Positions 1 to 64,000 of a stretch of 64,000 bases of DNA are shown here, one piece after another. This DNA is from Enoplolaimus lenunculus (Eukaryota): contig JASANG010000727.1 of NCBI GenBank assembly GCA_030248215.1, positions 310,001 to 374,000 on the forward strand. The letters run 5' to 3'. A program made the translations under genes and the position numbers. Under the pieces are notes generated by a model. The model did not search any database, had not been told where the DNA came from, and worked only from the letters and a program-made list of their open reading frames with translations. Within the stretch, counting starts at the first letter, position 1, and every line of letters starts with the position of its first letter.

Positions 1-949
1 GGACGCCCCTTAAGGTAACGGGTCATGTAACGTATCAATAAAACGAAATTTTGTCTAGCTTGTAGTTTGTATCACTACGTTCAGTGCGAAATAGTACATA
101 TGGATAAGGGCACAACCAGAGGTCGGTCTGCAGTTTCGGATATCCACAATTATAGATTGAATCTGAACGTTGGCTTTGAAAAAATCCTTCATTCAGGTAA
201 AACGGTTGTATAAAGTGGAAATTTTGGCCTCTTAACACTGGCTTGTCAAATCTAATTTTTGACAGCCAATGGAAACATGAATTTTGCAGTAGAAACCAGA
301 ATTCATTGAATCATGGATTGAGGTTCGAACTGCAAAACTCATTCAAAAATATTACAATAGGAGTTTCAAGCTCTGCCGTGTTCTGCTATGAATGCGATTC
401 TGATCTTTTCATTTTTACCAAATCTGATCTTTCATGACCCTCTGCTTTCATGGCTCACAGCCGTTGGAAGAGTAACAGACACAGAGGCACCGGATATCTG
501 GCTCCTGCAGAAAATCGAACTCCGGATTATATATCCGGCAAAACTTGTTGACCTCCGGTTCCGGTTTTTTAACGTTCGGTTACACCCCGGTAACATATTT
601 AGCAGGGTGCAACCGGAATTATAAAATACCGGAACCGGAAAGTTAAAAATGCCGGAACCGGAAAATAAAAAAATATTTGTTGCCGAAAAATTTATTTTTA
701 AGCCTTCTTTTATCGCTTTTAATGCTGTAAACACACCATTTAGAATGCCAAAATCCTGGAACAAATACAGTAGGTGGAAACATATGATAATTTATGGAGT
801 ATGACACAAATTGAAAATTTTGGCAATGTACCTACGCTCGGACAATTTTAGATAAGTTTAAGCTTAGGTTTAGGAATATGCTTTACTACTGTTTCGGCCC
901 TGTTGTATACATGGGCCGACAATTGGCTAAAATTAATATATATACATAC

Positions 950-1317
950 CAGGGTGCAACCGGTACAAACAATTCTTGTTACCGAAAAATTAATTTTTAA
1001 CGCTATTTTATCGCTTTTAACGGTGTAAACACACCATTTAGAATGCAAAAATCTTGAAACAAATGCAGTAGCTGGAAACGTATGATCAATTATAAAGTAT
1101 GACACAAATTGAAAATTTTGGCAATGCACACGCAGACAATTTTAGAAGAATATGTTACTACAATATGGCAATTTTTCTTCAATTTTGGAATGAGAACAAA
1201 TTTTCAATACCGAACATACCAGAAATTTCCGGTGAAAAATACCGGATTTTTTACCGGAACCGGATAGTGAAAAATACCGGATTTCCCAACCGGAACAGGA
1301 ATTCCGGTTGCACCTTG
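950..1317. mobile_element. hAT-like MITE (CAGGGTGCAACCGG TIR family). Related copies or fragments at ~603, 23964-24162, 38291-38680, 42843-43629 and others
   Basis: TIRs CAGGGTGCAACCGG/CCGGTTGCACCTTG with perfect 8-bp TSD ATACATAC. The copy at 38291-38680 has TSD TCAATATC. Confidence 0.8.
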
Positions 1318-1883
1318 ATACATACACATTTTATTTTTCTGTCAACACATTTGAGACGTGCGAATATTTAACGGAATTTCTAAAAATGTAAAGAAAAATG
1401 ATGGATGCGCCTAAATTTTTAAGATTTTGGATGAATTCCGTAACTTTTTTATCTCATTTCGAACAGTCGCAGCATATCTGTAATGAAAAATTGCGAGATA
1501 TATACGGGATTTACAGCTAATTTTGAGCATAAAAATAACAGGATTTCCGGTAGTTCTATAACTGAAACGGACATCGATTTTTACCGGATACAGAAACGCA
1601 TATCCGGTTGCGCTTGGCAAATACAAGTCAGGTATTTGTCTTGTGCATTGTCGTTGGCCAAATTGTCTTATTGCGGAACGAGGAATTTATGAGAAGCTCA
1701 AATATGTATGCAAAATAATTTTGAAATCCAATTATTTTTGGATAAACGCCGGCTGTGGGAAAGAACGGAAAAGTCCTTTTAGATATCATTAATACAACAA
1801 AAGGTGTCAGGTCTGTTTTTAACATAAGTTGCTTGTTATATTCTGCTACGGTCTTGGTTTCGTATCGATTACAGTAACGTCGT

Positions 1884-4800
1884 ATGTCAGAATTTCCTGA
1901 ACTCGGTAGGAATTGTACTTTCGAAGGTTGCGGAAAACTTGGTGAGTTTGTGGCAAGTTTAAATAGTTAACTGAATTATATTAGTATCTACATCCAATGT
2001 GTATACAATCGGATGTTTGGCGCCGGCTCCAAAATCGACCTCCAGCAGAATATATGCCGGAATTTCCGGCAATTTCGGTAATGAAATTTGTCGTATTTAT
2101 ATTGAAATTTGGTCATCCAGCGAGTTGATTTCTAACTTTGCAGCAGTTTGGCCAATGTAAAGAACAGGAGCAGAGCAGTATTATAAGCATATTCCTAAGC
2201 CTAAGCCAAGCAAAAAAATTAGGCAAAAGGTTAAGCTTATTCTATTATAGTACCACAGAAAAACGTTCCGCCACTGATCTTTACATGGGCCGCAATTTTG
2301 AACGTTGTACCTGCACAGCTTTCTTAAAATGGAACCTTTTGAACAAAGTTTTGACGACACACATCAGATTATTGTGTGAAATATTGCAAATTTAAAATCA
2401 TTGTTTACCTGGTTTTGCTTCAATTCCGGCTCAGACAAAATTTGGATGGCGTTTGGTTCTGGTTTTTTACTTTTACCCAGTAAATTCCAGTGAGTTAATT
2501 AATCAACTCAGAGAGAGAATTAGTCATTTTTTGGTCATGTCTGAGTTAATAGCACTAAATGTTAACTCACTCAGAGCTTATTTAATTCCAAGTGAGTTGA
2601 TTAATTAACTCACAATGAGTTCAATCAATTCACAATTGTGAGTTCTGAAACGCCTAATTCAGAGCTCAGGCTTCAGAGGGAATTCAACTCATTCTGTGTT
2701 AAAATCGACTCACTGGAATTTACGGAGATAGTTACATACTGATTATACAACATGGTGATGTTTTCATCCCACTCGTGTTAGACGAGTAAATTTGTGCATC
2801 CAACCAATGGCAGACCGGCAAGCAAGTCGCATGTAGCTCTGATTGTGGGGTTAGCCCATGGGTATAAAATGCATTTTCCGAGTTATAATTGTTAATCTAC
2901 AGTACTCAAGTGTAACAGTATTGAAAATACACTTTCATAATTGACTCAGGAATTATATTTTTTAGAAAATAAGAAATCATTTTCTTCAATTTAAGAAATT
3001 ACAGCAATTTAAACACACTAGTCGGCTACGGCAAAGATGGTACTAAACATTTTGTTTGGCATTTGCTCAGGTCCGTAGCCAGCTGAACCGGCTTGAAGGA
3101 GGTAAAATAATTCCTGCAGGGACTTACAGCTGAAATAACAAGCTTACAAGTATGCTAATTGTTTTTGGGGAGCTAAGAACACTTATGGCTGCGCGCCCAC
3201 ATTCGTCACACTGCAAAAAATGGCGAGTCCAATTGACTCTATCCGAAATAGGCTTTTCCTGAGTACACAAACTGAGTCAAAATCCGACTCTGCCAGTCGA
3301 ATTTGACTCAGGTGGAGTCGAATTTTGACTCAGTTTGTGTAGTAAGGAAAAGTCTATTGCGTAGAGTCAATTTGATATGGTTGGAACCGGTCCGGTTTTT
3401 GTAGAACCCGGGTCCGTCCCACTTGGGCCCGTGCCTGCGAATGTTATATGGGTTTAGAATAGGAAACAAAACAAAAACGAACCATATTTCACCAAATACT
3501 GTTCGAGGCAGCGTTCTTCAGATCCACAAGAGCTTCAACGCCAGACGGATGCAAAAGGAGGCGAATCCCGGTTACTACGTTACCACCGTCACTAAAATGC
3601 CGCAGAGATTCGTCCGTAATCCCTTGTATGCCACGCACGCGTCTAAACGCGGGCCCAAGGGTTGGGTTCAAGCCCGGGCCTGGCCTGCTCGAGCCCGCGG
3701 GCCCAACATTTGGAACCGGCCCAGGCACGGTGCGGTTCCAACCCTGGGGCGCACTGTATTGTAAATTTACATAATATATACGAATTATACTGATGATAAT
3801 TGCTTCAGATTTTCTTCCAGTACTTTGCAGCAACTGCAATCGAGTTTTCTGGTTAGTTTTCTATTGTAGTGACCCGAATAAGAGGGGGTAATAAGAGGGG
3901 TCTTTTATGGGTTCTAATCTATAAGAGTCCGTATCCCTAATAAGAGTCCGTAAAGCAGATACGAGTCCCTAAACCCTAATTAGAGTCAATAAATGTCAAT
4001 TATCCCTAATTGTAGCACTAAATGATTCCAGAGTCAAAAGATTTGAGTTCGAAACTTTAAAGCGTACTTATGTTTTTAACCTTATATTATCGCTTAACTA
4101 TTGACACAAGACAAATAAACGTTTCATTTATCGGATAGTTGCAGTACCGGATATATATCAGTAACGAAGGGTGGCGGAGCGTAGGCTAAAAATAAATAAC
4201 AGTACGTAACCTAGTAACAGGGGGTTCCCTCTGGAGAGGCCAAATAAATATCAGTCCCCCCTCTTATTCGAGTCACTACAGTAAACGGTGCAACCTAGTA
4301 GGCAATGTCTTTGTTTATTGGGCAACGTGGTTTTTGGAGCATTTTGAGCTGCTGAACGCATATGGTATAGCCAGTAGTTTTGGACTGTAGCTACATTATG
4401 CAAATTGCGAAGAAAAATCACAAAAGAGATGTTTGACCAAAAGCTTTTCGACACCGCCCTTGGTTGACAGTAGCAACAGTGGATAATTGCTATTTAACAA
4501 GAGTGTGCAACTGGACACATTCTGTGTAGAAAATAATGTACCCGGCACGTGTTGCGTTTTTGCCCTACCTTGTCAGTCTAGGTAGGAACTGAGGAACATC
4601 AGACCTTTCAACTAAGCAGCTGGAAAAGCTGGCTAGAGCGGGGATCGAACTCTCAGCCTATTGATCCTTAAGCGAGCACTCTACCACTGCGCCACGTAAC
4701 CCGCCTGTCCAACTACCATTTTCGTCGACTATATTTGTCGACCGTATGCTGCCAGCTAGCATACATACAGTGCACTGCACTATATTGCATGTGCACATAA

Positions 4801-7800
4801 CGGACAAGCATGTCTCACATGCTTACGTGCCCTTATTTTCAACGAGGTCGTCTCTTGACCGTCCATCCTATTTTCGACTGGATACCGTGCTCGTAGCGCG
4901 GCAATTTGCCATTGCGCTCACGGCGTAGCCCCCATGTCAGTCTAGGTAGGAACTGAGGGACATCAGACCTTTCAACTAAGCAGCTGGAAAAGCTGGCTAG
5001 AGCGGGGATCGAACTCTCAGCCTATTGATCCTTAAGCGAGCACTCTACCACTGCGCCACGTAACCCGCCTGTCCAACTACCATTTTCGTCGACTATATTT
5101 GTCGACCGTATGCTGCCAGCTAGCATACATACAGTGCACTGCACTATATTGCATGTGCACATAACGGACAAGCATGTCTCACATGCTTAGGCGTACCTCT
5201 CTTTGATTTAGAGATCGGTACACCCGGTGCGAACCATGACGCTTTATGTATGCGGCGTCAAACATGTTCCCTTATAGTTTAATTTAGGGGTATTCATATG
5301 ATAGCGACCTCCCTTCTAAACAAGGGGGTCGGCCAAAAACGCAACGCCCAGTGGTACGTTTTGTACCATGCGGGACGCCAAGAGTTGCATACTCTTGTCA
5401 TTATCCACTCTTGATAGTAGCAACGCCAACATAAAATCGTTTTGTTTGCCAACAACCATCCTACTTCCGTATAATCAATTTGTGAGTTGATGGTATGCTA
5501 TAAAATTTGGCATTTTCATTTAATAGCAGTAACTTGTATATAGATCCATGCAATCACCAATAACTTGTATAGCAAAGTGATTTGTTCATCCACGCTTAGG
5601 CAAAATACAATCCAGTTCCTGGTTTTCATTCTTAAAAAGGCTCATGTATAGAACAGGGCCGGATCGTTTTCCGGAGGGGCTGTAACAGAGTCGGTTTAAG
5701 CTTTAGACTAAATTTTTTTGCTTAGGTTTAGGCTTAGGCTTAGGAGTATGCTTATACATATACTACTGTTCCGGTCCTGTGCTATACATGGGTCCTTAAA
5801 AATATCGGTACGTAAAACGTAACATTGAATGGCACTACTGATATTTCAGCCCAAATCATCATTCAATAACAGTTCACCAATGCCCAAGTTCGTCTTCTTC
5901 GCCTGGACAACCAGAAAGTGGTGTCAGTGTCCGAACGACTGAAGGTGAAACGTCAAGTAACCAATTGGCGTACACATGCGAGTATTGTCATCAAACAACC
6001 ATATACAGTCACACAAAATGTTCCGACTGCAACAATATGTTCTGTTTAAAGTAATTATCACAAGGATCAAGGTGTGTCGAATCGGTTCTTGCAGATCCTT
6101 CAAAGTGTTTCGAATCCGTTCTTGCAATCCTTAATTTGCTTTTACTGAATGCGATAAATAATCGATGCTTTAGGCGGTCGTGCAACGTTTTTGTCGTAAT
6201 GAAAAGTTGTTCAGCTTATGCGTTAGGGTTGTCGTCTGCCTGGACAATCTCGTCTGTAGGTTTTTTATATATTTTCTGACACCTGCTACGTATCTGTGCG
6301 CAACTGGAGCTGGTTCCGGCGGTGCCGAAGGTTCCGGCAATTTGTGGAAACGTTTCAATGATGTTTTATTTTGCTGTTAATACAATTGCTGCATTGTACT
6401 ATTCAGTGGACTTTATAAAATTTTAAAGAAAAAATGGATGCAGTGCAAGTTTTTAAATTTCGTAATTTTCATTTCATATCGAATAAGTACACTATATCTG
6501 TATTAATGAAAAATTGCGAGATATTTACGTGATTTATCACTAATTTTGAGCATAAAAATAACACAAATTGCCGTGTTTCAACAACACATTTGGTTGGTTT
6601 CACTTCAAATCATTGGCTTTGCATACAACTGCTGGAATGCTGACAAAAATTGGCCAATGTATAGCACAGACACTTCCCATTTTCTAAGGTGGACTACTTA
6701 TGACCAGGAGGCAGGTTTGGTAGGAACGACCACAAGCAGAATTTTGGCTGGGAAAATTTAAGCGTTTAAAATTGCTACTTTTCCCGTTTTCCATTCAGAC
6801 TTATGAATTTTCCACTTTTCCAGTTTACCCAGCCAAACTTTATACTTGTGATTTTTGCTACCAAATCTGCGCGATTCCTAGCTGTCATACAGGATTGGCT
6901 GCGCTGCACTCCTGGTCATAAGTTTTCGAATTTGGAAATGGAAAAACCCATCCCAAAAGCTCAAAATGAAGTTTAATAAGCATAAAGCCTGGCTGATACG
7001 ACTTAACTATACATCGATAATTTTGGCAAAGTTGAGATTAAAGGTTATTACACTGGTTGACAAGGGCATTTTTTAACTATACATGAATACTGTTTAGATT
7101 CAATGGCCAGACAATGTATACGAATTAAGACGTTCTGTATATTACGTAATGGTACACTTAAACTGTGCAGATGAATATCGTATGATACTCCAAATTCGTT
7201 TTGCTGAATATCATATCATATATACCGTTAATTTCGAATATAATGACATTCACCAATGTGTCTGATAATGTCACATAATATTCGATCACTTGTATGTAGA
7301 GATAACCTATGTGTCCGTGCTTTGTATAGCAATATTATATGATATTCGACTTTGTCTGTCCGTAGTGACCCGACTGCCCCAGTTATAACGTGAATCACGC
7401 ATAACACGACGTGTATAAAACAGGCCCTGAACAAAGTGTGGACTTACGAGGTCGCATAGACCTACGGGTGGTGCTATACTTTTTGAGTATTTTAATGCCG
7501 TCAAACCTCTGGTCCCGTCCGGTGGCACATGTGAATTGCCGTATGGGTCCGCATAACAATTTGTAAACAAATTGTTTTTACTTTAGACGCCACATGTCAT
7601 GTATAGCGCCTCCTCAACATTTAGCCTTAAAATTCACTTTTCGGGACGTGTTCTATTGTATATGGGCCCACAAAAGCGCCTGTAATCTGTGGCTCGTTTT
7701 TGCTTTTTTCTATCCATAATTTGGCCTCATGTTACTTTTAAAGCCGTCCCGGTTTCTGGTTGGTCTGTTAAAGAGTAATGCTTTCATTCTAGACTACATT

Positions 7801-10800
7801 TTTTTGCTTAGGTTTAGGCTTAGGAATACGCTTTTGCAACGATTAAGGTTTAGGTTTAGGAATACGCTTTTGCAACGCTTATAAGGTTTAGGCTTAGGAA
7901 TAGGCTTTTGCAACGCTTATAAGGTTTAGGCTTAGGAATACGCTTTTGCAACGCTTATAAGGTTTAGGCTTAGGAATACGCTTTTGCAACGCTTATAAGG
8001 TTTAGGGTTAGGAATACGCCTAATCTTCTCTTACGGCCCTAAAAGTAACATTGGCCCATTATTTAAAACAGATTTCAGGCACAGATTTCCTGCAGATCAT
8101 GACTGCGCAAAAGTTTGTTCACAATCAACGAACAAAGACAAACCATGCATAATTACAAGTAAATCAAAATATAGCAAGAATTGTGTATTGTTGTCTGTAA
8201 ACGTAATTTTGAAAATTATTGCATGTTCAAATATCAAATGCTAAGCGTGTATTTTTTGTGCTCAATCGATTGAGTACCGTTTACTCTGTCATAATCAAAA
8301 CAGCCGGTAGCGGCACTTTTTCACTTCGCCCTCACACAGCTTAAATGCGGTGAACTTTTTAGTTAACTTTGTGTTGGCAATAATCGTAGCTAACAAACAA
8401 CGTTTTATAATAGAACGTCTCGGTATATAGAGAGCGGTGGGAAAAGCTGTTTACTTAAGGGAAGTAAAAATGTGCAGTAAAAGGACTTTCCAAAGCCATT
8501 TTTATATAAGCGGATTTGTACAGTAAAAATATTACTCTGCAAAAAATGGTGAGTCAAATAGGCTTTCTCCGAAATAGGCTTTTCAGGACTGCACAAATTG
8601 AGTTAAAATTCAACTCCATCAGAGTCACATTCGACTCACTGAGTCGCACGTTTGACTCTGGCGGAGTCAAGTTTGACTCAGTTTGCGTGATTTTGAAGAC
8701 TATATCGGAGATAGTCAATTTGACTCACCATTTTTTGCAGTGTACATAAAAATATAACTTATAACAGTGCCTCATTTATCAGCTATTTACGTTTGACCAC
8801 ACTTTCCATCCTGAATCAATCCAATATGTTCTGGTGGCGCCCGCTTTAGTAGTGAGTCTATATTAGCGGGCCCATGTATAGAACTGGGCCGGAACAGTAG
8901 TATAAGCATATTCCTAAGCCTAAACCTATGTCTAAGCGTATGGGATGAGCCTATTCCTAAGCCAAAGCCTAAGCCTAAGCCTAAGCTAAAAAAATTAGTC
9001 TAAAGCTTAAACTGACTCTATTATAGCGCCTCTGGGAAACGACTCGGCTCTGTTTTATACATGGGCCTATTAGCGTTACTTACGTTTTCAAATGTGATTT
9101 TTAAATTAAAATTATTTTAAAGAATCCAACGTAAGCACAGGTTCACCACTAAAGATAGTAATTTACGCTTTTGCTCGTTATAGAATCGTTCGTACAAACA
9201 AAACCAATTTCGAAGAAAAGCGCAAAATTAGGCAACAAAGTTCAGTTGATGCGGCTAAAACAACATGCGGTGGGTGAAAACACTGCGATGTCTGATGGCG
9301 AACGTTTATATATCACGGCTGAGTTGCCAGTAGGATTTAAATGGAAAAATTCGAGTCAAGCAATGGCATTTGTGAGCAAAGTAAGTGTTCATAGTACTGT
9401 AGTGACTCGAATAAGAGGAAATAATAAGAGAAGGGTCCCCGATTTGGAGTCCGTATCCCAAATAAGAGTCCGTAAGCGGATAGAGTTCCTAAACTCTAAT
9501 TAGAGTCCATAAATGTCTATTATTCCTAATAGTATAAATGTAATTAGTGTCCATAAATGTCTATTATCCCTAATAGTATGAACCAAATAAAGTTAATTTC
9601 GAAGCTTTAAAAGATATACTTAAGTTTTGAAAGTACTGTATTGACCCGAATAAGAGGGGGTAATAAGAGGGGGTTCCATTTTGGGTCCGACTCAATAGGA
9701 GTCCGTATCCCTAATAAGAGTCCGTAAGCGGATAGAGTCCCTAAATTCTAATTAGAGTCCATAAATGTCAATTAACCCTAATTGTAGCACATAAATGACT
9801 CCAGGACCAAATAATTTGAGTTCGAAACTTTAAAGCCTAATTAAATTTTGAAAGTACATTCCTAAATATAACCTTTTATAATCGCTCAAACTATTGAAAC
9901 GAGACAAATATACGTTTAATTCAACGGATAGTTGCACTACCGGATATATATCAGCAACGGAGGGCGGCGGAGCGTGGGTTAAAAATAAATAACAGTCCGT
10001 AACCGAATAACAAGGGGGGGTACCCTCTGGAGAGGCCAAATAAATATCAGTCCCCCCTTCTTATTCGGGTCAATACAGTACATTTCTACAGGGCTGTTTT
10101 TTCCGGAAAAAAATTATGACCGGAAAAAAAGGATTTTTTTTCGGGAAAAAATGGAAAAAAATTAATTCTTAGTCTGAGTGATCGGTTAACCCACCCTTAG
10201 CCGTCGTTTGCCCAAAAATGCTTGCATTTTGAAAGTTTTTGCATATTTGAGCGTCTGGTGACATCGTGTGATTATTCCATGGCTAAATCTGAATTTTGGA
10301 AATATTCGAATTTTAAGGTCATAAGTTCAGCCCCCTGTATCCCAAAATTTTTTTCGATAAGTTGGACAAATTATATATTGCTGACTAGTTTAGGCAGACG
10401 TCTGATTGGGAAACATCTAACAATATTCGTCTTAGCTCCGCAACTTGTGTCAAATGGTATATAATTTGTATAATTTTTTGCCAAAAACATTTTAACTCCA
10501 GTGGTGGAATTTGGGACCTTAAAATTCGATTTTTTTAAAAATTTAAGTTTTGGCATGGAATAACCGGAGGAGGTCATCAGAACATCAGAAACGCATCGGT
10601 TGAGCGAGCTAAACAAGCCACACTTTTGGGTTTTTTCTGACATCGAAGCCTCTCAATTGCTGCCACCTCGCGAGCAAAGCGAGGTTGAAGCTAAGCGTAT
10701 TCTTGTGTTAAATCATACGGTAAAAGCAAGCGTTCAATTTTGAACGCCCTAACTTTGGCTCCACTGTCGACAAAACCTGTGAGAGAACAGAACAAGTTGT

Positions 10801-13800
10801 ATATGTAGTTTACATTGAATCTCGTGGCAAAGTTTCAATTCTGAAATCCATTTATACATTCATATACTGCAATTTTCGCGCTTTTTGGACATATAATGTG
10901 TCCTGGTGGACATATATATACACACGGTCACGGTTAATGTGTTGCATGAAAATTAGTTACACGTCATCTAAAAACGTTATTTTGTATCATATTTAGTTGC
11001 AAATTTATATAAGAATCGTTTAATATTTTTCTATTTTTTCCTATTTTTTCCACCCCCTCGGAAAAAATGAAAAAAAAAACATTTTTTCCGGTAATTTTTC
11101 CGGCCAACAACCTCGTTTCTAAGTATAAAACTTTGCATTATCGCATCGAGCTTTTGATACTAGACAAATAAACATTTAATTAAACGGAGAGTTGCAACAC
11201 CGGATAAATATCAGTTACGAAGGGCGGCGAAAGGCGGATTAAAAATAAATAACAGTCCGTAACCGAACAACAGGGAGATACCCTCTGGAGAAGCCAAATA
11301 AATATCAGTTCCCCCTCTTATTCAAGTAACAACAGTAATGATGGACCATGCACATATAGAACAGCGCCGGAACAGTAGTTGTAGTATAACCGATCTCAAT
11401 CCGGATGCAGATGAGTTCCATCCGTCGAGTTCCGGTGTTCGGCAGGCGACCGACCTGCCGGCACCGATGCCAAAAGGAGCAAGTGCACATAGTGGTGAAC
11501 AGGATTCTGCCAATGTAAATCTCTAATTTTGTTCCGGTTGTATAGCTTCTTAATAGTGAAATTTTCAGTATACCGAAACTCTGACATTAGGCAACTTATA
11601 TTTGATGCAACTTTTAATTTTACTGTGGCTTTTCTGCCATAAAAGGCTTTACCTCTTTTATACTTTACAAGTTTTAAATAAAGTGTTCACAAAGCTGTGT
11701 ACATTCTGTAAGCACCTCTAGCGAGGTTAGGAAAATTGTTTGCAAACACTCAACCCACATATTGAGTTATTTTTCCGGATAAGAATAGTAGTAGTTAGGG
11801 GTTGTTTAAGTTACCTGGGCTGATCAGCCACAGGTTAGGTGAACGAACGGATATTTGGCGATCTCCAGCGTAGTGCGCGTTTTCTAGTGTGTACACTTAG
11901 TTGATTAAGTTTAAGTAGTTTCAAGTTACTATGGTATGCTTATGCCTAAGCTTAGCTAAAATCCTAGCCTAAGTTATTATTTCCTTCGGGACGGTGCGTG
12001 GCTCATCGAGAATTAGCCAGACGGGTCCGCCAGGTATCCGGTTATCCACCTGGTGTCCAATGTGCAAGCCGCTATCGCGGCCTATTTTACCGGTCCGGTT
12101 CCGTAGAAGACCCCTTTTTTCGTGTAGTAGTAGTGTGTGATTATTCCTGGCCCGTGTAAGCCCACCGTAATAGCTGGGAGGTCCCGCCTTCATCTCCCAG
12201 GGTGGCAGTAAAAGGGCGTTTTATCGTAGCACCCCTTGAAGTCGGCGCGTCGTATCCTCCTACGGAACCGGACCCGCGGCTCTGCCGCCTAATAAAGGCG
12301 GCTGGGATTCGGCTGATCCACTCATAGGGGTGTATCTGATGAGTGTGATCACTCGGGGTTTAGGGACGTCCGTCTGGGGGCCCGGCTGTCCGTTGCGCAA
12401 CACCCGTTGGATGGAGGCTCGCCGGTGGGATCCACGCTGGGGAGTTTCCTGAATGCGGGTGGGACGGTCACTCCTCGTCGGGGGTTCCGGCTCTGTTTGT
12501 TCGCTCTTATTGCATACACACTAGACCCTATGGACTTCGCGATTACGTCCAAGGATGTCGACCCAGGATGTACCCACTCCGGACATGGGAGACCTCTCGT
12601 CCTGGCTAAAGGCTAACATCCAGTAAAGTTAAGGGAGCTGAGAGTGGGCAGCAATCTAAATTCCACCTTTAGCTTTACAGTTTTCAGAAAAGGTCATATA
12701 TGCAGATTGTTCTTGCTTATAAATTACCCAGTTGTTAACAAGCTGTTTAGAGTAAAAATTCGTATTTTCAACGCGGCTTCAGTAAACAAGTTTATTCTGA
12801 TTGAAACAGACAACACGTTTTGATATGAACACCCTTTGTTTGTTTGTTTGTTTGTTTGTTTGTTTGTTTGTTTGTTTGTTTGTCTGTTTGTTTGTTTGCT
12901 TGTTTGTTTGTTTGTTTGTTCAGCCCCTTTGAACAAACGTCAACGTTAGTTTACAGCAGACATAAGTAGCTAACATTCATTTTACATATTTCAGAACTGG
13001 ACCGTCGGCAGGGCGATTGATTCGATAGCTAAATTGTTCAAATTGCCAAATCAAAACAATATAGCGTCTGCAAAGGTAAGCACGAACTCAAGCATGTAAA
13101 ACATGAAACAAAATAGTAAGTACACTTCCAGTTCTGATACAAATTTTAGTTTTAGTAAATAATGCTGGTTTCGTGTTATTTATCGTGTGTTTACTCTGAG
13201 TTTGTTTGGCTAAATTTGGTTTTCGATATTTGAATTGATTTTAACCATAAAATTATTGGCCAGTGTTACTTTAGGTAAGAGGCGTAACCGTAGATAAGCG
13301 TATTCCTTAGCCTAAGCCTAATGCGGCGTTCACGTTATAACTGGGGCAGCTTGGAACACGTTTTGTCCAATGTTGATTCGACGTCAACATAAAATTCTGT
13401 GATCCGAATAGCGGTTATGTAGACCAAATGTGAATGTCATATGACATTGGCTTACAAATCACTGATGTCAAGCGATCATCGTATACAAATAACCATTTGT
13501 CATATGATGCTGCGGGACATTTATGCGAATGTCATTTGATATTCCAAAATTCTACTAAATATCATAATGATTTCGCAAGTTGAATTAGCTTCTACGTTCT
13601 GTTTCTCGCTAAGTTTTTCCCAAAATATATTCCTAAGTATAAATAATTCAAATTTGAAATTTTAGTATCATATGACATTCTACAGTACAATCAAGCTAGT
13701 TTAACACAACTTTGCAGACATTTTCAAACATATCATATGATACTCGCAGACAATATTTGGAATATCATATGATATTGCAGTACAAACAGTAGATGTCACA

Positions 13801-14205
13801 TCAGGATAGCAGACAATTCAAATTTTTTGAATCTCATAGCGGATAAACGGTCAGACAAAATGTTACCAGCTATAGTCATAGGGACAAAACGTGTTCCAAG
13901 CTGCCCCAGTTATAACGTGAACTCTGCATAAGCCTAAGCGTTGCGAAAATGAGTTACTAAGCCTAAGCCTAAGCAAAAAATGTAATCTTATAATATAAAC
14001 CTACTGTTTTAGAGACCAACCCGAAACATGGACGCCCCTTAAAGTAACACGGGTCAAATTATTTTAGAAATTATGCCTGTTTTTGAACGAAAGCGAGTCT
14101 CCTGAGCCGGTTGAATTAAAGATTGAACAGTTAATACAAGAAAACAAATTGTTTGACGGATGTAACTTAAAACTATGTTATGTTGAAGGCGCCTTACCGA
14201 AATAA
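1884..14205 (+). CDS. ZFAND1: AN1-type zinc finger protein 1; exons 1884-1941, 3809-3851, 5850-6050, 8079-8158, 9184-9380, 12995-13075, 14068-14205
   Basis: Phase-consistent GT-AG exons give MSEFPELGRNCTFEGCGKLDFLPVLCSNCNRVFCPNHH..HQC, a second AN1 finger (CEYC..CSDCNNMFCLKHRFPADHDC), then KVQLMRLKQHAVG..ERLY..WTVGRAID..NQNN..KLCL..LFDGCNLKLCY*. This matches the ZFAND1 layout of two AN1 fingers plus a ubiquitin-like C-terminus. Confidence 0.9.
4630..4701 (-). pseudogene. tRNA-derived (Pro-like) cassette in LTR, copy 1
   Basis: A box TGGCGCAGTGG, B box GTTCGATCC and a partly pairing acceptor stem, followed by TTTT. Anticodon and T stems are degenerate. Confidence 0.7.
4994..5065 (-). pseudogene. 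tRNA-derived (Pro-like) cassette in LTR, copy 2
   Basis: Identical to 4630-4701. Confidence 0.7.
8869..9067. mobile_element. Merlin-like MITE containing TTAGGC repeats. Many related copies, e.g. ~7724-8056, 21375-21550, 22427-22599, 52254-52464, 59964-60166, 62439-62719
   Basis: GGCCCATGTATA...TATACATGGGCC termini with perfect 8-bp TSD TATTAGCG. The 62.4-kb copy has TSD CTACAAGG. Internal (GCCTAA)n. Confidence 0.7.
9636..10078. mobile_element. Tc1/mariner-superfamily MITE. Other copies at ~3865-4281 and 53244-53671; partial copies at 9397, 11333, 15060-15420
   Basis: TIR CTGTA(G/T)TGACCCGAATAAGAGGGGG flanked by TA on both sides. Confidence 0.8.
11869..12618 (+). mobile_element. Probable solo LTR (750 bp, GC-rich)
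   Basis: GC-rich island bounded by 5-bp direct repeat TCCAG (11864-11868, 12619-12623). Termini CGTAG...CTAACA; internal AATAAA at 12291. Confidence 0.5.
12835..12920. repeat. (TTTG)n microsatellite
   Basis: Direct reading. Confidence 0.95.
13322..13928. mobile_element. PIF/Harbinger (Tourist-like) MITE nested in a TTAGGC MITE; second copy 54902-55557
   Basis: TIR TGCGG(C/G)GTTCACGTTATAAC..GGGCAG with TAA TSD in both copies. Confidence 0.75.
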
Positions 14206-14247
14206 AATTACAGTAATGTTTTTGTTTCGACTGCGGATAACAAAAAC

Positions 14248-15053
14248 ATACCAAAAAGCGAATAAAATTAAGAACTTGAAAAATATACCAAAAAGCGAAT
14301 AAAATTACGAACTTGAAAATATACCAAAAAGCGAATATAATTAAGAACTTGAAAAATATACCAAAAAGCGAATAAAATTAAGAATTTGAAAAATATACCA
14401 AAAAGCGAATAAAATTAAGAACTTGAAAAATATACCAAAAAGCGAACAAAATTAAGAACTTGAAAAATATACCAAAAAGCGAATAAAATTAAGAACTTGA
14501 AAAATATACCAAAAAGCGAATAAAATTAAGAACTTGAAAAATATACCAAAAAGCGAATAAAATTAAGAACTTGAAAAATATACCAAAAAGCGAATAAAAT
14601 TAAGAACTTGAAAAATATACCAAAAAGCGAATAAAATTAAGAACTTGAAAAATATAGCAAAAAGCGAATAAAATTAAGAACTTGAAAAATATACCAAAAA
14701 GCGAATAAAATTAAGAACTTGAAAAATATACCAAAAAGCGAATAAAATTAAGAACTTGAAAAATGTACCAAAAAGCGAATAAAATTAAGAACTTAAAAAT
14801 GTACCAAAAAACGAATAAAATTAAGAACTTGAAAAATACACCAAAAAGCGAATAAAATTAAGAACTTGAAAAATATACCAAAAAGCGAATAAAATTAAGA
14901 ACTTGAAAAATATACCAAAAAGCGAATAAAATTAAGAACTTGAAAAATATACCAAAAAGCGAATAAAATTAAGGACTTGAAAAATACACCAAAAAGCGAA
15001 TAAAATTAAGAAATTGAAAAATATACCAAAAAGCGAATAAAATTAAGAACTTG
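14248..15053. repeat. 37-bp tandem satellite, ~22 copies
   Basis: Unit TATACCAAAAAGCGAATAAAATTAAGAACTTGAAAAA; 37-bp period checked (14251 to 14288). Confidence 0.95.
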
Positions 15054-15980
15054 TTTGAGTCCCAATCAATAGGAGTCGGTATCCCTAATAAGAATCCGTA
15101 AGCGGATAGAGTCCCTAAATCTTAATTAGAGTCCATGAATGACTCCATGACCAAATAAAATTGAGTTCGAATCTTTAAGGTGTACTTAAATTTTGAAAGT
15201 ACATTCCTAAGTGTAACCTTGCATGATCACTCAAGCTACTGACGCAAGACAAATAAACATTTAATTCAACGGATAGTTGCAGCACCGGATATTTATCAGT
15301 AACGAAGGGTGGCGGAGCGTGGGTTAAAAATATAACAGTCCGCAACCGAATAACAAGGGGGGTAACCTCTGGAGAGACCAAATAAATATCAATCTCCCCC
15401 CCCTTATTGGGTCACTACAGTAATGCCGTGTTTAAAATTACACTGATGTCGCGTACAAACTTTCCAAACGTTTAACAACAGCCCCTATGGTAAAATCTCG
15501 AGCTCTCGACAAGTCGAATGGCAAAAGATTTTTTGTCCGATAAAATATTCAAAATTTAACATGAGATTAGGCAGTTGAGGGCAAACTAATAATATTAACA
15601 GGGTGTCCGCATAAATATCACAAGATAATTTTCAGAATTTTTAGAACCATTTTTCCGGTTTCCAATTTGTATAAAGAAAACCTTAACCTAATCTATGTTT
15701 TGTAAATAATTTTTCCGTTCATCAAAACGGATCAATATAAACAATTGAAGTTTTCTAACCTTTATTGTAGACTCGGAACGCACGGGTCGTGCAACTCCAT
15801 TTTCCATCTGCGGTACTGTGGCCTTCATAAATTGTTACTTACGTTCACAGCAGTTTCTTCTGTAGCTACTCGATCAATCTGTTGCTCCTGTGTTTTCGTT
15901 TCCATTTGTAAAGCTCGTTTCTTCGCTGTAGGTCAACTGATTTCTGCTCAGCTTGCTGTTTAATAAATGCTCACGCAAGT

Positions 15981-17351
15981 TTGGTGCAATCTTGCTTTTA
16001 TTTGCAATCTCCTTTTATTGTTCGAACTTTACATCTATATGGCGTCCCCTTTGAAGTTCCGGATAAAGCGCTACAGTCTTTCTTAGCTGCTCAAAATATT
16101 CAGTGCTTGCAACCTGGTCGTTTCATCAAGCATCGAGGAAGTGAATACATCTCAAGTGGTCGAAGTTTCTTAGTCCAGATCCGCCGCGACTATAAAATAC
16201 CTCCTCGGCTCGAATGGTGCGATCCTCATTTTAGGCGCGGATATATTATAATTCGGGCATGGTACCCGGGTATGGGTCGGTATTGCAAATCATGTTATAA
16301 ATTTGGACATGAACAATTAGATTGTGTTGATTTTCCTGCTTTGAACAACACTGAAGTGGACACGAACTCAGCTAAACAACAACAAGAAGAGCAAGAACCC
16401 AAACAACAGTCACAACAACAGCAGCAACAGAAACAACAAATACAACAACAACAATTACAACAACAACGGCAACAAATGAAAGCCGGGATAGACAATGATC
16501 GCAGCATGTTAAATACAAACAAGCAGTTTCTTGATATCAGTAACTTTATTATGGGGTTAATCAAAAATATTCAGTCCAGCATTAACAATGATATTATTGT
16601 GAGAGAACCATTAGCTTTAGTCATCAATGGAAAGCTGGATTTGACTAAACTGCCAGAATCCGGGAAATCTTTTCTCAATTTTTCTGCTTGGTATAGATAT
16701 TTGCATTTGAAACGATCGACGTCTCCGCCATTTCACCCTGAGGGTGAAGACGTTAAAACATTTTTTGATTCGAAACATCCAAGCAATTATCGTCTCTCGA
16801 ATTTCCATGTTGACAATCCAGTATCTGTTTGGGGCGAGTCTTTCTCATCTCCTGAAAAATTTGTCGCAGTGTGGAAGGCGAGATTCAGTGGTCGCAAAGA
16901 TATCGAAGAGAAGGTTTGGGGAACAGACGATCCTAAATCAATAAAATTTTTACATAGTCAGATAGTTTGGCCGGGTACAACGTTACATTATTTGTGTATC
17001 GTTTTCGAATTAATTTATACGATTTGTTTTGCACGAGCACAACAATGTGATGTGATTGGGCGCACACTATTGTCAACAGAGGGTCTATTGGTTGAGACTG
17101 TACCTGGGCCGGGGCCTTGGAGCTGCGGCCGTGGACAGTCTGATAATCGAGCTCAAAATAGAGTTACTTGGCGTCCTGGCAGTTTAAACTTAAATGGTGA
17201 CTGTCAGACTCTTGTGCGAGAACACATTATGTTACGAAAGGTGAGAACAGTAAGCACATCGTCTGATATATCCTCTCGCGTTACAGGTGTTAAGCGGTTG
17301 TATGAAGAGTCAGATGTGATTAGTGGCAAAAAGCCAAACATTGCAATGTGA
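15981..17351 (+). CDS. LINE ORF1p: RRM-like region, CCHC knuckle, poly-Q linker, C-terminal NADAR/YbiA-like domain (frame open from 15912; true start uncertain)
   Basis: LHLYGVPFEVPDKALQSFL and WYPGMGRYCKSCYKFGHEQLDC (16284-16325) are typical of L1/Tx1 ORF1. Poly-Q at 16376-16473. NADAR motifs LSNF, FSSPEKF..KA, DP..IK.L, LLST..LVE, WSCG, W.PG.LNLNG..VRE at 16752-17231. Confidence 0.85.
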   Translation: MVQSCFYLQSPFIVRTLHLYGVPFEVPDKALQSFLAAQNIQCLQPGRFIKHRGSEYISSGRSFLVQIRRDYKIPPRLEWCDPHFRRGYIIIRAWYPGMGRYCKSCYKFGHEQLDCVDFPALNNTEVDTNSAKQQQEEQEPKQQSQQQQQQKQQIQQQQLQQQRQQMKAGIDNDRSMLNTNKQFLDISNFIMGLIKNIQSSINNDIIVREPLALVINGKLDLTKLPESGKSFLNFSAWYRYLHLKRSTSPPFHPEGEDVKTFFDSKHPSNYRLSNFHVDNPVSVWGESFSSPEKFVAVWKARFSGRKDIEEKVWGTDDPKSIKFLHSQIVWPGTTLHYLCIVFELIYTICFARAQQCDVIGRTLLSTEGLLVETVPGPGPWSCGRGQSDNRAQNRVTWRPGSLNLNGDCQTLVREHIMLRKVRTVSTSSDISSRVTGVKRLYEESDVISGKKPNIAM

Positions 17352-17405
17352 ACGTGCATTTTTTTTTGTTTTACATGCCTTAAATTGATATGAAAGAGAG
17401 TCAAT

Positions 17406-20400
17406 ATGGATCTGCCAAATTTCTTTTCTTTTTCCAGTTTAAATTGCAGATCCATTAAGCATTTTCGAAAAGTGTCGATAGTTTTTGAAAGGATAAAAGA
17501 TTTGGATTTGATTTGTCTGCAAGAGACACATTTTAAAAACAATTGGGATGCAGAGATTTTTGATAGAATTTTCTCACGCAATTTTAAAATATTTCACAGT
17601 TTCGCAAGCGAGGAGAATAGTAAAACAGGGGTAACGGTCCTTATAAATAGGACAGCTCCTGTTGGTCAAATTGAAAACATTTTTAATATTCAGGGTAGGG
17701 CGGTCACGATTGCTTTTAGTATTGGCTCTCTTTCTTTTTTCTTAATTGGTATTTATGCTCCCGCGAACGGCGAGCAGCGAGTAGTTTTTTTCAACCAGCT
17801 GATGCAACAAGTGCAAAATTCGTTTTGGTTTGAATATAAATGTGTTATTATGTTGGGTGATTTTAACTTAGTTGAGGACCCGGTTTTGGACCGATCACGG
17901 CCGTCATATGATCAGCAGAAAGGCCTGAGAGAGCTTTATTGTTTGAAGGAACTGTTGGTGATATCTGATGTTTTTAGGGAGACGCATCCAAATAAAAACG
18001 ACTTTTTTACTTTTCTTTCAGACATTCATGGAAGTCAGTCTCGTATAGATCGGATTTATATGCCGGCTTTTTTACAACCGGGCGCTTTGTGTACCGCTCG
18101 TGCAGTGAACAAGACAGATCATAGGTTGTTTAGAGTTAAGATTCGCTTACCTAATTTAAAGAGAGGTAAAGGATACTATAAGATGAATACAATGCTTTTG
18201 GGTGAAGTCGGCGTACAGACCTTTGTTTTAACGCGGCTCAAACATTTAATGAACATTTCCACAGGGTTTTCTATGATGTGGGAAGTATTTAAGGCTGATG
18301 TTAAAACCTTCTTTGTAAAGTTGGGTAAAAATAAAGCTAAGGAACGCGACATGTTGAGGAAATCATTAGAGAGCCAAGTTATTAATGTACAAATGCTGAT
18401 AGGACAGTATCCAAACAATCCGAATCTCAGATCGGGTCTTAAAAAGCTAAAAAATGAAATCGAATTATTGAATGCATTTTATATTGCTTCTTGCAGGCAT
18501 AATACGTACTACGGTAGTGAGGTAAATGACAACGCCTCTTTAGCAACAGTCAAGTCTCTTCAACGTAAGAACTGGGAAGCCAGGCATATAAGCTCGATCG
18601 AAAGGTCTGATGGCACGTTAGTAACAGACTCAGATGCAGTTCTAGGTGAAATTACTGAGCAGTATTCCAACGTATTCAGATCGGAAGGGATAAGCGGAGA
18701 AGTTCTCAATTTTTTTCTGGCACAAAATGGTCTTTCCAAGTTGAGTGAGGTGGAAAACATACTTTAGAGGGACCCATTACGTCAGTTGAAATAGCGAGCG
18801 CTATTAAATCTATGCAGGGTAAAAAGACGCCGGGATACGATGGTATTCCTGTTGAATTCTATTGGCTGTTTTGTGGAATATTATCTGAATTTTTGTGTAA
18901 AATGTATAACGCGTTCTTGGATGATCTTAGGCTCAATTCCTCCGCATATGATGGTGTTATTACCCTATTATATAAAGGGAATGGAAGGAAAACGTGTCGC
19001 GATAATTGGCGGCCAATTACGTTGCTGAATATAGATTATAAGATTTTTACGAAAGTTTTGGCAAAAAGATTAGAATCGGTCATGAAATCTTTAGTCCACC
19101 CGGATCAGACAAGCTCGGTTCCCGACAGAATTATCCAAGACAGTGTTGCACATGTCATGTCTGTTATTCATTATGCCAATGAAAGCAACGCAAAGGCGTT
19201 GCTGCTATCAGTTGATCACAAAGCCGCTTTTGATTTGGTGGAGTGGTCATTTATTTTTGAGACACTTAGGGTCATGAATTTTGGCGAAAACTTTTTAAAC
19301 ATGATCAAATGTATTTAAACACCCGGATGTACAAGATCATCTGTTATAGTTAATGGTTTTAAGTCAGAATTTTTTCATGTTTTCCGTGGAATTCGACAAG
19401 GGTGTCCCTTATCGCCGTCATTATTTGTCATAACAGCGGAAGTGGTAGCTCATTATCTTCGAATAACTTCAAGAATTTCGGGGATACCACTATATGGCAT
19501 TAACACCCGAGTGACTAAGTTTGCCGACGACACTAATATTTTTCTAAGTAGGATTTCAGATATAAGTGTGGTTTTTGATGTTTTTGAAAAATTTCAAAAG
19601 GCCTCTGGCAGCCGACTAAAGGAAACTAAAACACAGATACTATTAATGGGCGATCTAAGGAACGCACTTGTACCCCATCAATATGCACGCTTTATTGTTG
19701 AAAGAGTGAAAATTTATGGCCTTTGGTTTGATTCAAAGGGACTCGATGTTCCTGAAAATTGGATAAAGTGCTATGAAGCAATTGCAAGTCTTGAACAGCG
19801 AATACCGCCCCGAGGTATCTCTGTTTTTGGAAAAATCCATCTTGTTCACATTTATTTTTTGTGTATGTTTAATTACTTGATAAAATTAGTAACACCCCCT
19901 GAGCAACTAGTGAAGGAAACTATCAATGTGGTTTATAAGTGGTTGTGGTACCCGTCTACCGCTAGTATTATTAGAAGGGATATCCTGTTTTTACAACCTA
20001 GTCACGGCGGGATAAATTTCCCAAATATTTTTGTCAGACTGAAAGTGAATCGTTTAATGTTTTATATTCGAATATTAAGAGGTACCGAAGTTGTGAGTTG
20101 GAAGAGATGTTTCGAACATTTCTTTCGGCAAGTTCAGTTTTCGACTAAACGTCAACTGAGACGCATTGATGTACCGGAGTTATATAAAGAGATACGGATT
20201 GCAATGATTGAGTCATCTTTTAAAATGGATGGAAATTTTTGTTGGTTTTTTGGCGAAAAGTTATCCTTAAAAACAGTGTCGGCAAATAAATTGTATAAAA
20301 TGTGGATACACGCTGTGTATAAGGTACTCATGCATCCTAAACATGTTTTTTGGCGAGACGAGCTAGGAGTTGAACCTATTTTTGTCGAGCGATCATGGAT

Positions 20401-20938
20401 ATGGGCAAAAGCGAAATATGTTGACGGCTCTGCGCGAGACGTCCATTTTAGGTTAAGACACAAGTCATTGTATACTAATCACCGCACTAGTCATTTTACA
20501 GATGGGACAAATATATGTTCGTTTTGTTATTTGGATGGAATCGAAGTGCGGGAGGATAATGTTCATGTGTTTATTTATTGTTTGCGGGCGCAAGAAATTA
20601 GTTTTTTCATTACTCCCGTTTTGCAACAGGTAGCTGGAGTAAATGAAATAACGATTTCGGATTTAATTTTGGGACGAAATATTCACGACCCATTAAAGAG
20701 AATAGCTTTTAATTTCATCGTCCAACATGCACAATTGGCAATATGGAGTGCTCGATGTAAACTCGAGTTTAACAATGAAAATGTCTGTGTTGTTGATGTT
20801 TTTCAGGAAAATGTTTATAGAAATTTGTGCAAACTTAAGCTGTATCTAAAAGAATGTTTTTTTAAGGTTTTTGGAACAATAACCCGACAGAATGATAGCA
20901 TGCTGGGTTTTCGAATGTCTTTTTCTCAGCGTACCTGA
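17406..20938 (+). pseudogene. LINE ORF2p (APE endonuclease + reverse transcriptase + C-terminal Cys/His finger) with one frameshift (~18764) and one in-frame stop (19316-19318)
   Basis: EN motifs: SLNCRS, LQETH, IYAP, GDFN, SRIDRIY, TDH. RT motifs: KTPGYDG, WRPITLLN.DYK, DHKAAFD, GIRQGCPLSP (read through the stop), FADD. C-terminal CSFC..EDNVHVFIYC. Confidence 0.95.
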
Positions 20939-22995
20939 TTTGTAGTTTGTTTTGAAACTAGGTTTCTTGTGTGCTTTTTAACATATTTGCTCTGAATAAT
21001 ATCCTTGCAAGCAGAGTAGAATAATGGGTAATTTTCAAGGACCTTTGTTATGTTATGATAATATGTTGTTGCCTTCTTTGGTTTATATAATTGCTTTCGT
21101 TGATGTAAATGTGGTTTATCCTTTTAATAAAACCCGGGGTGTTCGGCAAACGAGCGCTTCGGACTTAAACTTTATCGTAAACAATACTTAGACCCACAAG
21201 AGATTCTTTCGAGAGGTTTAACCACGCCTTCATTAATGGAAAAACCACTTTCCACCGTTGCATTGCCGTGTGACATGAAACACTTTCATGATAACTGACG
21301 AAAGTTTAGTAAATTCTTCTATTTGCTTGAAACCGGAACACAGTCGATCTTACTTTGCATTTGTTTATAATACTGGCCCATGTATAGAACAGGGTTGGAT
21401 CGTTTTCCAAAGGGGCTATAATAGAGTCAGTTTAACCTTTCGACTAATTTTTTGCTTAGGCGTAGGCTTCGGAATGGCTCATCCGTACGTTTACGCTTAG
21501 GTTTAGGAATATGCTTATACTGCTGCTCTGGCCCTGTTCTATACATGGCCATAATTCTTAAGGAGACGTTGATTTTACCCGCAGATTGGATCATGTTCCC
21601 AAACTGCTGGAGCGCTTTATCCGCGGGACTACACTGTAAATCTCAGTGAGTTGATGTTAGCTCAGAATGAATTGAATCACTCAGTCTGAGTTAGGACTTC
21701 GAACTCAGAATTCTGAGTCAATAAAACTCACTCCGAGTTAATTATTCAACTCACCCGGAATCAACTAAACTCAGAGTGAGAATCAACTCAACTTCCAACA
21801 AGTTTAGCAATTTTGTAGAGTAGAACTGTTGGCTTCGTCCAAAACAGCTTGCTTGACAAACCGACTTAACAGCATTTTGAGGAGGTTATGTAAACTCTTC
21901 GTACAGCATAGACGTTGTTAAAAGTTGTTTGGTTTTGCGTTAATTTTCTGCAAAATTTCGGAAATTCTTTCCTGAAAATTGTGACAAAAGTAAAACGAAA
22001 CTCGCTAGAGATAAATTTTGCAATACTATGCAAAATCTTACCACCGAAATTGCCGTAACTGTCGGCAAAAATTCTAGCGCATGAGAGAGACCGAATTTCT
22101 GCCGGAGCCGGACGCAGGACTCCGGTTGTACCTGCTTATTATGGCGAGGCCCCAACTATAAGGATCGTGAAATTTTTATAAACCGAGTTCTGCAACAATA
22201 TTTCCAGTATATACAGGATACATTAATATCGCAAAAGAGTGAGCGAGATGACCAGAATTATCCACACCTTTTATGACCTGCCTAAAACAGAAACTCGTTG
22301 AATCAAACACCTTTGCTTGTAGATTCGACAGTTTATTCAATTGTTTTATTGTACATAAATTATATAACTTACTGAAATCACAATGACATTTTGTTATATT
22401 TTTGATAGGTACATTTTTCACTAGCGGGCCCGTGTTACTTTAAGGGGCGTTCAGGTTTCTGGTGGGTCCATAAAAGAGTAGATTTAGATCTTAGATTACA
22501 TTTTTTTTGCTTAGGCTTAGACTTAGGAAAACATTTTTGCAACGCTTAGGCTTTAGGAATACGCTTAATCTGTTGCGCCCCTAAAAGTATACATTGGCCC
22601 AAATCACAATGACATTTTGTAACATTTTTGATAGGTATATTTTTCACTGTGGTTCAGAGTGCAACTGGAGGTAAAAACCTGAGCTGAAGCTCAACAAATT
22701 CTGCCGGAGACGTGCGGAGGTGAAACAGAATTAGGTAACAAAATTATGTGGAATTTGCAAACTGCAACATTCGTTTGTTAGTATATATTCTCAATTTGTC
22801 ATAAGCTTCTTTTTGCCAAATTACTGCAATTGCCTTATAGTTTAGAAACACACTCATTGAATAGCGCAATATTCCGTCACTGAAAGCAGACATGCTATCC
22901 AATAGTCTTATAGGGACGAAACGTGTCCCAGGCTGCCCCGGTTATAACGTGAACCCCGCGTTAGAAGCAAACTCATTAAATAGCACAACATTCAG

Positions 22996-25900
22996 TCATC
23001 GAGCCGCTTCTTCGATGCACAAGTCTCTGATTGCTCCGTTAAGTTCTTTAAGCTACAAAGCAACATAAAAGTTTCACATTACAGTATTTAATGCACTCTT
23101 ATAACTGAATGGACTAATCAACTGGAAGTCTGAAAAAAAGTCGGCATGCGACTTGAAATAAATAGCGGACACGAACGAATTTCTGATCTGTTTCAGGCTA
23201 TTGATGTCTGAAATACCAGACATGTATGTTTTGAAAATTTAAGAAATCAGAATTTTGAAATTTCAAGGCAATTTTTTGTGTGTGGATTACGCTAACGTCG
23301 TGCTCCACCTGATTAGTCGAAAATAGAAGTTCGTCAAAGAAAACTTTAGCTTTTGATACACAGACTATACATTACTTACTCCGTCGGTCAATTTCGTCAA
23401 ATTGGAATCAGCAAGTTGCCTTGCATTTACGGTTTCTTGTTGACTAAAAAGAAAAAATCGAACACAACTTTCCATTTTGTCAGCCCCCATTTTTCATAGC
23501 TCATGAATAACGTTCCCCTAATGTAATATTCTGTTCTTTTAAACTACGTTAAAGTGAAATGTAAGCTTCCATTAATTTTTCACGCAAAATTCCAATTTCG
23601 GTTATTTTTGAATGACTCAAATTTTGTTATTGCGTATCCTCCAGAACTGGTTTGGCACAAATCTCTGGTTTCCAACAATTGCGTTACTTACCACGCCAAC
23701 CGTTCATGTTCTGTGTATAACTCGAAATGTAATTTAGCCAATTTTTCTTGCCGATCTCGAACTTGCTTCATTTTGTCTAATGTGTCGTCAGCGACTGAAA
23801 TAAAATGGTTTCGAACATTTGAAAACATGGCGTTTAGCCACATTATCCGTTAAACCGATAGCTCAAACAACACATTTAGGATACAAAAATGAAATATATT
23901 ATTAAAGATCCAGCTATACTGAAAAAAATCCTGTAACCGCCTGTGCCATTTACCATTATGGCAACCAGGATGTAACATTTTAATTTTGGTCGGCGAAAAT
24001 GAAGATATTTTACTAAAAAATGACAATGAAAATGAATTAGATTTCATTAGTATAACATGTAGACCTTCACAATCGCCGGAAATAAGCCATCAAAGGTCGA
24101 TTTGTGGTTCCGTTTCCCGGTTCGTGTTCCGATTCTGGTATAGTAATTCCGGTTGCACCCTGATGGCAACTATAAATTTATTGACATCACTAATAACCCA
24201 ATATTGCGTCCCAAGTACTAAATATCGCTAAGTACTGTGGACGCTTGTACACTTTCTCCGCACAAGCTTAGGCTTAGGTTTAGGAAAATACATATTAAAA
24301 TCTAACCTTAAGGCTTTGCCTTAGCGTTTGCTCAAGTTGACGCCTAAGCCTTGACTCTAAATGTGGCGAAGAGCACACAAGCCGTGCTGTGGCCGACGCT
24401 TTTCACAAAAATCAGCAAAAAATCTCAGACGTAATATTTACTATGTTATCCAATTTGAAATCAAATACTGAACGCTTACCAAATGCGCGAAGTTTTCCGG
24501 CATTGAAATCTTCAAGCAAATTGAGTAAACCTTGCTCCATCAAACGAAGATCATTTTCGTCTATGAAAAATGAACGATGTTGACTATTGCTAGTCGGAGT
24601 ACTTGTGGCATAAAAGCCTGTATCCCCGTGTTTCAAATGAAACTTTTGAGGGTCATATTTGAATATCCCTGATCGCGTGCTAACACCCTGTTCAGAGGCT
24701 ACAGGCAGCGCAGTATGAAACTGTCCGTCGTCAACGTTCACCACCTTACCTCCTTGACCGCCATACTCCAGCGCTGTTGGTATTTCAATCTGAAGTTCAT
24801 TTTCACGCGCATTTCGTTGAATTAGCTTACTAGACTCATTTGACATACAAAGCTTACAGTCACTTAATGATTGTGCGATTCTAGTGTTCGAATTATTATT
24901 ATTATTATTATTATTAGACTGAGTTTTAGCGGTTGACCTAGCGGCAGTAAACTTAAACGCATCGAATTTTGAGCGAGAAGCAGAAATCAAAGTATCACGC
25001 ACATCACGCACACAATAATTAGCATCACTACGAGTATTACATGCATTACTATTACTGCTAGACCTATAACTGCCAACACCACCACTACTACTACTGCGCA
25101 TTACAGTGCTAACATCATTGCCGTTTTCAATTCGGCGTAACTTATTTCCTGCACCACGTGTTACACCGTTGACTGAGTTGATCGTGTCGCTTCCATTCGG
25201 AATTATTGTTTTTTGTTTTGAATTTGAACCAAAACGATGAAACAAAAAATCAAACCGCGATGAATTACAACTGTTTGACTGAAGTCGTTGTTGATCTTGG
25301 CCAGTAGTTTTCAAAATATTATTTACATTATGATCGCCAATACAATGTTGCTTGATGCATGGCGTAGACCCGGACGTTTTCGACAAAAATCTCACCGAAC
25401 GAGATCGAGTCCGATCGGTGTTGCGATTGTCAACGACTTTTCCAGCATTTCGCATCAAAACTGATTTGGGCTTCAACAAAGGCGGCGATGTTGCCACAGG
25501 AGTTTGTTGCGATGGGTCATTTCGGGGCACTTCGGGATTGTTTACAGAACAAGGTGACAATGGAGGCAGGGAAATTGAAGTAGGCGACAGATGGCATTGA
25601 GACATTGCGTTTGCATCGTTGACCAGATGTGGTAGTAATGTTGTTGTCACGACGTCCTCAATCGAAACGCGCAACTCATCGCGTTTGCCTAAGATAACAG
25701 ATATATGTAACGTGCAAAGAAGAGAAACAAACTAAAATACATTTTGCTAACGCTAAAACAGGATAAACTCATGCTAGTAAACAAAATATAGAGAAAATAA
25801 GTTACGTAACACTGCAAAAAAAGTTGTAAATAGTGAAAAGGGTTATTGTTTTTAGTAGCTGAAATAGTTCAGAGGTGGTAAACTGCACTAAATAAAGCAA

Positions 25901-28900
25901 AATTTGTTACTATTGCGCTATTTCGCAGCTAAACAAATTATATGCAGAAAGTTTAAATTAGATGCATTGGCTTTTGTAAACGTTCTAACGACATACTTTT
26001 AGGTTCAGCGTTCGCTTTAGCGAAAAATTTACCTAAGCCGAAGCGTTAATCATTAATGTCAGTCAGGGAAAAGAACAAGAGCCGAAGCATTTGGTTTCAA
26101 CATTGTAGTTAAACAGTATCTTTTACAACTTTGAGCGTTACCTAAAATCCTATTCGCGAGTTGTGCCCTAGTATTAATTGCATCGAGGTCCTGCCGATTT
26201 TTTGCCAGAGATTCCGACAATTTCACACATTTTTTATTATAATCTAGCTCATTTTGCTTCGACTCCATCTCCGACATATATGTAATTTGCTGACCTACGG
26301 CCTCGGGATGTACACTGTGACATTTACGTTAAGAAAGCATACATGAGTGCAAATTTTAGACAAAAATAGTCGTTCAATTATAAAATGCATGCGCTAAAAT
26401 CTAAACTATGTACAGAACAGAGTAAACTAAACATTAACGTTCAATTATAGTTTTTAGATATTTGTTAATTCGGGAAATTCTATCAATGGGTGGACTAGAA
26501 TGTTTTGTGAACTTGTGAAACAACAGTGTTTTTCCATCTATTCCAATAGTGACATTCTTCCTTCCGCTGTATGCACTTCTCAATTTTTTACAGCTGTTCA
26601 GCCGGTGTGCAGCTATGTTTTCTATAACCAGTGTTGTTGGCCGGAAAAAATTACGGGATAAATGGTTTTTTTTATTTTTTTCCGAGTGGCGTGGAAAAAA
26701 TGGAAAAAATTCATTTTTTCCCGTCATAATTTTTTTCCGGAAAAAACAACAACCTTGTCTATAACAGAGCTATCGTAGCGCAGAGGTTAGTTTGTTGGTC
26801 GGGCTGGCAATTATGACACAATGTTTAAACTTTACATCCACCGCGTTTCAACTGGTAATTAGAAAGGACCTAAATGTTTCCGGTCGAACCACAACCTTAT
26901 TTAGTATTTTCAGTCGGTAACATAAATTCGCTAAAGCGGCGTTCCTCTACGTAATAAAAGCTAAACACGACCTACACACAACAAACACACGAAAACCATT
27001 CCAAACATGGTTTCGAAAAATAAGCACAGACTAAATTATATTAAAATGACAACAGCGATAGAAGAAAACTGTTTTGTGAAAATGAATAGAAAATTGGCTG
27101 AACACCTACCTCATTATACCTTTACTTGAAGGTTTCCAACATTGATTAACTTTTAAATTTAACGCTTCAATACTGCTGTTTGTACCAGAAGAGACCACAT
27201 CTTACAGTTACATACACTGTAAAAACCGCAACACTGATCTCGGTTGCTGGTTTCTAACGGTAATGCTCGCAAACACAATTTAACTACTCGCGATTACTGC
27301 GACTATCATCGCGCCATCGTGGTACGCTAGTGTGAAAGTTTCAATCATATGTTACCGCGTTTCCTATCGCGGTTTGAAGCGCAGCAGGTCTCCGTTACAG
27401 AAAAATTTACACGAGATTATACAATCGCCGAGGTAGACACAAAGCAATGCACGTAGCCATGATTTTGGAAAGGAGTGTAACGTCTTAAATTTTCAAAGGG
27501 GGCTCTTGTGTTACCAGCTAAAATGCCTACAAACCCCTACTCAGAAATCCTAAAAGGTTTGACGTTGATCCCTCTTCGGCTGCGTCCTTCGCAGTACACA
27601 CAGCCGCGATTACACCGCACTTAATTCTGTCCGTAAGATTTCGAACAGTGCTTGAAGCAAGATTTATGACAGCTGGATTCCTCTTGGTAACGCTTAGATA
27701 TATTACGAAATAACCTAATATTTAGCCGTGTTAAGCCTATACCTAACACTATAGACATTTACCTCCACATTCCGTCGACGGTGCTGCCTCTTGCTCACTT
27801 GAAATTGAATGAGTGTGTTGAAACGCTTTCTTTTTCCCACCATCCGCAGCCACCTTGTCTTTTGCATTTGCTGAATGAGCGACACTTCCAGCATTGCCCA
27901 ACAACGGATAATCACGTGGTGGGACAGAAGAGTCCATGCTGTATGGATTGTCTTGCGAAGAAATAGCAGAAGTGCTGCCAGCATTTCGTAGCGAAGAACT
28001 CTGACGGTGTGATGAGCCTGAGTTAAACCCCATGCTTGAACCACAGCTTAAATCAATAACAACATTAGGACTAATTGCATTATCATCAACAGGAACAGTA
28101 GTTGACGTAGTGGTATTTGATAACGCAGAATGATCAATGTTAATTAACGGTATTGGATGCTGCACAGTAGCAATGGTGGCGGAAATGCTATCGTGAACAT
28201 GAGTAACGTCGACCGAAGATAAGGCTGAAATAAAAAACATACACACAAATAATATAAATCAAAAAGAATAAAACAAAACTAACTTGAGATTCTATCAATC
28301 AAAATCTCCACCCGCGACATATCTGCTGCAACTCCAAAATTCATTACGCTTACAGTTAAGTTGCTTTCAATTTTGCCGCAACGCCAGTTTAGCCATATTA
28401 TCTCCAATATAGCTATTAAGTCATGGCACCATGGCATAGTGGCTAGCCACCATAGCTACGGCGCCTGATTGGCTGACTTGTTGAAAAATCAAAACATTTC
28501 TCTTAACAGTACGTTCTAAAACTGCCAATTCAAAAAGTACGAAATAATGCTGATACCAATAGGAATACGCTATAAAACCATTGACCAATCACATTCCGAC
28601 ATAGTAGTCTGTTCTTTAGGTATGAATGTGCTGCACTCATGGTTTTTGTGTTAAATCAGGGTTTTCATCCACTTTTTTCAAAAACACCCAGCGAAATTAA
28701 AAACCCATAAGAAACACCACCAAGACTTCAAGGCTTTTTTACACAAAAGAATTTTACTGAATTCTGAAACATAAACCAAACTCAAACGCAAACTCAGACA
28801 AATATCCGTAATATTTTTGCTACTTTGTTATGTTACGTGCTGGGAGGCTAAAACATTCATTTCATAATTAACAGTATGCCCTGAGCCTGTCGGAAAGTTA

Positions 28901-30574
28901 CCAGCATGTTTTCAATCAGACGGATGGGTATAATGAACGCAAATATAGCCACTTGTTCAAAAAGTCCATTCCAATTGCTAAACTACCAACAGCTTACATA
29001 GGCCATTATTTCACTTTGCACAGCAATTTATGACTCGTTCCAGTACCCACATTTTATATGTATTTGAAAACTTGTATGCATAAGCCCTGGCTGCACAAAA
29101 TAGACCAAACACCTTACAACGTACAGATTAAGCTATTTTCATCTAATCAGGAGCTGTTGCAACCGGGGCTGGCCACAATGATATTTGGTGGCGTGGCTAT
29201 CCATATTGGCGATATGGCATCGTTTCATGATTAAGACATATACGTCAACAAGGAGCAAACTTGACTTTCGTGCTTCTATAAACTTTATAAATACCAAACG
29301 TATAGTACACGTTTACCTGCATCACTGCCATTCTCCAGCTCATTCAACTGCTGTCCATCTGACTGGTCATACCTTTGACCTGTTGTTGTTGCCCCGGCTA
29401 TCAACCCACTGGAACCAGCAAGGATTCCTGAACTACGCGACTGCGACGACCTTGACGTTGATGTACTTTTTCGGCTGCTTGCGCTTAAGGATAGACGTTC
29501 AATAAAATGACCAGATGCACCGCTACGAAAACTTCCACCAATTGACGAGATTTTTGTCGCCGCACGTTCCTTTGCTGCATTTTCCTCGTGAGATAAAGTT
29601 CCTCGATTTTGGTGATTCGCGTCTGATACACTAAACGACGTCATAGATTGCTGAGATTCGGCGGCGTCAAACTGCAATAAGAGAATAATAAATGTAGTAT
29701 ATAAGAACTCGATGTACCCATGTATCAGTGAGCAACCGGATATAAAAAAAAATAACAAATCCGGATATTTAATTGCATAAATCGGCTAAAAGTAGAAGTA
29801 AGTCACGCTAATTTCGTATTCCAAGCTATAATTTGTTATAATTTGGCCCGAAAACGTGTTTTGACATTAATTACGTTTCTTGGTATACTTCTTTCAACCA
29901 ATTCAAACAAAAGTAACTAGAAAATATTGTGATCTCAGTCAGTTTAATATCGATACATTTTCAGAAATAACAATCCTACAAAATTGTATGCCGGAGCTGG
30001 ATGCGGATGTTCTGGCAGAACCGAAGCCGGATATTCAATGCACTCCGCCCGGTATTAAACCGTACATTCGCGAACAGCTCGAGAACTATGGGATGTAAAA
30101 GAATCATAAACCTGATTCAAGCCTAAAAGCGAAAATATGTTGAATGGAAGCACGCAGAATTTTCGGTACTTTGCTTGAAATTATACACCAACATGGTGGC
30201 CCCCAAGCATATAACAGGGCCGGAACAGTAGTATAACCATATTCCTAAGCCTAAGCGTATGGATGAGCCTATCTATAAGCATATTCCTAACCCTATTAAG
30301 CCTAATCCTAAAACCTAAGCCTAAACGTATGGATGAGCCTATTCCAAAACATAAGCATAAGCAAAAAAATTAGTCTAAAGCTTAAACTCACTCTATTATA
30401 GCCCCTTCGGAAAACGATCCGGCTCTGCATTATAACTAAATGTGCTCAAGCTAACATGCGACGATGAACGAAAATTCTTTAGCCATATGACATATAGAAT
30501 TATACCTTGCCATTATCCTGTTGCAATCCGGTAGCAGACTTCAATCCCAAACTACTTCGTCGAGTGTTCTTCAT
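22996..30574 (-). CDS. CCDC28: CCDC28-family protein with long low-complexity N-terminus (~860 aa); exons 30574-30506, 29671-29317, 28224-27763, 27200-27110, 26314-26142, 25688-24480, 23794-23692, 23443-23380, 23052-22996
   Basis: SFFIDENDLRLMEQGLLNLLEDFNAGKLRAF..DKMKQVRDRQEKLAKLHFEL..ADSNLTKLTDGLKELNGAIRDL is the CCDC28 core. All junctions are GT-AG and phase-consistent; the 5' exons are less certain. Confidence 0.8.
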
Positions 30575-32295
30575 TAATTTTGATGAATCACCTGTGAAAC
30601 GAACAGTGGTCATCACTTATGTATTACCTTTATGGGAAATGCGAGTGTGTCAGCCAAAGAAACGGACTAGAGTTACAAGCTCTTAGGACGCATCTCAAAT
30701 ATACATAACGCTTTTCGCATTTTGAATAAACGGTGTATTGATGCTAAAATAGTATTTTGACCAGGGTGCAACACTCGTGTTTTGAACGAAAAATTTTCAG
30801 TTTTATAAAGGTAATAAATGTAGTGAGAAACACGTGGCGCAACCCCAATTTACGAAAATCTTCGTTTCCCTTTCCCGATCTAACATTTTTTAGTCTCAAA
30901 AGCATGATTTGAAACCCATTGCCCCGTTTTCCCAGCGAAAATTTGCAGCTGTACCATTTTCTGATTTGCTCAAAACAAACCTGCCCAGTTTTCCCAACGA
31001 AAAATTGCAGGTAATTAATATTGGCCATTCTAGCCTGCCACATGAATGACATTAATTACAAACACAAAGATACGAGAATGAAATTTACTTTGATAAAACA
31101 GCTAACAGTCGCAATATAACAAAATATGCATCAGATAAGAATAGAATAAGCTTAAGCTTTAGATTAAATTTTTTGCTTGGCTTAGACTTATGTTTACGAA
31201 TAAACTCATTCATACGCTTAGGAATAAGCTTATAACACTGTTTCGCTCCAGTTCTTTACTTTGACGGTCCATGTTACTATAAAGGCCGTCCCAATTTCCC
31301 GGGACACAAATATGTCCGGAGTGCCCACTTATGCGCTCCTGTTTACATATGCACAGGCAGACTGTCCAATCTCTCCCAACAGTCCGATGTGTCACACTGT
31401 CTCATCTGTCGCAACTATCCCACTGTCCCAATTATATTGTTTGAATGTACTCTTGGTACATTGCTGTCCGGGGAAAATGGGACGGATACTCCTGTTACAT
31501 TTCTGTCCCGGGAAAATGGTATGGCCTTTGAAGTAACATTGGCCATGATGTTTTAAGCATGTATCTTTACAAAATCTTCCCATGTTATTTTAAAGGGCGT
31601 CCAGGTTTCTGGTGTGTCTATAAGAGTTAGGAATACGCTTAATCTACTGTTACGCCCATAAAAGTAACATTGGCCGCAAAATCAACTCAGAATAATACTC
31701 CAGTTAACAAAACTTCAAGTTTTATAAGGTATGTACGCATTTTGAAATAAAGTACAATGCAGGGTGTAAACGGATAGCAAAAATAACGGAAGCGGACAGT
31801 GATAGAAATACCGGAAACGGATATTGAAGTATAAAAGTTTCAAAGATATTTTATTTTTTGCCAACAATTTAAGATGTGAGAATATTTTATAGGCCTTTCC
31901 AAAATTTTACACAAAAATGGGATATGAGCGGAAATTTTTTAAGATTTTGGATGAATTCCGGAATTTTTATTTCATTTACAACAAGAGCAGCATATCTGCA
32001 ATGAAAAATTGCGAGATGTGCACAGGATTTACAATTAATTTTGTTCATAAAAATAACAGGAAGTTCCGGGGAAACGGATCTCTGGTTACACCTTGGTAAA
32101 ATGCAGTTCAAACTACGAGTTATACACCACAGCTTGTGCTAATATGAATATTTTTGCGCCGGACCCTTTTACTAAAAATAACGAGTAAAAAACGTTTTTT
32201 CCTCAAGTTTATACTTCCAAACAACCATTCAGCAAACTAACAAAACTAAATACAACACAATTGCAATTGGTGCATTCCTACAGCTTCAATAATGA

Positions 32296-35200
32296 CTAAT
32301 TTTTTCCGCAGCCACCAAAGTATGCTGACCGCCAGTGCTCACCGCCACAACCTTATGTTCTGCTAAGTGATTTGACGTAGCTTCGGCTGGGGCTAACACA
32401 ACCATACAATCATCGGTTGGACCGAGACCAAGTTGAGCTTCAGAATTATATCCCCAACCAAATAATCGACCTGAAATTACACATTATGTACAATATTACC
32501 TACTTCAAAACACTGTACAGCGAAAATGTAATAAAGAATTCCAGAAAGAATTCACGGTATTCTACTCTACTTATTTTCATACTAGCACGGCGGATTCAGA
32601 ATGTTCCAATAGAATAGAACACTTTATGTATTTGTTAAATTTTATAACCATGTTCTGTTCGGCAAGTATTTCGATATTAATTTCTTTGAACTTGTGTTGC
32701 ATTCTAGCAAGAAAATACATCAAAACCTAACCAATGTTATCTTACCGTCGTTCGAAACACACAGACCGAACGCAGAGTTTGCGGAAATACTACGGGCACT
32801 CAATTTCTCAGGTAATGTCACTTGGCAGAAAATATCTACGTAGTCACAGTCTTTGCCAATACCAAGTCGGCCATCGTCACCGCGTCCAATAGAAAATATT
32901 TCACCTAAATAAAAATGTATTCTGGATGGTATTACTTCGTGAAAGCTTGCACATCCCAACGATTATAAAATAACTATGTGATGAAATATAACTAACCGTA
33001 AATTCTGTTTACAGGCACCAGCAATTTACTGCACACTTTTCGGTTGTAAAACTAAAAAACAAATAATAAAACTAAGTCATGCATTAATACTAATACGTAC
33101 TCCGAAACAATAGTTTGTATTTTATTACGGCTAAAATAACATTAATTTATACAATATTAACCTGTTTCTGTTAATGTGATAGTGTGATGTTCTCCGACAA
33201 TTCCAACAAACAGACCATTAGACGAATTCGCCAACTCAAACTTCGGAGCAAGCTTTGCAAAAGAATAATTATTTTCCTGCTGTTTATCCACAATACCTAT
33301 AACAAAAGCCATTATAATGAAAAACATTGCGTGGTTGATTAATGATTCATTAGAAAGAACATCGAGAACAAAAAAATATGTAGTAGCGTTCGAAAATCGG
33401 ACCGGGGAATTGACTTCAGAAACGAGATATTGACTGAAGTATAACATCAGGATGTGAGTTTGAGTTTTAAGTCAGTGAAAAGTTAGAAAATTTTAATTGT
33501 TCAGAAGAAAACAATATAACTAAGAAAATTCCTGACGCATCTTCGAAAAGATGATACTTTAATCACTCTTTCCAATCTTACGTTGTTAAATACAACCACA
33601 GAAAACCTCTTAAGAAACGAAAACATCGGAACAGCAGTATATCTTCACACAGAAATTCTAACATTCATATTCTTTTAAGTCTGACAGATCCATCAACATT
33701 AAAGTGTTTCGTGTCAAGTTTCCAAATTTCGGAAACTTAGAAGTATCAAAAAGAACATTAAATTAATCTATCAAAAAACATAAAACATAAATAAGAAACA
33801 CGCGTACCAAGCTGAGAGTAATTGTTAAGTCCACAGGCATATATTTGGTTACTATCTGCAGCTTGCAAGAATGTTGAATATGCAGACGCCCAGGCATTAC
33901 CAAAACGTTTTGGAGATCCTCGCATCTGAGCCATTCGAATATGTCCTGGAGCGCACATCAACACAGGAGCTGGATTCTCGTCTAGAAAGTTTTACGTACA
34001 CAGAGTCCTGATTTAATTTCAATTACAGTAAAAAATCAGTGTGTTACCACTCACCGGTATTCTTAAGTGGAATGAACTTTCAGACGCAATATTAACGTTC
34101 TGTAAATTTGACGGAATGGTACAAACCAGAAAGTTTCAATTCAAAAATACTTGCCTAGGCTTAAATGTTTGGGCCAATGTAAAGAACAGGGGCGGGACAG
34201 TATTATAAGCATATTCCGAAACCTAAGCATATGCCTTAGCCTAAACCTTAAGTCGGACATAATGAAAGCTAAAATCATTTACCAGTTCGGTGAGTGCGAC
34301 GTCTTTCCCACGATGCGACATAGAACTGTCCCAGTTGACCGACGTTACCGCAGCCAGTAGTGAGCACTGTTCCATCTGCGCATAGCATAACTAAATGATG
34401 ACATCCTGAGCTGATTTTGACTACTGCATTACTACGATTTGATGACCTATGTAACAACACTGGCGTTTGAGAGGCTTTAAGTTTGTCGGTGAGGAATTTT
34501 CTTGCATTTTCGTCCTGAAACAACAAACACACATTAATAAGGGGCCATGCACAACACCGCATCTTCCACATAAAATCACGCTTAAAACCTAATCACTAAA
34601 TCATTTCCTAGATAGTCTTTGTATTTCCGGATACAAAGTTCTAACCGTATAAGAGTAGCAGAGAGCAAAACAACCTGTATTGATGTCGAACTAAATTTTC
34701 GCACATTACACACATATCGTCCCTGGTTTGAGCAAAGGGCGTATCACATATAATCTTAAAAAGTTGAGCATTGGACCCAAAAATGACCATTGGTTTATGT
34801 AGAATGTTTCCAGCAAAGGTCGTAACGCTGATACTTAGCACAGATCGCGATAAAATTTATTTTGCAATTGCCTCATATCAAATGGTTACAAAGCAAAAGC
34901 AGTATCATAATACAACTTTTACGTACATATAGGAAATTATAAACTTGTAACATGATCAAAGGACCTATGTTCATACGTCTTTTGCAACATTGCTTTAAAA
35001 TGTATATATAATGCACATACGCAAAAGACGTATCTTACGGATTGATAAATTTTAAAAGATTTTGCATACGTATTATTTAACTTTAACGGAATGCGGCTGG
35101 GCGGGCCTACCCCTCGTGAGACATATTGCTCTTTAACGCCTGATATGTGTAACAAAACTTGGTTTCTGCGGAAAAGGGAATTAAATAACCTGATTTTCAT

Positions 35201-38200
35201 TTGCAAATTTTGGATGTGAAATATGTCTTACGGCAGCAGTTGTTGGTAAGTGCGGCGGGTGGCCTAGCCGAAATAAGCAATTTTCTCACATTCCTTGCAC
35301 CCAAAAACCCTTCAGCCACCCTAATAATTTTTGGAATAATTTAAAAAGTCCAAATTTTGTCTTGTTAATTAAGCTAATATGCAAATTAGCTATTAGCTAA
35401 CTATTCAATTATCGGTTTTGAAGGTTTGTAAACAATTTACTCAGATTCGTCGCACCCAAAAACTTTCAGTAAACCCTAATAATTATTGAAATAATTTAAA
35501 AAGTCCTAGTTTTGTCTTGTCAATTAAGGTAATATGCCAATTAGCTATTAGCTAACTATTCAATTATCGGTTTTGGATGTTTGTAAACTATTTATGCAAA
35601 TTCCTCGCACCTAAAAACTCTTTAGTGCTGAAATTATATCGCTTTTAACCTTAATAATTAGTGAAATATTGTAAAAAGTCCTAATTTAGGCTTATAAACT
35701 ATGCGAATATGCAAATTATCTATTAGCTAAATGCTCAATTATCGGTTTTGGAGGTTTGTAAACAGTCTACGCAGATTCCTCGCACCCAAAAACCTTTTAA
35801 TGCTAAATTAGATTGCTTCTAACTGTAATAATTAGTGAAAAATTGTGGAAAGTCCTAATTTAGGCTTAATTAATTGTGCAAATTAGCCTGTAGCTAATAA
35901 ACGGCTTAAAATTTAAAAACCCCAATGCGAGGTTAACACCCCAGGATAATTGGCTTTCAAACAAAAAAGTTTATCAAAATCGGTTCAGCCGTTCCTGAGA
36001 TTCTTTTCGGACGGACGACGGACGGACGTCCACCTTTCGACCCCCAAGTACAAAACATAAAACGCTTCGCGAAACTCCGCGCTTCGCTCGGAGTTTCGCT
36101 TCGCTCAATTACCTTAAAACAACCTGTTGCCCATACACTGCCATCGTCGGAAAGCAACGCAGTGTGACAATCGCCAGCAGATATTCCTACGATTCTGGCC
36201 ATGTCGTCCGGAAATTGCATTTTATCAGGAAGAAGTGCATCATCATCGCTAGAGAGCAAACGTCCCAATGCACCGTCATCTTGACATCCCCAAGAATAAA
36301 CCTAAATGTTTTATATACTGTTGTCAATCTTTCAGTCCTGATCTTCCATTCCATGTAGCGTCATCTATGCTGGTTGGAATAATACATTTCTGTCAAAAGT
36401 TTACATTCATTTCTGTCAATAGTTTCGCTACAAGAATTACAAGCAGCTTGGCGATACAACTTCCTCGGTTTTTCAGTGTTTCAAAATGCAGTCCAAAAAA
36501 TATCATGTGGCTTTGGCACAGCAGCAAAAGCATTCGATAACACAGTCAGAGTTCCTACAGCAAAGCCAGAATATATGCAAAGCAGTAAATGACCCCTCGC
36601 GAACGAAGTAAGGAAGATCCAGACATACTCTTCGTAGAAAAACTAACCGCAAACCACATATACAGAATTCTTCTTAGATCTGTGTGAAAACGACAGTGGG
36701 AGGCCAATCTTTATAACAAAATAAAACACCGCTCGAGAGACTTCAATAAGATAACTAGCGTACTGTAAAAAGCTAAGAACTTAATGTGTTAATCGACATG
36801 ATTGCAACATTTACAACTCACTACCCGTATATTTCTTCATGCAAAATCACTCATGAAAACTGCAAAAAATACATAGTTGCTTTAAACTTGAATTACGTAT
36901 AATGGGCGCTCCAGCTTCATTAATATTGATTTCGCATTACGCACTTTAATATGCAACAACGGTTTATCATCTATTTGAATTTCAATAATATATTGTGCCA
37001 CAAATTATAAATTATATAAAGATACTCTGAGGTCCTGATACTGACGATATCAACAAAGTTGGTGTTAATCAAGCACACACGCACCTCGCCGTCATTTGTC
37101 AATACAACAGAATGCATAGCTCCAGCAGCTATTTGTCTAAATTTCTTTCCCACAGGTAGATCATCAATACGACGAGGTTTTGTACACCTTGGACGATCAT
37201 AGCCAAGCTGGCCAGCGTCATTTGAGCCACAACTGAGCACGATATCAGCGTTGAGCGAGCAGCAATAATCGGCCTGTTTGAGCAGTGCTTTACGAGATGT
37301 CGATGCTGAAATGTAATAATTGTAAAAAATGCATATATATACACCAAAAACAAGTATATACCTACCGAGATTGACGAGAAATCCGGTTAGCTAACAGTTA
37401 GTTTGAAGTCACTGAAAATATATTTCTGCTCGACCTACCACCAACAGTGAACAAATTTAGATCCTACATTAGATTAACAACCGGCTCCGGTAAATAATTT
37501 ACAACACATACGTACAAGCAAAGAAGCAAAGATAACTACGTAATTAGGAACATCATGGGAACCTTGGTGTGTCAGTAACGATACATTTAATCATTGTCTC
37601 ATTGTCCATGCTGTTTTAAAGAGAGGTGTAATTAAAACTAAAACTATACCCAACTAAACAATATTTCAAAAATTCAAGAATATCCAACGTCAGATTAAAT
37701 GATTCTACCGTTTGACACTGACACCGATTTTGCTTTCGTGTCATCTTCTACTTTGTCTCGTGGAATCTTGATGTTTTCTTCTGTAAGATGCCCTTTTAGC
37801 TTCTATAACAATACTGAAGAACAATAATAAAATACAACTACGTGTTATATGTACAACGGTTCATTTCAATTAATTTTTTCACACACAAACACAAGAGGCA
37901 TGACAGTTTTTGATCAGACGCTTGATATACGCCACCATAGTGAATTTTTTTACCCGAACCCGATATAGCATCTATATATGTGCAATGATTGAAGTATATA
38001 TTTAAATCGCACAACCGCATATGTTTGCTGAATTAGAATTAGAATTGTTAGCTTGGATTTTTCATTTTTACAGCAGCGTATCAAAACTTAAATTTCTTGA
38101 CATGCCCAGAAACGCAATCTTAACTTTCTGGATCCGGTTTCTGTAATATTTTCAAATTCCGGTTTCCGTAAATTCATAGATATCAGGGTGTAACCAGAAA

Positions 38201-39127
38201 ATACAATTTACCGAACCAGAATTTGAAAAAAATTACCGGAACCTTATCCAATAATTTACTTAATCTGCTCTATTTTAGGTTTTCAATATCCAGGGCGCAA
38301 CCGAAATTCCGGTTACGACATTATTCACCTTCCGGTTCCGGTAAATTTTGACGGCAATTAAAAATTCCGGTATTAAATTTTGGTCAGTAGAAATTAAGAT
38401 ATTTTACCAAAAAAATGACGATAAAAATTAAATAGATTTCATTAGTATAGAATTTAAACCTTGACAATCGCCGAAAATAAACCATCAAAGGTAGATTTCG
38501 CTTCCGTGGATTAGGAAAATAAAAAATACAGCAGATAAAGTGAATACCTAACTGCAACTAGGGTTATTTCGCAAATATATAATATTGCAAAAAAATAAAA
38601 TGAATTTTTAGGTGGCATGTATTTTTCGTTCTGCTGTTCCGCTTCCGCTTCCGGTAAATTGTAATTTCGGTTGCACCCTGTCAATATCCACAGAAACAAA
38701 ATCTACGTTCGATGTTAAATATATCCATTAGTCAAAAGCAGTTTTATGGTATTCAAACCACAACCGTAAATATCCGGTATCCGCATGAAATTAATATCCG
38801 GCAAAAACCGATATCCGTATCTGGTTCCGGTATGCGGTACAGACCTACCCGATACTGGATATTTCCGGTAGCGGTTTAGAATACTTTAAGACTACTGTGG
38901 ACGAGTGGACATAGTTAACTAACATCTTGCTGTGATTACCGTTCTGGGCGTGCAAAGTTGTTAAGTACGCATGTTACTACGTAACTAAAACAGAATAAAA
39001 AATCCAACCTAACAGTAACAATTTCAATGTAGTAAACATACGCGACTCAATATACCTATATAATTTATAAATTCCATGAATATTGCAAAAACTATTTATC
39101 ATGCATGCTTACCCGCTTTGGTGCCAT
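32296..39127 (-). CDS. RCC1: Regulator of chromosome condensation (Ran GEF); exons approx. 39127-39113, 37802-37709, 37305-37085, 36301-36113, 34515-34283, 33981-33808, 33296-33162, 32904-32746, 32470-32296
   Basis: N-terminal MAPKR (N-methylation/NLS motif like vertebrate SPKR). RCC1 repeats: GSNDAGQLG, AAGAMHS, WGCQDDGALGR, SAGDCHT, SGCHHL, CGLNNYSQLG, GEHHT, GRGDDGRLG, WGYNSEAQLG, STGGQHTL. Confidence 0.92.
34937..36108 (+). mobile_element. Non-autonomous Helentron/DINE-like element with internal ~155-175-bp tandem repeats (5' boundary approximate)
   Basis: TATCAAAATCGGTTCAGCCGTTCCTGAGA core, (GGAC)n, terminal stem-loop GCGAAACTCCG..CGGAGTTTCGC (36069-36099), ending at TT. Confidence 0.6.
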
Positions 39128-41445
39128 AAAAGACTAGTAAATATCGAATCGAAAGTACTAATATATTTCTGTGCTAAAACAAATTATGTACGACATAAGT
39201 CAAAAACTGAAAGAAATTTTCTGTCCCGACTGTTTGAATAGGCTTCCGCCATGAGTAACCTGAACGGTTATCACTCTAACAAGCTGAGTGTTGGAACCCC
39301 CAGCTAGGTAAACTCATATATAGTTTATCGGTTTCGTAAACTTTTTCTTTTGGTAAATTCTTGAGCGAAAATCGTAAAATTGACTTATTTCAGTTTAGGA
39401 TTTGGTTAAACTTATTAAAAGTAACCTATATTATACTGTAGAGTGGACCGAGTCCTTTATTAAATAATGTGCATTTAAGTATTATAGACGGAATTTCACC
39501 TGGCCTTCGGGAATAACTTTGATTACATTGGGATAACGCCCTATTATTTATCATATCTGCATCAAACTTATGTGTTCAATAGAACTGGCACATCTCTGGT
39601 TAAATTCTGGTTCATTTCCATTATCATTAGTTAAAACGCTGCAGAAACGTGTGTTACGGCATTCTATTATGATAGTACCAAATACATACGGTTCTAAGCC
39701 GGGAATACAATCTCTCCGCCTCAGTTCTTTCCTAACGTAAATATACAAATATTTATTACTTGCTAAATTAGCTATTTTCAACAGGGTGCAATCCAACTAG
39801 AATTCCGATTCAAAACGACTTCCGATTCCGATTTCACAATCAATCAGAATCGGAATTTCCACATTTTAGTTTTAGGGCTACATGATGTGATATGTTGTAT
39901 AAATATTCTGCACCATTTTCATTTATCTATTAAATAGTTTTTAGATAAGTTACGTAACTTAGCAATAATTGATTGTATATAGTTTAGTTTTACAGAGCCA
40001 AAAAATGATGCTAATTTGTTCATGCGAGGTTTCTGAGAATTTTTGCCAACCAACAGACACCATATAGATATCAATATTATACTTGTTAATACAAATTATT
40101 CGTATAGTCACAAATTTTGTAGTTCCGATTCCTATTCCGATTCAGGCATAAATTTGCTGTTCCGATTCCGGTATAATCCAGTTCCGCTTTAACCCAAAAG
40201 CAGCTTTGTCACGATTAAACAAATAACGGAATTTGTTATTCCAAAAATGCAACTGGTACTTTAAGTAACACTTTTTTGTCTTAATGCGTTATATAAAACA
40301 TTTCCATCAATATATATGTGTTGGTCTACCTATATTTGTTTAATACCGTTGCAATTCAAGAAATAAACAAATTTTCCAGATATGCTGTCAACAGGTTTTG
40401 GTGGATCCCAAAGAGTACGGCCTAGATTAATATCTCCACCAATTGTAAACATGAATTCATAAGCAATAAGCTACTGAATTGCTTCACGAGGTCTTCGTAC
40501 GCACGCAAAAATCGCGACATTTAGGATTACCAAAACGATAAATATCTACACTACACAGCATAATTCGAAACTACTTTTTATATTTATCTCTATACAACTA
40601 AATGATTTTTCAACAAGAATCGCAACCCCTCCTCCACACTCTTGACTTAGTCTGTCATTTCGAATTATCGGAAAAGCACGTCATTTGCCATGTTTGATTC
40701 GATCCACCCGTTAAGGAGTCATAATCCAAAATGTAAAAAAAGATAGCAGGGGGTCAAAGTGCCGCGTTTTCCCCCGCATCTTCTGCAATTTTGGGTTGCA
40801 TAAGTGCTGGTGGCCTGGCCGCAGCCCAACGGTCACAGTTCTCTGCAGTGGTCCAACGGTGGGCCTATTTCTGTAACTATTACAGCCACGGACCATTCGA
40901 TGGAAGTCCCGTGTATGACTAGAGTGGGGTAAACGGGGCAAGGTCGGTGTGCACTTTGTTAGACGCCAAACAAGAGGATCATGCGCAGCCCGACAGTCGT
41001 TGCAGAGCGACACAAACAGATATATTTCACGCACCCATATCCATCTAGTACGATTTTGTTAATATTGCAAGAATCTCTAAAACATGTCGTTAGCTAATGC
41101 TGCACAACTTCGGTAAAACTTTGATCATATGTAGTGCCTTCATATGCAAAAGCGGTAAAAACATGGAAGAACCAAGATACATGTGTACGTTGAGGTTCTT
41201 GTATGGCTAGCGCGCTGGACTGATAATCTATCGATCGAGGTCGAAACCTCCTGCGGTGCAGAGTACTTAGGACCACAATCGCCGAACTGCTTGTGTTCAA
41301 AAATATTTTACAGCATACAGCAACACTAGCTAAATGATTTCCACATAACCAAACCGTATTCTGTTTTCGGTTCATCTGCACAACATTGGGTTATATTTTA
41401 GCACTATCAGAACTGCACGATCTGGACGACCCTTTTCCCCGAAGT

Positions 41446-41999
41446 ACTGCGATTTCTCCGAAACATATGGCCACGCCGGGAATCGAACCTCGGACCTGTC
41501 GCTCGCGAGTCAAGCGCACTACATTTGTAGTGAACGCAGAAAATAAAGGTGTTTAGTAGCGAATGAACTGAAAAGATGTCGTCTATCATCGCAATTGAAA
41601 GTGCTGTGTGCTTATCGGTAAGCTGAATTTAAATGCAGCTGTTTTCACAAATGTATACTGATTGAGTGTAGCTAAAAACGCCTTGTTTTACTTCCTAGGA
41701 GGTTGGTAGGAACTAACCACTGCGATTTCTCCGAAACATATGGCCACGCCGGGAATCGAACCTCGGACCTGTCGCTCGCGAGTCAAGCGAACCGAAGCCC
41801 GTTTATTTGTAGTGAACGCAGAAAATAAAGGTGTTTAGTAGCGAATGGGCTGAACAGATGTCGTCTATCATCGCAATTTAAAGTGCTGTGTGCTTATCGG
41901 TAAGCTGAATGTAAATAAAGCTGTTTTCACAAATGTGTACTGATTGAGAGTAGTTAAAAACTCCTTGTTTTACTTGCTAGGAGGTTGGTAGGAACTAAC

Positions 42000-42000
<1 letters not shown>
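41446..42000 (-). repeat. Tandem dimer (~273-bp period) of a tRNA-derived SINE-like unit
   Basis: Units start at 41446 and 41719; each has minus-strand B box GGTTCGATTCC and a tRNA-like 3' end GGCGTGGCCA. Confidence 0.7.

Positions 42001-42084
<84 letters not shown>
42001..42084. repeat. (ATT)n microsatellite
   Basis: Direct reading. Confidence 0.95.
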
Positions 42085-42087
<3 letters not shown>

Positions 42088-42752
42088 TGTGCATTCAAAC
42101 ACGTAGCTAGTGCAGCGGAAAAGTTGATTTTGCAAATTGGGGTAGTCCCGTCCAAAAAATACATATTTAAACGTAGCAGGATTCCACCACTATTCCTTTT
42201 TCAACCGGAGTTGTTGCAAAAATTGAATTCGTATTTCTGTTCTGCCCTGTAACGCTTACGTCTCGAAAATTTTGCTGAAGCTTACCTATTTTCACAACTT
42301 GTATTTCACGCGCACATTCTTCATATTTTAAACTTTTCAACGCATGTGTCTGTGTGACTTGTAAATCTATAGTCAGTTAACATTTAGCAGTAATTCTGTG
42401 ATGCAATATTTTTGTAATTCTTGTTCCATTAAAAAATTAATTTCTGTTCATGTTCATGATTTCTGTGAAATGTAATTCTTGTTGGATACTAAAACGTGGC
42501 ATAATATACCGAGGCTAAACGCGAAGAAGGCAAGCGCCGCATGTAAGCCGCAATTCGCAAACAACAATTTCTAAGCCGAATAACCGGTTCTGTGATAGCT
42601 AGATATTCTAGCGCACCCTCGTATCTAAACTTATAATTGCGGTTTGCGGCGTTGATTTGTCTGGATTATTTTCAGTATAATCATGACTTGACAACAGAAT
42701 TTTGTAAAAATTACTCAGAAGGTTATCACTCATCATCTCGTGTTGCGACGCT

Positions 42753-45700
42753 ATGGGGGTGTCATGGTGAGTTTCAGAAATTCAGAAATTTAATACAACG
42801 GTAAAGTACATAGCCTAGGACTATGTCCTGTTATGTTAATAACAGGGTGCAACCGGAAGTCCAATTGCCATTCAAATCAGATTTGTTACTGCGCAGCTAA
42901 AAAGCAGGCCGATGGAGCAGGGATTTTTTTCGTTGGCTATATTTGTCTACCGTATGTTACCGCCAAGCATACATACAGTGCAATGCATCATAGGTATATG
43001 CCAAATCGTGTGGCCGGATATCCGGTTCCGGATTAATATCCGGCGAAAACCGATATCGTTTCCGGTTCTGGTATCCCGTATAAACCTGCCGGAAACCGGA
43101 TATTTCCTTTTTTACAAGCTAGCATCTTTAACATCTTGCTGTGATTGCTTTTTTGGGTATGTCACGAGCGTCACATGTAAACATTTACATTACGTAGTTA
43201 CGTATATACTGTGTGACAGAAAAGATGTGTAAAAGTAAGTTAATCAGTTCTATGCTAGTTGGTATAAATACAAAATGATGGTTTCAATTTTTTGATGTTT
43301 TAAAAAACACCCGGCAAGTTAAGTTAAAATACCGGAGCCGGATGTCGACTTTTTGCCGGAGCCGGATATCCGGAAAGGACATTTGAAACTTATTGCCTTT
43401 AACGTTATCAAAACTGAATTGAAGCTGCTTCTGACTCGTATGTGAGTGTTAATAACACGGTGTAGCCGGATATCCGCGTCCAGGCAGCTAAACTAATAAT
43501 TCAGGGCGTAATAGAACACATTAGTCACATTTCGCTAATTTTAATTTTCCGGTAACTCAATATTAGTCACTATCCAGTTTTGGTTCGGTAAGAAAATCCG
43601 GTGTTGATTACAGTTCTGGTTTCGGTATTTTGCATTCCGGTTGCACCTGTGTGTTTATAAACACCACACAACTCAATTTTCGGCCCTCGTTTGGCTGTGG
43701 TTTAAAATCAGGGAACATATATAATTTAGCGAAAACTTATGTATATTCGTGATCAGCTTGGCCTGGGGATTCCAAAAAATGTACATAAAACTTGGCTATA
43801 TCTCAAAGAATATTTTTACAGAAGGGCAAGGGAACTCCTTATGAAAAAAGCCAAGCCAAAGTAACTAATCTAGTATCCTAAAGCGTGGGGGCGGAGCCAT
43901 GCACAAAGTTCCACAATTAAGTGATTAGAATGCGCGGGAGGCAGCTCATCCCATTAAAAGCGTTAAAGCCAATTTCGTGTTAAAATAAACGTTTTCCAAG
44001 AATAATTTGCTTATTATTGATTATACGCGGTTGAAAACTGCAAATGTGAAACTATTTGGCCCAGGCGGTTCGAACGGCAAGTATATACTTATTTTCTTAA
44101 ATTCTCAAGAATTTTTTTGTTCGTGCAAGTTATTCATTAAATGGTGCAAAATTTTGAAGCATAGTGATTTTCGCTTACTGTGTGCTCTGTGACGCCCTCG
44201 GACAGCTGCATAGAGCCAGCGCAAAACCGGTGTTCCATGTAAAAATGAAAGAGCGTAAGCAAAGCATGTGAGACATGCTTGTCTCAGCACACAGTATGTA
44301 GTATGCTTGCTATATACCACTTAGCTGCATAGTGTAAACAGATTGCAGGCTGTGCAATCTAGTGGTTTGAGCGTTGGCTTAACGATCCATAGCTTGTGAG
44401 TGCGAGCCGCCCTAACCTCTAAATGCACTTTTTCGACTGCTTCGTAATAGGGTGCAACCGGAATTGCGGTTCCGGTATTTTTCACTATCCGGTTGCAGTA
44501 TTAATTGAAATAAATATATAAATTCGATATTTTTCACCGGATTTTAAGTTTTCGTGGTGTTCAAAACTCGTAATGTGAACGGTGATATAATATTTTGTGT
44601 GAAATTTTCCAAAAAATAATTTTTTTAGTGACAGCGTTATTTTTCACGTTACAGTCCACCTTTTGCACTATTGATAGTAAATATAAAGGTTTGATATTAG
44701 TGATATTCCCGGCCGATCCCACCTAGACGCACAGAAAAAAAGGCGTTATTGTAAATCTATTACATAGGCCGGAAAAACCCTAGTTTACGAAAAAATTTTT
44801 AAACTATTATTACTTTGCAGTGAAAATAGCTCTAGGAATCGCGGAAAATCCATGTGTAACAGGTATATAAAAGGCTAATACATATACGTATATACGTTAT
44901 TCAAACAAAATCACCGTCAGCGCCCGTAAATCAATATTATGCAACACAAAGTGAAACTTTTTGATACATTCTTCAAAATTAGTTATTTCTTTTAGAGAGA
45001 ATGTTATTGAATATAGGGATGCACCGATAACAAAATTTTTGCGGATACCGATGTTGATTCTTATTTTGAAATTTTACGGATGCCGAACCGATGCCGACTC
45101 CAACTTTAGTACATCATGCTTTATAAACAGATAGGATACTACATTACATGATTATATAAAGACTTAAACCCTAACAATCATAAGCGATTATAATTTTATA
45201 AGAACGGTTTATTTCAATGGTTTTTTCAAACACAAACGCAAGAGAGATAGCAGTTTTCCTGATTAGACACATTGATATGCGCCCAGAAATGAAAGTGATA
45301 GCATTCCAACTGACTGTTATGTGCAAAAAGTATCGGCAAGGAATCGGCGATTTTTTGCAGTGCTGACGCCGATACCGATACTCACAAAAAGTGCCGATTA
45401 TTACCAATACCGATGTCGATTAATCGGCACATCCTTAATTGAATATATATGTTTTTAGTAATCTTTGTTTCCAATTTAATTTTATTTTTTGATTACACAC
45501 TGATTTATGTACCGTACCATTGTTATTTTAATAAAATTTTAAGGGTTCTTGAATATCCAATTACGGAGGGAAAGGTGGGACCGCAAGTTTTGCAAGACCT
45601 AGAAAAGCTGGCGTCGAATCTCTGCGGCCGTAGCGTTGGTTCAGTTGTCTTAGATGCTGAAGTATATTATCCAGTTCAAGTGCCGCAACATGCACATGGC

Positions 45701-48700
45701 AAGTCCTTGGTATATTTTATTTGGATCATCGGCTAAACTAAAAATAATTTGTCTTGACTATTTTTGTCTCCGTTAAAAGTTATAGACCTTGGCAAACAAT
45801 GGTTTGCGAAAGACTGAAATTGTTTGTTACCAAGCCAAAGTCATTACGTAGTTATATAATTCGCATAGGTTCACTTCATATGGCATGACAGCAGGATGCA
45901 AAGTGGAACTGGATTATATCGGAATATGAACAGCAAATTTATGCCGGAATAGTAATCGGAATCGGAACTAGAAAGTTTTTAGACTGTACGGATAACTTGT
46001 ATTGACAAATATAATAAGTATATATTGATTGATTGAAATATAATATCAATTTAGTGCTGGCTTCTCCACAGCTTGAAAATTTCCGCCGGGGGGCGTTTCC
46101 TGGGCGGGCCCCCAGGAGTTTCCTGGGGGGCAGCTAATTTGACTGGGGGGGGGCAGTTTTCCTGGGGGCCTCCCAGATGATCTGGGGGTCCTAGGGGGCA
46201 GGCTCAAAATTTTGCAAGCCGACTTTTTGGACCATTTTTTTCATTCTAGACCGTGTTTCCAACTCAACGTAAGATTACTCATCGCTCAACATGACAAAAA
46301 TTTCTCGCAAACGCTAATAACAATAATTTTAACTTACGTATATACTGACAACTTAACCAAAAGTTGAAAGAAGCACAATTATATAAAATATAGATAATCT
46401 ATAATTGAAAGTGTGATTAATATATATTTTGTATATTAGTCACAGCTTCAATTTATCATAAGGCTCAGGCGGGTTGACCTTGCTGCTGCAAGGTACTTTC
46501 GAATGCTGTATACCCTGAAACGGTATTTATATAATTGTGCTTTTTCAGTTCATTATTGAATTGTACTAGTTACTACCGGTATTTTTAACGCTATTAAAAA
46601 ATTATGAGTACTCAGCGTAATATAAAGTCACATTTTGCCGAATGTCCGCCTCAAAAAAAGTCCAGGTCTTTATGTTTTAACATTGAAAATTTTTGGCTTA
46701 GAAAAGTCCTGGGGGCCCCCCAGCAAAAAAATTTGCTGGGGGCGGCCGAAAATTCGCCGGGGGCCTTTCCTGGGGGCGGCAAAATTTTCGCCGGGGTGAA
46801 AATGAAAATTTCGAAAAGTGCTGGGGGGCCCCCGCCCCCCCGCTGTGGAAAAGCCAGTAGTGTATATATCTGTTGGTGGTAACAATTTTTAAAAACGTCG
46901 CATGAACAAATTTCTGTGATTTTTGGTTGTGTAAAGCTAAGCTACAATCAATTATATATAAATTAACTCATCGAATGCAATTTAATTAATAAATGACGCA
47001 GGATTAATCTTAAAATTTCCAAATTTTTAATCTGATTGATTGTGCAATCAAAATAGGAAACGGAACTCGGTTTGAATCGGAATTCTAATTGGAAGCTAAA
47101 TTCCGGTTGAACCCTGAATGACAGCTATGTAAGTAATAAATTTTGTCTCAATGATCGATTTTTATGACATAAACACATTCTAAGTAGAAACATTGTTTTA
47201 TATGTTTACTATTTTTCTGGTGGGATCTTATATTATCTTGTTGTATATAAGAAATTAATTTGAGATTTAAAAATAGCTGTACGAACGCTAATAATAGATA
47301 ATATTGTGGTTTTCTAGAAGCATTGCAAATTTTGCACGTTTGCCGCAGTAGCGATTATCCGTTGAGCTCATTCGCAATACTGGAGGATTCTAAAGATGGC
47401 ATGTTGCAGAACACTGGATTAACAGCAGATATGATGTTCCTACAAATTCTTTCCAAGTTTACCGTAAGTCGCTGGATTGTGAAAATTCTAGGTACTTCTG
47501 TTTTGATAATGATTGTCCTCTTCCGACATCGTTTGTCTTCTGGGCAGTATCTAGAATGTCGTAGTATTTTATTGTTGAGTGTTTTCTCGTTAGCAATCTT
47601 CAGGGCTGTACCAGACCGTAGCTTATTATATACATGTCTAAATCTGTGTGTATTAAAGAACGTTTTATCGTTTAGAGTATCTATTCGTCAAGGCCGAATG
47701 TCAAGTACGAATTTCGCGGACAAAAATACACCACTGATGATTTCACTATTAACGTTGGCTCTGTATCTGCTATGGCAAATTTCAAGGCTATACTGACAGA
47801 GGTTAGTATTGTCGCATGACATCATTTAACCAAGCGATACTTTATTGCATGCAAATTTAGTATAGCATCGAGTATTCACGGGACGCTTGTTAGGTATCAG
47901 TGGAGTGGGTTTCCGGTGTTATGATTTGGCCGTTTTCTTAACTTTGCTAATTTTTAAGAATCTCTTTTGAAAGCCACTTGTACTCCGAATATAAGCCATT
48001 GATGGTGGATGCTTTGAGAAGCATTGAAAGAAAGTTAAGGTATCATGCTCAGTGGTACAGAACTGAGCATTAGGTACGTGTAATATTATAGTGCATTTTA
48101 GATTGTATATGAACCGTGCTCATTTCCTGTGGAATGCGAAGAACTCATGAAAGAATTTTCTACTGGATTTTTTGGTGGGTCCTTTATTAATCATTAATGC
48201 GTATTGGTTTTTAACTTTCAAATACTGTACCATTTTAAATCATCCACGACGCGATTACACACCACACCCGATAACCACACTCGATACAGTGTTTTTGAAT
48301 GGTGCTGGGGAAACGATTTGAATGATTGAATTGTGTGTAATTTTAAAAAAATTTGAATATCACTTTTTTACCAGTCAGTAGTGGTGAATGTGTCTTCAAA
48401 TGCGTTATCTAAAAAGTAATGCATCTACTTACCAATTTAGGATTTGGGTAATCCTGACTTATATTTTGAAATTTTTTCACATTTAAGGATTCAATGTTAG
48501 TACCCCAGAATTTATCGAGAAGAAAATTCGTTCCGCTGTTGGCCCTCATTGGAACTTTAAAGCGATAGACTCCGTTTTGCAATATCTAGAACATTTCAAT
48601 CGAATGCGAAGAGTGAACGAGCCGCACACAGTTCCTCATGCTCAGACATCTGGTGTAATGTCACAACAGCAACAACAGCACATGTTAGGTCCTGGCCGAT

Positions 48701-49429
48701 TAGCGCAACCCCATCAAATGCCGCCACAGCAACATATTGGAGGCCCTGCTACAATGCAACATTACCAACAACCGTCATCAGGCATGTTTATTACAATATT
48801 GATTGAAAGCGTTTATGTTTTGTACTCAGGGGGTCGTAATTTTGATTCCCGTCCGGCTGGCTATCAATCCAATGGAAATTAGTTTAAACAACCGCTGCAT
48901 TAATTTTAAAATATGTTTTCATGCTGACAATGACAGCACAATAAGGTATCAAAACTCAGACCTTCTATAATAGCTGCGGAGCGTTTTGCATAAAATATAA
49001 TCCATAAAATATAATCAAATATAATCAAACCTAATCAGTCATTTAGGCAATGTTTGGCTTATGGTCAAAAATGCTAGCACATACGTAGGTCTGTCACAAT
49101 AGACATCCTGATTTCCGAAGATAGTATTTTAAGCTGATTACTTATACGTGTAAGTTAACATTCAATTTGCGGCTTTAATTCTGTTTCCGACTTTGCTTTG
49201 ATCGTTATATTTTATAGGAATTGTAAGCAGCGCAAGTGTTGCAACTGGCGGTCCACATCATGGCATGGCGCCTGGGGGAATTATACACCAGCCTTCGATG
49301 GTTGCCGGGCCAGGTAACGCTCCTCCAATGATGCAACAACCTTCATTGCAATCCATACGAGTTCAGGGTGTACCAATTGGATCAGTGGCACAACAGCAGC
49401 ATTATGCGCAGCAAATGGGGATGCGCTGA
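42753..49429 (+). CDS. MED20: Mediator subunit 20 with Q/P/G-rich C-terminal extension; exons 42753-42766, 45544-45698, 47318-47463, 47676-47801, 48102-48174, 48488-48781, 49218-49429
   Basis: MGVSWVLEYPITEGK..G.VVLDAEVYY..SDYPLSSFAI..EFRGQKY..DF.INVGSV..FKAILTEIVYEPC..LMKEF..DSVLQYLEHFNRMR follows MED20 motif order. Confidence 0.88.
46057..46857. mobile_element. Unclassified TIR element with G/C-run-rich arms
   Basis: TIR CTGGCTT(C/T)TCCACAGC; 5-bp TSD TAGTG (46052-46056, 46858-46862). Confidence 0.65.
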
Positions 49430-52400
49430 CCTGAAAGATTGTGAATCAGGTTTGATGTATTTCTGTTTTGGCAACAATTTCAATGAACTAGTTATATGGA
49501 TCAATTAGTGTGTAACAGTTTCGTCAATTTATGTTGGGCATTTTGCACTAAAATATTACCGGATACGGATCTTGTTTAGGCAAAACATAGACAGAATTAA
49601 TCATATGACAGTGATTTTTGGTCGGGAGTAGTATAGAAGGGCCAGTACTGGCCCTCCTATACTACTATCGGGAAAATACATAGGTTGCATAAATAACGAA
49701 ACACAGTATTATAGCTGAAAATTCGTTAATACTGTAATTCCGTTTAACATTATAATCACAAATGGGAGCCAAAATATGTACAAGTTGAGATTCAGATTAA
49801 GACTGTGAATTGAGATCAGAAAGTCAGAAACTAACAATAATTTCAACCAAATACATTACTGAGGCTTAGGACAGAAGTAAATATCGGTGTGCAACTTTCT
49901 CGCTTTGTGCTGCTTTCTTGTTTTATATGTCGGTGATTTCATTTTTGAAACCACTCCACAGGTGCCGGAACAGTTGTATAAGCATATTCGTAAGTCTAAG
50001 CGTATGGATGAGCGTATTCCCAAGCCTAAGCAGAGAAAATAGTCTAAATCTTAAACTGACTCATTATAGCCCCTCCGGAAAACGATCCGGCCCTGTTCTA
50101 TACATGGACCTGTTTGCTGTGCCGATGTCGATAGCGATATTCACAAAAAGTACCAATTATTGCCCATCGCGTGCCAATTACTCGTCCTATCTCTATAATA
50201 ATCTAATAAAGTTGTGCTGGGGTTGTCTTCCTGTTAGGTTTCTCTTTTCATAAGTGCTTAATTTGTTTCAGGCTTTGGACGGAAATCAATTTCTCCGGTT
50301 AGAGTTTTCAATCGTTAATGGTTCGTTTTACACAATGATTGGCATTCTTTACTCAGCGATTGTTCTTTCAAGCAGTACAAGTGCATAATATGAAATGATT
50401 CACAATTCGAAGAGCGTTATAACGTATCTGAGATTTTAAACCAGACCTGATTGTTGCCAGGCAGAGGGCTCAACCCAACTTTTAACACCATTTCGGCCCC
50501 TGCCCCCGAAATTTCTGGCAAGGGTCAGGATCGTAATGTTTTTAGGCGGCATTTTCACCAAATATTTTTGAGGGAGAAAACTGTAAAAGGACCATATTAT
50601 TTTAACAGAAAAAATTTCGAAGGAAAAGATTGTAAGACAAGGACCTTACCACTTTGCTCCCAAAACATTTCTGACGGGGTGGCGTACGCCGCCCCGCACT
50701 TCCCTTTCTCTAGATCCGCTAGCGTACCCGCTCTGGTCTTTAATATATAGATACATAATGTCGATTTGGCACCACATAACCTCCCCTGATAATTTCAATT
50801 AACTTTCATTTTTTTAACATTTAAATATACTTATACTTTCACTCTCTGTGATCTTTAGACTACAGCTAAACCAAAAATGTATTTTCAACAGTTCAGACAT
50901 CTATTTTTTATGTATAGGTATAACTGTAAAAGCAACATGCTGAGTTGAATTGCGTCATTGATTGCGTTTGATGAGACCTGGTTTACTATAAATTTCACGA
51001 CACAAATTTAGGGGAAAACTTTTTCTGTAACAACCAAAGTTTTTGAATCAGTTTTGTGCCTTTTTCTCTCGGGGGTACGCTGCTGTTTCGTTGAACCTTC
51101 CGCATTTTTTCCAAGGTAAAAAACTTATGTCCAGCGCCGCCACTCGGCTAGGAATTCCGCTATTCCTTTATTCGATCGGCACTGGGTTGCAAAAAATACA
51201 AAATTTTCCCTTGCAACTGCAATTCCGGTTACAGCCTGATTGTACCTGTAGTAAGTAGGTACAACGAGACATTGATTTCTGACCTGAAAATTGTAAATGA
51301 TTGCGAGGATAGTTTTATGGGTCATCTACGTAATAATGCGTGCACCAATGTAAAAAATTGTCCTAGTCTGAGGAGAGAACTACATTTCTCAGACAGACTA
51401 CCTATATAGGATGTCATAAATAGGACCAGTGCCTCAAAAGGGCCTTATGACAAACTATACTGTCTTCTTGCAGCATATTATTGTCACAATAGACTGCGCG
51501 CGCACACTAGTAATTTGTCCAGACACTGTAGGAAGGGACTATATACGCGCATGCAATATTTACCGCTAACTTTGCACATATTACGCGTATGCTATTGCAA
51601 GGGCGCTGTTTTTTCAACTCGTTATACAGTGTGCGTAGCGTTGTCCAGACACCCATCCGACAGTGTCTGGAAAACATATATGGCCTCAGAACACCCGTGC
51701 AATGGCCACGCACCCCAACAACAGTTCTATTTTCCACATAGTTCCTAACCGGGTTACTGGACAATTCTTTACGCTAGCGCACGCACTGTAACGTGGATGA
51801 GCCATTAGGTACTGGCTTTAGTTTTTCAACCCAGAGTCATAAATTCGGTTCAAAATTTACAAAATAATCGAATTAGGCTGAGAACAATTTCGTGTGTTTT
51901 TATTTCAAATTTGTATAAAATGTATAATAAAATGTTTTTAATCTGAATGTATTGAAAGAAATACATAATGCAAAGATTTTCAATTCATCGCTTTTAAACG
52001 TATATATGTACATATCAGGGTGCAATCGATAAAAACGAGTTTATATGTGGTTTGGTTTGTTAACTGAAACACTTCAGAGGTTTAAAATTTGTAGAATATT
52101 TTTCCTACCAAAATTCGGCCCATGTAAAGGTCAGGGGCAATACGTTTTTCCGCCTGATTGCAAAAACTATGGACATTTTTTGCTTAGGCTCAGGCTTTAG
52201 GCTTACGTATAAGTTCATTTTAGACCTTCGGTTGGACACTGATACATACTTTGGCCCATGTTACTTTTAAGGCTGTCCCGGTTTCTGGTGGGTCTGTAAA
52301 AGAGTAGGCTTACATTCTAGACTACATTTTTTTGCTTAGGCCTAGGAATACGCTTTTGTAACGCTTAGGCTTCAGCGTAGGAATATGCTTTTGCAACGCT

Positions 52401-52621
52401 TAGGTTTAGCTTTAGGAATACGCTTAATCTACTGTTAGGTACGGCCCTAAAAGTAACATTGGTCAATACTTTTATGACACATATATGAAATTAAGCAATT
52501 GCGATGAATTAAAATAGAAACTTTCATTATGATTTATTCAACAAATTCGTACACGAGATCAGTAACCTGAGTACATCTGGATCACTATTGTGCCCGTGCC
52601 CTTTACATGACACAAGGGACT

Positions 52622-55600
52622 CTAACTCGCCGTATACAGTAATGTCAGTACCCATACCAGCAGTGTAACGATAATACATTGCGGATACGCAAACAGGTCC
52701 GAATTCGCAGCGGACTGTGGGACCAATTTTGGCTGCCTTTGTTTCAATTTAACAGGTATTTCGTTACACAATGGAGATCGGCAAAAACATACTTTTCCGC
52801 CTTTAAGTGAAATTTTGGACCGGTTGTAAATTCGCGATAAATCTGACTGTGTGATTGAGACACAGTTACGTTGAAGTAGGGCGGTTTCGTATAACGGTGC
52901 GTTTAACCATCCTGGTTCACGGCGTGCAGTTTCGCCAATGCATTCTTGAACTTCGATTGAAAACTGGGCATTTGCTTGCGGTACAAACATGAAATGGGCA
53001 CATGCGATGCCGTAGCAGAATGCCGACGAGTTTGATTCAATACGACACATTGGACTGTTTCCACAGTGGCATTTGATGCATGCGCGATCACCGGGACATT
53101 GGATTGCTGAAATAAAGTAAAGAATATATTTGATAACCTTTTATAACTCGTTTCATAAGTATAGCTTCGACTGAAAAGTTTAGTAAAAAACTGGTACGAT
53201 AAAAGACCTCTTATTTTACAAATTTTCAATTTTGTGGTACTTACTGTAGTGATCCGAATAAGAGGGGGTCTCCATTTAGAGTCCTAAGCAATCGGAGTCC
53301 GTATCCCAAATAAGACTTCGTAAGCGGATAGCGTACCTAAACCATTATTAGAGCCCATAAATGTCAATGATTCCAAATTGTAGCGCATAAATGACTCCAG
53401 GACCAAATAAAGTTGAGTTCGAAGCTTTAAAGCGTACTTAAGTTTTGACAGTACATTCCTTACCCTTGTATTTTATGACTCAAAAGCTTTTGATACAAGA
53501 GAGATAAACTATTCAACGGATAGTTGCAATACCCGCTATATATTAGTAAACGAAGGGCAGCGCGCAGGGCGGGTTAAAAATAAATAACAGTCTGTTACCG
53601 AATAACAAGGGGTTTACCCTCTGGAGAGGCCAAATAAATAAAAGTCCCCCCTCTTATTCGGGTCACTACAGTATATGTACAAATTTAAAATTCGCAGCTT
53701 GTAAGAAGGGTTTTTTCATTCGCTCAGCTTAATGGATGTTTTCCCTTAAAAATATTCAGGAGTAATATCCTATAGGATTTTCAACATTTGTGCTATATTG
53801 AATCCCAGAAAATCCTAAAACGTACCAGCAGTTTTGTGTCACGTTTTTGTAATCTCTATTAGCATCGCAAGTATTTTTAGTAATGTTTGTGTTGCGTTTT
53901 CAAGACACAACCAAAAAGCGCATAAATCGCACTCTGGCAATTTGGCAGCGAAAATTTCGGCTTTCCAAAAGTTGCATTGTTCAAAAATTTCGTTGAGATC
54001 TTTGTCTTATTTCAATTGTCTATGTTTGCCCAAAAGGAAACGCAAAAATTTTTTTGACCACACTTTACGGGACTACTGTTAAATTTAACACGGTTAACAT
54101 TTCCACAATCAATTTTTGTATCACAACCGACTCCGCGATAAAATTGATCGACCCCAGAAAAGATACCAAGCATGACCCACGTTACTTTTAAGGCCGTCCT
54201 GGTTTGTGGTGGGTCTGTAAAAGAGTAGGCTTACACTCTAGACTACATTTTTTGCTTATGCTTAGGCTTAATAAGCTTAGCATTAGGCTTAGGAATATGC
54301 TTTTGCAACGCATAGACTTAGGCGTAGGCTTAATAATAGGCGTAATCTACTGTTACAGCCTTAAAAGCAACATTGGCTCCGAGCATTATATCGCAATGTT
54401 GGACAACTTACGTGGGGCAAGTGTTGTCGTCGGTACTAAAATAGAAATGCATCAATTTCGATATGAATGCTGTGTACATCGAGTAGGAAAACCACGAAAC
54501 TTTCATAATTAAGCTACATTAAATAATATCGGTAGGCAAAATATTGATTTCACCAAATAATGTAGTTATTCCGACCTCGCTGAGGAATCTTAGAGGAGCT
54601 AAAAAATTTGCAGGAACAGCAGTGAAGGAAAGGCGTTTAGCGCATTTCTGATGAAAGAACGAAAAATACTAACCTTCACAACTGTCGCCGTACAGTACGT
54701 AACCAGACGGGCATTGACATTGATAGCTTCCTTCGGTATTCACACAAGTCGTATTGAAACGTCCACCTCGATCTTCGCACGGGTCTGCGGAAGCAGCACA
54801 TTCGTCAATATCTAAAAATAAAGTATGAACAAAACTCACAAACAATTCGGTCAATCCGGAGCGAAAAACACCTGCCTATAATTGTTTACACTTGCTAGTA
54901 ATGCGGGGTTCATGTTGTAACCGGAGCAGCTTAGACTATTCGGTAACATTTTGTCAGTTTATAAACCCTGTATCGGATTCAAAAATTCGTATTTGTCTGC
55001 TATTAACATGTGTGGATCACCGTTTGTTCTTCAATATCATATGATATTCGAGGTATTGTCTGCGAATATCATATGAGACATTTTCAATGTCTGCATACTG
55101 GATTTAACTTATACCCAAATTGTCCTGTTGAATATCATATGATACTAGAATTTGAAATTTGAATTTTTAAATTTTGAAGCTGTGGTTCTAAGGATTTTGT
55201 GTCGAAAACGATTTGCAGGCGTGTATTTGGTATTTAAAGCACATCATTGCCGTTGCCGTCCAACTTTTTATTTATTTATTAGTACCCAAAGGTTACACTG
55301 TCCCGCTGAATATCACATGATATGTGTTGAAATTTTGGTATATCATATGATATTCGCATAAATGTCCCACAGTATCACGTGACGTACCGTCCCGTGTACA
55401 CATTGATCATTTGAGAGCGGTGATTTGTAAGCTATGTCATATGACATTCGAGTTTTGGCTGTTGACCCGATATAAGAGACCAAATGTTAACGTTAACGTC
55501 AAATCAACATTGGACAAACCGTGTCCCGCCTGCCCTGGTTATAACGTGAACCCCGCATAAGTCTACTTAAGTAATATTCGCCTGACAGCTCGACAAAGTG

Positions 55601-58600
55601 TATAAAATAGTATATATCTGAACTGATGAACTTTTTCGCAAATTTTTTTGGTTTCAAGGGAACTTTGTAACCTCAAAATATCGAATGTTTCAAAATTTCA
55701 AATTTGAATGCGGAATGACCATAAGTACAGGGAAGGTCGTGAGAAGCTTTACTTCTGTTAAAGTTTCAAAATAGGACCGTTTTTAAGCAAACACCGACTG
55801 CTTGGGCGAATAACGGAATAGAAAAGGCCGCACGATCAACACAGAAAAAAACCGAAATTCTTGAACCATTTGCATATCGTTGCAATTCAGTTATTTTTTT
55901 TGCTTTCACGACGCCATGTAACAAGGTCTTTCCATTAAAATTAAGAATATCTTCAAATTGCCAAAGGTACATAACCCTCGTATATATCTCGTGCTACTTG
56001 GTTACAAATATCTTAAGACTACCGCTCACTTATTGTTTAATAGGTACCATACAGATTGATCCAGAAATGATGTAACGAATATGATAATCTGAAACCGAAA
56101 AATACGTGACAACGAAATTCAAACAAAATGATAGAATTAACCAGTAGGTTTCTTTCAAAAGCCGATTTAAAATAAAATTCAAAATGAATCTTGCATTTAT
56201 ATGCGCAAATAACTTTAATGTTCTCGCATTTTAAAATAATTAAGTACCGGTTCATTTTCAAGTCAGCTTAATAAAAACAACAAATGTTAGTTATTTATAG
56301 TTAATACGAGCAAGAGTGCATGGATACAAGAGTATGTAAACTCTTGGGGTTTTGCATGGTACAAAATGTACCACTTGGCGTTGCGTTTTTGGCCTTGGTA
56401 ACAATTTCTGTTATATTCTTCTTAGCAATTTCTGTTATAATTCTTGTTAACAATTTGTGTGATATTCTTGTTAACAATCTGTGATATATTTTTGTTAACA
56501 ATCTCTGTTATTCTTGTTAATAATTTCTCTTATATTATTGTTAACAATTTGTGTGATATTCTTGTTAACAATTTATGTGATATTCTTGTTAACAATTTAT
56601 GTGATATTCTTGTTAATAATTTATGTGATATTCTTGTTAACAATTTATGTGATATTCTTGTGAACAATCTCTGATATATTCTTGTTAACAATTTCTGTTA
56701 TATTCTCGTTAACAATTTCTGTTATATTCTTGTTAACAATTTATGCGATATTTTGTTAACAAGTTATGTGATATTCTTGTGAACAATCTCTGATATATTC
56801 TTGTTAACAATTTCTGTTATATTCTTGTTAACAATTTCTGTTATATTCTTGTTAACAATTTATGTGATATTCTTGTTTGGGATTTGGAAACTGATTACTC
56901 CCAATTAGGTTCCGCGGATATAGCTTTCCCACAATTTCTGTTATATTCTTGTTAACAATTTCTGTTATATTCTTGTTAACAATTTATGTGATATTCTTGT
57001 TTTAACAATTTATGCGATATTCTTGTTAACACCTCTGATATATTCTTGTTAACAATTTCTGTTATATTCTTATTAACAATTTCTGTTATATTCTTGTTAA
57101 TAATTTATGTGATATTCTTGCTAACATTTTATGTGATATTCTTGTTAACGACTTATGTGATATTCTTGTTAACAATTTCTGTTACATTCTTGTTAACAAT
57201 TTATATGATATTCTTGTCAACAATTTATGTGATATTCTTGTTTGGGATTTGGAAACTGATTACTCCCAACTATACTAGGATCCGCGAAATATAGCTTTCC
57301 CACAATTTCTGTTATATTCTTGTTAACAATTTATGCGATATTTTGTTAACAAGTTATGTGATATTCTTGTGAACAATCTCTGATATATTCTTGTTAACAA
57401 TTTCTGTTATATTCTTGTTAACAATTTCTGTTATATTCTTGTTAACAATTTATGTGATATTCTTGTTTGGGATTTGGAAACTGATTACTCCCAATTAGGT
57501 TCCGCGGATATAGCTTTCCCACAATTTCTGTTATATTCTTGTTAACAATTTCTGTTATATTCTTGTTAACAATTTATGTGATATTCTTGTTTTAACAATT
57601 TATGCGATATTCTTGTTAACAACCTCTGATATATTCTTGTTAACAATTTCTGTTATATTCTTATTAACAATTTCTGTTATATTCTTGTTAATAATTTATG
57701 TGATATTCTTGCTAACATTTTATGTGATATTCTTGTTAACGACTTATGTGATATTCTTGTTAACAATTTCTGTTACATTCTTGTTAACAATTTATATGAT
57801 ATTCTTGTCAACAATTTATGTGATATTCTTGTTTGGGATTTGGAAACTGATTACTCCCAACTATACTAGGATCCGCGAAATATAGCTTTCCCACAATTTC
57901 TGTTATATTCTTGTTAACAATTTGTGTGATATTCTTGTTCACAATTTATGTGATATTCTTGATAACAATTTATGTGATATTCTTGTTAACAATCTGATAT
58001 ATTCTTGTTAACAATTTATGTGATGTTCTTGTTAACATTTTATGTGATATTCTTGTTTGGGATTTGGAAACTGATTACTCCCAATTATACTAGGATCCGC
58101 GGATATCGCTTTCCCACAATTTCTGTTATATTCTTTTTAACAATTTCTGTTATATTCTTGTTAACAATTTATGTTATATTCTTGTTTTAACAATTTATGT
58201 GATATTCTTGTTAACCATCTCTGATATATTCTTGTTAACAATTTCTGTTATTTTCTTATTAACAAATTCTGTTATATTCTCGTTAATAATTTATGTGATA
58301 TTCTTGCTAACATTTTATGTGATATTCTTGTTAACAATTTATGTGATATTCTTGTTAACAATTTATGTGATATTCTTGTTTGGGATTTGGAAACTGATTG
58401 CTCCCAACTATACTAGGATCCGCGAAATATAGTTTTCCCACAATTTCTGTTATATTCTTGTTAACAATTTGTGTGATATTGTTGTTCACAATTTATGTGA
58501 TATTCTTGTTAACAATTTATGTGATATTCTTGTTAACAATTTCTGTTACATTCTGGTTAACAATTTATGTGATATTCTTGTTAACAATTTATGAGATATT

Positions 58601-59921
58601 CTTGTTTGGGATTTGGAAACTGATTACTTCCAATTATACTAGGATCCGCGGATATAGCTTTCCCACAATTTCAGTTATATTCTTGTTAGTAATTTATGTG
58701 ATATTCTTATTAACAATTTATGTGATATTCTTGTTAACAATTTATGTTATATATATTCTTGTTAATAGTTCACAGAGAAACACACGAACGAAAAAACGTG
58801 GTGAATATTGTGCTGTAAAGAGCTGAAATTATGAAAATAGCCACGCATAAAAACACTGTACCATGACACTGATGAAGTCCTGATTGGTAATAACCGGACG
58901 GGCATTTGCAAACATACGTTCCAATTGTATTAACGCAGATAAGATCTGCTGACACGTTATACTGCGCACAAATGTTTTCATCCAGTTCGCATTCGTTCAC
59001 ATCTACAACAATAATTAAATGTATGCAGAGAGAACGAATACTGATTCGAGTTCCAACACAAGATCTCACTTCTTTAGATTTTCCATAAATATCGATTACA
59101 TTGTTAACTCAAGTGTAAATTTTAAATTTGACCCTATCAAAATTAATGTAAGGATAGAAGTACTGAAACAAAGGAACAGCATCGTAGAACAAATGGAATA
59201 CAAAACCAAAATACGGTATTTTAGAAGCTAAAATGATATTTCAAGTTTCATTTATTAAGTTACAAAGCGTAAATCCAACGTAGTCACTAGAACAATAAAC
59301 TACCATATTTTGAATCATGTCCCAATTTGGAGCTGGTAAAAATATTACCCAAGGTTTTCTGTGCAGTTTTTTTCTGCATCTCACCGTCCCAGCTATTTCA
59401 TTTTGTCGTTTCAACTTCTTCGGTATTCGTTTAATAAAAGACGCTCGTCGATTACTTAACATATATATACTGCTATTAACTTCTATTACTAAACAAGACC
59501 CAAGTATTAAAGATCAGGGACGGAACGTTTTTCTGTCGGACTAGAACAGAGTAAGTTTAAGCTTTCGACTAATTTTTTGCTTGGCTTAGGCTTAGGCTTA
59601 GGCTTAGGCTTAAGTTTAGGAATATGCTCATTCTTACGCTTTGACTTAGGCTTAGGCTTAGGCTTAGGAATATGCTCATTCTTACGCTTAGGCTTAGGCT
59701 TAAGAATACGTTTATAATACTGTTCGGTCCCTGTTCTTTACATTGGCCGTAAACAATATGCAAAAACCTCAAAAATCACGCTAAACATTTCATACCGACA
59801 CAAGTGTCATTTGCGTCTTTGACATATCCTTCAATACACTGACATTCGTAACTTCCACCAGTATTAACGCAAATTTCGCGATTTGAACATAAATTCGCAT
59901 CCGCAGCACATTCGTTACGAT
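52622..59921 (-). CDS. 3' part of a surface protein: at least three calcium-binding EGF exons (59921-59796, 59002-58862, 54811-54674) plus terminal exon 53106-52622 with Ly6/LU-like cysteine domain and GPI-type tail; 5' exons not identified
   Basis: DRNEC/DVNEC/DIDEC...CVNT.GSY.C.C..GY in phase-1 exons. The last exon encodes CIKCHC..CYGIAC..C..C..CFCRSPLCN, then small residues and a hydrophobic C-terminus with no cytoplasmic tail. Confidence 0.8.
56400..58768. repeat. 24-bp satellite with periodic ~60-bp interrupting block and ~590-bp higher-order duplication
   Basis: Unit ACAATTTATGTGATATTCTTGTTA. Block TTTGGGATTTGGAAACTG... at 56876, 57241, 57466, 57832, 58056, 58379, 58605. Confidence 0.95.
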
Positions 59922-60187
59922 CTAAAAATGTATCAAAAAAATTCATAACTTCACAATAAGTTGGGCCAACGTTACTTTAAGGGGCGTAACAGTAGATTAA
60001 ACGTATTCCTAAACCTAAGCCTACGCCTAATCATTACAAAAATGTGTTCCTCAGCCTAAGCCTAAGTCTAAGCCTAAGCCTAAGCAAAAAAATGTAATCT
60101 AGGATCTCAACCTACTGTTTTATAGACCCATCAGAAACCTGGACATCCTTTAAAGTAACAGGGGCCGTAAGTTGTATACTTTAGTAC

Positions 60188-61324
60188 TGAAACAAGTTGT
60201 TAAAGTGCCCCTAACCGGGCCATAGAAAAAGATATGTTTTGAAAATATATTTGATGTGTAACGGGTAAAGTTTAGAAACAAGGGACTCGAACAAATTTTG
60301 AAAGTTAAATTCACGTACTACCTTTTTTCACAAAAATCGGGCTTATTTTCTAGGACAGCATATTTCAGATTGCCAAAAAAAGTTTTGGCGGTCACAAGCA
60401 AGCTGTGATGTGTCACACAGAAACATATTCACAGCTTTGGGCGGCCATAAATCAAACAGTATTATATTTGATGTTTTCCTTCGGTTAAAAAGAAATTTGA
60501 CAAATTTTGTAATCGCTTTGTTTCATGATAAAATTTTGAAGAACCCTTGAGAAGTCTGCGTACCTGAATTGTACTGGCAAAGTGCAATATTTTCGGAAAC
60601 TTTATATATTCGTTTATAATTTTGCGTAATTTAGCATTAGTTTACAGCGTGAACCAGGAAGCAACCGTAGGTTAAAATACCGGAGTCAGAGTTGAACCAA
60701 AATTTGCCTTAGTCGGAGAGGTCGATTTTATGCCGGAGACGAAGGCTGACGTCGCATTATACTGTGCTATGAACAATGGGCCACTCAAAAACAAAGGTTA
60801 AGATTTCGATAAAACTAAAGTTGGTTATAAAGCTTCATACTGCCATCTATGTTTGTAAATTATCATTTTTGTATAAAATCCACACAGGGTTAGAAATTTG
60901 TGCCGTGAAAAATGGCACTTATTAGTGCCAGTAGTAGTAAATAGGTAAACATTTGTTTCATGGTGTTTGAATAAGATGAAAATCACATATCCACAGCGCA
61001 TGTTCAAAGCGTCTATCCCCTGAGTCATTTTTTTGCGATAACGGGTAATTCAGAAAATTACGAAACTATCAAACAAAGCTGTGAATATGTTTCTGTGTGA
61101 CACATCACAGCTTGCTTGTGACCGCCAAAACTTTTTTGGCAATCTGAAATATGCTGTCCTAGAAAATAAGCCCGATTTTTGTGAAAAAAGGTAGTACGTG
61201 AATTTAACTTTCAAAATTTGTTCGAGTCCCTTGTTTCTAAACTTTACCCGTTACACATCAAATATATTTTCAAAACATATCTTTTTCTATGGCCAGGTTA
61301 GGGGCACTTTAACAACTTGTTTCA
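60188..61324. mobile_element. Element with ~252-bp near-perfect inverted arms; Kolobok-like core 60204-61308
   Basis: Arms 60188-60439 and 61074-61324; TTAA|AGTGCCCCTAACC...GGTTAGGGGCACT|TTAA. Confidence 0.7.
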
Positions 61325-63423
61325 CAACTTTACAAAAGTAACTTTGTTCTGATACGGGTATAGATACTGAAAAGATCGAACAACAAACAAAATTGAATTG
61401 ATACTAACTTACCAAGATTATTAAGTCACTCATAACCACTAACTTACCAAGATTATTAAGTCACTCATAACCGATGTACCAACCCCACCAATTATTATTT
61501 TAATCGATCCGCATTCATGATAGTTTGCTCTACCTAGCTATGTATATTCCTGTTTTTAAAACAATTTTCTTTACAGATTTTAAAAAAGTCAACGCACAGT
61601 ATGACGAAAAACCAGATAATGTAGCATCAACTGTTGCATAACAATACGCTAAGCCAACACACTAGGCAATGCTTAAAAAATAATTGTTGGCTCTATGTAC
61701 CGGGGCTGCGTAGTTTTATAGTTTACTTCGACGCCGTTTATCTGAGTCAAAATACGAAGAAAATTTGCACAAAAATTAGAGCAAACTTTCGCCTAGTTTG
61801 CTACTACAGAATTTGAATGGAACCTGACATTGTATGTAGTAAGCTTATAGTATGATGTTGCTACATGCGATAAATTATACATATCTAAACTAGCTGCATG
61901 AAAATATGAACGATTTTTAGAATCAAAAATTTTGGGTAAAACATATTATAATAATAATAATAATAAAAATAAAAAATAAATAATAAGAGACACTACCGTG
62001 TCCTTATGATGATTATATATTTTAAAATACTGACCGTAGCCTAATTTTAACGAAACTGATACATAGTGTTTAAAACACCATTAGCTTGTTGTTGTCTTTG
62101 TTATCTTCGCAGTTTATAGCTTTTACGGCCAATTTTACTTTGACGGTTGTGACAGCAGTAAAGTATATTATTAAGCCTATGCCTCAGAGTAAGGATAAGC
62201 AAAGTACCATGCCTAAGCCTAAGCCTAAGGAAAAAATTTGTCTGATGTTCAAGTTTGTGTGATAGTGTACGAAAAAAATGGTTTGCACCTCAAAGCAGCA
62301 TAAGCCGCTTTTACAGCATTAAGGATAACATAGCAGTACATGAAGAAAAATTACATAATCTGTACATCTCCAATTTCAACTTGAAATGATATACTGAGCG
62401 TGATTCACAGTACACTATAAAATTGATATACTACAAGGGGCCAATGTTAATACTTTAAGAGACGTAACAGCAAATTAAGCGTATTCCAAAGCCTACCCTA
62501 AGCCTAAACGTTGCAAAAATGTATTCCTAAGCCTAAGCCTAACCTAAGCCTAAGCGTTACAAAAATGTATTTCTAAGCCTCGCCTAAGTCTAAGAAGCGT
62601 TGCAAATATGTATTCCTAAACGTAAGCCTAAGCCTAAGCAAAAAATGTAATCTACAGTCTAAACCTACTTTTATATAGACCCATCAGAACCCTGGACGCC
62701 TCTTAAAGTAATATGGGCCCTACAAGGTATAAAAAATGCTTGACAGAGCAAAAACCGCTATTGCAGAATTTGTCAACTGGTCTCAGTAAATGTTTCTGCA
62801 AGAGGGCGAACTCGTTGGTACACAGGCCGCTTTCTTCTGAAGTTGCAGCGGCAGAGGTACCGAATCTTGACCCCCCTAAGATTTTGATAAAGTGGTCCAT
62901 CCTATAGATCTCGACGAGCTAAACTCAACGGTAACATTTTTATGGCTGTATGACCAACGGTTCAGAAGTTATGGCCATCAAAATTATAGTGCAAACACGC
63001 ACAGATTGGAACAGGAAGTATCTATCATTCACATGTTCGTAACATACAAGCTTAGCCAGGTTTATTGCTAACACAAATTTGATTGTTGTTTGTACACGTT
63101 TTATATGGCAAAAAGTTAACATTTAAAGGGCTAACTATTGAACCGATGACCCTGCAGCGCTAAAAATGGCACCATTAAACTCAGTCGCTTTGAAATCTAA
63201 AAATGAACTATTTTTATTAAAATCCTAGGGGGTTCCATATTCCGTACCTCCGACGTTGCAGCCTTGCTCTGGTCCATGTTACTATAAAGACTGTCCCAAT
63301 TTCCCGGGACACAAATATACTCGGAGTGCACCCTTATGCGCTGCTGTTTACATATGCACAGAAAGATATATTTTCGTAGGATATATATTATATATATTAT
63401 ATATATTTATATATTTATATATA

Positions 63424-64000
63424 TCTGTCCCATCTGTCCCAACTTTCACATCTGTCCCAACTGCCCCATATGACCTATCGGTCCATCTGTCCCAAATGTC
63501 CAAACCGTCCCATCTGTCCCGTTTGTCCCAACTGTCCCATCTGTCCCATTTGTACCGCTGTCCCATCTGTCCCGCTGTCCCATCTGTCCCGATGTCCCAT
63601 CTGCCCCATCTGTCCCAACTGTCCCATCTGTCCAACTGTCCCATCTGTCTCAACTGTCCCATCTGTCCAAACTGTCCCATCTGTCCCATCTGTCCAAACT
63701 GTCCCATCTGTCCCATCTGTCCAAACTGTCCCATCTGTCCCATTTGTCCCAATTGTCCCAACTGTCCCATCTGTCCCATATATCCTATCTGTCCCATCTG
63801 TCCCAACTGTCCGAACTGTCTCATCTGTCCAAACTGTCCAAACTGTCCCAACTATCCAAACTGTCCAAACTGTCCCATCTGCCCCGCTGTCCCAACTGTC
63901 CCATCTGTCCCAACTGTCCCATCTGCCTCAACTGTCCCATCTGTCCAAACTGTCCCATCTGTCCCAACTGTCCCATTTGTCCCAACTGTTCAATCTGTCC
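63424..64000. repeat. 9-bp minisatellite (CTGTCCCAT/CTGTCCCAA) inside a GGNCCATGTTACT-type element starting ~63271; runs off the window end
   Basis: Direct reading; the leader matches the element at ~31266-31544. Confidence 0.9.

Follow-up and report, generated by a model that had tools for sequence, protein, structure and literature searches.

The LINE copy in the window

The window (the whole stretch of 64,000 nucleotides that was analysed) contains a 5'-truncated copy of a LINE whose features, all on the plus strand, are listed here with the basis of each assignment in brackets.

16002..21133, plus strand: 5'-truncated copy of an L1/Tx1-group LINE (contig junction at 16002, depth, A-run)
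16002..17351, plus strand: ORF1, N-terminally truncated, 449 codons left (open frame; aligns to residues 162-554 of the relative P0003, E 5e-52)
16014..16280, plus strand: RRM-like domain and beta-rich segment of ORF1 (RRM inferred from pattern; 39/89 identities to P0003)
16284..16325, plus strand: CCHC zinc knuckle, C-x2-C-x4-H-x4-C (by sequence; the motif is also present in 8 relatives, alignment A2)
16375..16475, plus strand: poly-Q linker, AAC/CAA repeat (tandem repeat; a gap in the relatives, so not common to them)
16743..17246, plus strand: NADAR (YbiA-fold) domain (profiles, model, residue map)
17286..17348, plus strand: basic tail with a conserved KR pair (K544 and R545 invariant in alignment A3, 8 rows)
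17406..20938, plus strand: ORF2 with APE endonuclease, RT and C-terminal zinc finger at 20516-20581 (ATG at 17406; in three pieces)
21126..21133, plus strand: AATAAA and short A-run, the 3' end of the element (sequence)

The limits of the copy were set in part by the behaviour of assembled contigs. High-depth contigs diverge from the window at 16002, with 118-247 different letters upstream, and low-depth contigs span the flanks; the split at 16002 indicates that the window copy is cut within ORF1 and is left with neither start nor promoter. The 3' limit was set from the A-run and a low-depth contig that starts at 21145. The original prediction had described the ORF1 frame as uninterrupted, and the frame is indeed open from 15912 to 17351, but its first 30 codons belong to the flank and its start is missing, the 5' truncation at 16002 having been overlooked. 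The knuckle, the poly-Q tract and the two ORF2 lesions were found as previously stated, the reading frame of ORF2 being shifted near 18753-18767 and ended by a stop codon at 19316-19318. A Pfam search of ORF1 returned no RRM match, and zf-CCHC_3 matches weakly in the relatives P0003 and P0063. The KR pair of the basic tail is a possible nuclear localisation signal.

When a clade profile of ORF2 was compared with solved structures, human L1 ORF2p was the closest (E 1e-119), with R2 at 5e-26. Taken together, the two ORFs, the APE and RT domains, the C-terminal zinc finger and the proximity to L1 ORF2p assign the element, by sequence, to the L1 group (L1/Tx1).

Depth was read from the contigs of three public runs, which represent no more than 2 samples of 1 study and may stem from the window's own source. 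Across the NADAR region, single contigs reach depths of 361-452, as compared to 7.4 for the flank (X1), and of 3368-3526, as compared to 34.5 (X3); depth is not equivalent to copy number, but an element-to-flank ratio of about 50-100 points to a multi-copy family that carries the NADAR domain. Depth climbs towards the 3' end of the element, as 5' truncation would give. Of about 1350 ORF1 bases, 9 are different between the window and the high-depth contigs, 3 of these within the NADAR domain (two silent, one a Q/H exchange), and both ORF2 lesions are read otherwise in those contigs. The LINE family is young and multi-copy: its youth follows from the small number of differences and the different family reading at the lesions, which also mean that the unusual residues of the domain described below are traits of the family and not products of the decay of one copy.

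Identification of the NADAR domain

The original prediction was that ORF1 carries a NADAR domain of the YbiA-like kind. Profiles, 61 of 63 relatives and the matches of a structural model to 8BAU and YbiA agree on this point, and the peptides that had been quoted for it lie in the plus-strand frame 15912-17351. The Pfam NADAR profile, PF08719, is covered from model position 2 to 162 (of 163) by residues 284-439 of the frame (E 2.5e-6), and a comparison of the domain alone (16731-17270) with Pfam produced PF08719 as the sole family match (E 5.2e-7, 30.5 bits). The HMMER comparison of the ORF1 C-terminus with Pfam that had been proposed as a check is therefore favourable, although the 28-30 bits scored by the ORF1 domain lie below the curated PF08719 cut-off of 35.1 bits. 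The YbiA-type profile TIGR02464 also matches the domain below its cut-off (E 1.6e-6), and the best matches in the ESM Atlas are NADAR clusters (0.94; 201 of 256 features in common), with a recognition value slightly below the trust line.

A phmmer search with the domain against 1.84 billion representatives produced 63 matches. NADAR is present at E<=0.01 in 61 of these relatives, 57 of the 63 exceed the curated cut-off, and PF08719 passes that cut-off in 9 of the 10 best. Other ORF1 domains are the closest kin of the window domain, which shares 16-19% identity with the solved NADARs. A phmmer search of PDB sequences with the domain alone returned chance matches and no NADAR, and a word-indexed homologue search on the domain region yielded 0 of 95 candidates; an alignment profile of the domain retrieved 8BAU and 2B3W from the PDB sequences.

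Modelling of the domain by AlphaFold2, which had likewise been proposed together with a Foldseek search, gave a pLDDT of 94.5 and a pTM of 0.88 from a 58-row alignment that includes canonical NADARs, on which the model is thus partly dependent; a single-sequence model with a pLDDT of 36 was set aside. YbiA and 8BAU were the only Foldseek matches of the model at E<0.001, so that this check too came out as anticipated. VIA-align was used as a second look after Foldseek, to which folds missed by Foldseek are invisible, and placed 8BAU at Z 18.2 (rmsd 2.7, 163 aligned), YbiA 2B3W at Z 16.3 (3.2, 156) and 8BAT at Z 8.2, with the next unrelated structure at Z 3.8; the three NADARs are the only clear PDB matches. 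The model has the helical core between two small sheets that characterizes the YbiA fold, and the substrate-channel Ser, Glu and Lys of NADARs are present as S23, E42 and K49 of the domain. On these profiles and this model the last third of ORF1 is read as a complete NADAR domain, and the domain call is considered secure.

Active-site residues and the phosphate pocket

The structure 8BAU provides a map of the contacts made to ADP-ribose. As described in PMC11543638, E43 and E125 lie at the distal ribose, the pyrophosphate is contacted by K50, R79, W89, R93 and W133 and, through water, by D130, and Y84 sits on the adenine. The same source names E43, K50 and E125 as the mechanistically relevant residues and reports that hydrolysis is impaired in E125- and K50-equivalent mutants, with K>R tolerated in vitro; K50 has been called essential for phosphate binding. 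The E125-equivalent Glu of SCO5665 is reported to be essential (PMC12945103). In the numbering of the 8BAU paper, the window domain compares as follows.

Kept, plus strand: Glu at 16854 (E43), Lys at 16875 (K50), Lys at 16944 (K75), Glu at 17094 (E125) and Trp at 17118 (W133)
Replaced, plus strand: G78 by H, R79 by S, W89 by Y, R93 by V and D130 by P (17109)

The NADAR consensus that the original prediction had traced is followed overall in its order, except that the 'E..s..D..W' loop has P in place of its D and that both pyrophosphate-binding Arg residues are replaced. The S-N-F motif is also retained, and one Lys that is conserved almost without exception elsewhere is Arg in the window domain. 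The residue at the E125 position is Glu, as in the YbiA subfamily, and not Asp or His; the pyrophosphate-pocket set R79, W89, R93 and D130, which is not kept in the window, comprises conserved features and not a published subfamily criterion. Membership in the BC4488 subfamily of DarT1-NADAR antitoxins is contradicted by the Glu at the site, by the Z of 8.2 to 8BAT and by the neighbouring gene, which is an APE-RT ORF2.

The pattern of retention and replacement extends across the clade of ORF1 domains in which the window domain falls. The E125 position (17094-17096) is E in all 19 rows covering it, three rows with a one-residue longer loop slipping at this column (to T) in one alignment and reading E in the other. 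E43 is E in 17 of 19 rows, all 19 have K or R at the K50 position, and W133 is W in 19 of 21. D130, by comparison, is present in none of the 21 clade rows but in 52 of 56 other NADARs and in 6 of 11 other LINE loci, and the residue after it is Ser in 16 of 21 clade rows. R or K occupies the R79 position in 5 of 20 rows, Y occupies the W89 position in 12 of 20, and Arg is not among the commonest residues at the R93 position. As judged from these columns, this is a lineage that keeps the cutting residues while its phosphate pocket is rebuilt, and it is so clade-wide. The residues that were transferred from YbiA mutagenesis to SNA-3 include a D/W pair at a distance of three residues (PMC9303266); the D of that pair appears to be D130, in which case the D/W loop pair would be needed by YbiA.

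In four ORF1 domains of other LINE lineages (loci L016, L024, L037 and L045), His stands in place of the catalytic Glu and D130 is kept; phage NADARs have His at the same position. As these are 4 of 11 such loci, catalysis may be dispensable there.

Relatives, linkage to ORF2 and selection

The best phmmer relatives are ORF1-like proteins with an RRM-like region, a CCHC knuckle, a variable linker, NADAR and a basic tail. One of these, P0003 (575 aa), aligns along the entire remaining ORF1 (E 5e-52) and has about 160 extra N-terminal residues. Identity to the window in the eight fuller relatives is 26-39% in NADAR, as compared to 11-23% in the linker. Eight ORF2 proteins are close to the window ORF2 (36-53% identity) and form with it a distinct 9-row RT clade with support of 100, in a FastTree analysis of 93 unnamed rows from which 5 short rows had been dropped and which contains no named Tx1 references. 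Three of the eight closest ORF2 proteins share source and contig size with a NADAR-bearing ORF1 (P0068/P0003, 5734; P0067/P0010, 5652; P0065/P0083, 12526), linkage in this closest clade thus being indirect, and relatives with 46-49% ORF2 identity carry NADAR at the same place in ORF1. P0003 was not found among metagenome contigs, and a search for relatives in viral contigs gave 0 of 79 stretches.

Direct linkage was observed at greater distance. In 11 of the best 80 of 428 confirmed metagenome LINE loci, NADAR lies in the ORF just upstream of ORF2, and the NADAR-bearing ORF ends 154-405 bases before the ORF2 match. Among the same best 80 of 428, the 42 loci with at least 1200 bases upstream comprise 10 with NADAR and 32 without it, so that the domain is optional for retrotransposition. 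In four pairs of distant LINE loci, which belong to a lineage other than that of the window and in two of which dS is saturated, dN/dS amounts to 0.07-0.15 for the domain, as compared to 0.32-0.44 for the tail. The linkage across distant loci, the low dN/dS and the absence from 32 of 42 loci together indicate a domain that is old, selected and optional.

These results bear on the proposal that NADAR is integral cargo of ORF1, which holds: the domain is present in the high-depth family contigs and in the same layout in distant relatives. In the search for sibling copies that had been suggested, the family contigs and the 11 distant loci carry NADAR and 32 of 42 distant loci lack it, and the dN/dS comparison that had also been suggested points to constraint (0.07-0.15, in the distant lineage only, with the same saturation of dS in two of the four pairs).

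Phylogeny of the domain

Trees of NADARs were constructed after the exclusion of fragments under 110 aa and identical repeats, and those used for AU tests also exclude five multi-repeat proteins. The window domain has a long branch and groups with other ORF1 domains and fragments in one clade (18 rows, support 100/95; 20 rows in the other tree, SH-aLRT 99). This clade includes P0021, a Gypsy-type RT-RNase H protein of 900 aa in which NADAR lies behind RNase H and which is also without D130. The placement of this single protein would be compatible with a possible domain transfer between LINE and LTR elements.

In the free trees, the NADARs of other LINE loci lie outside the clade of the window domain, as do those of ORF1-like proteins with a coiled coil. 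When nested rows are included, an AU test does not reject the joining of the LINE NADAR groups (p 0.76), the joined tree lying 10 log units above the free tree; when nested rows are left out, the joining of the two groups is rejected (p 0.0013). One capture and several captures of NADAR by L1-group LINEs cannot be told apart on these sequences.

Five proteins (P0027, P0042, P0046, P0054 and P0064) have a coiled coil and, by eye, an L1-type ORF1-like region, followed by NADAR. On such inspection the coiled-coil proteins look like a second ORF1 architecture that carries the domain.

Relation to known systems

The original prediction knew of no NADAR in L1/Tx1 ORF1, and in this respect it has been overtaken: a 2025 paper (PMC12477816) describes a YbiA-family NADAR in ORF1 of several Crassostrea gigas Tx1 LINE families from Repbase, and in an Ectocarpus Gypsy Pol. 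The oyster fusion is treated there briefly, in one paragraph and Fig. S2; the paper suggests a role in RNA processing, and its passages on the fusion give no residue analysis. In a search of the literature outside subscription journals and Repbase Reports, the fusion was found described in PMC12477816 only, with no functional test. As the fusion is already in print, the discovery value of its presence here is modest; what is new is the deep lineage with a rebuilt pocket and the Gypsy-type protein in its clade.

The oyster elements share with the window a NADAR of the same family fused in an L1/Tx1-group ORF1; they come from a different host animal, and the comparison made here is at the level of their published description. 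The Ectocarpus Gypsy lineage IV is, like the window LINE, a retrotransposon with a YbiA-family NADAR, but it is an LTR element in which the domain lies at the Pol N-terminus and is 57% identical to bacterial NADARs (PMC12477816, Table S1). The ORF1 layout of the window, with an RRM-like region and a CCHC knuckle upstream of an APE-RT ORF2, is that of type I ORF1p of L1/Tx1 as given in PMC5203782, from which it differs in the extra NADAR and basic tail and in having a single knuckle.

Among the NADARs themselves, the Phytophthora nicotianae protein (8BAU) and E. coli YbiA (2B3W) share with the window the fold, S-N-F, E43, K50, K75, the subfamily-defining E125 and W133. They differ in being stand-alone enzymes with shown activity that keep D130 and W89, plus R79 and R93 in 8BAU, whereas activity of the window domain is predicted. 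DarG1 of DarT1-NADAR (BC4488 subfamily, 8BAT) and the phage orphan NADARs of gp30.3 type are members of the same superfamily and provide a precedent in genetic conflict; the catalytic residue is D in DarG1 and H in phage, as compared to E in the window, 8BAT is the weaker structural match, and the window has no linked transferase gene. C. elegans SNA-3 places NADARs in an animal RNP, with key residues that matter in vivo, but it is a host gene with three NADARs that acts in trans-splicing (PMC9303266).

Proposed function

LINE ORF1 proteins coat the RNA of their element. The reading that we favour, with a probability of roughly 45%, is that the ORF1 NADAR is an active N-glycosidase which acts on bases of the element's own RNA or cDNA, removing ADP-ribose or a closely related adduct with shifted specificity. 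ORF1p would be held on the element RNA by its RRM-like domains and knuckle, which would place many copies of the hydrolase on the template; this tethering could offset the weaker pocket, i.e. the lost Arg and Asp contacts, and reverse transcription could then proceed along a template cleared of bulky base adducts. Candidate sources of the adducts are a host transferase acting as a defence, a general stress mark and a microbial toxin. The retention of E43, K50 and E125 across the clade, while linker identity drops to 11-23%, counts for an enzyme, and the loss or near loss across the clade of the pyrophosphate contacts D130, R79 and R93 counts against activity. Hydrolysis is thus predicted from the residues, with a target specificity that is likely to be unlike that of the tested NADARs. 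NADARs act on G-linked ADP-ribose in both RNA and DNA (PMC11833690), and those tested strip ADP-ribose from G and in some cases from C and are inactive on thymidine-linked, phosphate-end-linked and 2'-OH-linked forms, as reported in PMC11833690 and PMC12945103. The PARP14 mark that was tested is a phosphate-end mark, which makes a base-modifying transferase a likelier opponent than a classical PARP. The counter-defence role put forward in the original prediction would require such a transferase in the host; guanine-modifying CARP-1 homologues are listed for bivalves, cnidarians, sponges and other bilaterians (PMC12945103).

The esterase domain in other ORF1 proteins probably assembles or steers the RNP. 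By analogy NADAR could be a non-catalytic module that reads ADP-ribose marks, or binds RNA or protein, in order to assemble or steer the RNP, a reading to which we give about one chance in four. The clade-wide loss of D130, R79 and R93 and the new conserved Ser beside the D130 position (16 of 21) fit such a binder, as do the E125>H exchange in 4 of 11 loci of the other LINE lineage and the retention of SNA-3 NADAR domain 1 despite its missing key residues (PMC9303266). Both glutamates and the K/R are nevertheless kept across a deep clade, and a pure ADP-ribose reader would be expected to hold the pyrophosphate contacts rather than the cutting residues. That it is precisely the pyrophosphate-binding part that is rebuilt, and the ribose-cutting part that is kept, can equally be turned towards an active N-glycosidase whose substrate is not an ADP-ribosylated base, with RNA ends or caps, RNA processing intermediates and small nucleotide signals as examples. 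Riboflavin intermediates are likewise cleaved by YbiA, and the authors of that work expect further targets for stand-alone NADARs; RNA processing is the role proposed in PMC12477816, and SNA-3 ties NADAR domains to nematode trans-splicing and the cap-binding complex (PMC9303266). This reading is set a little lower still, given that all tested NADAR subtypes hydrolyse G-linked ADP-ribose despite wide divergence (PMC11125620) and that K50, which binds phosphate, is kept as K or R.

Two further explanations would deprive the domain of a role in the element. The sub-cut-off Pfam score, the long branch and the absence of NADAR from most LINE loci examined could be taken to indicate a neutral passenger or a one-off chimera in the window copy; this is largely refuted, and is very improbable, since NADAR is found in the high-depth family contigs and in the corresponding position of ORF1 in relatives whose ORF2 is 46-49% identical, is far better conserved than the linker, and has a dN/dS well under 1 in other lineages. 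NADARs are host genes in nematodes, molluscs and other invertebrates (PMC11125620), so that a host NADAR gene beside a LINE, or a domesticated ORF1, might be envisaged, but the depth and junction data refute this and leave it the least credible of all the readings: the domain has no introns, is in frame with the knuckle, lies in an ORF that is 54 bases from the ORF2 start, and is within the limits of a multi-copy 5'-truncated element.

If the favoured reading is correct and the domain erases base-linked ADP-ribose, then it would point to a chemical defence of invertebrates against transposons and to G/C ADP-ribosylation as an endogenous process in animals, the latter being treated as an open possibility in PMC12945103. 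A broader conjecture, which we consider unlikely as a whole, is that invertebrate hosts ADP-ribosylate the bases of retrotransposon RNA or cDNA as an unrecognised defence, that several LINE lineages answer with an ORF1 NADAR eraser, and that the rebuilt pocket, which is also found in the Gypsy-type Pol protein, is an adaptation to a particular host transferase, in a eukaryotic parallel to the phage orphan antitoxins against DarT1. Whatever the substrate, the clade constitutes a natural series in which the cutting residues are constant and the phosphate pocket is varied, and which lends itself to direct tests of the substrate and of the role of D130. An abundant young L1/Tx1-group family would itself be noteworthy in a nematode, should the host be one.

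Insertion site and other features of the window

The flanks of the LINE at 15882-16001 and 21134-21282 (minus strand) read as consecutive pieces of the C-terminus of one decayed DNA transposase. It contains the motif 'ATVESGFS', which we take to be that of hAT-like transposases; a comparison of the fragment with Pfam gave no match. The LINE thus seems to have landed at a T/A-rich site inside an older DNA transposon; a repeat search of both junctions revealed no clear target-site duplication. At the 5' junction (15985-16019), the truncated element begins with 17 bases that resemble the preceding 17 flank bases (scored as a tandem repeat with 88% match), and this offset gives the best match among 5115 element positions; the likeness suggests homology-guided 5' joining with both copies kept. 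Many Tx1 families have a sequence-specific target, such as an snRNA, a tRNA, a microsatellite or a transposon. An Rfam search of 13000-24000 returned no match, and the window provides one insertion only, at a T/A-rich site in an apparent transposase remnant.

On either side of the LINE lie short interspersed repeats of very high depth (15054-15422 and 21375-21548), which are probably MITE-like. Tandem arrays are present at 14242-15053 (37 bp units), 56394-58752 (24 bp) and 63423-64000 (9 bp). TTAGGC, the nematode telomere repeat, occurs 84 times in the window as compared to 28 +/- 5 expected, partly in short arrays, and TTAGGC-rich interspersed repeats are found, for example, at 59579-59702, 62489-62639 and 7810-8019; the excess makes a nematode the likely host. 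An Rfam search of the window found no RNA. Two copies of a 282-bp unit at 41446-42001, with a stretch that is tRNA-like by eye and is followed by an ATT run, are a possible SINE; the unit has no Rfam match at the gathering score. The gene layout of the window is in keeping with an animal, as is a large exon on the minus strand (24412-25731) at whose end a CCDC28 domain begins (Pfam E 1.7e-9); further likely exons are located at 27749-28258 and 29285-29785.
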